Virus record (IMG/VR): IMGVR_UViG_3300024243_000022
Coordinates: 1-56,719 of that record
DNA length: 56,719 nt
From: a virus
Lineage: Duplodnaviria > Caudoviricetes
Strand: one strand, 5' to 3'
Part shown: piece by piece, positions 1-56,719 of the stretch
How positions within the stretch are numbered: position 1 is the stretch's first letter
Layout: every line of letters starts with the position of its first letter
Notes under the pieces: model-generated
Told to the model about the DNA's origin: nothing
Seen by the model: only the letters and a program-made list of their open reading frames with translations
Databases searched by the model: none
Made by a program: the position numbers and the translations under genes

Positions 1-13
1 ATGGGCGTAAACT

Positions 14-166
14 ATGGATGAATCTTTATATGATAAATGGGTAGAAGAAGAAATAGAAGATATGCAAACAGCATTATTACATCGTGGTGTTGATGGATTG
101 TTTTTTGAGTTTGAACGATGGGTTAAAGAAAATTATAACGTAACCCAAAAGGATAAAAAAATATGA
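14..166 (+). CDS. small acidic hypothetical protein (50 aa), paralogue of 48636..48779
   Basis: Read manually: MDESLYDKWVEEEIEDMQTALLHRGVDGLFFEFERWVKEN...; below ORF-track cutoff; stop overlaps next ATG (ATGA). Confidence 0.6.
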   Translation: MDESLYDKWVEEEIEDMQTALLHRGVDGLFFEFERWVKENYNVTQKDKKI

Positions 167-294
167 CAAGAGGTGGTCAAAGAAAAGGTGCAGGGCGAAA
201 GCCCTCACCTGACAAAAAGAAAGGCTATTCGACTAAGCTAAGATCATTGTGCAATGGGTTCAATAATAAACGTAGAACAATTGGACATATTTAG
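163..294 (+). CDS. small basic protein with RGGxRxGAGRKP DNA-binding-type motif
   Basis: MTRGGQRKGAGRKPSPDKKKGYSTKLR...; coupled to the upstream ORF. Confidence 0.5.
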   Translation: MTRGGQRKGAGRKPSPDKKKGYSTKLRSLCNGFNNKRRTIGHI

Positions 295-389
295 CGGCGT
301 TGCTGGAAAATCCAGCCAATAAGCCATTGCAGCAGGCTGCGCAAGCTTGCTGCTGAATTTAATATTATAAAAATTGCTTGGAGGTAAAA

Positions 390-614
390 ATGGAAAGATA
401 CAAAGTTGATGAGCGTGTGGGGTGTATCGCAATTCTTGACACTGATATACCAACACCCAGTAACGGTTTGCATAGTGATGACAGACACATCGTAAAATAC
501 TGGCAGGGTGTCAATCTTTATAAGTGTTACAATAATCAAACCATGTGGCATGTGCCTGTTTTCCTTCGTCGTAGGGCCAGGAAGCTTTGTTATGCTATGA
601 ACGCAATTTTATAA
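390..614 (+). CDS. hypothetical phage protein
   Basis: GGAGG SD before ATG 390; MERYKVDERVGCIAILDT... Confidence 0.6.
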   Translation: MERYKVDERVGCIAILDTDIPTPSNGLHSDDRHIVKYWQGVNLYKCYNNQTMWHVPVFLRRRARKLCYAMNAIL

Positions 615-669
615 TAAGCCGTTACACCTGATTGCTTCGCACAGGTGAACTTCTTATTGGACGGACTAA

Positions 670-855
670 ATGAATAATGAACCGTGGTGCAAAAAACATA
701 ATACCTTCTTATGGGACTGTGGATGCCCTGATCCAAGGGCCGTCCAATACTCAGATGCAACGAGTTTAAAGCCCTGCGCTCGTTCCTACCATAAGAAATG
801 GCAAAAAAAGGGTTTCGATTTCTGCTCAAAGTGTGGAAGGGCTTTAAATCGGTGA
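670..855 (+). CDS. small Cys-rich hypothetical protein
   Basis: ORF track; CKKH, CGC and CSKC motifs. Confidence 0.5.
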   Translation: MNNEPWCKKHNTFLWDCGCPDPRAVQYSDATSLKPCARSYHKKWQKKGFDFCSKCGRALNR

Positions 856-885
856 TCCCCGACATTATTTTTCTTGGAGGCTTCG

Positions 886-1071
886 ATGAAAATTGTAATT
901 CGTATAACCAGAACGAACAAGGCAGAGGCATACACCGAATACACATCAACCGGGGTAATGCCATCTATAAAAACCAAAACAACTTTTACCACTGTTGATA
1001 TTCCTGATGATGATGACCGATTCGTCTTCGACAGCGTTTCAGTAGAGGAGCGCAAAGTATGGATAAAATAA
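886..1071 (+). CDS. hypothetical protein
   Basis: GGAGG SD before ATG 886; overlaps next ORF. Confidence 0.55.
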   Translation: MKIVIRITRTNKAEAYTEYTSTGVMPSIKTKTTFTTVDIPDDDDRFVFDSVSVEERKVWIK

Positions 1072-1328
1072 CAGAGGATTTTTTAAAGCATAGCAATATT
1101 AAAACATCGCTAAAAGGTATGGACAACAACACAATATGTAAGATGATATTAACTCATGTATGGTGCAGCTTAGACAGTACCTCTATAGAAGCTGCTTTAT
1201 TAGGCGAAGCAATTCATAGGCTTAAAGAGGCTGATAAAAAATACGATTGTTCAGCATGGCATGAAGCCAATCAGGATAAAGACGATATATGCTGCTATTG
1301 TAATAAACCTCTTAACCCAGATTTTTAA
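1059..1328 (+). CDS. hypothetical protein with C-terminal Cys cluster
   Basis: ORF track; GAGGAG upstream; operon context. Confidence 0.6.
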   Translation: MDKITEDFLKHSNIKTSLKGMDNNTICKMILTHVWCSLDSTSIEAALLGEAIHRLKEADKKYDCSAWHEANQDKDDICCYCNKPLNPDF

Positions 1329-1346
1329 CCTTATTATATAGGAGGT

Positions 1347-1805
1347 ATGATGTACACTGACTATGAGTTTCTTGACAAGACAGCTTTTGTCAAGATGAAG
1401 CGTAATATTTCCAATTGGAATAAGACCGCAAGTATCATCTACAATACAACAGATCTTGATATAATAAGGCATGTGTTGTATGTTGAGAAGACTGTGTATT
1501 CACGTGAGTATAACAAGCAACGTATTTACATGCGGTTTAGTAGAGTTAGAAGTGATTGGGAAAAGCGGCATATGAGTCTGTTCCTCAAAGACGTGGAAGT
1601 TGAATCTACTTATCAAGATGTGCTTAAGAGTCAATACACATTGGCACACTATTTAAAGCATTGGCGTGTTAACATTAACAGAACTCTTGCGCTTCTTAAG
1701 ACTGAGTATGAAGGTCAACGCCGTCCTCATATAATGAAGGCCCTTCATAGCAGACTTAATAAGCTTAGGAAAAAACAGGATATGGTGAGCATGGATGGAA
1801 TCTGA
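1347..1805 (+). CDS. hypothetical protein
   Basis: 152-aa ORF, AGGAGG SD, overlaps VRR-NUC gene. Confidence 0.7.
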   Translation: MMYTDYEFLDKTAFVKMKRNISNWNKTASIIYNTTDLDIIRHVLYVEKTVYSREYNKQRIYMRFSRVRSDWEKRHMSLFLKDVEVESTYQDVLKSQYTLAHYLKHWRVNINRTLALLKTEYEGQRRPHIMKALHSRLNKLRKKQDMVSMDGI

Positions 1806-2094
1806 GAAAGATGTAGAAAGGTATTTAGTAGAACAAGTAGAGGCAATTGGAGGCTTATGCCGCAAGTACGTATCACCAGGTGTAAGAGGAGTTCCTGACC
1901 GCTTATGCTTTATGCCTGGTGCATTTCTTATGGCTGTCGAGTTAAAATCTGAGACTGAAGAACCAACAACGCAACAAGAACGCGAGCATACGCGTATAAG
2001 AAGCTGTGGGTTTAAAGTTTATGTAGTTGATACAAAGGTAAAAGTAGATAAACTCTTACGAGAATGGATATATGAATACGGACAAACAGATTAA
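1795..2094 (+). CDS. VRR-NUC domain nuclease
   Basis: EKDVE...GGLCRKYVSPGVRGVPDRL...VELK...Q..EH pattern of phage VRR-NUC (PD-(D/E)XK). Confidence 0.93.
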   Translation: MESEKDVERYLVEQVEAIGGLCRKYVSPGVRGVPDRLCFMPGAFLMAVELKSETEEPTTQQEREHTRIRSCGFKVYVVDTKVKVDKLLREWIYEYGQTD

Positions 2095-2105
2095 GGAGAT
2101 GAATA

Positions 2106-3269
2106 ATGAATCACATTGAAACATTCAAAGCTTTACGTGCAACACGAAGTCGTAATGAAAAAATTGACATACTCAAACAATCAGATGATATAACACAGTA
2201 CATACTAGCAGCTGCATATAATCCATTTCTACATTACTTCATTAATAAGAAGTTAGTGTACAAGCCAGAGGATATGATACTGTACACATTAGATAGCGCG
2301 CCAGGTTTTGCAAGAATACTAAGCCGACTTTCTACTAGGATATTATCTGGTCATGATGCCATCACAGCAGCTACACGATTTATGAATACTTTGCAAAAAG
2401 ATGACGCCGAGCTATTCATGCAGATTCTTAAAAAGGACCTTCGCTGTGGTATATCTGCAAAGACTATCAACGCTGCAATTCCAGGACTCATTCCTGAGTT
2501 TGGTGCTATGTTAGCGAAGAAGTGGGAAGAGAGTCGGTTCAACAAGAACTTAGTTATGTCACTCAAGTATGACGGCTTACGTGCCATATTTAAAGGAGGC
2601 AAGTTTTACTCTCGCAACGGTCATGAATTCCAAGGGCTACAACACCTCGAGCAAATCATACCCAAAGAATATTCATTTGACGGTGAGCTACTCATGCCAG
2701 GTGAACACTTTCAGGACTCATCAGGCAAGCTGCGTAGTGATGATCCTACTCCTGGAGCAGTCTACATGGTGTTTGACATACCTGAGAGTACCATGGAATT
2801 TACTCGACGCTATCAGCTATACAAAGATGTATGTGAGCAACTGGACAGTAGTTTTGTGAAGCCTGTTAAGCACATCAACGTACGAAGCCTAGGACATATA
2901 GACCGTACATTTGAGATGTCTCTCGACAAGAAGTATGAGGGCTTAGTCATCAAGACAAAGGGTCATCGGTATCAAACCAAAAGATCCTGGGACTGGATGA
3001 AGCTCAAGGCACAGAATGATGAAGACTTAGAAATTGTAGAGTATTATGAAGGCGAAGGAAAGTATGAAGGCATGCTAGGTGGTTTTATTGTGGACTATAA
3101 AGGAAAAGAAGTACGCGTAGGAAGTGGCTTCAGTGACGCAGAACGACACGATTTATGGTTTAGTAAACATAGCCAGATAGGTAATATTATTGAAGTAAAG
3201 TATCATGAGGTGACTCCAGATGGAAGCTTACGTCATCCTGTATTTGGCGGATTTAGATATGACAAGTAA
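2106..3269 (+). CDS. lig: ATP-dependent DNA ligase
   Basis: KYDGLR adenylation motif, FDGEL, VFDI, EGLVIK, WMKLK, OB-fold VGSGFSD...SLRHPVF. Confidence 0.96.
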   Translation: MNHIETFKALRATRSRNEKIDILKQSDDITQYILAAAYNPFLHYFINKKLVYKPEDMILYTLDSAPGFARILSRLSTRILSGHDAITAATRFMNTLQKDDAELFMQILKKDLRCGISAKTINAAIPGLIPEFGAMLAKKWEESRFNKNLVMSLKYDGLRAIFKGGKFYSRNGHEFQGLQHLEQIIPKEYSFDGELLMPGEHFQDSSGKLRSDDPTPGAVYMVFDIPESTMEFTRRYQLYKDVCEQLDSSFVKPVKHINVRSLGHIDRTFEMSLDKKYEGLVIKTKGHRYQTKRSWDWMKLKAQNDEDLEIVEYYEGEGKYEGMLGGFIVDYKGKEVRVGSGFSDAERHDLWFSKHSQIGNIIEVKYHEVTPDGSLRHPVFGGFRYDK

Positions 3270-3457
3270 TGGCATCTGACAACGAGCACAGTGATAAAGA
3301 CATCACAATAGCGAGGTGTCCTAGATGTGGAAGACTTCACAAAGTCTTTATCTTCTGGACTGGTCGAGGCAGGCCACGCATATACTGTGAATCATGTCTT
3401 GCTATACTGGCACAGAGAGATAACGTAAGATACCACGTACACTTAAAGGATGATTAA
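3269..3457 (+). CDS. small zinc-finger protein
   Basis: CPRC...YCESC; translationally coupled on both sides. Confidence 0.65.
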   Translation: MASDNEHSDKDITIARCPRCGRLHKVFIFWTGRGRPRIYCESCLAILAQRDNVRYHVHLKDD

Positions 3458-4822
3458 ATGACACTACCAAAGATGCATCCATACCAAACTAAAGCTTTGC
3501 AGTTTAGCTTAGTCAACCCTCAAACTTATCTGGCGTTAGATATGGGGCTCGGAAAAACTCGCATAGCTTTAGAATGGGCAAAACCAAAGTTAGACAAAGG
3601 AGTGCTTGTCATAGCTCCACTAAAAGCCATCTATACTACATGGCCAGATGAAATCGAGAAGTGGGAGTTTGGCTACTCGTACACTATACTTCATGACACT
3701 GAGAAGCTTGATAGGTTAGGGTTGAAACGTGACATGTACTTTCTTAACTTTGAAGGCATACAGTGGCTATTTGACTCTATGAAGCAGCTCTACAAGTTAA
3801 CCAAGAGAGTACCATTTAGATACATCATAATTGATGAAGGCTCAATGATCAAGAGCCCCAAGACTAAGCGGTTCAAGGTAATGCGTAAGCTCAGAGATAT
3901 ATTTCATGGAGCTACGATCTTGAGTGGCACACCTGCACCTCAATCTCTACTAAATCTCTGGTCACAGTATTTCTTTCTGGATGGTGGTGTTCGTCTAGGT
4001 AAGACGTATGGTAAATTTCAAGAGAAGTACTTCATGCCTCTGGACTATAAGCAGTTCACTTGGGGCATACAAAGTGAAGAGAAGAAGCAAGAGATATATG
4101 AGCGGATCAAGGACATCACGTATAGACTTGATGCAGGTGACTACATTAAGTTGCCACCTAGGATTGACAACATCATCAAGCTCAAGATGCCGCCTGAACA
4201 CATGGCGCAGTACAAGACACTCGAGAAGAAGTTCTTCCTGAAGCTGGAAGAGTCTGAGATTGAAGTATTTAACTCTGCAGCTCTGTCAATGAAGCTTCGG
4301 CAGTTTATACAAGGCGGAGTATACACAGATAAGAAAGGTACTTACGAGATAATCCACAAAGAGAAACTTGAGAAGCTTAAAGAGCTTGTTGAAGCTGCAA
4401 ATGGCCAGGGGATACTCTGTCCTATCCAATTTAAGTTTGAGCTTGAGATGATCAAGAAAGTGTGGCCCAAGGTACCTGCTCTAGTGGGTGGCATAGCAAT
4501 CAAGGAATCTGCTAAGCACATTAGGAATTGGAACAAAGGCAAGATTCCTCTACTGATATGCCATCCCAAGAGTGTAAGTCATGCTCTCAACCTGCAGACA
4601 GGATCACACTTAATTGTGTGGTACGGCTTGACCTGGAGCACAGAGCAATACTTACAACTTAACAAGCGTGTACATCGACAAGGACAGAAGAACACAGTCA
4701 TTGTACATCACTTAGTTATGCAGAATACTATCGACACGTCAATCATGAACGCACTTAAGGCTAACATTAAGACACAAGCGGAGTTATTAGACTTTATTAA
4801 AAACTATAGAGAGGAAGAATAA
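3458..4822 (+). CDS. SNF2-family (SF2) helicase
   Basis: DMGLGKT Walker A, IIDEGS, LSGTP, HALNLQ, QLNKRVHRQGQ. Confidence 0.95.
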   Translation: MTLPKMHPYQTKALQFSLVNPQTYLALDMGLGKTRIALEWAKPKLDKGVLVIAPLKAIYTTWPDEIEKWEFGYSYTILHDTEKLDRLGLKRDMYFLNFEGIQWLFDSMKQLYKLTKRVPFRYIIIDEGSMIKSPKTKRFKVMRKLRDIFHGATILSGTPAPQSLLNLWSQYFFLDGGVRLGKTYGKFQEKYFMPLDYKQFTWGIQSEEKKQEIYERIKDITYRLDAGDYIKLPPRIDNIIKLKMPPEHMAQYKTLEKKFFLKLEESEIEVFNSAALSMKLRQFIQGGVYTDKKGTYEIIHKEKLEKLKELVEAANGQGILCPIQFKFELEMIKKVWPKVPALVGGIAIKESAKHIRNWNKGKIPLLICHPKSVSHALNLQTGSHLIVWYGLTWSTEQYLQLNKRVHRQGQKNTVIVHHLVMQNTIDTSIMNALKANIKTQAELLDFIKNYREEE

Positions 4823-5049
4823 TGAAGCTCATTAAAGACTTAGATGAAGATATTGAGTATCTTGACCTGGAAGAAACAGATATAGATTGTCACGATATGC
4901 ATATACATAATTGTGATGGATACGGCGCCTATGATGTTCAAGTATTAGATTATATACTAACTTGGGCACAAGTCGACGTACTTAAGAACGGTATCGCCGA
5001 AGCTGAGAGATTATGGAGAAAAGATAATAAATCGGATAAAAGCGAGTAG
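4822..5049 (+). CDS. acidic hypothetical protein
   Basis: ORF coupled to helicase stop (TAATG). Confidence 0.65.
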   Translation: MKLIKDLDEDIEYLDLEETDIDCHDMHIHNCDGYGAYDVQVLDYILTWAQVDVLKNGIAEAERLWRKDNKSDKSE

Positions 5050-5182
5050 AAAAGATGAAAAATCATTTATCTCGGAGCCACCACTATAGCCAGAAACTCG
5101 TTTTCAGCTTTTCTGAGTATAGTAGATCGAGTAAATGAGAGATATGGAATTTGTGTATATTAACTAAAATAAGGAGAAACAC

Positions 5183-5404
5183 ATGGGAGATGAAATTAAA
5201 ATTAAAATTGACAATAAGTTGTATTCAGTGGAAGACGCTAAAGCAATTTTTCAAGCGTTAAAAGATGTTTTTGAACCTACACCAGCGCCAGTGCATATCT
5301 GGTATCCTGTAGCATACCCAGCATACCCAACATATCCTGACCCAATGAATCCGCTTCCAATTACATATAGTCCATCTACAGGAACATCAAATGGAAACAA
5401 CTAA
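5183..5404 (+). CDS. Pro-rich hypothetical protein
   Basis: AAGGAG SD; ORF track. Confidence 0.65.
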   Translation: MGDEIKIKIDNKLYSVEDAKAIFQALKDVFEPTPAPVHIWYPVAYPAYPTYPDPMNPLPITYSPSTGTSNGNN

Positions 5405-5819
5405 GCAAGCTTTATGGGATAAAAGGCACTTAGGCTTGGCAAGACATGTAGCAGGGTGGTCAAAGGACCCAAGAAAACGAGTTGGATCAGTGGTGACCAA
5501 AGATAATTACGTTAGAGGAGTCGGCTACAATGGCTTTCCCCGAGGCATAGCTGACACTAAGGCGAGACTTGCCGATCCTGCTATCAAGCTTGCTCTGATC
5601 ATACACGCTGAAGTGAATGCCTTAGCAGCGGCAGAGGACGGTGACTGCATATACGTGTACCCCTGTTTACCTTGTACACTGTGCCTCGGACAGATCATAC
5701 AACGCGGCATCAAGCGGATTGTGACCATGAAAAGCAAGCCTAAGACAAAGTGGTCACCCGACTTGGTACTATCACTGGCTGAAGAAGCTGACATGGAAGT
5801 TGTGATTATTAAAATATAA
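5391..5819 (+). CDS. dCMP deaminase
   Basis: WSKDP..VG, GYNGFPRG, HAEVNA and PCTLC zinc motifs. Confidence 0.95.
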   Translation: METTKQALWDKRHLGLARHVAGWSKDPRKRVGSVVTKDNYVRGVGYNGFPRGIADTKARLADPAIKLALIIHAEVNALAAAEDGDCIYVYPCLPCTLCLGQIIQRGIKRIVTMKSKPKTKWSPDLVLSLAEEADMEVVIIKI

Positions 5820-5828
5820 GGAGGTAAT

Positions 5829-5942
5829 ATGAGAGCTGCGTGGATACTAGTAATTATATTTTCGTGCATAGGGCTTGGTGTAACTACTGTCGGAATATTA
5901 TGGGTAGTTAGTAAAATATTACAACTAATACTAGGAGGTTAA
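5829..5942 (+). CDS. small membrane protein (37 aa)
   Basis: AAGGAGG SD; MRAAWILVIIFSCIGLGVTTVGILWVVSKILQLILGG. Confidence 0.55.
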   Translation: MRAAWILVIIFSCIGLGVTTVGILWVVSKILQLILGG

Positions 5943-5943
5943 A

Positions 5944-6125
5944 ATGGGTTATAAAAAGTTTTTTGAACGACATGGTGAGGATAACTTAATGTATCACGAC
6001 TACCCTGAGCATGGTCCAGGGGTATTAAAGTAGAGGATATGTACAAAGCTTTTAAAGAGCGGATACTTAATGAACATAACATAGTGCTGAAGTGGTACTT
6101 AGAAGGGCACGAGGAGGCTAAATGA
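5944..6125 (+). pseudogene. small ORF apparently frameshifted at GGGG 6019-6022
   Basis: AGGAGG SD and ATG 5944; removing one G joins it to a frame (IKVEDMYKAFKERILNE...) ending at TGA 6125, which overlaps the next ATG. Confidence 0.4.
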
Positions 6126-6316
6126 CTGAACTTAAGTACTTTGAAGAAAAAGCAACTGAGTGTCATTACGGTAAGCAAGGTATTGTTCTAGGCCGGATAT
6201 TTTCTCTTCGAAAGACTAAGAATACAATTGTAATCACAGAAGATGGCTATAAGCTACACTGTAATAGACAAGGTATCTCGACAAGAGATACTAGGCTATA
6301 CAGCATATTGGGATAA
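6122..6316 (+). CDS. hypothetical protein
   Basis: GAGGAGG SD; last gene of the plus arm. Confidence 0.5.
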   Translation: MTELKYFEEKATECHYGKQGIVLGRIFSLRKTKNTIVITEDGYKLHCNRQGISTRDTRLYSILG

Positions 6317-6357
6317 ACAAAGAGAAAAACAGGCTCCCAAGCAGCGGGAGAAGAGGA

Positions 6358-6588
6358 CTACTTGATCCGCCGGTTCTTCTCTTTGGCCATTACGGCAAGG
6401 TTACCGAGAGAGCTATTCTTGACATTACGATCTTTATGATGAACATCCTTGCCATCGCCTTTTCGGACCTTACCTTTTCGTGCCATCATACGACGTGCTT
6501 TGTTACGCAGAGCACGTCGTTTTATTTCTTTTTTCTTTCCGTGATATAATTCATATTCTCGCTTGTAGTTTCGTTTCTTAGGCATCAC
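6358..6588 (-). CDS. small basic HNH-type endonuclease-like protein
   Basis: RNYKREY...GDGKDVHHKD....N....NL.......NR pattern. Confidence 0.8.
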   Translation of the reverse strand: MMPKKRNYKREYELYHGKKKEIKRRALRNKARRMMARKGKVRKGDGKDVHHKDRNVKNSSLGNLAVMAKEKNRRIK

Positions 6589-7136
6589 GTCTCTCCTTGC
6601 TGAATGATAAATCCACCAGCAGCTTGAATTAAGTTAACACATAATGTAGGATGAACAGTCCAAGGTCTCACAGTACTCCACTTCAGTGCTTTGACGATAG
6701 GAGTAATAAGTTCCTCTGAGCAGAAAGTTTTCTCTGGGTCTTCTTTGATGAATTTGTATCTAAAGTTGACAATACCGGCCCAGTCGTATTCTTTCTTATC
6801 TTCACATGACTTAACATAATGCGCTAAGCAGTACTCCCAGTCAAGTCTTGACATATTAAGTGCCCATATCTCATAAGGTGTTCCTGAAGTGTGGTCGTGC
6901 ATGTCATTGTAGTCCATCCAGGATTTTATACGACCGCTATGCGGCCACTGCTCCATTAAGTTCATCTGATCAAGCTTTATCTTGGTTGCTCGTTCTTCGC
7001 CGATAAGAGTCTTGATATATAGACGTTCTGCGTCATCAATATAAACTGCGCTGTGTGAGTAAGGTCCTGTCTGATTCTGAATAACTTTTGATATAGTTGA
7101 TAATCCGTAGAAGTGTGCTGATTTCAGTGTGATCAT
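6585..7136 (-). CDS. permuted papain-like NlpC/P60 (YiiX/YebB-like) enzyme
   Basis: YSHSAVY (His) ... YDWAGI ... FCSELI (Cys) in permuted order. Confidence 0.8.
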   Translation of the reverse strand: MITLKSAHFYGLSTISKVIQNQTGPYSHSAVYIDDAERLYIKTLIGEERATKIKLDQMNLMEQWPHSGRIKSWMDYNDMHDHTSGTPYEIWALNMSRLDWEYCLAHYVKSCEDKKEYDWAGIVNFRYKFIKEDPEKTFCSEELITPIVKALKWSTVRPWTVHPTLCVNLIQAAGGFIIQQGET

Positions 7137-7291
7137 TTCTTAGCGTCCTTTACTTTATCAAATAAACTTAACAGCAGATCAAAGTCACCAGAATATGCTG
7201 CAGCAATAATAAGTGTTACTAATATTAATGTGATACAACCCATAGCCCATCTCTTTGTCGCTGGTTCCCAGTCTTTAATCCACTTAATCAT
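7133..7291 (-). CDS. small membrane protein (52 aa), possible lysis accessory
   Basis: Read manually: MIKWIKDWEPATKRWAMGCITLILVTLIIAAAYSG...; one TM segment; coupled to next gene. Confidence 0.55.
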   Translation of the reverse strand: MIKWIKDWEPATKRWAMGCITLILVTLIIAAAYSGDFDLLLSLFDKVKDAKK

Positions 7292-7293
7292 AA

Positions 7294-7740
7294 TTAACTC
7301 CGTTCTACATAGAAGGGATCACTAAATGCAGTCACAGTGACCTCTCTTAAAGGATTTACTTTATATACGCCTTCCCACTTAAACACATACTCCCCTGGTT
7401 CTGCTGAACTCGGAATCTTAAGTTTGACTTTCATTTTTCTCTTACCTACAGGTATATTTCCGTATATAGGAGAGTACGTAATAATGAAGTCGTTGATAAG
7501 CTGTTTGTTTATCACAGCCGCCAAGGGTAATTTTTTATCTACATCCATTTCATACACCAAGTATTGTCCAGGCTGTACAACTCGATCTGAGTTACAAATC
7601 TTTATATTGTTAACCACAAATGGATTATAGGGCCAGAATAGCCAGAAGGTTACAATACAATAGCCGCTGATAACAAGAGCTGAGATGCATCTGTGTCTCA
7701 GTAGTTTAAAACGTGATTTATCTGTTCTACGCTTATTCAT
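7294..7740 (-). CDS. membrane-anchored beta-rich hypothetical protein
   Basis: N-terminal TM helix followed by an Ig-like beta pattern (AEPGEYVF). Confidence 0.65.
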   Translation of the reverse strand: MNKRRTDKSRFKLLRHRCISALVISGYCIVTFWLFWPYNPFVVNNIKICNSDRVVQPGQYLVYEMDVDKKLPLAAVINKQLINDFIITYSPIYGNIPVGKRKMKVKLKIPSSAEPGEYVFKWEGVYKVNPLREVTVTAFSDPFYVERS

Positions 7741-7961
7741 GGTATAATTACCTCGCCTCCTGGTTTAGAGTGTTTATGTTTGAAGAGCTTCTTAAGAGTT
7801 TCAGTTCGCTCAACACAAGTATCAACTGTAACTTTACTGTTTAACCTCACCTCTATTTTATCCACGTCTTTATTAAGCTTGATCATCCAACTTTTGACAA
7901 AGAACCCAGATATTACAAATAGAAATGAAATCGCGCCCCATAGCATTTGTTCTTTCGTCAT
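7737..7961 (-). CDS. single-TM protein with coiled-coil tail (holin-like candidate)
   Basis: AAGGAG SD; TM near residues 6-24, then a charged helix. Confidence 0.55.
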   Translation of the reverse strand: MTKEQMLWGAISFLFVISGFFVKSWMIKLNKDVDKIEVRLNSKVTVDTCVERTETLKKLFKHKHSKPGGEVIIP

Positions 7962-8204
7962 ATAAAACTCCTTAATAAGTCTCTGTACTCAACGATAAGC
8001 CACCGAGCTGATAAACCAAATAGCCGGTATACCCAGGGATTGTTATTAGTATTCATACAGTACTAGTACACTATGTGAGGTTTCTTTGCACTGATAAAAT
8101 GAACGAAAAATATAATAATGCAACTCCTGACTAAAACAACACACCCATTCTCATCTTGGAGCTTCATACCGTCTGTTGTTCCACCGCTTATACCAACCAT
8201 TGTG

Positions 8205-8474
8205 TTACCTCAGTACCATCAAAACTAGATTTGGTGTACCAGCAGACGCTTTAGCGTAAAATATAGTCTCACCTTTAGCTTGTGCTATATCTATATTAAA
8301 AGTTTGATTTGCTAAAGTTAAGCCATTTACTGTACCTGCTGTAGTATCAGATATATAAAATGCTGTTCCGTCGTCTACCCAAAAACTAATTGACCCGCAG
8401 CTTTGTGAAGCACCTAGCGATATAGCAGTGTAGGTACTTGTGTTTAGCGCTGTTACGACCAGAGGTTGAATCAT
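8205..8474 (-). CDS. hypothetical beta-rich protein
   Basis: Coupled to the stop of the giant gene (ATGA). Confidence 0.65.
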   Translation of the reverse strand: MIQPLVVTALNTSTYTAISLGASQSCGSISFWVDDGTAFYISDTTAGTVNGLTLANQTFNIDIAQAKGETIFYAKASAGTPNLVLMVLR

Positions 8475-11400
8475 AATGTACTCCTTTGTTTTTCGTACTT
8501 GTTTGGTTTAAAAGTTTGCTTCAAATTTCTATTTAGCCATTTGCCAGTTATATAAGGTATCAAGAGCTTGGGCTTAGAAGTATACACTGCATTGTTGTAT
8601 GCACGTATCTTGTCTGCTAAGTCCATTAATATTTCTGGGTCTTGCTTATATAGTGGCAAAGTGTAAAATCTGTTGTAGCGTCGTAGTATGTCAGACCGGT
8701 CTGCAGTGTACTCTCTACGTTCTTGCGTCTCTGACCATTGACGGTCACGGATAGCCGAGAGTCTTGACGGACTGAATGAGAAGAGTCTGAGTATAACTTC
8801 ATACGGTGTGCTCTTCAGTGGTGTCGTACCGTGATACACAGGTGCATATGAACCAGTAGTAAGTCCTTCAGTAAACTCTCGTTTACCCTTGATGATATTA
8901 CCCAGTGCTCTAGGTGCTAAGTCCTCAAGTCCTTTCTCAGTTTCACCAAATGTGAAGTGCTCGTACGCTTTGGCAAAGTCTGACCATATGGCAAGTGGTG
9001 CACCACCAATCTCTATGACCTTCTTAGGAAATGGACTATTCATCTGGAGTGATCCAGTCATGTCTATTCCAGTTGTTGCACCAATTAAACCTGTACGAGC
9101 TATAGTATCTGATCCAGTTAAGTCTTCAATAAATTGGTAGAACCTTTCTTCTGGGTCTTCGTGTCCTGGCCACATAGCTTTGATAAGTGTAGTTAACATA
9201 GTAGCTGGTACTCCAGCCAATAGAGCTGGCGCCATCAGCATATACAGTGGCGCAATAATCTGTTTCTTGTTAAGTCCAAGGTCAAGCATGTTCAGTATGT
9301 AGTTGTGCTGAAACTTCATAAATGTAAAGGGCAAGTCAAGTAGTCGTATCTTCTGGATAACCCAAGGCTTGGCTGCTTTACCATATGTACCATGAGCTTG
9401 ACTTGATATTTCTTTGGCATGCTGCAGCAGTTCTTTATGCGCTTTCTCAATCAGCTTGGGGTCTTTAGAAGAGTTCAAGGTAGTGTTAATTCTCTTATAC
9501 ATCTCCTTATCAGACTGTCTTAGAGCTTTATAAGCAGCAAATATAGTTGTAGCACGATTCACCTTCTCAGTTGCTCCAAACATGACCATAGCGTGTTTTA
9601 GAATCTCATTAAAGACTCTAGAACCTATACCTTGTATTACACGAGCAGCCTCATAGTTGAAATTTGCTTCATCCCAGCCTTGACTTGTTATGTAGTCAAA
9701 TATCGCCTTATCTTCAGCTGATAACGTGCCTGAACCAACCAGACTATGTATACCTAGTTTCTTAGATAAGCCAGCTCTGTATTTTGTATACTGAGTAACA
9801 CTGTTTGCTACATGCTTTCCAGACTGTGCAAGATTTAAGCCAGTGTAACCAGTAATTGTAGCAGGTACAGCAAGTACCATATTTGTCAAGTTGACTGCTG
9901 CTGAACTTACACGACCACCTAAGTACATGACGACTGCTAAAGCTTTGAAGTAACCAACAGCTCTGTCAAACCCTGTATCAGGCTTTAAGAAGAACTGCAT
10001 GTATAAACGTGTTGCTTTATATAATCCTTTCTGGGTAGTAGGATCAATTGCTTTTTTCTTTACTTCAGTCAAGTAGTCCGTGTACGTGCCTTTCTTGTTA
10101 GTCTTCTGCCAGTCTTTAAATGACGTTTCACGACCTGTAAAAGCTAGGAGCATGTTACGTGTTGTTGTACGACGTGCTTCACCAGCAGCAAGTCGCTGTG
10201 CGTAACTTGTAAAAGCTTTATTCATGTCAGTCTCGAAGCCAGCGTAGTATCTTTTAGATCGCTGTTTACGTGATGTCAGTCTACCTTTTATCTTATACAC
10301 GTCTGCAATGTTCTGCGCCATTTGATTGTGTATAGACTGCAGTACTTTAGTATCAGCGTCTTTCTTAACATTTTCTTCTGCGTTCTTAAGTAACGAGTCC
10401 ATAGATGTTATGAGCCCAGGAACATCAAAGATCACATCAGTAGGTGTAGGAGTTACTTTTATACTTACGTCATAACCGAGTGCTTTAAGACGTCTTGCTT
10501 CCACACCAACTGGCATTCTTGTATTAATCAACTGACGTGTCTTATTTACCCAAGGAGAAGACAATACGTTCTGTGGCAGATACCCTGAGTAAGTCTTTGT
10601 CACTAACTTACCGTTTGAGTGCTCCGCTTTTAGAACATAGGCTTTACTCTGTCGTTCTCTAGGAAAGTAAGTACCTCGTAAGTCGCCTATCCTTGTTATT
10701 AACTGGCTAATGGCGAGCTGCCGTGTTTTGCCTTTGTCATCTGTATATTGTGCTGTAGGAGCTTTAAGTCCATTCTCTTTGGCACTTGCAACTTGGCGTC
10801 TTAGCTCTTCTGTTAGTAGTGTAAAGCCTCGGTCAGTCAACAAACGTGCTTCTTTCACCATGTCCAGAGATGCTTGATTGAACTTGCGTTTCTTGAGCAT
10901 CTGCTGCTCGAATGATATCATCTTGCGTGTGGCTTCTTCTTCAGTCTTAGCTCTTCCAACAACTTTGTTAGATGGGTTCATCACTAGCCATGTAGTCTTC
11001 ACCACTTTAGCGTTCTCAGTCTTTGTCACTGTGCTCTTAGTCTTTACTGAATATCCTCTACCTGTTGCATCTGTCTGCAGTAAGTAGTCATTAGCAATCT
11101 TGTAAGCTTTCTTGTAGCCACTAGTCTTCTTAAGATTCTTAATCAAGTTAGTCCAGTTACCGAGCACGAACTTCTCAATAGTATATTTAAGGTTATCTTC
11201 TCGTAATGCATGACTCATAACCTTCTTGGCTTGTGCACCACGTCTCAAGTAATACTCAGGAGAGTTAAACAGTAAGCCCATGATACCGATGTTCTGCTCA
11301 TGTGCTTTCCTTGTGAAGCCGTCACTTTCATCAAGCTTGTCAGATTCGTCAATCACGTTGTTGAATAGCTTAGCAATCTTAGCACGTAAAGGCACTTTAG

Positions 11401-14400
11401 AGGTTTCTTGATCTTTCATCACGTCTCTAAAGAGCTTCTCTGCCTCTGCCTTATTGTCACCCAATATCTCGCCATCTAGTTTAGCTTGTTCAGCTTTAGT
11501 ACGCACCTTAGCTGCGAGTGGTACTTTATCAGCAGATACGGTGTCGATAAGCTCTTGATTAAACTCAAACGAATTAAATTCTTTACCTGCTTTTGCGTAG
11601 TCTTTTATCTTGGTTGTAGTTAACTTACCACCGCCATATGGTTTAAATAACTTAGTAATAGTTTGTGGAAGATACTCTGTGTACTTCTTTACTATACCAT
11701 CAACTATTTGAATACCTTCAGTTGAGTCATATATCCATTTACCATCAGCATCTTGTCTAAAATTACTAGGCCAACCTTCTATAGCTGCTACATGATAAGG
11801 AGTCTTTGCCCAGATAAGTTTTGTGTGTCCTAGTGCTACGGCTTCCATAACCGCTCGTTTAAGAGCTAACTGAGTAGAATTGTCTTTAAATGGAAGATCG
11901 GGCTGTGCTCTAAGACTTTTTTTAGCTAAGAATGCTGGTTCTATAAGTTTTTCCATAACTTTTGAATCACGAATTATACTTTCTACGTCTTGTACAGAGA
12001 TAGATTTACGTACGTCTCTAGACAATCCACGTATTATATTAATCGCTAAATCTTCTGCGTCTACGTAAATAGCGGGACTATATGGACCAAAAGGACCAAA
12101 GAAACGTCCTTCCACGTGTATTTTAAAGTTTCTTTTTACGTCTTTATCATCTAAGTTTTTCTTCGTTATAGGAATAGTATCGTGCATCTTATTGACTATA
12201 TAGTTTACATAATGTTTAACTTTGGCATTTCCAGGTTCAGTTAACTGCCTTAGTTTAAGCGTATTTTTATCATATGTTTTTTTATCAGTATACCCGTACT
12301 TCTTTGCGTCTTGATGAGTATCAGACTGAATCTCGTGTATATATAATCCGTCACCTATAGAAGATACACGTAAATGTACTACTTCATTTTCTAACCTAAA
12401 GTGTTTACCTTTTTTACTAAGTTCAGTGTCTTTTATAGCTGGAATTTGTATAATTATCTCTTGGTAGTCTTTTAAACCTGTGGCTGTTGGTAAAGTAACA
12501 TAGTCAGCTTCAACAGGCGCATTTCTATAAGCATCGCTAAATAAGGCGTCTTGTACCTCAGTTAAGTAACCTTGATCTTGTACAGCGTCTCGAATAATTC
12601 GCCAGTCTTCTACTAAGTCTTCGTCAGCAAGTAAAAAGTCTTTGCTTTGTTTACTCATTAAGTCAGAGCTAATTGGAGCTAAACTATCTCTAAGAGAATT
12701 ACTGTCTAAAGATGTGTCGTTTAAAACATTAATTAAAAGATGATCCCGTACTTCAGGATATACACCTAAATTGTCTAACTTATCACGAATTATGTCTCTG
12801 AATACTATATACTTATCATCCACAGCTACAATTAGTGTAGCAAAAGTATAAGACTCGCCTTTATTAAAATCACCATTTATATCTGGATACTCAGTTTCAT
12901 TAATAGGCTTTGTTAAAAGTTCATTAACTCTATTAACAGCAGGTCCCGAAAACCCACTAGCTCGTTCAGCTATATAGTCTTCTGGATTTATACCTTCTTC
13001 ATGTAACTGATCAAATAGTGTTATATCGCGACCACCTAGTACAGTCTCATCCATTCTTGCTTTTAGGCCGTACTTAGCTAAGTGGTCCATAACTTGCTGC
13101 TTAGTAACTTTGCCTTTCTGTTTCTGCATCCACTCACGTAAATTAGAAAAGAAGAACTCTTCTTTTACATGAATCGGCATAGACTTGTTTGTCCAAGACT
13201 TAAATGTGTTAAGCCAGTTTTCAGGAGTCGCTTTACCTGGACCCTTAGCTTGTATGAAGTCGTCTTCAAGTCGTGAAGAAAACTTAGGTGCCAACTTAGA
13301 AGCTTTAGGTTTCGTTGGCGGTTTTAAAGGCAGTATATCAGCGTTCTTTCTGTCTTTGGCTTTCTCTAGTACGGTAATATTTCCAGGTGTTGTCATACCA
13401 CCCTGAGGCTTAGCTTTATAACCACCAAAAGCGTCATCATATACTTTTGCAAAAGCTATCATGCCAGAAGTTAAAAAATCATATCGTTGTTCTAACTCAG
13501 CTTTTAACTTCGTGTACTCCCTAAATTTAAAAATACCTATTTCAGCTGTTAAAGCTTGCTTAGCATTCCATATTTTCTTTCTAGCTTGTACGTCAGTATC
13601 TTCAGCTTTTATACCTGTTGCAGCGTCCCAAATTTTAAAAACTTCAGGTCGCATAGCATAATAAACTCGATCAGCTACTTCTACAGGAGTAATTGCAATT
13701 CTGTCGTTTACCGACGTTTTATCGTAAGCCGACTTTGCAGGGAATTTTATTATTTTAGAAGCTAAGGGAATATCATTACGTTTTTTAACTACAGTTTGAT
13801 TTAGTATTTTTTGATCCCATATAACGTAGTTAAAAGTTTTTCTTTCGTATCTTTTATACCGCGTCCAACCATCAATGAAACGTAAACCTGGAATACCAAA
13901 TTTTTTAAACTCTAATGACGCAGCTTTATCTGATCCAAGCGCTTTAGATACGGCTCTGTATATATAACTACCTAGAGTATTATTATTTATACGCCGCATG
14001 TGAAGCTTGTTTTTGTATGGCACACTGTTTTTTCTTTGTACACTGTTAATAAGCTTGTGCATCTTTGCTCGTGCCATTGGTTTTTGTTGACCTAATGTTC
14101 TATCCCAATGAAAAAGTTGACTTATAGCAGGCGAAGGCATTTCTAACTTATACAAAGACGCGTCTTTATTAGTTGAGCGCGTAAAGTTTATCTTAGCTTG
14201 TTTAAGTTTCCAAGCATTTATAAGATGCCCTGCTTGATCATATAAAGGCAGTAGCCGTGCATTTTCAAAAGATGCTTGATCACGACGTAAGGCTTCAAGT
14301 TCAATATCTAAATACCACAAAGCATCTTCATATATTTCTTGTGTGTCGTGTATATGTGTAGTACCATTAAATGCAAATCCTACATATGCAAGTGCTATAT

Positions 14401-17400
14401 CTTCAGCAGTATTAGCGTCAACAAACTGGCCGAATAAAATTTTAGTATTATATGCAGTAGGATTGAACTTAATTTTCTTGCCATTTACTGTTACACCTGT
14501 TATATTATACGCTGGAAACTGAAAATACTTATAGTAGTCTAATCCAGTAGCCTTCATTTGGGCCCCATAAAAACCCCAACCATAAGTTTGTACGCCTGAT
14601 CCAGTACTCATTTTATCTAAACGCGGTCTACCGTGTTTAAATCTTGATTCTTTTTGCCAAGTAACTGGACTGCCATGATATACTCTAGACGCAAGTGGAG
14701 CTGAACTTGTTAGTGTAGTATGTCCAAGCTTATTTCTGAGAATGTTACCGACGATCAAACCCATCTCATATCCAGATAAGTTCTCGGTCATGCCTAACTT
14801 ACGTTTCAACCAAGCTTTAAGCTTGAAAACCATCTCTTTATAGAACGGGAGCTTTGTGTTAGCTTCATTCTGGATGTAGTGCATCAGAGTTTCTTCTTCC
14901 CATACTTCTGGTTTACTAGGATACTGTTCCTTTACCCAGTTATGTATATCGAGCAGGACTTTATCTGTCTTGATTCTCTTGGCTGCTGACGCTATGAAGC
15001 TGTTATACATTGCTTTGAATTGCTTGTCTGAAGCCAAAAGTAGATGACCGCCTTCATGGAGTATAACACCCTTGGCTCCACCAGCTCTCACAAGATTCTC
15101 AAGCACTAAATATAGCTTGCCTTTCCAGTAAACACCAGCAACTCTGTTCTTTTCACCTTTGGAGTACTTAGGATCGTCAAAGTCAAGTTCCTGAGTTGAG
15201 TCATATTCTTCGAGGTTAAACTCTTTCTTCACTCCATCTGGTAAGTCTTCCTGGTAGTCTACTGCCTCTACTTTTGACAGGGGGTCATCGATACCCATGT
15301 CTTGCATATCCTGCACAACTTGTGACTCTACGCCTCGAATTTTTATTTGTTCAGCTTTAGTTCTTTTAATGACTTTTTTCTTAGGTTTGGAGCCTTTCTT
15401 AGCTGGTTTCGAGCTCTTTTTAGCTTTCTTAGTAGTAGCGCTAGTCTTCTTCTTTTTAGTCGATTTTTGGCTATCTATAGGCTCCGACTTTTCTACTTTT
15501 TTCTTAGCTTCGCTCTGTGATTCAAGCTCGCGTATTTTATCTTCTATTTGTTTAGCAAATTCAGGGTCTTTCTTCTTATACTCAGTCAGCATACCTTTTA
15601 ATTCAGCTATGCGCTTGTTAATAGCTTTAACAGATGGAGTACCACCAAAGAACCTATCAATAGCTGCACTCATTTCTTTTTTATCGGTGATAGGAGAAGA
15701 TTCTTCTTTTTTAGCTTCGCTCTGTGATTTCTTAAGGTTCATTGTAGCATGCAGACGCTTTACTTTTAAATCATGAATTATCTTTTTTGTATCAGTTATA
15801 ACGTCTTTATGTGCGCCACCTTCTTTGGCATGCTTTAATACATACTGCTGCCCGGCTATCTTGGCGTTAATTTTATCTAACTCAGATTGTTCTTTTGATA
15901 TTACTTTTGTGTCTTTATTCTTTGGCTTTGGAAGCTTGGTACTCTTCTTTTTTGTCTTTGGCTTTTCTACTTTCGTCTTCTCTTTAGACTTAACCTGGCC
16001 TTTCTTATCTTTTGTAATTGTCTTCTCTTTGAACTTGGGTTTCCAGTCAATTGGTACCCAGCGAACTCTGCCGTCATCAAACTCAGCTCGTTTTATAAAA
16101 CCTTTTTTCTCAAGGACTTTAAATGTCTGTGCAGTAACACCAGTTTTAGGACGCTCTTCTTTTTCCATGGCGTCAATGGCTTTTTGATTAAGCCACTTGA
16201 AATTACCAACAATTTTCTTACCATCCATAATTACAGGATAAGGCTTATAATCGTTTTCATCCAGGAGAGATTCCTGTATTTGACCTAAAGCTAGACGTTG
16301 AAATTTACTCAGAGGCTTTTGCTCGCTTGCTTCAGCAGCGTTAAACGGTGTAAACTCTTTCTCTGTTTCATTCGATTGTACATATGGGCCAACTTTAGTC
16401 TTAGTATTTTGTTTTTTAAGCTGAGCTGAATATACTGTACTTGCAAACTCCGCTTGCATTACTTGTACTTCTTTTTTGTCTTTTGGTAGTCCTGTGTCAT
16501 TCGTTTTTTTATTTACATACGCAGTAAAGCTGGAGTGCTTCTTAGCAAAAGTTAACTTTTGAGCAAGAGACATCTTACCCCATTTTATAGTATCTGGCAC
16601 AGGTAGTATAGAGTCTTTGTCTTTTACTTCTTCTGTCTCTTTCTTTAAGCCCTTAGTCTCGACCTTAATACTCTTCATATTAGCTTCGCCACGTAACTCA
16701 TTCTTCTGAGCTGCTGAGTATCCTTTCCAGTCTTCTTCTGTTACGTTGGCAAGCTTGATTACTTCAGCATCAGATAGCTTCTTCGGCTTAGGTGTTTTCT
16801 TGGGTGCAGCTTCTGCTTCACCAGTGTCTTCACGTATAACAAAACCACCCTTAACTTGCTGAACTTTAAACTTTTTCTCTGGATCAAGCTTCCGTATCTT
16901 AAGAGCACCTTCTGCTTTTTTCTTTGTTGTATATGGCTTAGTACTACGTGCAGGAAGTAAGTCACTTTCAAGCATGTCACTTAAGTCTTCTTCAGTGATT
17001 ACTTCTTCTGCATCTGTGGTTTCTTCAGTTTCTTCTTCCTCTGTTTCTTCTATTGTTTCTTCTTCAGCATTCTCAGCAAACTGAGTAGTAGTTGGTTCTT
17101 GCTGTACTTCGTCTTGAATACTGTCAGGTACAGATAAGTCTTTTTTAATACCTGACTTAGTTGCTGCTACAAATGCACCAGCACCGCCTATAGCACCACC
17201 TGATACACCAGATTCTACTATACGTTTTATATTCTCAGGTGTCAGAAACTTCTCATCTGTATTAGCAACAATATTAAGTATTGAACTTACTTCCTGACCA
17301 GCTTCCTGTAACATTTCTGATGGTATATTTGTAAGCAGTTTTTTAGCAGCACGTTTTAAGTATGACCCAGGCATGCCTTTAGCAATAGCACCTACAAAGT

Positions 17401-18298
17401 CGTCAACTAAACCGATATTGCCACCTGCGAGTTCCATAAGACCAGAAAGAACGCCAAAACCTAGTGAAGACATAGGAGCGTCTACGCCGTGCTCAGTCAA
17501 AAGCTCTCCGTAATTAAGACCTGCTTCAAGCTGAGATACTGTACCAACCATACCAGCTTTAGTAAGCTTCGCAACAGTTTTACGACCGCTAGCCTTCATA
17601 TAGCCTTTAAGTAAGGCTTTTTCGAGTTGTTTCTCAGTAGCCTCTCGTGCAGTTTCTTTTATGACCTTATTTTTGATTTGGTGTGCAACTGCTGCCTTAG
17701 CTTTTTCTCTGACCATTTTTCTCAAGCCATGTTTTACTACAGAGTATCCGACACCAGCAGATAGAGTTGTACCGATAATTGTTTCAGCTATAATAGGAAC
17801 TTGGGATGCAATTAAACCTTGAAACCAATCTACTCCTGTTCCTATACCTTTTACTTCATCAAGACTCAGAGTAGGATACTGACTTGCTTCGTCTTCGTAC
17901 TGCGCGTACTTATCCATACTAAAATCTTGAACAGCACTACCAGTGTCTTTAACAATGTCTATACCAAGTTTTTCTCCTGCGTACTTTGCTAAAGAACCAA
18001 GCACACCACCAAAGCCAGCCACACCTTGTTTAGTCGTAGCTATACCTTGTTTTAGACCGCGCTCTACATCTCCTAAGCGCAGCTTATTTGCTTCAGCTTG
18101 ACGCTGTCTTAAAAGCTGGTGCTGCCAGTCTTCTTCATTAATACCAGACATAGTACGCGCGATTTGACCAAAGGGAACGCCTTGCTCAACAAGTGGTCGA
18201 ATATCTACACCTTGATTTACTGCTAGACCTATAGCGATCTCTTGATCTGACATACCTTCTTGTAAGGCCGTCATATAATTTTCAGGAGTAAAGGGCAT
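8471..18298 (-). CDS. giant (3275 aa) polyvalent virion/ejection protein with zincin metallopeptidase, ART-like/LPD-type and C-terminal helical modules
   Basis: ILHEGGHLL zincin motif; VYHGSP...GSGVQTYGWGFY...NYVIWD module; IHEIQSD...PDLPFK module; last gene of the ejection-protein block. Confidence 0.85.
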   Translation of the reverse strand: MPFTPENYMTALQEGMSDQEIAIGLAVNQGVDIRPLVEQGVPFGQIARTMSGINEEDWQHQLLRQRQAEANKLRLGDVERGLKQGIATTKQGVAGFGGVLGSLAKYAGEKLGIDIVKDTGSAVQDFSMDKYAQYEDEASQYPTLSLDEVKGIGTGVDWFQGLIASQVPIIAETIIGTTLSAGVGYSVVKHGLRKMVREKAKAAVAHQIKNKVIKETAREATEKQLEKALLKGYMKASGRKTVAKLTKAGMVGTVSQLEAGLNYGELLTEHGVDAPMSSLGFGVLSGLMELAGGNIGLVDDFVGAIAKGMPGSYLKRAAKKLLTNIPSEMLQEAGQEVSSILNIVANTDEKFLTPENIKRIVESGVSGGAIGGAGAFVAATKSGIKKDLSVPDSIQDEVQQEPTTTQFAENAEEETIEETEEEETEETTDAEEVITEEDLSDMLESDLLPARSTKPYTTKKKAEGALKIRKLDPEKKFKVQQVKGGFVIREDTGEAEAAPKKTPKPKKLSDAEVIKLANVTEEDWKGYSAAQKNELRGEANMKSIKVETKGLKKETEEVKDKDSILPVPDTIKWGKMSLAQKLTFAKKHSSFTAYVNKKTNDTGLPKDKKEVQVMQAEFASTVYSAQLKKQNTKTKVGPYVQSNETEKEFTPFNAAEASEQKPLSKFQRLALGQIQESLLDENDYKPYPVIMDGKKIVGNFKWLNQKAIDAMEKEERPKTGVTAQTFKVLEKKGFIKRAEFDDGRVRWVPIDWKPKFKEKTITKDKKGQVKSKEKTKVEKPKTKKKSTKLPKPKNKDTKVISKEQSELDKINAKIAGQQYVLKHAKEGGAHKDVITDTKKIIHDLKVKRLHATMNLKKSQSEAKKEESSPITDKKEMSAAIDRFFGGTPSVKAINKRIAELKGMLTEYKKKDPEFAKQIEDKIRELESQSEAKKKVEKSEPIDSQKSTKKKKTSATTKKAKKSSKPAKKGSKPKKKVIKRTKAEQIKIRGVESQVVQDMQDMGIDDPLSKVEAVDYQEDLPDGVKKEFNLEEYDSTQELDFDDPKYSKGEKNRVAGVYWKGKLYLVLENLVRAGGAKGVILHEGGHLLLASDKQFKAMYNSFIASAAKRIKTDKVLLDIHNWVKEQYPSKPEVWEEETLMHYIQNEANTKLPFYKEMVFKLKAWLKRKLGMTENLSGYEMGLIVGNILRNKLGHTTLTSSAPLASRVYHGSPVTWQKESRFKHGRPRLDKMSTGSGVQTYGWGFYGAQMKATGLDYYKYFQFPAYNITGVTVNGKKIKFNPTAYNTKILFGQFVDANTAEDIALAYVGFAFNGTTHIHDTQEIYEDALWYLDIELEALRRDQASFENARLLPLYDQAGHLINAWKLKQAKINFTRSTNKDASLYKLEMPSPAISQLFHWDRTLGQQKPMARAKMHKLINSVQRKNSVPYKNKLHMRRINNNTLGSYIYRAVSKALGSDKAASLEFKKFGIPGLRFIDGWTRYKRYERKTFNYVIWDQKILNQTVVKKRNDIPLASKIIKFPAKSAYDKTSVNDRIAITPVEVADRVYYAMRPEVFKIWDAATGIKAEDTDVQARKKIWNAKQALTAEIGIFKFREYTKLKAELEQRYDFLTSGMIAFAKVYDDAFGGYKAKPQGGMTTPGNITVLEKAKDRKNADILPLKPPTKPKASKLAPKFSSRLEDDFIQAKGPGKATPENWLNTFKSWTNKSMPIHVKEEFFFSNLREWMQKQKGKVTKQQVMDHLAKYGLKARMDETVLGGRDITLFDQLHEEGINPEDYIAERASGFSGPAVNRVNELLTKPINETEYPDINGDFNKGESYTFATLIVAVDDKYIVFRDIIRDKLDNLGVYPEVRDHLLINVLNDTSLDSNSLRDSLAPISSDLMSKQSKDFLLADEDLVEDWRIIRDAVQDQGYLTEVQDALFSDAYRNAPVEADYVTLPTATGLKDYQEIIIQIPAIKDTELSKKGKHFRLENEVVHLRVSSIGDGLYIHEIQSDTHQDAKKYGYTDKKTYDKNTLKLRQLTEPGNAKVKHYVNYIVNKMHDTIPITKKNLDDKDVKRNFKIHVEGRFFGPFGPYSPAIYVDAEDLAINIIRGLSRDVRKSISVQDVESIIRDSKVMEKLIEPAFLAKKSLRAQPDLPFKDNSTQLALKRAVMEAVALGHTKLIWAKTPYHVAAIEGWPSNFRQDADGKWIYDSTEGIQIVDGIVKKYTEYLPQTITKLFKPYGGGKLTTTKIKDYAKAGKEFNSFEFNQELIDTVSADKVPLAAKVRTKAEQAKLDGEILGDNKAEAEKLFRDVMKDQETSKVPLRAKIAKLFNNVIDESDKLDESDGFTRKAHEQNIGIMGLLFNSPEYYLRRGAQAKKVMSHALREDNLKYTIEKFVLGNWTNLIKNLKKTSGYKKAYKIANDYLLQTDATGRGYSVKTKSTVTKTENAKVVKTTWLVMNPSNKVVGRAKTEEEATRKMISFEQQMLKKRKFNQASLDMVKEARLLTDRGFTLLTEELRRQVASAKENGLKAPTAQYTDDKGKTRQLAISQLITRIGDLRGTYFPRERQSKAYVLKAEHSNGKLVTKTYSGYLPQNVLSSPWVNKTRQLINTRMPVGVEARRLKALGYDVSIKVTPTPTDVIFDVPGLITSMDSLLKNAEENVKKDADTKVLQSIHNQMAQNIADVYKIKGRLTSRKQRSKRYYAGFETDMNKAFTSYAQRLAAGEARRTTTRNMLLAFTGRETSFKDWQKTNKKGTYTDYLTEVKKKAIDPTTQKGLYKATRLYMQFFLKPDTGFDRAVGYFKALAVVMYLGGRVSSAAVNLTNMVLAVPATITGYTGLNLAQSGKHVANSVTQYTKYRAGLSKKLGIHSLVGSGTLSAEDKAIFDYITSQGWDEANFNYEAARVIQGIGSRVFNEILKHAMVMFGATEKVNRATTIFAAYKALRQSDKEMYKRINTTLNSSKDPKLIEKAHKELLQHAKEISSQAHGTYGKAAKPWVIQKIRLLDLPFTFMKFQHNYILNMLDLGLNKKQIIAPLYMLMAPALLAGVPATMLTTLIKAMWPGHEDPEERFYQFIEDLTGSDTIARTGLIGATTGIDMTGSLQMNSPFPKKVIEIGGAPLAIWSDFAKAYEHFTFGETEKGLEDLAPRALGNIIKGKREFTEGLTTGSYAPVYHGTTPLKSTPYEVILRLFSFSPSRLSAIRDRQWSETQERREYTADRSDILRRYNRFYTLPLYKQDPEILMDLADKIRAYNNAVYTSKPKLLIPYITGKWLNRNLKQTFKPNKYEKQRSTL

Positions 18299-18308
18299 AT
18301 ATCCTCTC

Positions 18309-19913
18309 TTATGCTTGTACTGCTTGTGAACGTTCCTGAGCTATTTGAGCGATAGCCAGTTTAATAATCTGGTCTTTCGTGTTCAAAGGCTCTCCTGACT
18401 CTTCTTTTGCAATAAGTTTTCTAAGCCAATTTTGTATTATAGCCATTCCGCCTTTTTTTAATTCTTCTGCTGTGCTTTGCACGGCAGCTTGTATTTTAGG
18501 CGACAACTGTTGCTGACCTGGCTGACTAGCAGTATTACCTTTTAAGATATTATCAAGCGCTCCGCCAGGTATAGTTTCAGAACTTATAGGGTTGTTTTGC
18601 TGTGTAGCTGGTCCAGTAGGTATTCCAGAAGAATGGAATTTATCAAGAACTGATTTAGCTTTAATTGAAGCTGGGACTGGGTCAGTTAAGTCTTGTATTG
18701 TTATGCCATCTACTGTCATTGTAGGCGCTGGAGCATTAGTAGGTATCGTGCCAGCGTCTGTAGGTACTGTCCCGCCTGCAAATGCAGGTATACCTGATGT
18801 GCTAGTAGGTGCTTGAGCATTAACTGTAGGTCTTATTGAAGATGGTATCGCACCTCCTGCACTAGCTGGTATACTTGATGTATCAATAGGTGTTTGTTTT
18901 ACGGGTGTATTTACTACATGACTTGGTAAAGCTTCTTTAGGAGCTTCTGACTGTGCTTGTATAAGTGCTAATTTCTTTGCAGAGTCTTTAGGAGTTAAAG
19001 TTGCAGGCGTATCACTTGGATTGTCACCTACTATTTTTGCCACATTTGGATTAGCCATTTTTAAAGCCATTAGTCGTACTGCAACTGGATCAGCTCCGAC
19101 TTTAAACCAATGTCCTTCATTTCCGTTTACTTTTTCTTGTTTACTTTTACCAAATGTTTTAAGACCCATAGATTTTAACATGGTTCTAAATTCTTTTATA
19201 TCACTTATTTTTGCGTCTTTAGGACTTAACGGAATATGTATTCTGTAAGAATTTGGACTACCAGCCATACCTGGTACAGTTTCTGTGGGCCAAATTACAC
19301 CAGTTGCTTTAGATACATAACCGTTAATCTCATTTATTCGGTTATTAATAACTGAAGTAGCGTACTCTAGTTGATCTTTATTAGACGCATTTAAAGGAGG
19401 CGGTGTTTCGCGTTCTTTTATTTGGGATAGTATATTTAACTTATCTAAATGTGCTTTTGATGCTGCTGTTTTATTAGCTGACTGAGTCTGCACATCTGTT
19501 AAGTATGTGGCTGGACTATTTGTTTTAAGTTTATCTGTATAGTTAGCTATGGCATCTACGTTACCTGTTCGTCTAGCCTCAGTAAGATTTGCCAAAGTCT
19601 TAGTTGTTTTATTTGCATTCACACGTGACTGACCCTCAAACATATCTCTACCGACTGCCATAGCTGTCTTAACTGCTGCCATTACAACAGGTGCAGGATA
19701 CCCTTTACTTTGTAGCGCTTGCAGTACCTTACTCATAACATCTGAGTTAGTTTTTTCTTCATCTGACAAGCCACCTAGCATCTGCAACACATCTTGAGCT
19801 GCAGCTGTTACTTGATCACGTAGTGTACTAGCTTCTCTTCTATCAGCAAAATTTGCCATTGTAGTAGCAAAACTCGATGCGTTAGTGGATGATTGTGGAC
19901 TAAAAAATGCCAT
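18309..19913 (-). CDS. putative internal virion/DNA ejection protein
   Basis: 534 aa, A/Q/T/P-rich; position typical of podovirus ejection genes. Confidence 0.6.
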   Translation of the reverse strand: MAFFSPQSSTNASSFATTMANFADRREASTLRDQVTAAAQDVLQMLGGLSDEEKTNSDVMSKVLQALQSKGYPAPVVMAAVKTAMAVGRDMFEGQSRVNANKTTKTLANLTEARRTGNVDAIANYTDKLKTNSPATYLTDVQTQSANKTAASKAHLDKLNILSQIKERETPPPLNASNKDQLEYATSVINNRINEINGYVSKATGVIWPTETVPGMAGSPNSYRIHIPLSPKDAKISDIKEFRTMLKSMGLKTFGKSKQEKVNGNEGHWFKVGADPVAVRLMALKMANPNVAKIVGDNPSDTPATLTPKDSAKKLALIQAQSEAPKEALPSHVVNTPVKQTPIDTSSIPASAGGAIPSSIRPTVNAQAPTSTSGIPAFAGGTVPTDAGTIPTNAPAPTMTVDGITIQDLTDPVPASIKAKSVLDKFHSSGIPTGPATQQNNPISSETIPGGALDNILKGNTASQPGQQQLSPKIQAAVQSTAEELKKGGMAIIQNWLRKLIAKEESGEPLNTKDQIIKLAIAQIAQERSQAVQA

Positions 19914-21366
19914 ATTTTGTCTCCTTGTCTAATCCTGTAATAGCGCCCCATAGGTCAACTAAGCCAGTGCTTGCTTTACCCAGAGATAATATATTGTCAA
20001 ATAATCCTGGTTTGTTTGCATCTATTTTTACATTCGCAATGTCTACGTCCTTGTCGATGCCGTACTTCTTGAGTGCAAGTTCTATATTGCCCAAGTTAAG
20101 TGTTTCATCCCGCACACCAGTTGCTCCTAGCAGAGCTAAGTACTGTAGTATGCCTTTAGCAGGTGAACGGTCACTCACAGTTGCGTACTTCTTATCTTCT
20201 GCATTGATTGAGTTGGTCATCTGATTGGCAGCCAGAAGAGCTTGAAGTGCCCCTTCGTCTTTCTTGAACTTAGGAATGTATGAGTAGTCTTTGCCACCTA
20301 TGTTTACGGTAGTAGGAGTATACGCACCTGTGCCAGTAGCTAAGTTCTTTTCAAGGCCTTGTAGAACTGCGTTGTTCTTATTCGTAGCTGTGTCAATTGC
20401 AGTGCCGTAACCCTCAGCTTCTGTCTTCTTGAAGTTCGCATCATTCTTAATTGCTTCTTCTGCTTCAGCAGTAAACTTATCTATATAAGTATCCCACATA
20501 GACATTGGATCACTTGGGTCACTTGTTGTGCCTGTTGTATCAGCTGTCACGAGATTTCCGTCCTTATCCAAAGATAGCTTACCTAAGGTGTCTAACCCTC
20601 CTGGTGTATTTGTGTTCAGTCCGTTATTTTTTGATACTCTTGAATTGTTAAGGTAGTCTTTAAGCCATTTGGGAGTACCAACCTCTCTTGCTTTATCCCA
20701 GGCCCCTGAACCTGTGTTCCAGTTTTGAACAAGGGTATCTACTTGTTGGTTGTAATCTTGGAGGTCTTTACCACCAGCAGGAGGAGGCCCCATCACTACT
20801 TGAGCCATGATCTTGTCAGCCTCTTTCTGTGGCAGCGTTCCATCTAAGGCACTCTGAATTTTTGCGTCATTCAAAACAGACTTCATGTATGTTAATTTAT
20901 CTGGTCGACTGTCTTGATCTAACGCACTCCACGCAGCACTTACCTCAGCAAGAATCTCATTGCCAGTCTTTTCACCATAGTTAGCAAGTATAGCGTCATT
21001 TGCTGCTTTAATAGTCTTCATGTTATTAAAACTATCAATTAGTAATGAAAGCTTACTTAAGCCCCACTTAGCAGATTTCTTAAACATCTTTTTACCAAGA
21101 CTAGATAGAAGTGCTAGCTGAGCTTCAATAGCTTGGTTCTTCTCAAAGTCATTGATATATTTAGCAGCTGCATTTGGGTCACCTTCAAACGCTGGAACAC
21201 TTCCCATAATACTAGCCATCTGAGACGCTCCAAAGCCAACAGGAGGACCACTACCAGAGCCACCTCCAACGTTGCCACCATCTGACGCACCGCCTTGAGG
21301 ACCGTCAACTCCAGGGCCATAAGAGTTAATCAGCCAATGGAGTTTCTTTGAGTTATTAAAAATCAT
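19900..21366 (-). CDS. putative internal virion/DNA ejection protein
   Basis: 488 aa, Gly-rich N-terminus, helical; synteny. Confidence 0.6.
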   Translation of the reverse strand: MIFNNSKKLHWLINSYGPGVDGPQGGASDGGNVGGGSGSGPPVGFGASQMASIMGSVPAFEGDPNAAAKYINDFEKNQAIEAQLALLSSLGKKMFKKSAKWGLSKLSLLIDSFNNMKTIKAANDAILANYGEKTGNEILAEVSAAWSALDQDSRPDKLTYMKSVLNDAKIQSALDGTLPQKEADKIMAQVVMGPPPAGGKDLQDYNQQVDTLVQNWNTGSGAWDKAREVGTPKWLKDYLNNSRVSKNNGLNTNTPGGLDTLGKLSLDKDGNLVTADTTGTTSDPSDPMSMWDTYIDKFTAEAEEAIKNDANFKKTEAEGYGTAIDTATNKNNAVLQGLEKNLATGTGAYTPTTVNIGGKDYSYIPKFKKDEGALQALLAANQMTNSINAEDKKYATVSDRSPAKGILQYLALLGATGVRDETLNLGNIELALKKYGIDKDVDIANVKIDANKPGLFDNILSLGKASTGLVDLWGAITGLDKETKYGIF

Positions 21367-21378
21367 ACGATGCTCCTT

Positions 21379-22461
21379 TTAATTTCCGTAAATATCTTTT
21401 GATAAAGCTGTTAGCATTAATTCTAAAGGTAGTAAAAATTGTGTAGCAGTCTGTGCGTTTGTATTGAGTGCCTGTGACATAAGTTCTGGAATCTTCATCT
21501 TCAGTTCTGCGCCTTTCATGACCGCATCACTTGACTTGCTTGCTACGTCAGTTGCTATCTTACTCAAAGCTGAACTCATAGTGTCTGATGTTATACTAGA
21601 CTTGAGCATATTCTTGGTTGCCATTTCATCAAGCACACTCTGACTGACACCCTTGATCATGTTACGACCTTCTGATCGCGCACCTTGTTGTGCTGCAGCG
21701 ATGTACTTATCTATATCGTCATTTAGACCAGTTATTTTAGTTTGTAAAGCTGTGTTAAGAGCTGAGTTATCAAACGTATTACTATCGATATAGCCTTGTA
21801 TTTGTTCTATAATTCCTGCGAATGGTGACTGTTGTCCGGTGTTGGGGTCTACTCCTGGATCGGGCCCTGGTGAAGGCTTCCCTGGGTCAAGGTGTATTTT
21901 CATGTTAGCCTTTAAAGTATCATATGGTATACCTGTAAGGTTCGCCATGTCGATATAAGATGCACCTGTTGTGTTCATATACGCAGAAATAAACTCATTT
22001 TTATCGGGAGCCGCATCATAAAGTTTTGTGAACCCTGCCTGGTCATTGGTGAAAAATTCAGTGCCTTGCTGAGTTGTTGTGTTGCCACCTGACACTCGGT
22101 TCACTGCATTAATCAAGTCCTGTTTAGAGGCTCCGTATGTGCCTAAGTCTTGGTAAACTTGAGTAGGAGTGGCAGTTTTAATATAGTCTGATACATCGTT
22201 TTCAGTGCCTGACCATGTGCCTATTGTTACAGGTTTTGATGGTTCAGGTGCTTTTGGCAACACACCATAATCTATAAAGGAATCCGCTTGAGATGCTGTA
22301 TAATCAGAACCAGGGTTAAGGTCATTTATAATATTCGACAATGTAGCACCTGATACACCGTATTTAATTGCATCACTTCTAATTTGGCCCGGTGTATTTC
22401 CAGCGAAATAAGACTTTAAATCGTCTGCTGTATAGTCCGTCCCACCTATATTATATGCCAT
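21379..22461 (-). CDS. putative internal virion/pilot protein with two ~70-aa N-terminal repeats
   Basis: IGGTDYTADDLKSYF...KYGVS vs IGTWSGTENDVSDYI...TYGAS; helical C-terminus. Confidence 0.6.
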   Translation of the reverse strand: MAYNIGGTDYTADDLKSYFAGNTPGQIRSDAIKYGVSGATLSNIINDLNPGSDYTASQADSFIDYGVLPKAPEPSKPVTIGTWSGTENDVSDYIKTATPTQVYQDLGTYGASKQDLINAVNRVSGGNTTTQQGTEFFTNDQAGFTKLYDAAPDKNEFISAYMNTTGASYIDMANLTGIPYDTLKANMKIHLDPGKPSPGPDPGVDPNTGQQSPFAGIIEQIQGYIDSNTFDNSALNTALQTKITGLNDDIDKYIAAAQQGARSEGRNMIKGVSQSVLDEMATKNMLKSSITSDTMSSALSKIATDVASKSSDAVMKGAELKMKIPELMSQALNTNAQTATQFLLPLELMLTALSKDIYGN

Positions 22462-22681
22462 TTTACCCTTTCTCCTACATTACTATATTAATTATATCCA
22501 TTCTATCCACGTCACCAATTATAGGAAGATTAACAAGGTCTCCATAATCCCATTTGATTGCTGTATTTTGGCTGTCCCTGAATCTTATAACCTTTTCTCC
22601 GTCTGGTTTTACACAAACTGCAATCCTGAAAGAGTGACCGCAACTGCGTATCGCTGTAAGCTTTTCCGTTTAATAAGTAAC

Positions 22682-23044
22682 TCACAATGTTCTCCTTGTG
22701 TTTTGGTGCACTTGTATATGAAAATGTAAAACTCCGGTTTTTGTTTTATGTAATAAAGCTACTCTCATAGTTGGTCTCTCATAGTCATATACCCAGTTAT
22801 CGTTAATCCAACGCTCTATTTCTTTTGGTTCTAAATAAACCCATTCTGTTAAGTCTATCGCTCTTACTGGTCGTACGCCGTGTAGATCGTTTCTGTGCAT
22901 CTTTGGTCTGTATGACTCTGACATTCTGAGTCCAAACTTATCAGCTATAGCGCATATAATATTAACCAAAAGAGGCTCATAATTATACTCCATTAGACCA
23001 CGTAGAACACTAGTATCTTTTATTACTATTTTGCCTGGTTTCAT
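22682..23044 (-). CDS. M15-family Zn peptidase (endolysin candidate)
   Basis: SYR...LHGVRPVRAIDL...HFHIQV fits the H-x-D...H Hedgehog/DD-peptidase pattern. Confidence 0.7.
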   Translation of the reverse strand: MKPGKIVIKDTSVLRGLMEYNYEPLLVNIICAIADKFGLRMSESYRPKMHRNDLHGVRPVRAIDLTEWVYLEPKEIERWINDNWVYDYERPTMRVALLHKTKTGVLHFHIQVHQNTRRTL

Positions 23045-23138
23045 ATACCCAAAATATAACTAAAATGTTTCCCCATACTAGTAAGCATACCACTAGAGCT
23101 CCGATCGTTATTGCAATACAGCCAATGAGCTGTTCCAT
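23010..23138 (-). CDS. small single-TM protein (42 aa), holin-like candidate
   Basis: Read manually: MEQLIGCIAITIGALVVCLLVWGNILVIFWVYETRQNSNKRY; starts right after the upstream stop and lies next to the peptidase. Confidence 0.5.
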   Translation of the reverse strand: MEQLIGCIAITIGALVVCLLVWGNILVIFWVYETRQNSNKRY

Positions 23139-23885
23139 TCATACTGTCATCCTTAAAATTCTTATTTCATCATATTTGGAATAAGGTGGTTTATCTCCAT
23201 ATTTCCAAACAAAAGTTTCCACCTGTGGATCGTACATCCATAGATCCATGTTGTCATCAAGGATATGAGTGATTGCGTGTTTAATTATATCCTGCCCTTC
23301 ATACCTTAATATTACATCAGACCTTTTGCCAAAGACCAGATTGCCGTAGTTCCACCTTGACAACCATCCAGTTGTTTCATTAACAAAGTCATCGCAGTCG
23401 TGGGATTCTTCAATATATAATCGTCTGTCTGCTGGATTGGCAACACAAACAGGTTTAATCATCTCTGGTTTTATCAACCTAAAAATCATATCATCTTCGT
23501 AAATATCAAAGGGATGAATACCTGTGAGTGTTCTTATCCTTTGCCTTGCTTCATAAACTGATATTTCTCTCATTTCACCAAGATCAGGTACAGGAGGATT
23601 TAAAATATCTGCGTAACCTTGAGCTTTAAACATTGACCAATCCCCTGCAAGCCACGCCACTAATTCATCCCCTGTTATCAACCCCATCGGATTAAGTATC
23701 TCAGCAATTAAAATATCAGGATGGATTGAAGGCTTCGGGCATTTCTCTTTAACAGCGATAGAAACCATCTGAAGCTGTACGCTGTCTGGCTGACCGAAAC
23801 AAGCTATGCAATCTGCGTATAGACGTTCGTATTGAGTAAAATGGTAATATCCGCCTTCTATGAGATAGTCTTTAATTGTTTTCAT
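23139..23885 (-). CDS. protein with C-terminal papain/transglutaminase-like (MOA agglutinin C-terminal-like) Cys peptidase domain
   Basis: DCDDF ... HA ... YDPQ putative Cys-His-Asp triad. Confidence 0.7.
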   Translation of the reverse strand: MKTIKDYLIEGGYYHFTQYERLYADCIACFGQPDSVQLQMVSIAVKEKCPKPSIHPDILIAEILNPMGLITGDELVAWLAGDWSMFKAQGYADILNPPVPDLGEMREISVYEARQRIRTLTGIHPFDIYEDDMIFRLIKPEMIKPVCVANPADRRLYIEESHDCDDFVNETTGWLSRWNYGNLVFGKRSDVILRYEGQDIIKHAITHILDDNMDLWMYDPQVETFVWKYGDKPPYSKYDEIRILRMTV

Positions 23886-23943
23886 TGCTGCCCACCTGTG
23901 CCGTTGCTGTAGTATTGTATTAGTGCTTGTTTAATGTCCATTG

Positions 23944-26289
23944 TTACTCCGCATATATGTTGTCGAGATAATAGTCTAAGGCAAACGAAAAAGTGTCTGA
24001 ACCTTGATTGCCAGAGTCTATCCCGTTCAAAGTCCAATCATTAGCATTTCCGCTTACGTCATTTCCCATATCACCAGATGCTGCAAAATCGACATGAAAA
24101 CCGTTTGTGCCGTATGTCCCAGAGAAAGTCTTTGGAATCAGAACACCACCCTTAGTTTCTGTAAAAGATGCTGGTGTAAGAGCGTACCCATCAATAAAAT
24201 AAATATCTGCTATTGCCCCCGTCATCGGAATTAAGCCTGAGTTATATGCCCCTATACCATGAAGTGCGGCACTATTAAATCCAGGCTCTGCATTTTGAAC
24301 TGGAGTTATAGACGTAGTAAGTGCTTGATCCGCTGCGTTAACATATATTTTCATACGGTCAGCAGATGTTGCATTTGCTGAATCGTATACAAGCGTTATA
24401 TGATACCATGTACTTGTTGTATTAAAAGCATTATCCGTGGTAACATTCCCCTTTGCAACACCGCTTGAGTTCATTTCCCAGGTAAATTTGCCTGTTGTAT
24501 GCCAGTAAACATCATCGTGGTTAGTTCCATCAATAGCGTTAAAAACATCTGTTATCGTTGAAAAATCAGTGCTATATACCCACGCACTAAATGTCCATAG
24601 TTTCTGGTTTCCGCTTCCTGGGGTTTGGGTTAAATATTCATCTGTTCCATTTAAAGTACAAGTGTCCATAGTTGGGCCTGTGTCTACAACCTTCGCCTGA
24701 ATCTGGTCAATAGCATCCTTATCCGCATCAGCAACCCCTGAGATATCCCACGAGTCTGTTTGGTATGTGTCTGCTGAGGTTATGTCTATTGTGTGGGTTG
24801 TGAAAGGGTCTTTATACAGTGTTGCCGATTCAGCATCTGATATTATTTTATCAAAATATCGAACTTGATCTATTTCGCCATTAAAAAAATGAGAGCCATT
24901 AAATGAGCCGATCCGTGTATATTGACCATTTGTCCACGCAACACTTGCTTGCCCTGATATCTCAGTTTTAACTCCGTTCATTATTGTCTTTATACTGCCA
25001 GAAGAATAATCATAAGATATAGTTACAAAATTCCATGCATCTATTGTATAATCATTTGTAGTTAATTCTGCGTATGTCGCACCCGCACCTACGATACCGG
25101 CATAACATTGTAATTTATAATTACCAGTTGTGTTATTCATACCAATTGAAAAAGTATACGGTGGAACGTGCTCAGTTGAAATTAAAGATTCTATTTCAGC
25201 ATTAGGTTTGAACCACATTGAAATCGTAAAATCTGTAAAGGCTTGGAGAGTGGATTCTTGTGTAGTAGATGTACTACCATTAAAAACAGCACATTGATTA
25301 TATACCCCATCTGTGTATGTAATGTCTGTAGGAGTAGCATCGTTATTGCCACTTTCATCTGTTGCATCATTATTAAATAAATATAGGGCTTTACAAGAAC
25401 TATCAGAAAATATGTCAAGTGTTGTTTCATCTGAGTACTCATTCCTGATATTAAACTCCAAATTACTACCAGTGCCAGTTGACCGGGCATCGAGCTTGAT
25501 TGTGTTCTTGCCTGTGAGATCGAGAATATCCCCGCCTGTTAAGGTCTTGGTAACTGTTTCGTTAAGGCTGTCTGTTGTCGCTGAGAGTTTAAGTGCGTAA
25601 TCGCCTTGGGTTTTTATTGTGGATTCGGAGAATGAGTTTAGGGCTGTGGTTTGGAGTTCTATGTGTCTAACCCCTTGAAATTGGACACCTCCATAATTAT
25701 CAGCAAACTTAAATGCGTAATATCTATAAGCTGTTGAATTTGTAAAAGTTATGTACTTTGGATCAGCTACGTTGGATGCTGTATGTTGGTCAAAAGTAGA
25801 TTGCGAAAGTCCGGTAATTTGAGTCCAGTTAGTGTCTGTGGCATATGTTAATTCAGCAAAAGCTGCCGCATTATCTGATCCCCATAAAGTAAAATTCTGG
25901 ACACCGTTTGTCGTGCTGTTGCCGGAATCGTGACTATTTTCATAATAAACTCTATTAATTATTTTGCTTGACCCTAAATCAATATGGAATCTCTGATTTG
26001 TTATCTCGTCATCACTCAACCAGTTTGTATCAGTATCGCTCCCAGTTAAAGATGCAGTAGGGTCTGTCGCAGCCCACGGTGGTGTAGCAGCACTATTATA
26101 GGTTGTAGCTTTAACATAAGTAGTGCTTTGTGCAGTAGGAAACTGCCCCGTATAAGCCGTTGCAGACGTAACATAAGCACTCTGAGCAGCACCGTCTGTG
26201 GCGTACTCCATGTAGTCTATTTCGAGGGCAGCAGGACTTGAACCTCTGATAAAGGCAAGAACTCTTTTATGAGCTAATTGAATAGTCAT
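23944..26289 (-). CDS. tail/receptor-binding protein with discoidin-like and two LamG-like domains
   Basis: GGAGG SD before ATG 26289; HIDLG...YRYY discoidin pattern; FTISMWF...FNGEIDQVRYF and WTFSAWV...TWYHITL LamG patterns. Confidence 0.8.
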   Translation of the reverse strand: MTIQLAHKRVLAFIRGSSPAALEIDYMEYATDGAAQSAYVTSATAYTGQFPTAQSTTYVKATTYNSAATPPWAATDPTASLTGSDTDTNWLSDDEITNQRFHIDLGSSKIINRVYYENSHDSGNSTTNGVQNFTLWGSDNAAAFAELTYATDTNWTQITGLSQSTFDQHTASNVADPKYITFTNSTAYRYYAFKFADNYGGVQFQGVRHIELQTTALNSFSESTIKTQGDYALKLSATTDSLNETVTKTLTGGDILDLTGKNTIKLDARSTGTGSNLEFNIRNEYSDETTLDIFSDSSCKALYLFNNDATDESGNNDATPTDITYTDGVYNQCAVFNGSTSTTQESTLQAFTDFTISMWFKPNAEIESLISTEHVPPYTFSIGMNNTTGNYKLQCYAGIVGAGATYAELTTNDYTIDAWNFVTISYDYSSGSIKTIMNGVKTEISGQASVAWTNGQYTRIGSFNGSHFFNGEIDQVRYFDKIISDAESATLYKDPFTTHTIDITSADTYQTDSWDISGVADADKDAIDQIQAKVVDTGPTMDTCTLNGTDEYLTQTPGSGNQKLWTFSAWVYSTDFSTITDVFNAIDGTNHDDVYWHTTGKFTWEMNSSGVAKGNVTTDNAFNTTSTWYHITLVYDSANATSADRMKIYVNAADQALTTSITPVQNAEPGFNSAALHGIGAYNSGLIPMTGAIADIYFIDGYALTPASFTETKGGVLIPKTFSGTYGTNGFHVDFAASGDMGNDVSGNANDWTLNGIDSGNQGSDTFSFALDYYLDNIYAE

Positions 26290-26290
26290 G

Positions 26291-27610
26291 TTAAACCTCC
26301 GGTGTCCAACCATTAGTTGTGATAAGCCAATCGTCTGCTGTGTAGTATTGAAAGACCGCTATATCTCCAGCGGTTGACAAGTTCGTAAGGTTCTTACCTT
26401 CAGCGTTTGTTGTGCCGTCCATTAGATAACCATCATTGGCATTTGTATCTACGATAACCTCTATTGCTCCGAGTGTTATAATGGTGAAGTTCATTCCTGC
26501 TACCATTAGCGGGAGTTGACAAGTGCCGGTTACGTTGCAAATGAACGTACCACCGTAAAGATTAGCTCCGGTAAAGTTTGCTGCGAAATTTGCTGCTGAG
26601 TCTGTAACCGGAGTAAGACTTGGTAAAGCTCCCGCACTTGTAAGTCCTGTTAATGATGTAATGTCACTATTAGCACCATCTGAAGCAGCATTGGCAACTT
26701 TGGCCAAGGGTATACCATCGTTGTCAAGACCTGTCATTGAGGTGATGCTAGAGTTAACTGGACTTATACTTGCCACTGCAGCGTCTGCTAATACTACATC
26801 TGCGTTAGTTGTTACTACATCTGCGTTAGTTAGTACTACATCTGCTGCTGTATCTATAGCGTCTTGTGCTGTAGTTGCTGCGTCTGCGGCAGTATCTATG
26901 GCGTCTTGTGTCGTTGTCACTACATCTGCATTTGTTGATACTACATCTGCGTTAGTCAGTACAACATCAGCATTTGTTAGAACTAAATCTGCTGCTGTCG
27001 CGATTTCATCAAGTGCTGTTGCAGCAGCGTCTGCTGTAGTTGTTACTACGTCTGCATTCGTTAGTACAACATCAGCGTTAGTTGATACTACATCAGCATT
27101 TGTTGACACCACGTCTGCAGCTGTTGCAGTTGCATCTGCGTCAGTTAGTATCTCATCTGCTGCAGCCGCAGCTGCAGACACAGCAGCAGCAGCAGCAGAT
27201 GCAGCAGCAGCAGTAGTATATGAAGATACGCTACTCATGAGTATAAACTGAGTATTGGCTAAATCATAGCTCAACATAGCTAAACCAGCTGCAGGTAAGT
27301 CACCAGCAGCTAAAGCTGTACCGTCTGGTTGAACAATTGACTTAACACCAATAGAATCTATATTTATAGTACTAGCACCAGTATTTGCGTCTGTAACACG
27401 CATCAAGACGGGCAAACCATCTGTGTATGAAGTAATTGTATTTGTCATTGCCAGAGTATACGCATCAGCTGCACCGCCAGTATCTACGATTCCATAGTTC
27501 TCAAACTTAGCAGCAAGGCCAAACAATTCTGTCATATCGGCTTGTAATCTTGTTATGAGAATCGTTCCCATAGTGTCTGATGTTGCATAAGTATCTTGTG
27601 ACACACTCAT
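26291..27610 (-). CDS. tail fibre protein with heptad-repeat coiled-coil stalk
   Basis: N-terminal TGGAADAYTL...NTGASTINI fibre-anchor pattern; ADVV[LST]TN repeats; NSDITSLTGL repeats. Confidence 0.8.
   Translation of the reverse strand: MSVSQDTYATSDTMGTILITRLQADMTELFGLAAKFENYGIVDTGGAADAYTLAMTNTITSYTDGLPVLMRVTDANTGASTINIDSIGVKSIVQPDGTALAAGDLPAAGLAMLSYDLANTQFILMSSVSSYTTAAAASAAAAAVSAAAAAADEILTDADATATAADVVSTNADVVSTNADVVLTNADVVTTTADAAATALDEIATAADLVLTNADVVLTNADVVSTNADVVTTTQDAIDTAADAATTAQDAIDTAADVVLTNADVVTTNADVVLADAAVASISPVNSSITSMTGLDNDGIPLAKVANAASDGANSDITSLTGLTSAGALPSLTPVTDSAANFAANFTGANLYGGTFICNVTGTCQLPLMVAGMNFTIITLGAIEVIVDTNANDGYLMDGTTNAEGKNLTNLSTAGDIAVFQYYTADDWLITTNGWTPEV
26780..27120 (-). repeat. 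degenerate 21-bp (7-aa ADVVxTN) tandem repeats in the fibre gene
   Basis: Multiple ADVVSTN/ADVVLTN/ADVVTTT units in the translation. Confidence 0.85.
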
Positions 27611-27611
27611 A

Positions 27612-29615
27612 TTAAATCTCCAATTGATAGAATTTAAACATCATTCCGTTTATAAATACTGGCTTTCCAGCTATGTGTATACTTGAAACTTTGACTTGAA
27701 ATGAATAGCAATTTATGTTAAGATCAAAGTACAATAATGAGCCAACTGGAGTCAACGTTACGTTTTCTAAGTCGGCCAGAGGTATATTTTCTATATCAGC
27801 TAGTGTAATTGCGTCCGAGATTGCTAAAGCTAAAGACTTAGTTAACTCAGAAGTGCCTCTCTGGCCGTTCTTGTAGAAGTCAAATACAATATTTGAGCCA
27901 TTGATACTTGAGGCCATAATCTGACCTTGTACTAAGTCTCGTGTTCCAAATGGCATTTCTACGTAAGCTGTTTTATAAGACGGTGCTATTTGTGTAGTGC
28001 CTAAGTCTTTGTACTGTGTAGTACCTATTTCGTACATGTAGCCATCAGAACAACCTATTACAAACTTTGCACCAATTTGTTTAAAAAACGTAGGTGTCAC
28101 AGGTAATTTATACCTCGACCAGGGATAACGTACTTTGCCATTCTTCATTCTAATTGGTTGTTTTGTATGGCATATGTATGTATATGTACCACCTAAGTTT
28201 AACCAGTATTGACCATCCGCTGCATGATACCCTGCGATAGCTGTACCTGTTACCCAGTTAGTAAAAGCATCTCTTATAGGATCAGAGAATGAGTCTGTAC
28301 GTAGATCACCAAACTCTTGTATACCAGTTAGATTATCTGTGCCTGTCGCTGAGCTAAACCATAAGTCATTATTTGTATTGACCAAAGTTTTAATTGTAGA
28401 CCAAGACTTCTGAAACAGTAGTGGAAGTTTATACGTACTTGGAGTCGAGCCTTCTAACTTACACATGAATGAATGTTCTTCTGTACCTAGTACGTAAAGT
28501 GTGCCATATAAATCTTCAAATCCACCAATCGGGAATGAGTTAGCATTATCGTCTACTACACCAACATAACCACCGCCACCACTTGTAGACCAATCAAGAT
28601 GTGTTAAGTTACCATAGTATGCACGACCTGGTTCATCTGGATTCTTGATCCACGGTCTGTTACCAGCAACTACGCCATAAGATGCTTTAGGCGGACGACC
28701 AGGATAAACCTTCATTATAGGATCACTTGTTGCTGTCTGAGCCCACGATCCTGTCCATACCCATGCAGCACCAGCGCTTGCTACTGTAGTACCTTGAACT
28801 AAGAAATTTGATCCTTCTAGACAAGCATAGTACGCTGTGCTCGGTAGCATTTCAGATGATACATCTGCACTTGTAAACACTATAGATATATAGTCTGCTG
28901 ATGCACTTGGTACAATGCCTGTATAAGCTTTAGTTGCTACAACTGCGTCTGATGATACAAGTCTTAATGTGGCGGTGATTGCCGCAGTACCGCCTGATTC
29001 TTGTACTTTAGCTTCTATTTTAGTAATTGGAATAGTGTACCCAGCATCCCAAGCTTGACTTGTAAACTTAGCTGCTATGCGATCGTCTGTACCAGCAGTA
29101 AGAACTGCTGCAGCATCGTCTTGACCAGAATAGTTATCGTATTGTGTACCATCGTCGCCACCATCATATGCTATCTTAATTGTAGTTGTATCTTCACAGT
29201 ATTTAAGATACGAACCATCACATATTAGCGCTACGTCGTTGTACGATACAAGCGTAGTAAGACCAACCATTGTCTTGGTGTCTACTTGTGTCGGTGTTAG
29301 CGTACTCATGTAATATACTTTATATACACTACTAGCATTATCAGTACATAGTGTATACTCAGTGCCACCTAGAGTCACTGATGCAGCATCTACGAGTGAC
29401 CCTATAGCAGTATCTGACCATTTATATACTGCACCACGTGTTTCTAACTGGCCGCCTGGATTAAGCTTTAAATCGATACACTCAGCTAGTTCTTCTCGTT
29501 CCAGTTGAAAGGAAGGTACTGATGTATTCTCACCTAGTGGCCACCCAACAAATGCAATACCTTCTTCTTCAAGAGGTTGTGTTTGTGAGTTTATATATGC
29601 TGGAATTTCTCTCAT
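27612..29615 (-). CDS. putative tail nozzle/stabilisation protein
   Basis: 667 aa, beta-rich, directly after the adaptor in podovirus gene order. Confidence 0.7.
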   Translation of the reverse strand: MREIPAYINSQTQPLEEEGIAFVGWPLGENTSVPSFQLEREELAECIDLKLNPGGQLETRGAVYKWSDTAIGSLVDAASVTLGGTEYTLCTDNASSVYKVYYMSTLTPTQVDTKTMVGLTTLVSYNDVALICDGSYLKYCEDTTTIKIAYDGGDDGTQYDNYSGQDDAAAVLTAGTDDRIAAKFTSQAWDAGYTIPITKIEAKVQESGGTAAITATLRLVSSDAVVATKAYTGIVPSASADYISIVFTSADVSSEMLPSTAYYACLEGSNFLVQGTTVASAGAAWVWTGSWAQTATSDPIMKVYPGRPPKASYGVVAGNRPWIKNPDEPGRAYYGNLTHLDWSTSGGGGYVGVVDDNANSFPIGGFEDLYGTLYVLGTEEHSFMCKLEGSTPSTYKLPLLFQKSWSTIKTLVNTNNDLWFSSATGTDNLTGIQEFGDLRTDSFSDPIRDAFTNWVTGTAIAGYHAADGQYWLNLGGTYTYICHTKQPIRMKNGKVRYPWSRYKLPVTPTFFKQIGAKFVIGCSDGYMYEIGTTQYKDLGTTQIAPSYKTAYVEMPFGTRDLVQGQIMASSINGSNIVFDFYKNGQRGTSELTKSLALAISDAITLADIENIPLADLENVTLTPVGSLLYFDLNINCYSFQVKVSSIHIAGKPVFINGMMFKFYQLEI

Positions 29616-30223
29616 TAGAAACCTGCGTCTTTAATGGCTTGTTGACGTACTCTACGAACGGTCTTAGATACTATGGTCTGTCTGAAAAACTCATGTAAAG
29701 CAAAGTCACCAACTATCTTACGTTCATTTCTGTTCTTCGCAATTATTATAACTCCTCCACGGAGTTCGTTGTTAAACTCATCATTGTATGGCATTGAGTT
29801 GCCACTAACTAGAGTTGTAGATTTCTGGTTGTATTGTAAAAAAACTGTTTGCTCTGATGATGCTGTTCTTTCGAAAATCATATTTGTTTTATGAATACCA
29901 TAGTAACTAGGTATTCCAGTAGCGTTTTCTTGGAGTTCTTCATTTATCCAAGCAACACTCTTTTTCACTAAATCTGTATCGTCAATTTGTACTAATATGT
30001 CTGTACTGAAGTCAGTAGGTAGTGCAACACTGCTATTCGATATTGGTAGAGTTAAAGAAGTTGAATTAAATACCCAGTCTGACTGAACTGAGCCAAGGAA
30101 AGTTGCTAAGGCCTCAATTACTCTGTTGTAGAAAGCTAGTACCATAGTAGCTGAGTATTGCGTGGAATCCTCATCGCGTATATCAAACCTTGTCTGTGTT
30201 ATTTCTGCATCTATAGTTGCCAT
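29615..30223 (-). CDS. putative head-tail adaptor protein
   Basis: 202 aa; ALPTDF and TGIPSYY adaptor-like motifs; synteny. Confidence 0.7.
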   Translation of the reverse strand: MATIDAEITQTRFDIRDEDSTQYSATMVLAFYNRVIEALATFLGSVQSDWVFNSTSLTLPISNSSVALPTDFSTDILVQIDDTDLVKKSVAWINEELQENATGIPSYYGIHKTNMIFERTASSEQTVFLQYNQKSTTLVSGNSMPYNDEFNNELRGGVIIIAKNRNERKIVGDFALHEFFRQTIVSKTVRRVRQQAIKDAGF

Positions 30224-30230
30224 GTTAAAT

Positions 30231-30254
30231 ATGGGAGGGATTGCTCCCTCCCAT
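30231..30254 (-). terminator. hairpin/terminator after the capsid-decoration genes
   Basis: ATGGGAGGGA-4nt-TCCCTCCCAT perfect 10-bp stem; short T tail on the minus strand. Confidence 0.6.
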
Positions 30255-30261
30255 CCTCAAA

Positions 30262-30948
30262 TTAATGATTAATGCAAAGTGCAACTACTTCAAATTTAGC
30301 GCCGTCAAGATCAACGTCACCGTTAGTTGTAGAAGCTACGATGTCAATAGTATCTGCAGAAGCGAAGTACAATGGAGAAGCTGCCCTAGGTGCCTTAAGT
30401 ACAAAAACCTCTGCTGTAGCGGACGCTAAATCAATAGCCCCTCCAGTGTTATTTGCAAGTACAACAGACACTGTATCTTCTGCTGTAACAGTTGCTGTAA
30501 TAACAAGGTCTACAAGATCTACACCAAGTGTAACTAAAACAGGATTACCTATCGCAGCACCTGCAACAGTTATATCTTTAACTTCTTCATTACCGTCGTC
30601 AATTGACGCTGCATCCCATGTAGAAGTCGCTGTTAGAACTGTTGATGCATTACCAGTAGCATCTAAATTGAGGTCTTGGCCCCAGTAATCAGTATCAGAA
30701 CCATAACCAAGATGAACTGTAGCATCTGCTGTTTCCGCTGTAATAACATTAATATACGCATTTAACACTGTAGTGCGAGCTGGAATAGCTAAACACTGCG
30801 CTACATCAGTTTCACCTGCATCAATTGTCTGAATTGAACAGTCAATAGTGTTTCTGCGAACTTGAAAATCTGGGTCAATAAGGAGCTTCTGTGTAGCTGT
30901 TGCACCCCCGGTGACTGAACCATCACAAAAATTATATGTGGTTGCCAT
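30262..30948 (-). CDS. capsid decoration/spike protein, paralogue 2 (with inserted domain)
   Basis: MATTYNFCDGS...DVAQCL.IPA.TTVL.AY, clearly similar to 30961..31416. Confidence 0.7.
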   Translation of the reverse strand: MATTYNFCDGSVTGGATATQKLLIDPDFQVRRNTIDCSIQTIDAGETDVAQCLAIPARTTVLNAYINVITAETADATVHLGYGSDTDYWGQDLNLDATGNASTVLTATSTWDAASIDDGNEEVKDITVAGAAIGNPVLVTLGVDLVDLVITATVTAEDTVSVVLANNTGGAIDLASATAEVFVLKAPRAASPLYFASADTIDIVASTTNGDVDLDGAKFEVVALCINH

Positions 30949-30960
30949 GTCTCACCTCCT

Positions 30961-31416
30961 TTAATAAGTGTCGACGTGTTTAAGGCAAACAGCAAAAACT
31001 TCTACTTTAAGTCCGTCCAAGTCAACATCTGCGCCGTCTGTAGTCGCAGTAAGGTCAATAGTGTCAGCAGCAGCGAAATAAACTGGAACATTACTTCCAA
31101 GCCCACCTACCGTTACATCAGCAGCAGCGGCAACATCAAGAGCGTCGCCCCACTGATCAGCGTTTCCACCATAACCTAGGTCAACGGTACCATTAGCGGT
31201 TTCTGCAGTCATCACTCGTACGTAAGCAGTGAGTACTGTAGTAGCTGCAGGAATAATCAGACACTGCGCGACATCAGCCGCGCCAGCTTCAATATTCTGC
31301 AATGAAAAATCAACAATGTGCCGGAGTATAGTTAACTCATTTTCCCGAAGGGTAGTCTGAGTCATTCTAGGAACACCAGCGATACTTCCATCTGTAAAAT
31401 TATATGTGGTTGCCAT
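30961..31416 (-). CDS. capsid decoration protein, paralogue 1
   Basis: Immediately after the MCP; AGGAGGTG SD; paralogue of the next gene. Confidence 0.7.
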   Translation of the reverse strand: MATTYNFTDGSIAGVPRMTQTTLRENELTILRHIVDFSLQNIEAGAADVAQCLIIPAATTVLTAYVRVMTAETANGTVDLGYGGNADQWGDALDVAAAADVTVGGLGSNVPVYFAAADTIDLTATTDGADVDLDGLKVEVFAVCLKHVDTY

Positions 31417-31429
31417 TTAGGTCACCTCC

Positions 31430-32500
31430 TTAACTATGCGCAGCAGCATAAGAGCTAATGGTCATAACCCCAAAGTCTTTGCTGTTGAAACGGGTTTTTT
31501 GCATACCAAAACAACTGCCGGCTGCAAGACCTTTTTTGTTACCATAATCCTGGCTTTTTTCAACCCAGGTAATATAGTTGTCTTTACCAACTTTCTTTTG
31601 GTCCATTCTGTCATAAGCATTACCCAACGCAAAAACACCAGCTTGTGCACCCAGGAAGAGATTCCTTCGTACGTTAGTTGTAGGTGTGTAAATACGATTT
31701 GATTCATAGATGATGCATTTATTGTAAACACCAAGAGCTCCGTTAAAGATCGGATTCTTGAGTCCACGAATATTTGCATACTGCTGAATTTCATGCCATT
31801 TAACACTTGAAGAACCTGTACCAAGGGACAATTTCATGTCAGTCACTGAGTAAGGATGAAGCACAACTACAAAGTAGTCGTCGCCATCGATACGAACAGG
31901 ACGCATGGGAACGTCATTGGTAGTCGCTTTTTCTTTTGCGTAATCAATATCTTCAAGCAGGAATTTATCATTTGAATCCAGGGCGCCAGTGCTTGTTTCA
32001 GCAGTTGCGTTACCAGAATAAATGATATGATCTGAGTCAGGAGTTCGGCCAGTGTTGCTACCGTGGGTCAACGAGGTGTCACCGCAAAGATACCTGAACA
32101 TATACTCTTCAAGCTTGTTGCTCCACCATCTTGACAAGGCCCACTGTCCGTCCTTTCTAAGATTATGAATTGTTCTCTGCTGGGACATTTTTCCAAAGAT
32201 ATGTGCATGTCTCAGCTGATTGATTTTAATACTGTCCTGATAAAAAGTCAACTGTTCTTCGTTGCCTTCCAGGGTGTTGTCTCCAGTTACGCCAGCGCCT
32301 TCCATCTCAACTAAGAGATCGTAGACTATATTATCACCAGCGTTCTTCTCGAGGTCTTTTGCCATATAAAGGATCGCATCTTCATTAGTTCCGAGAAACT
32401 TGCGGAAGAACAAGGTACCCTTAAGGGCCTCGTACCATGTCTTTTTAGACCAAAGTTTCACCGTTTGACTTGACGATGTGCCGAACTCTGTCTCTGCCAT
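31430..32500 (-). CDS. major capsid protein (N4-gp56/DUF4043 type)
   Basis: DLEKNAGDNI, GVTGDNTLEGNEEQL, QLRHA, NPIFNGALG, FLGAQA, DYGNKKG, KDFGV. Confidence 0.93.
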   Translation of the reverse strand: MAETEFGTSSSQTVKLWSKKTWYEALKGTLFFRKFLGTNEDAILYMAKDLEKNAGDNIVYDLLVEMEGAGVTGDNTLEGNEEQLTFYQDSIKINQLRHAHIFGKMSQQRTIHNLRKDGQWALSRWWSNKLEEYMFRYLCGDTSLTHGSNTGRTPDSDHIIYSGNATAETSTGALDSNDKFLLEDIDYAKEKATTNDVPMRPVRIDGDDYFVVVLHPYSVTDMKLSLGTGSSSVKWHEIQQYANIRGLKNPIFNGALGVYNKCIIYESNRIYTPTTNVRRNLFLGAQAGVFALGNAYDRMDQKKVGKDNYITWVEKSQDYGNKKGLAAGSCFGMQKTRFNSKDFGVMTISSYAAAHS

Positions 32501-32519
32501 TTGTGACTCCTGTTAATAA

Positions 32520-33152
32520 TTATGAATATTTATCTTTATACTCCACAACTTTGTGTAGTAGATCTTCGTTTGACTCTATTGTACCTAGTAAAGTATTACA
32601 TCTAGGACACAGTAACCCTCTAACCTTATTTGTATCATGGTCATGATCTATGGATGCTCTAGTAGATAACTCACTGAAATCTTTACTGCAAATTTCACAG
32701 CAGCCTTTTTGTTGATTCATCATATCTTGAAAATCAACTTCAGTTAAGCCATAACTTGTTTTAATACTAGCCATACGAAAATAATGATCACGTTGTTTAC
32801 GTTCAGCATTATTTTTTGCACCAGTAGGGTTATACTGTTTTCGTCGTAAGTGCTCACAAGTTTTACAGTTAACCATTAAACCATTTTTATCTCGGTTGTC
32901 AACTCCGAATAATTTAACTGATAAAGTTTGTTTACACGACGGACAATACTTTTTACCTTGTTTAAGCTGCTGAACGCGTCGATTAGTTTCTTCGACACTT
33001 TTCTTGCCTTTACCATTTGCCCAGCATTTTTTATTTGACTTACTTGCACATTGTCTACAGTATGATTTTAAACCGTCTTTACTTCGCGCTTGTTTGTTAA
33101 ACTCAGTAATACTTTTTTCTACTTTACATCCACTACACGTTTTAGTCTTCAT
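32520..33152 (-). CDS. endonuclease VII-type HNH homing endonuclease
   Basis: Two N-terminal CxxC..CxxC fingers; CEIC...IDHDH..KVRGLLCPRCN EndoVII motif; likely start MKTKTC at 33152. Confidence 0.9.
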   Translation of the reverse strand: MKTKTCSGCKVEKSITEFNKQARSKDGLKSYCRQCASKSNKKCWANGKGKKSVEETNRRVQQLKQGKKYCPSCKQTLSVKLFGVDNRDKNGLMVNCKTCEHLRRKQYNPTGAKNNAERKQRDHYFRMASIKTSYGLTEVDFQDMMNQQKGCCEICSKDFSELSTRASIDHDHDTNKVRGLLCPRCNTLLGTIESNEDLLHKVVEYKDKYS

Positions 33153-33268
33153 TTTACTAGCCCTCGCTATTTCCTGTAAAATAAATACGAGGGAAAGAAT
33201 GTAGGTTGCATCCCTTTTCGACTTGCATTGTCTATCCCTCATAACTGTATAATTCATATCAGTTTTCC

Positions 33269-34246
33269 TTAACCTGTTTTTTCCAGTAGACGATCGATTT
33301 TCGCCATCGTTCGAGCGTCTAAGTTCATGAATTCTTCAGTCGGCATATTTGCAACTCTAGCAAGTAGAGTCTCGTTTACTTCGCCTCCTGAAGAGTTTGC
33401 TCTTGCTAGTGAAGCTGGTCGATCTGTATCCAATAGTTCATTGGTGTTGTTAGCTTCAGTTATTGCAAGGTTTAAGGCTTTTCGTACATACCGTGGGGTC
33501 GCAATCAAGTGCGCTTCCAAAACACTTTCCATGTTTAAAGACGGAAACTTCTTTGTAAAAGCGTCATTGATTGTTTTCGAGTTCAACGCGATGTCAATAG
33601 CTTGATCAGCTGTAGTAGGCGCTGCAATTCCGCGCTTTACTAAGTAGTCATCAAATAAGTCATCTTTCAAGTAATCCCACGCGCTTGAAACTTTTTTGTG
33701 AGCGTCAGCATAGCCTTCGTTCTCGCTCAATAAAGTGTTTAACGCTTCGCTTTCTGACGCTTTAGTATGCATAGTTGTAGTTGCATTTCGCAACATGTCA
33801 ACCTGATTCTTAAGCTCCAAAAGTTCAGCATTATCTCCAGTACTCAGGTTCATCAATTTAGAAGTATCCAGGTAGAGATTCCCTTCTTCATCAAAGTCGA
33901 TAGGGATGTTGGAGTACTTCTTGTCATCAAGTTCGTTCTCCAAGTCCTTAGTCTCTTTGAAAGTTGCTACGGCAGTTTTAATTTCATCTAACTGCTCCTG
34001 TAGTCCCTGTCTAATACCTCTTTGTGCTGATAAAGATTTAATTAAACCTTTATTGGCAATTTCTAACTCAGACATCTTCTTAGCAATAGATTGTACGTCG
34101 TCTACATCCTGATCTGCATCATCATCTGCATCATCATCCACATCATCCACATCTGCAAATTCATCCAACACATCTGTGTCATCAACGTCAACTTCATCTA
34201 GTGCTGCGAGTTCTTCTTTTGTTAGATTTTTGTTATCCTCAGCCAT
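33269..34246 (-). CDS. putative capsid scaffolding protein
   Basis: Very acidic N-terminus, coiled coil, lies between portal and MCP. Confidence 0.75.
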   Translation of the reverse strand: MAEDNKNLTKEELAALDEVDVDDTDVLDEFADVDDVDDDADDDADQDVDDVQSIAKKMSELEIANKGLIKSLSAQRGIRQGLQEQLDEIKTAVATFKETKDLENELDDKKYSNIPIDFDEEGNLYLDTSKLMNLSTGDNAELLELKNQVDMLRNATTTMHTKASESEALNTLLSENEGYADAHKKVSSAWDYLKDDLFDDYLVKRGIAAPTTADQAIDIALNSKTINDAFTKKFPSLNMESVLEAHLIATPRYVRKALNLAITEANNTNELLDTDRPASLARANSSGGEVNETLLARVANMPTEEFMNLDARTMAKIDRLLEKTG

Positions 34247-34288
34247 ACTAACTCCTTTTCGCCCGATCCCCGGCGTCGGTAGTCACCC

Positions 34289-36376
34289 TTATGTAGGTGT
34301 CACATTTGTTGGTGTATTATTCTGTGGTGCTGCAGCCTGTTTCTCTGACGCACTCACCACAAATTTAAGTAGCTCAAGCATAGAACTTTTCTCGTCTGCG
34401 TCCATATCAGCCATCTTAGCAGCTAAGTCACGCTTAGAGTCAGTGTCTTTCTGAGCTATTTGCTCCCTTGATATTGCACCGTCTTGCATCTTGCCTTTCG
34501 CCATTATTTCTAACTTCTTGCTCTCGTTTTGTACCTGTGCTGTTTTATGCTTATCGTCACTTTCCAGCTTTTTGGCTTTCATCTGCATCTCAATACCTTG
34601 CAGTTTCTGTTTGCCTTCTTCTTGTTGCTTAATGTAGTTTTTCCAGTTTGCTTTTTCAATTGGAGATAAATCAAGTTTGTCAATCACAGTGAATGGATCA
34701 ACTGGGAAGCCTTTTTCCATCATTTCCATAAAGGTTGCCAGCTCAGCCATCATCTTAGTTAAGCCACCAGGGGCTTCTTCCATTCGAATATTGTAATTTA
34801 GGTCACGAATTTTTCTAATCGGCGCAATCATTCCACGCTGTTGATCTACTATATAACCTTGTTGAAAAGTGTATTTCTCAGTTTCACCGAGTATCTTTCT
34901 AATCTGTGTCTCAGGCATAAAGCGTACGATTATCTCAATCTTCCGCTTGTATACTTCTTTAAGTGCAGCTCGATGATTAGCAAATAACTTAGCCAAGATA
35001 GTAAGTCCTTGCTGTTGTCTCAAACGAAGATTTATTCCTGGTTCACGACGCTGCTGTGCAATACCCATCAAGTCAGGATTCACACCACTGATCATCTTCA
35101 TTGCTTCCCGGTTCATCTCTTCAAGCTTCATTGGTGCATCAGGGAATTGTGGAACAGATTTTTCTTTAACCTTGTTCAAACCCCCCTTGGTCATAAACGT
35201 AATTGCATCAGGATCAGCCCATGAGTCTTGCGCTTGTGTGAGATCATGAAATGCATCAATCTCAGCCATGACGCCAACGCCTTGCTTACCCAGGAGTTTA
35301 AGTGTATGCATCCAACGTCTATTGCATTCTTTCTGTGGGTCAATCATACCCTTCACAAGCCCATAGGCCTTGTGCTGCCGGGTTGATCGATCGATATATG
35401 CTCTTGCACGACAGAGTGAGAAGTTCTTCTTATAGACAGGTGAATCACCTTCCCACAAAATCCGGTCATGTGTGTAGTGCAGCCAATGAATCTTAGTGTC
35501 ATATACTTGAGTCAGTTGACCAGATATTTTTTCTTTCTTCAGGAGGTTGTATTCTTTCTTTGTTAGCTCAGTAATTTCCTTCTTGTCACTTATAAAGTAG
35601 TATCGCAGATACGCAATTCTGTACTCTAAATGTGAGACCAAAACTCGCTTGTTTTGTGAGTCGTAGAACTCAAAAGAATCTGCTTGCACTACGTCTTGGT
35701 CTAGATAACCAAGAGAGTGATCTGAATGCTTACCTAGTCCTTCCAGGCCATCAGTAAAAATTTCTTCCATATCCTTAATGTGCTTAGGATACCTGATGTG
35801 AAAGTCTTCTGCTGTAATCCACTTCTCATAGATGATGTACCGTGCATCACTAAGGTTCGACTTCCTACACATTGGATCAACTAATACCTCATACCCTTCT
35901 AATGAGAATTCGTAGAACTGAAGTTCTTCAGGATTTGCCGGATCAGGTCCTACGTCGACTACTACATCACCAACACCTGTGATAAGTTCATTCTCAAATA
36001 GTGTCTTGTGCTCATCTGCTGCGTCAAGTTGACTTGTGTCAATGTACTTGACAATATCCTCAAGTACTTCACATAAGAAGTCATCACTCTTCTCAACTGG
36101 GTATGGATAAATACGTACTGGATTTTGCGACTCAATCCCAACGGCTAGTTCTACAGTAGGATGGATGTAGTTCCATACTAAAGCTTCACGACCCTGCTGC
36201 TCTAGCTTAAACTTCTCATCATCACTCCACTGGTCACCGGCTTTAAACTTCTGCGCAAGCTGAGCTGACTCAAGCCACTCTAGATTTGCAGTCCAAGCTT
36301 CGTCTCGCATCTCTTTCGCAACTGTCAGTCGATCTTCTTTTGAGAGCTCAGTAAATGATGTATACCAACCAGCCAT
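34289..36376 (-). CDS. portal protein (P22-like)
   Basis: GDQW...L.WNYI.P, VDP...LSDARY, GMIDPQKECNRR, RQQQG, C-terminal coiled coil. Confidence 0.92.
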   Translation of the reverse strand: MAGWYTSFTELSKEDRLTVAKEMRDEAWTANLEWLESAQLAQKFKAGDQWSDDEKFKLEQQGREALVWNYIHPTVELAVGIESQNPVRIYPYPVEKSDDFLCEVLEDIVKYIDTSQLDAADEHKTLFENELITGVGDVVVDVGPDPANPEELQFYEFSLEGYEVLVDPMCRKSNLSDARYIIYEKWITAEDFHIRYPKHIKDMEEIFTDGLEGLGKHSDHSLGYLDQDVVQADSFEFYDSQNKRVLVSHLEYRIAYLRYYFISDKKEITELTKKEYNLLKKEKISGQLTQVYDTKIHWLHYTHDRILWEGDSPVYKKNFSLCRARAYIDRSTRQHKAYGLVKGMIDPQKECNRRWMHTLKLLGKQGVGVMAEIDAFHDLTQAQDSWADPDAITFMTKGGLNKVKEKSVPQFPDAPMKLEEMNREAMKMISGVNPDLMGIAQQRREPGINLRLRQQQGLTILAKLFANHRAALKEVYKRKIEIIVRFMPETQIRKILGETEKYTFQQGYIVDQQRGMIAPIRKIRDLNYNIRMEEAPGGLTKMMAELATFMEMMEKGFPVDPFTVIDKLDLSPIEKANWKNYIKQQEEGKQKLQGIEMQMKAKKLESDDKHKTAQVQNESKKLEIMAKGKMQDGAISREQIAQKDTDSKRDLAAKMADMDADEKSSMLELLKFVVSASEKQAAAPQNNTPTNVTPT

Positions 36377-36389
36377 AATAAGTCACCTT

Positions 36390-36611
36390 TTATTTTTTTG
36401 GAGTAGGCTTAACTGTGCCAACTGCCGGAATCTTCGCAGTTTCTTTTGTACCAATGTAGATGACCGCGGCAGACTTAAGTACATCACCGCTCTCAAGATG
36501 CACACTGTTCTCTACATTTCGTGTAACCATCTTCATCAGTCTCTCATGATCGTACTGAGCCAACTCAATTGTGTTACCGTCAATCATTCTTGCATAGTAT
36601 CTTGTTCCCAT
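36390..36611 (-). CDS. hypothetical protein
   Basis: 73-aa ORF between TerL and portal. Confidence 0.65.
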   Translation of the reverse strand: MGTRYYARMIDGNTIELAQYDHERLMKMVTRNVENSVHLESGDVLKSAAVIYIGTKETAKIPAVGTVKPTPKK

Positions 36612-36623
36612 TACTCTTCTCCC

Positions 36624-38078
36624 TTACATTACCATTCTTCGTTGTTTATATTTCGCCATCAGTGCGTCTACTTCATTCAGGCGTTCCTTTGTATAGCCAG
36701 AAAGGCCCCTGATACGCATCATCACATACTGAAGAGCATCGTGGACATGACTGTACTTATTCTTGGCAGGCGTATCTGCAAATCTCTCTTCACCAACAAC
36801 CTGCAGTCTTCTAAACTTATAGCCTCCATTAAATCCCTTTCTCAAATGGTTGCAGTCAGGATGTAAGTTGAATGCAGGCTTGCCGTCCCTGAGTGCAGTA
36901 AGATAGAATCGTACTGCTTCAAGACGTGGATCTAGCACATTGGTATTTGCTTCTTCACACATGATACCTAAGTCGGCTAGTTCTTTAAAAACTGTTTGTT
37001 CGTCTGTTTGTGCACGTTGATTGCCGGCTGGGTCACCGATGAATGAGATATCTGTGTCGGGGTAGTGCTGCTGAATATGTGGCAGTAAGCAGGTCTCAGC
37101 AAACTGCTTAATACCCATGTCAAAGGAGACTACTTCAGACAGCACATTCACACCGCCACGTGTTGTTGGTTGTACAAATACTGCAGAGGGAGTTAAGCCA
37201 AAGTCAAGGCCGCACAGTAATTCCTGATCCTCAACATGCACGATATGTTCATTTAGATGAAGGGCTTCTGACCACTGTTCTTTGTAAATCGGCCTTCCAT
37301 CTTCAACACTCCCGAATTGATTTGCTAGGTTGACCTTTATCCAACTGTGTGTCTTACCTTCTTTTCCTCTAGTGTAGTATCCCTCAGGTAAGTTTTGTAT
37401 GTTCTCAGCCAAAGGATTGGATTCCCATTCTCTAGTTACGGGGTTCTCTATTAACCCACCAGGTTGTGTAAAAAAGGTCCAGTCCCTTGGCTTGGTAACT
37501 TCTTGCAGTTCGTAAAGCCAGTGATCATCATCCACTTGATTGGTGTCACCGATTATCCCGTACCATGACGGCCCGCCATCAATAGCTGACGGATATCTGC
37601 CGATACGAAAGTCGAGCATATCCAGGATAGCTTTCGGTAATTCTTTTATTTCGTTGAGCCAGGCCCCAGTCAACTGTGATCCCCTCACCTTCTTGACAGC
37701 TTGCGGTCTGTCAAGAGCTATGAAGACTAGGTCTGAGTCAACGATGGTCTTATCTGATAGTTTAAATTTTATATGGTGGTTGGGTGGTTGAATACCAGAC
37801 CCTTTAGAAAACTTCCCTAGATGCTCGAATAAGTCAAGCCAATCCTTGATCGTAGTAGAGAAGAGTTCTCCATATGTGTTCCTGACAGCGTACCATCTAC
37901 TTTTGCGTATGCCTTGCCGGTTTGGTCGCTGCTCAGTCATCTGTGTCAAGATGCGTTCACAAGAGCCATAAGTTTTGCCGCTACCTAATGGCCCTGTGAT
38001 AATACCAACACGCCCTCGATGATGAATGTAGTCACCGAGTACCTGCCCTTGCGCCTTGGTTTTCATCACAAACTTCAT
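36624..38078 (-). CDS. terL: terminase large subunit
   Basis: GPLGSGKT Walker A, VRNTY, WLNE Walker B, GDTN, GLDFGLTP, GDPAG, SHVHDALQY nuclease motifs. Confidence 0.95.
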   Translation of the reverse strand: MKFVMKTKAQGQVLGDYIHHRGRVGIITGPLGSGKTYGSCERILTQMTEQRPNRQGIRKSRWYAVRNTYGELFSTTIKDWLDLFEHLGKFSKGSGIQPPNHHIKFKLSDKTIVDSDLVFIALDRPQAVKKVRGSQLTGAWLNEIKELPKAILDMLDFRIGRYPSAIDGGPSWYGIIGDTNQVDDDHWLYELQEVTKPRDWTFFTQPGGLIENPVTREWESNPLAENIQNLPEGYYTRGKEGKTHSWIKVNLANQFGSVEDGRPIYKEQWSEALHLNEHIVHVEDQELLCGLDFGLTPSAVFVQPTTRGGVNVLSEVVSFDMGIKQFAETCLLPHIQQHYPDTDISFIGDPAGNQRAQTDEQTVFKELADLGIMCEEANTNVLDPRLEAVRFYLTALRDGKPAFNLHPDCNHLRKGFNGGYKFRRLQVVGEERFADTPAKNKYSHVHDALQYVMMRIRGLSGYTKERLNEVDALMAKYKQRRMVM

Positions 38079-38081
38079 ATC

Positions 38082-38591
38082 TTAAACTCCACTCAAGTCT
38101 CGGATGATCACAGTGGGGAGCCCAGACTCATCTTTGCCCATCGAAATTGCACTGTTGAGTCCCTGAATGTCCTTGGTCAGCGCTTGAAACACGCCAGAGA
38201 GTGTGGCAATATCTCTAACACTCTCTTCATCGACTGCCTCAATCGCACTGCGAGCTTTTGCCAGTAACTTAGTTTCTAAGTCAGCATATAATTCGACAAG
38301 TGCGAGTTGCTTGGCCATGTTAAACACTTGAAGTCTTTTTCGGTTTTTATCCAGGAATTGATCTGCGCGAACGGTAAAGATATCTTCACCCTCTAAAAGC
38401 TCTTCACCCTCTGTACCTTCAACCAGAGAGAAGGAGGACGAATCGTCTTCTGAAAACCACTGCTGCCATTCTTGTTCTTTGGCAATCTTCTCCATCATAG
38501 AGAGAGGTAAACCTAGAGTATCTGCAAGATCTTTAAGAGGGACGCCTAGAATCTCGTAAGATAATCTAGGTACTTTCATATTGGTTTCCAT
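38082..38591 (-). CDS. putative terminase small subunit
   Basis: N-terminal HTH-like segment; immediately upstream of TerL. Confidence 0.6.
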   Translation of the reverse strand: METNMKVPRLSYEILGVPLKDLADTLGLPLSMMEKIAKEQEWQQWFSEDDSSSFSLVEGTEGEELLEGEDIFTVRADQFLDKNRKRLQVFNMAKQLALVELYADLETKLLAKARSAIEAVDEESVRDIATLSGVFQALTKDIQGLNSAISMGKDESGLPTVIIRDLSGV

Positions 38592-38617
38592 ATCAGCTCC
38601 TTTTACTTTCTTATTTA

Positions 38618-38646
38618 ATTATAAGCTATATATTTGGATTTGTACA
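38618..38646 (-). promoter_or_regulatory. sigma70-type promoter for the structural arm
   Basis: TGTACA-N17-TATAAT on the minus strand, upstream of the AAGGAG SD of 38591. Confidence 0.6.
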
Positions 38647-38802
38647 GCTTTATTTGAAAATAAAATACAGTAATACCACTCGTGGGAAAAGTGTATCATA
38701 CCATATTATATAGGCGAATTTTTTCTACAGTTTTGATCTTTTTTAGTATAAGCACATCAGTTTGGCAGAGCAATACACGTATTATAGTATTTTAGTATCG
38801 GG

Positions 38803-39060
38803 GTTATACTTGTGTAAAAAGTGTATATTTTAGTAAAAACAGAGAAATTTTTTTGTTTAGTTTCTCGGTGTTATACTTGTGTAAAAAGTGTATATTTTAG
38901 TAAAAACAGAGAAATTTTTTTGTTGGGATTCACAGAAGAGTGGTGTAAAAAGTGTATATTTCACTGTGTACGAGAAATTTTTTTGTTGGGATTCACAGAA
39001 GAGTGGTGTAAAAAGTGTATATTCTATTGTTTACGAGAAATTTTTTTGTCGGGATTTACA
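38803..39060. repeat. four tandem 63-67 bp repeats (GTGTAAAAAGTGTATATT...GAGAAATTTTTTTGT)
   Basis: Core starts at 38812, 38879, 38943 and 39006. Confidence 0.92.
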
Positions 39061-39197
39061 TAAGCAGAGCTTATTAACCCACGGGCCCCCTATACCCCAT
39101 ATTATATATTTATTTTATTTTAAAATATTTTTAAATAAATATTATATTATATATTAAATTTTATTAAAAATATATAAAAATTTATTTAATTTTTTTA

Positions 39198-39226
39198 TTT
39201 ACAAATTTATTTTTTTATTATATAAT
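39198..39226 (+). promoter_or_regulatory. early promoter embedded in an A/T-only tract
   Basis: TTTACA-N17-TATAAT. Confidence 0.7.
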
Positions 39227-39262
39227 ATATATATTAAATAAATAATAATTATTTATTTAATA

Positions 39263-39274
39263 GATCTTTGACAT
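39263..39274 (+). promoter_or_regulatory. boxA-like antitermination motif
   Basis: GATCTTTGACAT about 30 nt after the predicted TSS; resembles rrn/lambda boxA. Confidence 0.4.
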
Positions 39275-39428
39275 AATATAAAAGCTTTTATATGAGAAGG
39301 CTAGAAGACTTCACTCTTCTGTAAGAAGAGCGCGAGACTGAATAGCCTGCTTATAAGAAGAGTGTATAACTGTGAGACTCTGATACTGAAGAGTCTCACT
39401 CGATGGCCTAAGCACAAGGAGACTTACT

Positions 39429-39614
39429 ATGAAATCACTAAACTTTGAAACTAACGAAGCTTATATCGCATGTGATTTTGAAGAAACATTCGACAGAACA
39501 CACTTCAACGAATACTTGAAGAATACTGAGATACATGATATGACTGAGTATCTCGAAACTCTTGTACCAGTGTACAGAGCATCGCACACTGACTTTGTTA
39601 AACGCCCGTACTAA
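39429..39614 (+). CDS. small acidic early protein
   Basis: AAGGAG SD; first ORF of the early arm. Confidence 0.7.
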   Translation: MKSLNFETNEAYIACDFEETFDRTHFNEYLKNTEIHDMTEYLETLVPVYRASHTDFVKRPY

Positions 39615-39623
39615 TCAACACAA

Positions 39624-39661
39624 ACATCCGAACAGCGCTCGGGCGATGTAAAACTAAGCGC
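39624..39661 (+). ncRNA. putative pseudoknot RNA element, copy A
   Basis: CATCCG-AACA-GCGCT-CGGGCGATG-TAAAACT-A-AGCGC; intergenic; covaries with copy B. Confidence 0.5.
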
Positions 39662-39693
39662 GTTTACAACACTCAACTTATAAGGAGTACATC

Positions 39694-40020
39694 ATGGCCA
39701 AAGCAAAAGAACAAAGCGTACAGTTGACTAACACTACAGAGCTGAAAAGCTGGACCAAACCTGAACTTGTAACTGCAGTAATTGAGTATGAAGACTTGCT
39801 CCTTGCACTTGAGAGTAAAATCTCAAGTGTGAAGGTGCCTGTAACAGGGCGCAAAGAACAAGTACTGAAAATCTTGAAGTCAGCTGGACACATAAGCGTC
39901 TCAGCTATTGCGACGCGCATTGGCATCAGCCAACGCAATGTGTCTTCGCAGATGACATACCTCCGCAAGGACGGTCATGCAATCGCGACCGACTCGCTCG
40001 GTCGTAAATTTCTTGAGTAA
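39694..40020 (+). CDS. winged-HTH DNA-binding protein, paralogue 1
   Basis: GRKEQVLKIL...SVSAIATRIGISQRNVSSQMTYLRKDGHAI. Confidence 0.85.
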   Translation: MAKAKEQSVQLTNTTELKSWTKPELVTAVIEYEDLLLALESKISSVKVPVTGRKEQVLKILKSAGHISVSAIATRIGISQRNVSSQMTYLRKDGHAIATDSLGRKFLE

Positions 40021-40095
40021 TTAACTGATGTCTTCTAGCCTTCTATATGCGCTGCTCAATAACGAGCAGCGCAACCCTTAACAAGGAGAATGACT

Positions 40096-40311
40096 ATGGC
40101 TATTGTTTATGTAGTAATGCTTGACGTAAAGTATGAAGGTTCAACACTCAGAAATTTGTTTAGCAATGAAAACGCAGCACGCAAGTACTGCGCGGCTAAT
40201 GCCAACGACGTCGAGTATGATGACGTGAGCTTCTCAATTCACGAGATGACTGTGATTGACGAAGTAAATGTTACCGAGGCTGATGACAAGTATGATCATT
40301 ACGACTACTAA
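40096..40311 (+). CDS. small acidic early protein
   Basis: Follows repeat 1; second ATG fits SD spacing. Confidence 0.75.
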   Translation: MAIVYVVMLDVKYEGSTLRNLFSNENAARKYCAANANDVEYDDVSFSIHEMTVIDEVNVTEADDKYDHYDY

Positions 40312-40367
40312 CCTTAACATGCGCTGCTCAATAACGAGCAGCGCAACCCTTAACAAGGAGGATGATT

Positions 40368-40553
40368 ATGACTAACCCTAACCGATCTAAAGTTCTCAAT
40401 GCTGTTCAAACATCAATCAAATCAAACGGTTATTACCGTAATGATATGATTGCCAAACAACTCGGTATCCCTAAGCGTGAGGTAAGCAAGATGCTTACTT
40501 ACCTTAGATGCGATAACGGCCACGACTTCACGCGGTATAGAATGAACCGCTAA
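40368..40553 (+). CDS. winged-HTH protein, diverged paralogue
   Basis: IAKQLGIPKREVSKMLTYLR aligns with the IGIS.RNVSSQMTYLR helix. Confidence 0.75.
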   Translation: MTNPNRSKVLNAVQTSIKSNGYYRNDMIAKQLGIPKREVSKMLTYLRCDNGHDFTRYRMNR

Positions 40554-40610
40554 CCTTTAACATGCGCTGCTCAATAACGAGCAGCGCAACCCTTAACAAG
40601 GAGAATGACT

Positions 40611-40802
40611 ATGTCTAAACGTGTTAACATTTCAATGCCTGAAGAATTATATGCAGACGTTAAGAAATATAATCTTAATACTTCTAAAGTATGTCAAAAA
40701 GCTTTAGAGACTGCAATACGATTTGAGAAAGGTAAACGCCGACACCGTCAAAGCATGATTGATAATGCTCATCACATTATCAAAGCTTTACAGCGTGCTT
40801 AA
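40611..40802 (+). CDS. ribbon-helix-helix protein, CcdA-antitoxin-like
   Basis: KRVNISMPEELYADVKKYNLNTSKVCQKAL RHH pattern. Confidence 0.7.
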   Translation: MSKRVNISMPEELYADVKKYNLNTSKVCQKALETAIRFEKGKRRHRQSMIDNAHHIIKALQRA

Positions 40803-40818
40803 AACTCAATGCCTTAAC

Positions 40819-40853
40819 CATCCGACGCGTCTGGGTGATGTAAAACTTGGCGC
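40819..40853 (+). ncRNA. putative pseudoknot RNA element, copy B
   Basis: CATCCG-AC-GCGTC-TGGGTGATG-TAAAACT-T-GGCGC. Confidence 0.5.
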
Positions 40854-40885
40854 ACTAACTCTAACCCTTAACAAGGAGGATGATT

Positions 40886-41227
40886 ATGACTGAAACATTA
40901 TTTACATGTATGACACTGGCTGAAGCATTAACTAAAGAAGCTGACGCAGTAAGAAAAACTGAAGACGACATGATGTCTTATGTCGAATGTTACAACGGCC
41001 TCGAGCGTATACACCACGATCTGTATACACATGCTGAACTCGATGATCTTAGCGAGACGCTTGAAGCGAACGGCACATGTGACATAAGCATGGACCTTGT
41101 ACGAATAATGAACATATGTCTTGACGGCTTCGGTAAATCTGACGTAGCAAATACACTACGACTACCGATTAGCAACAAGATAATGCAACTCGTACACTTT
41201 CTTCATTATCTGCACAACATGAGTTAA
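40886..41227 (+). CDS. hypothetical early protein
   Basis: Preceded by the AACCCTTAACAAGGAG half of the cassette repeat. Confidence 0.75.
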   Translation: MTETLFTCMTLAEALTKEADAVRKTEDDMMSYVECYNGLERIHHDLYTHAELDDLSETLEANGTCDISMDLVRIMNICLDGFGKSDVANTLRLPISNKIMQLVHFLHYLHNMS

Positions 41228-41434
41228 CCACTAACAAACACCAATGCCTCATTGCTTATGATTTACTATCATAGGCGGTGAGGCATTGATGATAGTAAGC
41301 CCGGCCCAGTGGGAGAGCGCGGCCAAGTATCAACCAGTACAGAAGATCACGGTCCAGCATCAGCTCACCATCGTCCCAATTTACTATCACCCGGCCCCGC
41401 TGGAGAGCTCGGCCAAGCGCGATACCCAGTCCCA

Positions 41435-41482
41435 CACCAATTGCACCCGGCTATTTACTTCCCCGTGCTTTGGTGATATAAT
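41435..41482 (+). promoter_or_regulatory. repeated phage promoter, copy 1
   Basis: CACCAA-N29-TTGGTG framing TTTACT-N17-TATAAT, with extended -10 TG. Confidence 0.85.
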
Positions 41483-41544
41483 TATATTATAAAGAGTGAG
41501 GGAATAATCCTTCATTTAATAAATACCAAGCAAGGAGGTCCAAC

Positions 41545-41874
41545 ATGGCCAAAGAATTGATGAGTATGACCAAAGAAGAATTGGTGGCAATGATTGAAGC
41601 ACAGTCAGTAGAGATCAACAAAGTGAAGGATGCAGCTGGTGGCCGGAAACTTCAGGTATTGAAGATACTTCAGACTGGAGACCACACCACAGTGAAAGCC
41701 ATCGCTGCAAGAATCGGTATCTCAGACAGGAATGTCTCATCTCAAATGACGTACCTCCGCAAGGACGGATATGCCATCGCAACAGACAGTCTTGGCCGGA
41801 AGTTTCTTGAATCCACAGGTCAGGTGCATGAATCAGCTGGAGCCAAGGTTATAACCAGAAAGAAAGCAGTATAA
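41545..41874 (+). CDS. winged-HTH DNA-binding protein, paralogue 2
   Basis: GRKLQVLKIL...IGISDRNVSSQMTYLRKDGYAIATDSLGRKFLE, near-identical core to 39694..40020. Confidence 0.85.
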   Translation: MAKELMSMTKEELVAMIEAQSVEINKVKDAAGGRKLQVLKILQTGDHTTVKAIAARIGISDRNVSSQMTYLRKDGYAIATDSLGRKFLESTGQVHESAGAKVITRKKAV

Positions 41875-41883
41875 CAAATAACC

Positions 41884-41910
41884 TGTGCGGTGAGTCTATC
41901 TCACCGCACA
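41884..41910 (+). promoter_or_regulatory. intergenic hairpin before an RBS
   Basis: TGTGCGGTGAG-tctat-CTCACCGCACA perfect 11-bp stem. Confidence 0.65.
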
Positions 41911-41932
41911 ATTTAATCAGGAGGAACTCAGT

Positions 41933-42061
41933 ATGGTTGATTATTATGATGAGTACAGCGACGAAGAGTATGAGGATCTTGACATTGAATTCTTTGTACC
42001 CGACTCGCCAGGTAGACGGTGTAACTGTGAAGACGCACCGTGTTGTGGATGCAATCAATAA
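41933..42061 (+). CDS. 42-aa acidic protein with C-terminal CNCEDAPCCGC cluster
   Basis: Read manually; AGGAGG SD; not in the ORF track. Confidence 0.7.
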   Translation: MVDYYDEYSDEEYEDLDIEFFVPDSPGRRCNCEDAPCCGCNQ

Positions 42062-42076
42062 CGGGAGGAACTCAGT

Positions 42077-42265
42077 ATGGCCAAGAAGAGAGTCTTTAAA
42101 GAGCATATCGTCACGGCTGTGATCATCAATCACCAGCTGTATGTGATGGACTTTGTTGAGCAGTATGAATCAGTAGAACATGCGATCTTTGCAAAGTTCG
42201 GCATCGACGCTGACAATGAAAATTATCACGTACTGTGGAGTGGTCCACGATACCACATAGGTTAA
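42077..42265 (+). CDS. hypothetical protein
   Basis: GGAGGAACTCAGTATGG start region shared with the 41933 ORF. Confidence 0.7.
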   Translation: MAKKRVFKEHIVTAVIINHQLYVMDFVEQYESVEHAIFAKFGIDADNENYHVLWSGPRYHIG

Positions 42266-42269
42266 CAGT

Positions 42270-42304
42270 AATGCCCGGGCATCTCAATGTGTCCGGGCAT
42301 TTTT
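42270..42304 (+). terminator. intrinsic terminator
   Basis: AATGCCCGG...CCGGGCATT stem followed by a T run. Confidence 0.8.
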
Positions 42305-42399
42305 ATTTACTATCATCGGCGGGACTGGAGAGCTCGACCAAATAAGATCTGGATTCTAGAAAAATGAGCGACCGCTCATTGTGGCTACTTCATAGCTAC

Positions 42400-42915
42400 A
42401 TTTGCTCTAAGCTACTGATTTTACTACATATAACCAGAGGTAAAATCGAGCTAAATTTAGGTCTTTTTATATTCTATTAACTCTTTTTATCTAACTACTT
42501 GTTTTTATTATATATATTAATAAAATTGAAAGAATTAAGAGAAATATAATATAATAGAAATACAAGGTTGTAAAAGACCTGGGGTTATTGTATATATAGG
42601 CTACGGTGTATGTATTATTGATCCTTTTTACCCTTCTGTAGCTTAAAAGGATAGAAAAGTTTTTATTGAAATTAGCTCATGCTCTTCAAAAAAGGACAGA
42701 ATATCTAATAAAATCAGCTACTTAGAAAATAAGAGTCATTTTAAGCAAAATGAGAATACCTAGTTATATCAGCTACTTAGAGACAAAGAATTACCGCGAG
42801 GCTCTTTGTAGACTACGCACTTTTTGAGAGAATACCTAATAAAATCAATAGCTTAGGCCCATTTTCTCGAAATATACACGAAATAAATTATCTAATAATA
42901 TCAGCTACTTAAGTT
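42400..42915. repeat. iteron-like 21-bp repeats (CTAATAAAATCAGCTACTTAG); candidate replication origin
   Basis: Direct copies at 42705, 42760, 42836 and 42892; inverted copy at 42407-42427; AT-rich gap between; non-coding. Confidence 0.7.
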
Positions 42916-42988
42916 TGAGCCGTCATTCATTTTTTATTAGCTCATTTAACCTGAAATATTAACCCACAAACACACAAAGTGCGCTCAA

Positions 42989-43036
42989 CACCAATTATCT
43001 CTGGCTATTTACTTTCCAGCTCTTTGGTGATATAAT
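42989..43036 (+). promoter_or_regulatory. repeated phage promoter, copy 2
   Basis: CACCAA-N29-TTGGTG; TTTACT-N17-TATAAT. Confidence 0.85.
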
Positions 43037-43091
43037 TATATTATAGAAGTGAGAAGGAATTAAAAATCAACACTTAAGCAAGGAGTCCCGT

Positions 43092-43433
43092 ATGAGAGAC
43101 ACATTAACACTAGAGGCTATCCGTGAAGACTTAACCAGTGTGCGCAAGCTCATCAGAGTGCGCAAGCCAGAAACAAAAGAGTATGACTTAGACTACTACA
43201 ACGCAAGAGACTTACTTATTAGGTTGAACAACAACTTATACACACTACCTATCTCTGGTTGGCTAGAGAATGAAGGCACACTAGATATAGACATGGCACT
43301 AATTGATCTAATCTACTTCATCAACAACCACAAGCTCAAACAACTCAATGAAGCACTTTATCAAACTATTAATCTGGTTGACGCGATCAGCTACAGATGC
43401 GCAACACGATTTGACTCACTGACCGAGGTATAA
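43092..43433 (+). CDS. hypothetical protein
   Basis: AAGGAG SD after promoter copy 2. Confidence 0.75.
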   Translation: MRDTLTLEAIREDLTSVRKLIRVRKPETKEYDLDYYNARDLLIRLNNNLYTLPISGWLENEGTLDIDMALIDLIYFINNHKLKQLNEALYQTINLVDAISYRCATRFDSLTEV

Positions 43434-43473
43434 CAAAGTTAAAATTAACACCAAAAGCAAGGAGGCCAACATC

Positions 43474-43806
43474 ATGGCACAGCATGATCCAAGACACCGC
43501 AACTCACTCCACAAGCTAAGTAACAATGAAGCATACCTTAACTTAGGGTTCATACCCATCACGACAGGCAGAGGCCAACAAGCTCTGTACATGGTAACTA
43601 CGTTCGGCTCCTATTTCTGGTTAACAGACTTAAACGGCGACGCTCTGCCCAAGGACTCAGACAAACAACTCTCATTCTGCATGTACGATGGAGACACTAA
43701 CGCACTGCTCTACTACAAAGACATTCCAAACTTAGTTACTAATGTCGTCATGCACATCTCTCTGGCTGTTGATGACTACATACTTAAAACAAGGAGGCCA
43801 AACTAA
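43474..43806 (+). CDS. hypothetical protein
   Basis: AAGGAGG SD. Confidence 0.75.
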   Translation: MAQHDPRHRNSLHKLSNNEAYLNLGFIPITTGRGQQALYMVTTFGSYFWLTDLNGDALPKDSDKQLSFCMYDGDTNALLYYKDIPNLVTNVVMHISLAVDDYILKTRRPN

Positions 43807-44025
43807 ATGATTAGCAACGCTGAATTATCACAAAGGCAAACTCTGCGTGACCGTGGCGAAAGCCCTGACAAGTTAGACAAGGAGACGACTGAGGAGTTTC
43901 TGCAACGAGGTGGTAGGATTGCAAAGATTCCGAGGGGTATGAGTGGTGAGACATTTAACGCGTTCCAATGCACGAAGGAGGCACATAAGGATGGCACAGT
44001 CAACGATCCAAAAGAAACAAAATAA
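43807..44025 (+). CDS. small protein with SutA-like RNA polymerase-binding motif
   Basis: EEFLQRGGRIAKIP resembles the SutA EEFLSRGGKVQEI segment. Confidence 0.6.
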   Translation: MISNAELSQRQTLRDRGESPDKLDKETTEEFLQRGGRIAKIPRGMSGETFNAFQCTKEAHKDGTVNDPKETK

Positions 44026-44054
44026 GAAATCTGTATTTTATTTTTCTCGGGGTA

Positions 44055-44083
44055 TTTACAAACCGGTCTTTTTATGTTATAAT
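44055..44083 (+). promoter_or_regulatory. sigma70-type promoter for the primase gene
   Basis: TTTACA-N17-TATAAT with TG extension. Confidence 0.7.
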
Positions 44084-44229
44084 AAGAAGATAGGGTAAAA
44101 GAGGATTAGTAAGACTCTCCTTGTTGTTGAGTGGTTGGAGAAACTTAGAACTAGGCCACTAGGTTTCTCCAACATCCTAACCAACACTCGCAGCACCCAC
44201 ATATAACTCTACAACAACAGAGGATATTT

Positions 44230-46614
44230 ATGGCAACTACAGTACTACGTAAAGACGATCCACATTTACTAACACTCACACAACTCAACTTTAAGAAAAT
44301 TCCCAACTCCCTTAAGCAGCATCCCTTCTGGATACTATGGCAACCTCGGCATCAGCACAACTCTACAAAGATACTTAAGACCCCATTCGGTGGCAAAGCA
44401 TGGCAGAAACAGATACAGTCCTGGGATGACATTGTGCCGCACTATGGCAAGCAACAAAAGAACATACCGACTGGACTGGGTTTCGTGTTCACCAAGGACC
44501 ATCCATTTGTGTGCATCGACATTGACGACGTCACACCGACCAACTCAAGGATGCAAAAAGAACTTGACTCATACACTGAGCGATCTCCTTCTCTCTTGGG
44601 TACGCATGTCTGGGTGCAGCTCTTCAGCATCAAGGACAAAGCGAAGTTAGAATCCTACTTCGGCACTAAACGATTTAATAAGACACACAAACGTGATTTG
44701 TTTATATCATCTGGCTATTGTACTATCACTGGGGGACATGTCAAGACTACCCCGACTGATGTGCGCATTTACTCCTTTGAGGACTTAGTTGACATACTAG
44801 GCCAGTACTTCAATCAAAAGATTGTCTCCCTGGAAGAGCACCGTCAAGAAGCAGTTCAAACAAGCAAGGTACTATTCCCCCGCACCAAGCGACAAGCACC
44901 AATCTCTGCAGAACAAGCAAGACTCCTACTACGTAAAATCGACGTCCGCACCTTGACATCTGACATATTCGACAACTTGACTCATCCTACAAGACTAGCG
45001 ATCCTAAACCCAGATGAGACAGAAGAAGCGCGTGAACCATGGATGACAATCTGTCAAGCAATTCATCATAACTTTGGTGGTGAGCCAGATGGTCTTCTAC
45101 TTCTACATGAGTGGAGTAAGAAGGGTAACAAGTATGACAAAGAGGCACTCATGTCGGTGTACGAGTCATTCTCTACGGCGCCAGAGTTTCTTAATCAACA
45201 AAAACCAATAACAATCGGTACACTCATTGCGCTGGTCAAAGCACAGAGACCGGACTTCAACGATCTATCTCCGAAGGGAAAGCCTGTCTCCACAATTCAA
45301 AACTTAGAGGCGTACTTCAAGTTCTACAAGTATCATATGGCGTTTAACATCGTCACACGTGAGGTAGACATAGCGATGCCTAAAGCCATAGTAACAACTC
45401 TGGCCGACAAGACTATTAGAATCTTTGATATAGACAGAGCATATCGTATCATCGCGTCTGAGTTATTGAAGCTCGGTTTCGCGAATAAGAACTTTATAAA
45501 TCTAAGAGAGTCAATTCTAGACTATGCTAAAGTAAACTCATATAATCCAATAGAAAACTACTTTAATAAGATATATGCTGAATATGATGAAGCTCAAGAT
45601 CCATTAGAGGATCTTATGAACACTATCACGTTCGACAATACGATACGGACTAAGAATGCTCAAGCAGCGGTCAAGGTGTTCTTTAAGAAGTGGCTGACAC
45701 AAGTTGTCGCGGCGGCGAATACCTCACAAACACACTCGACCAGGATATTCAACAACCTGATGATCTTGATCGGTGAACAGGGTGTAGGTAAGACTAAGTG
45801 GGTTGCTTCGCTCTTTCCAAAAGAGATTCAACAATTCTGTGCAGGTAGTGGCAACTTACAGATTAACCAATTTAGAACTGACAACGTGAAGCAAGCTATT
45901 GAGTTACAGCGCACGTTGATCTGCAACATCAATGAAGTAGACTTACTGTTCAAGGAAGGCTCGTACTCAAAGTTCAAGCAACTTCTGGATGAGACGACCA
46001 ACTCGATGGTGTTACCTTATGGCAAGACTGCTGTGCAGATGACACGACGAACAGTATTTATAGGTAGCACGAACAAGCGTCACTTCTTAGTAGATCAAAC
46101 AGGTAACAGAAGGATAACTCTGGTCCATGTTGACGACATGAACTCAGAACATACTATGGACCTAGGGCAACTTTGGGCACATGCTGTGCACTGGTACCGT
46201 GAAGAAAAATGCTGGTGGCTTGACCCTAAGAATCCAGAAGATAAGGTGGCAATTGAGGTGCAAAACAAACTAAATATGCAAGGTATGTACATTGGTGATG
46301 ACGGCTTGATGGAAGACTTAGATCACTACTTCAAGCTAGACGCTAAGTCAATCCACTACAAGAAAGTAACATTTAAAGACATACGAATGCTGATGCCAAG
46401 TCTACATGGTGTAAAGCTCAACTCTAGGGCATTCAATGTAGCAAAGATGACTTTTCATAACTGGCTAAATCAAACTAAGTTTGGCGAAGTTATGAAGAAG
46501 AAAAGTGGCGTTCGTGCCCAGCAATTCTATTTAGTTCCCCCTATCCGCGAAAAGAAACAAGCTGCATCATTCAAGCAAGCTGCACTACTAGATGAACTAG
46601 AATCTCTCGCCTAG
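44230..46614 (+). CDS. primase-polymerase (AEP) + PriCT-2 + VapE-type helicase fusion
   Basis: GLGFVF...CIDID...ERSPS..GTHVW AEP motifs; W..WSKKG.KY PriCT; GEQGVGKT Walker A; FIGSTN...DQTGNRR. Confidence 0.92.
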   Translation: MATTVLRKDDPHLLTLTQLNFKKIPNSLKQHPFWILWQPRHQHNSTKILKTPFGGKAWQKQIQSWDDIVPHYGKQQKNIPTGLGFVFTKDHPFVCIDIDDVTPTNSRMQKELDSYTERSPSLLGTHVWVQLFSIKDKAKLESYFGTKRFNKTHKRDLFISSGYCTITGGHVKTTPTDVRIYSFEDLVDILGQYFNQKIVSLEEHRQEAVQTSKVLFPRTKRQAPISAEQARLLLRKIDVRTLTSDIFDNLTHPTRLAILNPDETEEAREPWMTICQAIHHNFGGEPDGLLLLHEWSKKGNKYDKEALMSVYESFSTAPEFLNQQKPITIGTLIALVKAQRPDFNDLSPKGKPVSTIQNLEAYFKFYKYHMAFNIVTREVDIAMPKAIVTTLADKTIRIFDIDRAYRIIASELLKLGFANKNFINLRESILDYAKVNSYNPIENYFNKIYAEYDEAQDPLEDLMNTITFDNTIRTKNAQAAVKVFFKKWLTQVVAAANTSQTHSTRIFNNLMILIGEQGVGKTKWVASLFPKEIQQFCAGSGNLQINQFRTDNVKQAIELQRTLICNINEVDLLFKEGSYSKFKQLLDETTNSMVLPYGKTAVQMTRRTVFIGSTNKRHFLVDQTGNRRITLVHVDDMNSEHTMDLGQLWAHAVHWYREEKCWWLDPKNPEDKVAIEVQNKLNMQGMYIGDDGLMEDLDHYFKLDAKSIHYKKVTFKDIRMLMPSLHGVKLNSRAFNVAKMTFHNWLNQTKFGEVMKKKSGVRAQQFYLVPPIREKKQAASFKQAALLDELESLA

Positions 46615-46662
46615 CACCAATTCTCTCCAGCTATTTACAATTCAGTACTTTGGTGATATAAT
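46615..46662 (+). promoter_or_regulatory. repeated phage promoter, copy 3
   Basis: CACCAA-N29-TTGGTG; TTTACA-N17-TATAAT. Confidence 0.85.
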
Positions 46663-46717
46663 TATTTTATAAGTTGATGAAGGTAAAAACTTTAACTACA
46701 AAACGAGGAGGCTTAGT

Positions 46718-46927
46718 ATGATTAAATGGTTAGGTGAAACAGAATGTAATGTATGCCACAAAGATGCTACAAAAGCCAAGTGGTTTGCTGATGCAAAGAC
46801 CAAGTACGGTCCCTGGGCATTAGTATGTGACAAATGCTGTAAGAAGCACTGCATAGCTGTTGGACAGATGTATGATCCAAAGACAAAGGAAAAGATATGC
46901 GATTTAAAACAAGAACATATGTCGTAA
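46718..46927 (+). CDS. small zinc-finger protein
   Basis: CNVC...DAKTKYGPWALVCDKC; GAGGAGG SD. Confidence 0.75.
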   Translation: MIKWLGETECNVCHKDATKAKWFADAKTKYGPWALVCDKCCKKHCIAVGQMYDPKTKEKICDLKQEHMS

Positions 46928-46951
46928 ACACAAGAACTTACAGGAGGCCTA

Positions 46952-47098
46952 ATGTTAAGATTCTGGAAAGTCTGTCTGGTAATTCACTTCTGCTTATTAA
47001 TAAGCTCCGCAAATGTCTATACAAGCTCGATCTTATTGGTCACATTCTTAATTAGTGGCGTAGGCTACTACACAACAAAGGAGAGACTAGATGTCTAA
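46952..47098 (+). CDS. small membrane protein (48 aa)
   Basis: Read manually; AGGAGG SD; two hydrophobic segments. Confidence 0.5.
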   Translation: MLRFWKVCLVIHFCLLISSANVYTSSILLVTFLISGVGYYTTKERLDV

Positions 47099-47294
47099 TG
47101 TAGAATACTTAGAAATAAGCGAACTTGTAAGTGAAAAAGGTTGGTACTTCTGGGATGAAACAGGAGACGCAATCGGACCATGGAAAAACAAGTGGGCTGC
47201 AGAAAAAGTTTTTTCAGCGTATATTTTTAATGTAATTGAAGGTCAAGACTTTCTTCATTTACATCTTGACAAATTCTTACAACTAAGTCGGTAA
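47091..47294 (+). CDS. hypothetical protein
   Basis: GWYFWDET..GPW motif; AAGGAG SD. Confidence 0.7.
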   Translation: MSNVEYLEISELVSEKGWYFWDETGDAIGPWKNKWAAEKVFSAYIFNVIEGQDFLHLHLDKFLQLSR

Positions 47295-47307
47295 AGGAGA
47301 GATTAAC

Positions 47308-47778
47308 ATGACAAGCAAACCATTTTACTATGAACACATAGAGCTGGAAAAAAAAGCAGCCAAACGAACTTATGAAAATAGTCTTGCAGACATTACTAGT
47401 ACCAGGGAAGACTTCTACAATGTTGTAAGAGATGTGGCTGAGGAACTTGAGTTGGTTGATTATAAATCTACTATAATGATTGGCTCATGGCCCAAACGAG
47501 CATACGTCAGTGTCAAGTTGAAGAAACACGATACTATCACCAATGGGGTCAATGAGGTTATAGATACTGTTGAAGAGATTCTTACACCACTTGACTTTAA
47601 GATGGACTTAGACTGCTCCAAACAACAAGAAGGTTACTATGAACTATACTACAATAAAGGTGTGTTTGTAATTAACATATCTGTATTTATTGCGTCATCA
47701 GATAAGTGCAAAGCTAGACAAGTAGAAGTGACAAAGACTAATACAGAAACAATCTATACATGTGAGGAGGTTGAATAA
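47308..47778 (+). CDS. hypothetical protein
   Basis: 156 aa; AAGGAG SD. Confidence 0.75.
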   Translation: MTSKPFYYEHIELEKKAAKRTYENSLADITSTREDFYNVVRDVAEELELVDYKSTIMIGSWPKRAYVSVKLKKHDTITNGVNEVIDTVEEILTPLDFKMDLDCSKQQEGYYELYYNKGVFVINISVFIASSDKCKARQVEVTKTNTETIYTCEEVE

Positions 47779-47922
47779 TGTATTTCTATAAAAACAACTG
47801 GTACAAAAAGAACAAACAAGGTATGTGGATGATCGGGTGTTACGGCAACACAAAGTCTAAGACTGCCAAGACATGGTTTAGGTATACAGGCCGATCAGAC
47901 TTTATGAAAAAAGTGATGAAAG

Positions 47923-48120
47923 ATGGAGACTGCCTTCATGAACTTTAATACTTTTTTACTGATACTGATTCTGCTATGCATTTGTGTAGTAGCTAAAGGC
48001 TTAGATATATATAACGCAAATATCCAAGCTCAGTTAAACACGATACAGTATCAAACTTCTGGTTGCTATCCGCATCCAACAGAGATACTTAAAGACGTGA
48101 AACTAAAGGAGAAGAACTAA
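47923..48120 (+). CDS. small protein with N-terminal TM/signal segment
   Basis: FLLILILLCICVVAKG hydrophobic stretch. Confidence 0.55.
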   Translation: METAFMNFNTFLLILILLCICVVAKGLDIYNANIQAQLNTIQYQTSGCYPHPTEILKDVKLKEKN

Positions 48121-48121
48121 T

Positions 48122-48451
48122 ATGAGACATCACTCAACACAACTACAAATCTTTAAGGCCCAAACGTACTTACAGGAACATAGAGCTGAGCTTGAAGTAA
48201 TGAAGCTCGCAGACGCCACAAGAGCAATCAACACTGCATGTGCCACAGCTGTGTCAGCGAATACAGTTAAGAACTGGTCTATTATGTTCAGCATCACATT
48301 CGCCAAGTCGTACAACAAAGGTATGAACAAAACAAACTGTCGTATCAAAACTCTGGCCAACGCTATTGCAGAACTTTATGAGGACGTAGGTTCTAAACAG
48401 CATCCTGGAGTTGCAAAGATTCTTGAAGACTTGAATGGAGGCGACAAATGA
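48122..48451 (+). CDS. hypothetical protein
   Basis: AAGGAG SD; ORF track. Confidence 0.7.
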   Translation: MRHHSTQLQIFKAQTYLQEHRAELEVMKLADATRAINTACATAVSANTVKNWSIMFSITFAKSYNKGMNKTNCRIKTLANAIAELYEDVGSKQHPGVAKILEDLNGGDK

Positions 48452-48636
48452 ATCCAGACATAATGAAACAAGCAGGCTTTGGTGAAGAATTAAAAGCTGT
48501 TAACATGGGTAAGTGTCCTGGCTGTCACGAAGATGTAGGGCCAAACGACTTCAGAGATACACTATCACGCAAGGAGTACTTTATCTCAGGACTCTGCCAA
48601 CAATGCCAAGACAAAGTATTTGGAGGAGGTGAGTAA
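48448..48636 (+). CDS. small zinc-finger protein
   Basis: CPGC...EYFISGLCQQCQD. Confidence 0.75.
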   Translation: MNPDIMKQAGFGEELKAVNMGKCPGCHEDVGPNDFRDTLSRKEYFISGLCQQCQDKVFGGGE

Positions 48637-48779
48637 TGAATACTGCTTTATGGCAAAAATGGCTAAACGAAGATGTAGATGATCTTAAAGAGGCTTTACT
48701 ATACTACGGTATAACTGGAATCCTGGCTCGCTTTGAAGATTGGTTAAAGTTTAACAAACACTTAATAAAGGAGGACTAA
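48636..48779 (+). CDS. small hypothetical protein (47 aa), paralogue of 14..166
   Basis: MNTALWQKWLNEDVDDLKEALLYYGITGILARFEDWLKFN...; coupled on both sides (TAATG). Confidence 0.7.
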   Translation: MNTALWQKWLNEDVDDLKEALLYYGITGILARFEDWLKFNKHLIKED

Positions 48780-49972
48780 TGCACAGTAAGTATTCACCCT
48801 CACAACTACCTAGGATCGTAACATGTCCAGGAAGTGTGATTAGTACAAAGGACGTATCAAAAGAGACTTCTTCATACGCTGAGGAAGGTACAATGCTGCA
48901 TGCTGTAGTGGAAGAATGTTTGACTCTGAATGAGCACACAATACCAGAGGCCACGAAACTGAACTTCAACATCGCTGATGATGAGAGCAAGGAACTTGTT
49001 GAGGCAGTCCAAGAAGTACTAGACTGGGTTGTATCTCTACGACTGAAGTACGCTGACTATGAAGATGCGTATGAAGTAGTAGAGCAGCGAGTGTACATGT
49101 CACCGTACATCAAGGCAACAGGTTGTCAGATGCTCAATGATGTACACGGCACACTTGACTACTCCTTCATCATACCATCTGCAGGAGTTGTGTACATCGT
49201 AGACTGGAAATTTGGTAAAGGAGTAGAGGTGTGGCCAGACTCAGAGCAACTATACGCCTATGCTCTTGGCAAGTTAGCGTCCGTGAAGTTCGAAGTCAAG
49301 AAAGTATTTCTGGTCATTGGACAACCAAGATTATATTCAGGTGAACTATTCAAGATTGTTGAAACTACACCTGAAGCACTTAAGTCTTGGTTAGTGTCAT
49401 CCCTGGTTCCTGCACTGAACAACAGCATGTCTAAGCACCCAATCTATAAGCCAACAGAGAAGGCTTGTATGTGGTGCGCGATAAAACGTACATGTAAGTA
49501 TCGTAAAGACATGGCGATGCAAGCTGCAGCAGATGTATTTAAGATTCACGCAAAGCTGCCTGACAAAACAGACGATGAAGAGTTATCAGACTTCTTATTC
49601 AAGCTACCTGACTTAAAGAAGTACATTAGCGACATTGAGTTATATGCTATGAACATCTTAAGAGCAGGTCGTGACCTTCCTAAATGGAAACTTGTTGCAG
49701 GACGCAGCATTCGCAAATGGAAGGATGAAAAAGAAGCTAAGTTATTTTATGCAAACTTGGAAGAGTATGATGCCGAAGACCTTACTATCACCAAGTTCAA
49801 GAGTCCTACACAGATTGAGAAACTGGTAGGGAAGAAAAATGTTACAGAAGAAATGCTGGCGTTAGTGGTTAAGCCACCTGGCAAGCCAACGCTAGTACGT
49901 GAGACTGATAAACGCCCCGCACTCGAGTTTGAGACAGCAGAAGATAAGTTCAAATCATATGTGGAAGATTAA
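48779..49972 (+). CDS. DUF2800-family PD-(D/E)XK (Cas4-like) exonuclease
   Basis: HSKYSPS...CPGS...AEEGT.LH; GTLD...IVDWKFGKG; QL..YALG; CMWC..C; KLVAGRS.R.W. Confidence 0.92.
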   Translation: MHSKYSPSQLPRIVTCPGSVISTKDVSKETSSYAEEGTMLHAVVEECLTLNEHTIPEATKLNFNIADDESKELVEAVQEVLDWVVSLRLKYADYEDAYEVVEQRVYMSPYIKATGCQMLNDVHGTLDYSFIIPSAGVVYIVDWKFGKGVEVWPDSEQLYAYALGKLASVKFEVKKVFLVIGQPRLYSGELFKIVETTPEALKSWLVSSLVPALNNSMSKHPIYKPTEKACMWCAIKRTCKYRKDMAMQAAADVFKIHAKLPDKTDDEELSDFLFKLPDLKKYISDIELYAMNILRAGRDLPKWKLVAGRSIRKWKDEKEAKLFYANLEEYDAEDLTITKFKSPTQIEKLVGKKNVTEEMLALVVKPPGKPTLVRETDKRPALEFETAEDKFKSYVED

Positions 49973-49981
49973 GGAGGAGAT

Positions 49982-50257
49982 ATGCAAGGAGAAGGAAGTG
50001 CTAAAATGCCTAAAAAAACTATGCAAATACGTGAGCAGACTGACATACTTGAGAACAGCACTGCTACAATACTCGACCAAGTTAGTAACTTAGAAGGTCG
50101 GTTACAAGCCATACTGCTGCCGTCAGACTGTACTGCTGAAAATGACTCGCCAGAACCATGTCTTGTACCATTGGCTTATAAGATATGGCAAGTAAATGAA
50201 AACTTAGCACGAGTTATGACAAGACTGAGCTCGTTGACGGAAAGACTAGAGCTATGA
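49982..50257 (+). CDS. coiled-coil hypothetical protein
   Basis: AAGGAGG SD; ORF track. Confidence 0.65.
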   Translation: MQGEGSAKMPKKTMQIREQTDILENSTATILDQVSNLEGRLQAILLPSDCTAENDSPEPCLVPLAYKIWQVNENLARVMTRLSSLTERLEL

Positions 50258-50297
50258 TGTAGCTATAAAATTATTTTCTAAAAAGTGAAAATAATTG

Positions 50298-50326
50298 TTT
50301 ACTTTCCCGCACTTTGGTGCTATTAT
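50298..50326 (+). promoter_or_regulatory. variant of the repeated promoter lacking the upstream CACCAA half
   Basis: TTTACT-N17(containing CTTTGGTG)-TATTAT. Confidence 0.65.
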
Positions 50327-50390
50327 AAAGATAATAAATGAATAAGAATAGTTCTTATTTTGCACTAAACAATTTAATTGGAGAAGAAGA

Positions 50391-50903
50391 ATGGCTGAAA
50401 AAATCAACAGAAGACAGCAGGTAATCGATGCAATCACAACAGGTGAAATGACAAAGAAAGAGATCGCAGAGCAGATCGGTGTCAAAGAATCAGGCATCAG
50501 TTCACAGATGACGTACCTCAGATGGATGGGATACTTCATTATCTTTGATGACGACAAAAAACTGTCCTTCACTGATGAAGCAGGATTCGCTGACTGGGAG
50601 GCTGATAAAAAAGCCAACCGTAAAACCAAATCTACCTCAACAAAGACACCAGCTGAACAGCACGCCACGTTGACCAAGACCATCGCCAACCAGGAAAAAG
50701 CAATGGCTAAGTTTGTTGACAAACAGACCTTGCTTGCTGACGAAGAAGATGCAGATGAAGATACTGTCAATGAAGTGGATGCGAACATCACACTCCTGGA
50801 TATCAAGATCAGGCGCAATGAAGCAAAACTCGACAACATTGATCTGAGTGATGAACCTGACGCTGAGCCAGAACCTGACGACGAAGACGAAGAACTTCTT
50901 TAA
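50391..50903 (+). CDS. winged-HTH protein (paralogue 3) with acidic coiled-coil tail
   Basis: RRQQVIDAI...KKEIAEQIGVKESGISSQMTYLRWMG; D/E-rich C-terminus. Confidence 0.85.
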   Translation: MAEKINRRQQVIDAITTGEMTKKEIAEQIGVKESGISSQMTYLRWMGYFIIFDDDKKLSFTDEAGFADWEADKKANRKTKSTSTKTPAEQHATLTKTIANQEKAMAKFVDKQTLLADEEDADEDTVNEVDANITLLDIKIRRNEAKLDNIDLSDEPDAEPEPDDEDEELL

Positions 50904-50912
50904 CTGACACTC

Positions 50913-50934
50913 GAGGGGAGGTAACACTCTCCTC
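50913..50934 (+). terminator. hairpin after the HTH gene
   Basis: GAGGGGAG-gtaaca-CTCTCCTC; weak U tract. Confidence 0.4.
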
Positions 50935-50958
50935 ATTCAACAATGAAAGGTTTTGCTT

Positions 50959-51633
50959 ATGGAAATAAAAGTGTACGACCAGATGACTATTGAGCTGATG
51001 CAACAGCCTAAGTATCCTGCTGAGATAATAGCCATTGCCTTGAACCTCACAATGAAGTCAGACCCTACATTTGTACCAGCAAAGTTCACTGAGAAGCTCG
51101 GTAAGTTTCTATTGGATGCAGATCACACATCGCCACTAGAACATATCAACTACACAATACTTATTCAAAATGTATCACGATCATTCCTTGCACAGATAAC
51201 ACGGCACCGCATGGGCTCCTTCACTTCTGCATCACAACATTATCAATACTATGACGACTACCCAGTCATCATGGAGAAGTATAAAGAAGAGATGGAGTTT
51301 GCCTGTCAGACTGCGTTCACTATATATCGCAGCTTAGTTGACAAGGGTGTTAGAAAAGAAGAAGCTCGGCAAGTACTACCTAATGCTGCGGCTGTTAATC
51401 TACTCTGGACTGTGAATGCACGGTCATTGATTAACTTCTTTAGGCAACGACTATGCCTGAGAAATGTTAAAGAGATGCGGATGTTTGCCCAACGGTTACT
51501 ATCATTGGCTGAGCCCACCTTCCCTGAGCTCTTCAAACACGTCGGGCCGCAATGCTACGAAGGCAAGTGTAAGCAAGGTAAGATGAGCTGCGGCATTGGT
51601 CCTTGGGTTAAGTGGAATAAAAAGGAGAAGTAA
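50959..51633 (+). CDS. thyX: flavin-dependent thymidylate synthase
   Basis: HTSPLEH, SRSFLAQITRHRMGSF...SQHY, EEARQVLPNA, NARSL..F...RLC. Confidence 0.93.
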   Translation: MEIKVYDQMTIELMQQPKYPAEIIAIALNLTMKSDPTFVPAKFTEKLGKFLLDADHTSPLEHINYTILIQNVSRSFLAQITRHRMGSFTSASQHYQYYDDYPVIMEKYKEEMEFACQTAFTIYRSLVDKGVRKEEARQVLPNAAAVNLLWTVNARSLINFFRQRLCLRNVKEMRMFAQRLLSLAEPTFPELFKHVGPQCYEGKCKQGKMSCGIGPWVKWNKKEK

Positions 51634-51977
51634 TGGAAGAAATACTTGTACGAATATCTGAGTACCAAAAAGCTATGGGGTATGACTTTGAGAACATGAC
51701 TCTGCAAGCTCGGATGCAGGCGTTTAGAAACTACGTATTTGCTTTAGCTGTTGAACAAGCCGAGCTTGCAACAGAGCTGCCAATTAAGCCCTGGAGACCA
51801 TACAAAGATCAGCTGTACTCAGCTCCCGAAGTACTTGCTGAGGAGTGGGTAGACTGTCTGTTCTTTCTGGTCGATCAAGCCTTGGTTCTGCAGCTTCCAC
51901 ATGATGTGATTAGAAAAGCATTTGAAGACAAAATGACAAAAAATTATAAACGTATAAAGGACGGCTATAATGGGTAG
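51633..51977 (+). CDS. all-alpha (dimeric dUTPase/MazG-like) NTP pyrophosphatase
   Basis: EQAEL...KPW...EEWVDCLFF...K...N..R pattern. Confidence 0.85.
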   Translation: MEEILVRISEYQKAMGYDFENMTLQARMQAFRNYVFALAVEQAELATELPIKPWRPYKDQLYSAPEVLAEEWVDCLFFLVDQALVLQLPHDVIRKAFEDKMTKNYKRIKDGYNG

Positions 51978-52200
51978 CATGACTGACAAGCAGACCAAAG
52001 AAGTTGAGGGTCATATTAAAGATGCGTCCAGAGAAGAGTATAAGTGCAAGCTTACGATTTTGAAAGAGCAGTACTCTGTAATACTTGGTGAGAAAAGGCG
52101 GCACTTAGCTGACGCTGCGCATTGTGATAAAGGTTTAAATAATGTTGAACTACGTTTAATCGAACTAGTGAAAGGAGGGCTTATGCATAACGGAAGATAA
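51970..52200 (+). CDS. hypothetical protein
   Basis: ORF track; overlaps the dUTPase stop. Confidence 0.55.
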   Translation: MGSMTDKQTKEVEGHIKDASREEYKCKLTILKEQYSVILGEKRRHLADAAHCDKGLNNVELRLIELVKGGLMHNGR

Positions 52201-52252
52201 GACCAAAACGGCAAACACGCAAAACTATTAAAACTTTAAACAGGAGAAACAA

Positions 52253-52801
52253 ATGATCACAGGAGAAGTTATTATAAGCTACCCAGCTATCTGGGAGCCA
52301 AAAGCAAACCCAAGTGGTGCGATGAAATTTTCTTGCTCAGTTCTTATTGATAAGAAAGACAAAGCCACAGTTAAAGACTTCCAAGACGCTATTGCCAAAG
52401 CCACTGCAAAGGGCAAAGGTTCTATTTGGAACAACAAAATACCAAACTTCAGGTACAAACCATTGAGAGACGGCGATGAAGAACTCGAGTCTGGTGAGAA
52501 GACAGACAAAGTGTACAAAGGTAAGTACTTCATCAACTGCTCCTCAAATGACGCTCCAGGAGTTGTAGGTCCTGATGCTAAACCACTCATGGATCAAGAT
52601 GAGCTATATGCAGGCTGTATTGTACGCCTCGATGTGAACCCGTTCCCGTACAAAAACTCAGGTAACTCAGGGATTGGGTGGGGTCTAAATAATTTAATGC
52701 TTGTAAGAGAAGGCCCAAGACTCGACGGGCGACAAAGAGCTGTGGACGCGTTTGGCTCTTATGCGTCTAATGAAGTTAATGACGAAAATGATTTAATGTA
52801 G
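52253..52801 (+). CDS. DUF2815-family ssDNA-binding protein
   Basis: SYP..WEPK, PLRDGD, YAGC.VR, GN.GIGWGLNN, GPRLDG, acidic tail. Confidence 0.92.
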   Translation: MITGEVIISYPAIWEPKANPSGAMKFSCSVLIDKKDKATVKDFQDAIAKATAKGKGSIWNNKIPNFRYKPLRDGDEELESGEKTDKVYKGKYFINCSSNDAPGVVGPDAKPLMDQDELYAGCIVRLDVNPFPYKNSGNSGIGWGLNNLMLVREGPRLDGRQRAVDAFGSYASNEVNDENDLM

Positions 52802-52807
52802 TACTAC

Positions 52808-52841
52808 GAAGGGGAGTGGCTGTTACACTCCCCTTCAATTT
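52808..52841 (+). terminator. terminator-like hairpin after the SSB gene
   Basis: GAAGGGGAGTG-gctgtta-CACTCCCCTTC 11-bp stem followed by AATTT. Confidence 0.65.
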
Positions 52842-52870
52842 AACCACGAATATACACTTTTTACGCTTAG

Positions 52871-52918
52871 CACCAATTAATTCCAGCTATTTACTTCTTG
52901 GTGTTTTGGTGATATAAT
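52871..52918 (+). promoter_or_regulatory. repeated phage promoter, copy 4
   Basis: CACCAA-N29-TTGGTG; TTTACT-N17-TATAAT. Confidence 0.85.
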
Positions 52919-52973
52919 TATTATATAAGTGAAAGAAGTATCTTTCATACAACACTTAACGAGGAGTGACACT

Positions 52974-53651
52974 ATGCATGAACTAAATCGCATCAACAAA
53001 CAAATCTTTGACTTACAGGCCCATAAGCGTCAGATTAAAGAAGCAATCCAGGTCATTGATACAAGCAACATGACCAAGCAAGAGATCATCGACAAAGCCA
53101 TGACACTGCCCGAGATACCAGAGCATCTCTGGGAAGCTATGCAAGACTTCGGTTTTCAGACAGGCTCCTCAGTATTTGGCAATATAAACACTCCATCAGA
53201 TATTGACTGGGTCGTGAACCTCCCAGCCTATGCCTTCTATTATTCTGGTTGTGCCTTAACGTGTGGCAAAATACAGGCCAACTACATTGACGAAGGCAGC
53301 AAAGACTTTGTTCCGTTCTATGCAAACAAAGACGGTAAGCTATACAACATCATCTGCATCGGAAGTTACTACAAGCTGGAAGCGTGGAAAGAAACCACAA
53401 GGATTATGACTGACTTATCTAACTATGACGCACTTAAAGACATCATGAAGACTAAGTGGAAACGTGTCAGGTTGTTCAGAGCCTTGACTGACGTCTTTGA
53501 GCCTGTCAAACCGCTGTATCATCGTCTTGATATCGCAGAAGCTCATCAATATGACATATGCTGCAGCTGTGGTCGTGAAGCCGTGAACTTTACATGCAAG
53601 GCTGCCAAGGATCATTACAAGGCAACAGGTGTTTGTGAGAGGTGTGCATAA
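52974..53651 (+). CDS. putative Pol-beta-superfamily nucleotidyltransferase with C-terminal Zn finger
   Basis: TGSSVFG...SDIDWVV (GS-x-DxD); CCSC...CERC; GAGGAG SD before ATG 52974. Confidence 0.65.
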   Translation: MHELNRINKQIFDLQAHKRQIKEAIQVIDTSNMTKQEIIDKAMTLPEIPEHLWEAMQDFGFQTGSSVFGNINTPSDIDWVVNLPAYAFYYSGCALTCGKIQANYIDEGSKDFVPFYANKDGKLYNIICIGSYYKLEAWKETTRIMTDLSNYDALKDIMKTKWKRVRLFRALTDVFEPVKPLYHRLDIAEAHQYDICCSCGREAVNFTCKAAKDHYKATGVCERCA

Positions 53652-53962
53652 TGGATGTTAAAGAAACTTTGAAGGAAAGACAAGGCACACACGGCGCCTT
53701 TAGTGAGAACGCTGTGGCGTCTCAAGCCTTAAAGACTACTATCACTAACCAGAAAAGTACTCATGTGTACCTAGACGCCGTACAACAAGAAGTGCTGGAT
53801 GTTATATGTGCCAAGATTGCACGAATCATAACAGGCGATCCAGACCATACTGACTCATGGCACGATATAGCTGGCTATGCTATGCTTGCGGAGCAAGATA
53901 TAACTGATAAGTATAAAGACACAGGCAAAGAACCATGGGTAGGACACGTAGATGAACAGTAA
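53651..53962 (+). CDS. DUF6378-like protein
   Basis: ETLKERQGTHG.F...KIARI..GDP.H.DSWHDIAGYA.L. Confidence 0.85.
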   Translation: MDVKETLKERQGTHGAFSENAVASQALKTTITNQKSTHVYLDAVQQEVLDVICAKIARIITGDPDHTDSWHDIAGYAMLAEQDITDKYKDTGKEPWVGHVDEQ

Positions 53963-55916
53963 ACTCTGGCTTGACTTTGAGTCGTACAGCGAAGTGGACC
54001 TGCGAAAGCATGGCTCACTTCGCTATGCACATCATGAGTCAACAAACGTAATTTGTCTAGGGTACGCTTTCGACGATGAACTTACACAACTGTGGACTCC
54101 TGCTCAAGAGTTTCCAGAAGCTATACGTGCATACATGGAGAATGGAGGACCTGTGTATGCACACAATGCGATATTTGACTACCGTATATGGAATGAAGTG
54201 TTAGTTCCGTCCTTTGATGAAATCCCCACCATGTCTCTACATCAGTGTGTAGACACCGCTGCGCTTTGTCTTACCTACACACTCCCAGCATCTCTGGCTA
54301 AAGCTGGTGCTGCGTTGAACATTAGCTTACCAAAACTTGAAGAGGGTGTGAGACTAATCAACAAGTGTTGCAAGCCTAACAAAGCTGGCGAGCAGCCATC
54401 ATACTTTGATATACCTGATACTTTCAAAGAACTATTCATGTACTGTAAAAGAGACGTTGACGCAATGCGTGAGATTGTCAACACTCTACCTCGGCAAGAG
54501 CTGCTTCCTATAGAACAAGAAGTATGGGAACTCACTGCCAGCATGAATAGAACTGGACTACCTGTTGACATACGTACTGTACGAAATGTCTTAGCGTACT
54601 TAAACAAGTATGTTAAAACAGAGATGTCCAAGGTTGCTACTATCACTGGGGGTCGTATACAGACTGTTGGTCAAACACAGAAGATAAGAGACTGGTGTGA
54701 AGAGAAAGGTGTTGTACTACCTAACTTACAAGCACCAACAGTTGCTGAAGCTATATCAGATGAACGTCTGCCAGAAGAAGTACTTAGCCTATTGAAGCTT
54801 AGACAAGAACTTGGTAGAACATCTACAGCCAAGTTTAAGAAGATCAAAGAACTTGAGATGGATGGTTACGTACACGATAACATTCAGTACCATGGAAGTA
54901 ACACTGGTCGATGGGCTGGTCGAGGCTTCCAGATGCATAACTTGCCTCGTGCCAAAGTTCCTAACCCAGAGCACTATATAGAGATGTTTAAAAGTAAGAA
55001 GATTATAGATGATCCAGTTACGATCGGAAAAGCTCTTATAAGGCCTATGATCTTAGCTCCTAAAGGTATGATGCTTATGGTATCAGATTATAGTTCTATT
55101 GAGAATAGGATACTAGCATGGCTTGCTGGAGACACTCATACACTAGATGTTTTTAGACAAGGCTTAGATCAATATAAGGACATGGCAACGCATCTTTATA
55201 AAGTAGAGTATGACGACGTTACCAAAGCACAGCGCCAGATGGCCAAGATGGTGGTTTTGGGATGCGGCTACCAAATGGGCTGGCGAAGGTTTAAAGAATC
55301 AGCTCAAGACTGGGACGTGTATCTAACAGACGAAGAAGCCAAGCATATAGTGGACATGTATCGAGAGAAGTACGACCTCATTGTAGACATGTGGAACGAC
55401 CTGAAGCTAGCAGGTATCAGAGCTATAATAACTGGTAAGAAACAAACCTTTGGTCAACTGAATCTAGGTACAGCACGTGTCAATGGTATACGATGGCTGG
55501 CGATGCAACTCCCTTCTGGAAAGAGCATCTATTATATGAACCCAAGTGTGCAAGAGAAGTACATCCCTGGGTATGAGACGATGGGTAAGGTGCCTACTAT
55601 CATGCACTGGGGAGTAAATCCATACAGCAAGAAATGGAGTGAACTTAAAGTAACTCCTGGTCGACTGACTGAGAATGCAACACAAGCCACAGCTCGTGAA
55701 GTTATGGCATATGGTATGCTGAATGTCCAGAAGAATATGCCTGAGGCTACACTGATAGGAACAGTACACGATGAGGCGTTAAGTTTGATTGATGAGAAAC
55801 TCGCTGTGTCAGAAACCATGGATAAGTTTAACCTTGAGTTGTGCACTGTACCATGGGCTAAGGACTGTCCTCTGGCAGCAGAAGGATACTTTGAGAAACG
55901 TTATAAGAAAGACTAA
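53952..55916 (+). CDS. polA: family A DNA polymerase with 3'-5' exonuclease (APSE-like), Leu at the 762-equivalent position
   Basis: LDFESYS, AHNAIFD, YCKRDV exonuclease motifs; TGRWAG; SDYSSIENR; RQMAKMVVLGCGY; TVHDE. Confidence 0.96.
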   Translation: MNSKLWLDFESYSEVDLRKHGSLRYAHHESTNVICLGYAFDDELTQLWTPAQEFPEAIRAYMENGGPVYAHNAIFDYRIWNEVLVPSFDEIPTMSLHQCVDTAALCLTYTLPASLAKAGAALNISLPKLEEGVRLINKCCKPNKAGEQPSYFDIPDTFKELFMYCKRDVDAMREIVNTLPRQELLPIEQEVWELTASMNRTGLPVDIRTVRNVLAYLNKYVKTEMSKVATITGGRIQTVGQTQKIRDWCEEKGVVLPNLQAPTVAEAISDERLPEEVLSLLKLRQELGRTSTAKFKKIKELEMDGYVHDNIQYHGSNTGRWAGRGFQMHNLPRAKVPNPEHYIEMFKSKKIIDDPVTIGKALIRPMILAPKGMMLMVSDYSSIENRILAWLAGDTHTLDVFRQGLDQYKDMATHLYKVEYDDVTKAQRQMAKMVVLGCGYQMGWRRFKESAQDWDVYLTDEEAKHIVDMYREKYDLIVDMWNDLKLAGIRAIITGKKQTFGQLNLGTARVNGIRWLAMQLPSGKSIYYMNPSVQEKYIPGYETMGKVPTIMHWGVNPYSKKWSELKVTPGRLTENATQATAREVMAYGMLNVQKNMPEATLIGTVHDEALSLIDEKLAVSETMDKFNLELCTVPWAKDCPLAAEGYFEKRYKKD

Positions 55917-55930
55917 AGGAAAATAAAAAA

Positions 55931-56245
55931 ATGCTTAATCCTTTTAAAAAAGCGATGCTTGAATGTGATGATCAGGATGGAAAAGAAAGACTGTGGGGAT
56001 GGTTTGAATTAAGTTATGCCAGTTTTTTAGTTATTCCAAGAGTTTTGATGCACTCGATGCCCGATGATTGGCAGAACCAAATGGCTTCCTTGCTTGAAGA
56101 ATATCAAGATACCTTTCCAAACCAACCAGATATTGGAACAAGGATTCAGGCTACAAAAAATGGCAAACTTACCAAAATGCCAGAATTTTTAAAAAACTAT
56201 CGGCACCCTGATCATAGGGTTATCGAAAAGATGAAAGGAAAATAA
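55931..56245 (+). CDS. hypothetical protein
   Basis: WFELSYASFLVIPRVLMHSMPDDWQ; flanked by direct repeats. Confidence 0.75.
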   Translation: MLNPFKKAMLECDDQDGKERLWGWFELSYASFLVIPRVLMHSMPDDWQNQMASLLEEYQDTFPNQPDIGTRIQATKNGKLTKMPEFLKNYRHPDHRVIEKMKGK

Positions 56246-56247
56246 AA

Positions 56248-56523
56248 ATGCTTAATCCTTTTAAAAAAGAACGCTTCATAGTTTGGCACAATGATACTGC
56301 TGATCGTGTGATTGTTGAAAGAAATTGGTTTCAACGGTTGTTGTATCCTATTTGTTTTGCAACTTGTACCGAAATTATGAAGTCAAGCCAGATTAAAATA
56401 AAAATAGATTCTGCTGAAAAGTTTGTTGAGCATATAAAATCACATCTTGCCGATGATGAATATGTAGTTTGTAAGATATGTGGAAAATCCGTTGAAGAAA
56501 TATATATAGATTCAACTAACTAA
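56248..56523 (+). CDS. hypothetical protein
   Basis: Same MLNPFKK start as the previous gene; CKICGK. Confidence 0.65.
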   Translation: MLNPFKKERFIVWHNDTADRVIVERNWFQRLLYPICFATCTEIMKSSQIKIKIDSAEKFVEHIKSHLADDEYVVCKICGKSVEEIYIDSTN

Positions 56524-56550
56524 TATATATAATTTAAAGAGGTGGTTATT

Positions 56551-56719
56551 ATGACGTTTAGGCAAAAAGTTTTAAAACTTGCAAAAAGTTTTAAAGCTGC
56601 GGTGACTGTAGACAAAACAGAAAATGAGTTTGATATAGAAGTTCTCGCACCGGCTGGCTTCTATTGGGCAGAAGGTGGGGATTGTCATATACTCGTAGCA
56701 AATAAATACTACACTGAAA
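56551..56719 (+). CDS. hypothetical protein, truncated by the window end
   Basis: GAGGTG SD, ATG 56551, open to the end. Confidence 0.55.
   Translation, partial: MTFRQKVLKLAKSFKAAVTVDKTENEFDIEVLAPAGFYWAEGGDCHILVANKYYTE

Follow-up and report, generated by a model that had tools for sequence, protein, structure and literature searches.

A long-range inverted repeat brackets the first two early genes of a marine phage and may act as an RNA clamp

Background

Ribosomal RNA (rrn) operons carry RNase III stems that flank the rRNA and are conserved and covarying, and in the early mRNA of phage T7 the RNase III sites are local hairpins, placed in the early leader and between early genes, with base-paired protective ends. 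Long-range helices joining the two untranslated ends of a message have also been described in bacterial mRNAs where, according to PMC5737220 and PMC3868564, 5'/3' UTR helices of at most 14 bp control nuclease access. These include the 14-bp 5'UTR-3'UTR helix of B. subtilis hbs, which modulates RNase Y access, and the 5'UTR-3'UTR helix of S. aureus icaR, which is an RNase III substrate and overlaps the Shine-Dalgarno sequence (PMC5737220, PMC3868564). The PeSLs of T4-type phages (PMC2839356; see also PMC4122927) are short repeated stem-loop regulatory cassettes lying next to small ORFan genes in an early region that is plastic.

Here, we analysed a locus of a marine phage (Duplodnaviria; Caudoviricetes) in which a helix could enclose the first two early genes in a single RNA loop. 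The window is the whole stretch of DNA studied, 56,719 nt of IMG/VR record IMGVR_UViG_3300024243_000022. The seawater sequencing runs listed number 24, six of which are RNA runs holding at most 0.32 of the sampled words; these shares are not counted as evidence.

The locus shares with rrn operons and T7 about two helical turns of double-stranded RNA, which flank the unit in the former and lie in the early leader or between genes in the latter. However, rrn stems are conserved and covary, whereas the stem of this phage is specific to it and a boxA/Nus module is unsupported here; the T7 sites are local hairpins, in contrast to a helix acting over a 700-nt range. Closer to hbs and icaR are the complementary untranslated segments at both ends of a coding unit. 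The present case differs from both in that the 3' partner is an intercistronic spacer of a polycistronic phage operon and that the predicted helix has 22 bp and encloses two cistrons, and it differs from icaR in that the helix does not overlap a Shine-Dalgarno sequence. Set against PeSLs, the repeated cassettes downstream of the stem resemble them as shuffling points only: in both cases repeated cassettes are recombination points for modular shuffling, but the cassettes here consist of a hairpin and a Shine-Dalgarno sequence without a good promoter or a U-tract terminator, and the long-range repeat is in inverted rather than direct orientation.

Results

Coordinates refer to the window and to its + strand unless marked otherwise. 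A sequence check recovered every element named in an earlier note on this DNA at its place. The left arm of the long-range helix (39290..39313; exact core 39295-39309, AGAAGGCTAGAAGAC) lies in the 5'UTR, 116 nt 5' of the first ATG, and the right arm (40026..40049; exact core 40030-40044, the reverse complement of AGAAGGCTAGAAGAC) begins 6 nt past the stop codon of the winged-helix gene. The repeat search returned arms of 19 nt each (39295-39313 / 40026-40044) that are 95% complementary and separated by 712 nt, and the 4-bp extension across one bulge that the note had claimed corresponds to ATAT 39290-39293 pairing with ATAT 40045-40048, with G39294 bulged. The full helix thus comprises 22 bp, interrupted by a G bulge and a single U.U mismatch (1x1), and the arm-only duplex has a free energy of -30.0 kcal/mol. 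Sequences flanking the unit would supply about 20 bp or more of double-stranded RNA, and the 5'UTR is complementary to a region 3' of the coding unit, as in a clamp. Both arms are untranslated, lie on the gene strand downstream of the promoter P1 described below, and have no strong terminator between them.

Exact occurrences of the 15-mer core in the window are the two arms only, and the core is the sole perfect inverted 15-mer in the window with arms 50-2000 nt apart. Because 11.5% of first-order Markov random windows (n = 200) hold at least one such repeat (mean 0.165), the bare repeat is just mildly unusual, and weight is added by its placement. Pairing of the leader with the spacer after the winged-helix gene reached -31.7 kcal/mol (z = -6.4; 0 of 300 shuffles equal), and pairing of the leader with five other intercistronic spacers was at chance (z from -0.5 to +0.8). 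By a cruder, G.U-tolerant ungapped score, in which repeat arrays and coding-sequence hits predominated, the stem did not stand out: its score of 40 was below that of several hits in coding sequence or repeat arrays.

Folding of 39230-40100, which had been proposed as a check, gave MFE and centroid structures that were both closed by the stem (z = -13.7, 20 shuffles), and the 15 core pairs had mean pair probabilities of 0.98-0.99 in model transcripts from 828 to 2028 nt long. When the right arm was blocked, at a cost of 10.5-16.7 kcal/mol, the predicted structure was a local irregular 76-nt leader hairpin that uses the left arm (39285..39360; -28.0 kcal/mol, z = -4.25, 0 of 200 shuffles). This competitor of the long-range stem is the homologue of a local hairpin (962-979 / 1000-1017) in the related locus L056. 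The long-range helix beats it by 10-17 kcal/mol and dominates the sense RNA thermodynamically. We rejected the idea that the gene pair was inserted into an ancestral hairpin loop, because the window retains the local 3' hairpin strand 39342-39360, homologous to L056 1000-1017. An AU-only 14-bp hairpin lies at the predicted 5' end of the transcript (39232..39262; 39227-39294 folds at -10.4 kcal/mol, z = -2.49, equalled by 1 of 200 shuffles), and 102 nt separate the end of the left arm from the Shine-Dalgarno sequence at 39416-39421, which the helix does not overlap.

The early promoter P1 (TTTACA-N17-TATAAT, 39198..39226, with TTTACA at 39198-39203 and TATAAT at 39221-39226) matches 11 of 12 consensus positions. 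In agreement with the earlier claim of a promoter, it is a strong one of the sigma-70 type and the top + strand site in 38400-43600, and it recurs at the same relative position in the related loci L060 (TTTACA-N17-TATAAT, 3889-3917, 11/12) and, in weaker form, L056 (TATACA-N17-TATTAT, 885-913, 9/12). The boxA claimed downstream of it fared differently. The motif at 39263..39274 (GATCTTTGACAT) has three mismatches to the 12-nt E. coli rrn boxA consensus. It stands at chance level, since the window contains 83 matches that are equally good or, in 16 cases (at most 2 mismatches), better, where 80.96 are expected, and 83 or more occur in 47 of 100 shuffles. The motif is not kept in the relatives either: the aligned place reads GTTGTTTGACAG in L056 and at most ...AATGACATG in L060, and the leader part common to the three is TGACA, not the boxA core. 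We therefore judge, on the sequence, that 39263-39274 is not a boxA. It contains a perfect TTGACA at 39268-39273, but a second promoter there was not adopted because neither the window nor L056 has an acceptable -10 at 16-18 nt. Between P1 and 41300 we found no strong intrinsic terminator that would need antitermination; the sole terminator-like site on the + strand of this interval is a weak hairpin (39985-40005) inside the winged-helix gene, with AAA between its stem and the T run.

The contents attributed to the stem are present, including a local hairpin (GTGAGACTC / GAGTCTCAC, 39372-39380 / 39391-39399) seen in both sequence and fold. The small acidic ORF (39429..39614) encodes 61 aa behind a strong Shine-Dalgarno sequence; it is an ORFan without a family match in Pfam, PHROGs or Atlas and is absent from the same position in L056 and L060. 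It is followed by a hairpin or pseudoknot-like motif (39625..39675) with the conserved loop GGGYGATGTAAAACT, which precedes the Shine-Dalgarno sequence of the winged-helix gene and recurs as a second copy at 40833-40853 and a third in L056, after the winged-helix gene of that locus. The first winged-helix gene (39694..40020, 108 aa) matched HTH_11 (E = 7.5e-6) and HTH_24 (E = 2.3e-5), and its homologues comprised 30 loci after removal of duplicates. The cassette-repeat array starts at the end of the stem, as had been noted: its first 68-nt copy begins at 40035, and the first copy of the 10-bp cassette hairpin, which opens the array, occupies 40048..40073, with further copies at 40320 and 40563. 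In its 3' part, the right arm shares homology with the 5' flank that precedes cassette copies 2 and 3. The cassettes form 3-4 repeats of a hairpin plus a Shine-Dalgarno sequence, and neither a strong promoter nor a T-run terminator was found in them, the best promoter site scoring 9/12 (40078-40106). Rfam returned just two sub-threshold microRNA-family hits, both on a hairpin at 41227-41305. A search of the window for a phage RNase III gene (PF00636) gave no match, which leaves the host as the source of any such enzyme.

We further compared the locus with its relatives. The earlier note had listed unconserved or non-covarying arms there among its grounds for refutation, and this applies to the closest relatives. 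Neither L056 nor L060 has an enclosing stem, and both show local hairpins only. L056 shares the TerS-repeats-GC box-AT region-leader-winged-helix layout and 60% protein identity with the window, and its leader is homologous to the left arm, yet it has no enclosing repeat; in L060, the local hairpin lies 3' of the gene, after the shared AACTGATGT. Gene order also differs, with acidic ORF, motif and winged-helix gene in the window against winged-helix gene, motif and ORF in L056, which indicates active shuffling; cassettes serving as recombination points would explain this difference. No close relatives fit for a covariation test were found by blastn, tblastn, TerL, arm and motif scans. Among 50,697 phage records, neither blastn of 38600-41600 nor tblastn of the winged-helix protein gave a match, and TerL identity was at most 50% in the phage records and 39% in IMG/VR. 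The exact-arm scan of IMG/VR yielded 46 single-arm hits, which we took as chance and none of which had the second arm, while the loop-motif pattern matched singly in at least 105 cases; the 151 loci screened from these two scans included none with a winged-helix gene or with similarity to the leader. An iteron pattern scan gave no hits.

A longest-run screen, which replaced RNA.duplexfold after the latter gave meaningless loop-rich duplexes on long flanks, detected an enclosing repeat above all 60 shuffles at two of 34 winged-helix genes, those of this phage and of its distant relative L079, and not at the other 32. L079 carries two consecutive inverted repeats (321-352 / 656-687 and 690-720 / 1059-1089) that enclose its first gene and its winged-helix gene and are unrelated in sequence to the stem of this phage. 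All six non-Watson-Crick positions in these stems are G.U in the sense RNA and none is A.C, and in the folded RNA it is the second stem that closes the structure (z = -4.44). The L079 arms also bear promoter-like hexamers, which allow a DNA-level reading there. A search for relatives of the first gene of L079 returned L079 alone. Potential gene-bracketing helices number one in this phage and two consecutive ones in L079, of unrelated sequence. What comparative support a reading in terms of RNase III cleavage, stabilisation or circularisation may draw comes solely from L079, whose arrangement is analogous and not homologous.

Discussion

We propose, with a probability of roughly 0.4, that the helix is a 5'UTR-to-intercistronic RNA clamp, probably acting as an RNase III substrate or an end protector. 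Transcripts from P1 would first fold the local 76-nt leader hairpin, and the spacer after the winged-helix gene, once transcribed as part of the same RNA, would capture the 5' strand of that hairpin. The resulting 22-bp helix would close the cistrons of the acidic ORFan and the winged-helix regulator into one domain. Host RNase III, which is specific for double strands, could cut a helix of such length, and the cuts would release the 5' leader and the cassette array downstream, leaving a two-gene mRNA with its ends still base-paired and protected. If cleavage does not take place, the helix may restrict nuclease access in the manner of hbs, as a clamp between the 5' and 3' sides. Formation of the helix in vivo is uncertain, because the 712-nt loop contains two translated ORFs and a local hairpin of -28 kcal/mol has first claim on the left arm; the position of the weak terminator-like hairpin at 39985-40005, 5' of the right arm, also counts against a clamp. 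A bolder version, which we consider improbable, is that early cistrons of this marine phage group, as single genes or pairs, are packaged as closed-stem RNA domains from which host RNase III excises end-protected mRNA modules in the manner of rRNA, the helices being quickly gained and lost through cassette shuffling.

The complementarity could also be functionless, having arisen by chance or as a side effect of cassettes being shuffled in an early region prone to recombination, with a contribution from the purine-rich leader (AGAAG repeats) and the pyrimidine-rich cassette flank opposite it. We regard this as rather doubtful, if a serious contender. A bare 15-mer repeat of this kind appears in 11.5% of random windows, this one is missing from the closest relatives, and perfect inverted repeats of at least 13 nt are common in these loci (53 vs 11 expected). 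Shuffling is evident from the gene order, and the homology of the right arm (3' part) to the cassette flank and of the left arm to the L056 leader implies descent from pre-existing, already partly complementary sequence. Against this, both arms fall in the non-coding part of the window (7.5% by a crude estimate) and bracket a gene pair exactly, the helix runs 7 bp past the 15-mer, and no other spacer pairs with the leader beyond chance. Moreover, the same design arose independently in L079, where the exceptions are all G.U.

It is unlikely, in our view, that the arms are instead DNA sites, that is, AGAAGAS-type half-sites for a phage regulator, possibly the enclosed winged-helix protein, whose copies in the leader and inverted pair beyond the gene would permit looping or roadblock autoregulation. 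The leader does hold an AGAAGAS heptamer cluster (39303..39362; 39303+, 39314-, 39324+, 39356+), whose four hits in 60 nt make it the densest 150-nt stretch of the window (4 hits vs 0.76 per kb window-wide) and include the palindrome CTCTTCT-GTA-AGAAGAG; exact TAAGAAGAG occurs in the window at 39322 and 39354 only. Each arm has two heptamers, two more lie in the upstream 63-nt repeats, and two copies are kept in the L056 leader. Related loci are also rich in inverted repeats resembling protein sites in regulatory DNA, such as a 21-nt repeat around the repeat array of L075 and TAATAAAATCAAGTACTTA-type sites. However, a dimeric winged-helix protein does not need an exact long-range inverted copy of 15-22 bp, and the exactness here extends across the GGCT spacer between the half-sites. 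Similar sites were not found at the other early promoters (41454, 42526, 43008), and DNA binding does not predict the strand asymmetry of the L079 mismatches (6 G.U, 0 A.C).

We consider it very unlikely that the 750-bp segment is mobile, as a non-autonomous cassette bounded by 15-bp terminal inverted repeats and a 5-bp target duplication, even though the perfect 15-bp repeats are flanked by direct ATATG copies (39290-39294 and 40045-40049). The left junction is contiguous ancestral leader, the homologous place in L056 having ACATG and then AAGAAG, and at the right junction the sequence agrees with that of cassette copies 2 and 3 (A-Y-ATGCGCTGCTC). An empty site would read ...TTTTATATGCGCTGCTC..., whereas in L056 the leader and flank persist but the repeat is missing. 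Within the window the arm sequence has no further copies, and the second arm was found in none of the 46 IMG/VR stretches with an arm match. Searches of the window for resolvase and tyrosine recombinase genes (PF00239 and PF00589) gave no match, which also leaves a Gin/Hin-type invertible segment without a recombinase there, in a record estimated to be 43% complete. Finally, the rrn-like leader of the earlier note, with NusB/NusE recruited by boxA for antitermination and a stabilised, possibly circular first transcript cut out by RNase III, is scarcely credible: its promoter followed by a long-range stem stands, as in rrn operons, but the boxA match is at chance level and unconserved, the stem is unconserved, no strong terminator has to be overcome before 41300, and the sequence holds nothing bearing on circularisation.

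Conclusions

The complementarity is real, but it is found in this phage only, and its link to rRNA-type antitermination fails. Should the helix be a by-product, the locus offers a caution, since about one perfect 15-mer repeat per roughly nine phage-sized windows arises by chance. Formation and processing of the helix, if they occur, would make it a phage case of long-range pairing between a 5'UTR and an intercistronic spacer that defines an mRNA module. An RNA clamp of this kind, if true, would link the RNase III processing of phage early transcripts at local hairpins, the gene bracketing of rRNA operons and the small number of 5'/3' UTR clamps known from bacteria. It would also mean that such helices can evolve fast from shuffled regulatory cassettes, which would explain both their missing conservation and their escape from covariation screens.

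An exact inverted repeat around the first early genes

We found an exact 15-nt inverted repeat, AGAAGGCTAGAAGAC, with its left arm in the 5'UTR (39295-39309) and its right arm in an intercistronic spacer (40030-40044), enclosing a 61-aa acidic ORF (39429-39614) and a 108-aa winged-helix gene (39694-40020). The earlier note had described this repeat and the elements around it, and each was found where it had been placed: the 15-mer has two exact occurrences in the window, one per strand; bulging of G39294 adds four A-U pairs, giving 22 bp in total (-30.0 kcal/mol); and the right arm continues directly into the first copy of a 68-nt cassette, at which the stem had been said to end. The cassette comprises a 10-bp hairpin and a Shine-Dalgarno sequence, and recurs at 40307, at 40550 and in part at 40863. 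Pairing of AGAAGGCTAGAAGAC extends to 19 nt (95% complementary), and both arms are untranslated, the left lying 116 nt 5' of the first ATG and the right beginning 6 nt 3' of the winged-helix stop codon. The proposed promoter, TTTACA-N17-TATAAT (39198-39226), is supported: it matches 11 of 12 positions and is the top plus-strand sigma-70-type match in 38400-43600, an AT-rich interval in which the number of such matches is not above chance (19 vs 16.0 expected).

Taken by itself, the repeat is only mildly unusual. No other perfect inverted 15-mer in the window has its arms 50-2000 nt from each other, and 11.5% of 200 Markov-random windows held at least one (mean 0.165). The case against chance is strengthened by the placement of the arms, which lie in non-coding DNA (about 7.5% of the window and 40% of 38592-43100 by a crude ORF map) and pair the leader with one spacer only. 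The leader segment 39285-39320 reached -31.7 kcal/mol with the spacer that follows the winged-helix gene (z = -6.4; 0 of 300 shuffles, best -22.7), compared with z of -0.5 to +0.8 for the operon's five other spacers. As a rough estimate, a repeat so placed would arise by chance in a few per thousand windows, which is not negligible where very many windows are scanned.

Predicted RNA folding

Folding of the 871-nt interval proposed earlier (39230-40100) gave minimum-free-energy and centroid structures that were both closed by the stem (-266.8 kcal/mol; z = -13.7, from 20 shuffles only). Mean partition-function probabilities of the 15 core pairs were 0.98-0.99 across five model transcripts (826-2028 nt in length), and forcing the right arm to be unpaired cost 10.5-16.7 kcal/mol. 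When the right arm was absent, the left arm became the 5' strand of an irregular 76-nt local hairpin (39285-39360; -28.0 kcal/mol, z = -4.25, 0 of 200 shuffles as good). The leader is thus predicted to hold three competing strands, namely a 5' strand, an imperfect local partner that would be transcribed first, and a distal partner of perfect complementarity some 700 nt further on. In vivo, the distal helix would face co-transcriptional folding and two translated ORFs.

Comparison with related loci

No DNA-level relatives of the region were found in phage records. Searches with the winged-helix protein recovered L007/L008 in IMG/VR (47%) and four metagenome contigs (L056-L059), and an alignment of eight homologues then yielded 26 IMG/VR loci plus two genome-bin contigs duplicating two of them. 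In L056, one of the two closest relatives (60% identity), the layout is that of the window (terS, direct repeats, GC box, AT region, promoter, leader, winged-helix gene), with AAAAGTGTAT and TTTTTTGTCGGGA shared in the direct repeats, TATACA-N17-TATTAT as promoter and no acidic ORF between leader and winged-helix gene. In L056 the left-arm homologue, AGAAGTAAGAAGAGTCTC (962-979), forms a local pairing with 1000-1017 (78%), no repeat encloses the winged-helix gene, and folding of 501 nt gave nothing remarkable (z = -1.41). The distal arm is an addition, because the window, aligned with L056, still retains a homologue of the local 3' strand at 39342-39360; splitting of an ancestral hairpin by insertion was rejected on the same ground. 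The other closest relative, L060 (60% identity), carries TTTACA-N17-TATAAT (11/12) at the equivalent place and a short leader; AACTGATGT follows its stop codon as in the window, and then a local 15-bp hairpin stands where the window has the right arm.

We further screened 34 winged-helix genes (three from the window, 31 from 26 loci) for the longest Watson-Crick run between 700 nt upstream and 150 nt downstream, with 60 shuffles each; the duplicates L007/L008/L063, L068, L080, L086 and L087 were left out, and the flank of L061 was too short to evaluate. In only two cases was the run longer than in every one of the 60 shuffles: the window's first gene (15 vs a shuffle maximum of 12) and that of L079 (20 vs 14). 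For the remaining 32 the longest run was 7-11, in the range given by shuffling. Conservation or covariation of the arms, proposed in the earlier note as a check, therefore found no support in relatives.

The only positive comparison is L079, a distant relative (about 45% identity). Downstream of TTTACT-N17-TATAAT (159-187) in an AT-rich promoter region, two successive inverted repeats enclose its first gene (arms 321-352 and 656-687; the ORF starts with the ATG at 374 and its stop codon ends at 646) and its winged-helix gene at 756-1043 (arms 690-720 and 1059-1089). The arms are Watson-Crick at 27/32 and 30/31 positions; each of the six exceptions is a G.U in the sense RNA, and A.C is absent (p of about 1/64 if mismatches are random transitions). 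The second stem also closes the RNA fold of 640-1170 (z = -4.44). As a caveat, the arms hold promoter-like hexamers (TTGATA-N16-TATAAT, 669-696) that are mirrored on the opposite strand. No relatives of L079 were found for covariation. Its arm sequences are unrelated to those of the window, so the likeness is an analogy of design, not conservation. The flanking genes of L079 (374-646 and from 1168) are direct duplicates that have diverged, the second apparently frameshifted.

A proposed RNA helix versus DNA-level explanations

The best-supported reading has the 5'UTR pairing with the first intercistronic spacer as an RNA helix; we put the probability that such a helix is functional at roughly 0.4. 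The more serious rival holds that the arms are protein-binding DNA sites. The leader is the window's densest 150-nt stretch of AGAAGAS heptamers (4 hits, vs a window-wide rate of 0.76 per kb), including the palindrome CTCTTCT-GTA-AGAAGAG, with two heptamers per arm and two more in the upstream repeats; exact TAAGAAGAG occurs twice in the window, both times in the leader. Related loci also often hold inverted copies of regulatory sites, with 53 perfect inverted repeats of at least 13 nt where 11 were expected, mostly within repeat arrays, as in L075. However, binding sites leave unexplained both the exactness across the spacer between half-sites and the G.U-only pattern in L079. The direct ATATG outside both arms would formally also fit a mobile cassette of 750 bp, bounded by terminal repeats and a target duplication of 5 bp. 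Against this, L056 has uninterrupted leader at the left junction (ACATG then AAGAAG), and the right junction agrees with copies 2 and 3 of the cassette. The arm has no further copy in the window, none of 46 IMG/VR stretches carrying one arm has a second, and the window has no resolvase or tyrosine recombinase gene.

The likeness to an rRNA operon fared less well. Against the 12-nt rrn boxA consensus, the boxA-like motif (39263-39274) matches at nine positions; the window holds 83 matches of equal or better quality (80.96 expected; 47 of 100 shuffles reach that count), 16 of them better. Only TGACA is common to the aligned L056 and L060 sequences, and no strong terminators were found 5' of 41300, so that antitermination at this motif is not supported and was rejected. 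The motif contains a perfect TTGACA; a second promoter from it was rejected, there being no usable -10 downstream in the window or L056.

Genome setting and other early elements

The linear IMG/VR record of 56,719 bases has an estimated completeness of 43% and shares sequence words with seawater metagenomes (a lead only). TerS and TerL lie on the minus strand and end at 38591, and TerL shares no more than 50% identity with any deposited phage (top match, Burkholderia phage BcepC6B). Other products are a portal protein, primase-helicase, DNA polymerase, exonuclease, ligase and thymidylate synthase; a 3,274-aa ORF amid structural genes (8471-18298, minus strand) has no PHROG match at E ≤ 0.001. 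From terS towards the rightward early genes follow five direct repeats of 63-67 bp (38678-39064, ahead of the early promoter), a GC box (39080-39098), an almost pure A+T stretch of about 190 nt and the long-range stem region. Arrays of four or five such repeats also lie between terS and the early promoter in L056 (420-720) and L060 (3330-3700), the GC box after the array is conserved, and the repeat core AAAAGTGTAT / TTTTTTGTYGGGA is common to the window and L056. These arrays may serve as iterons, as a packaging site or as an array of operators.

Within the stem, the acidic ORFan has no family in Pfam, PHROGs or Atlas, and the winged-helix protein matches HTH_11/HTH_24/MarR-type families. Between them lies a hairpin with the conserved loop GGGYGATGTAAAACT (39625-39675; also at 40825-40870, copy at 40833, and in L056 at 1345-1400), 5' of a Shine-Dalgarno sequence. 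Its stem varies from GCGCT/AGCGC (window) to GCTGC/GCAGC (L056), a difference that looks compensatory; the second stem of a proposed pseudoknot (TGTAAA/TTTACA) is not retained in L056. The order in L056 is winged-helix gene, motif, acidic ORF, and this difference is consistent with shuffling at repeated cassettes, as PMC2839356 describes for PeSLs of T4-type phages.

Further along, a 65-aa early protein (40605-40802) matches the CcdA antitoxin family (PF07362, E = 3.8e-8, above cut-off), with no adjoining CcdB-like gene noticed. Early operons in several relatives end in a conserved inverted repeat, ACTATCATC...GATGATAGT, whose GC-rich spacer varies (window 41231-41299 and 42300-42322; L056 1640-1674; L057 1-30; L060 4660-4700 and 5155-5175); Rfam returned only a spurious microRNA-family match. 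The AT-rich region between early promoters holds repeats, in either orientation, of a motif of the type CTAATAAAATCA(A/G)(G/C)TACTTA, which is conserved in distant relatives (window 42406-42431 and 42695-42912; L057 1037-1500; L066 4698-4868; L067 4772-4979), probably as an array of protein-binding sites. A 58-nt promoter cassette (TTTACT-N17-TATAAT, extended -10 TG) occurs at 41434-41491 and 42988-43045, and 5' of winged-helix paralogues in L057 (410-470, 1660-1700) and L058 (120-150).

Precedents and implications

Early mRNA of phage T7 is processed with RNase III, and a 22-bp helix would be of suitable length for this enzyme, whose gene is not encoded in the window. Of 78 papers matched by a full-text search, none of the 15 titles listed concerned gene-bracketing long-range stems in phage early operons, a weak basis for absence. 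The closest mRNA precedents documented (PMC5737220 and PMC3868564) are hbs, in which a 14-bp 5'/3' UTR helix limits RNase Y cleavage, and icaR, in which 5'/3' UTR pairing creates an RNase III substrate. The long-range stem is real, well placed and, as modelled, thermodynamically dominant, and it is specific to this phage.
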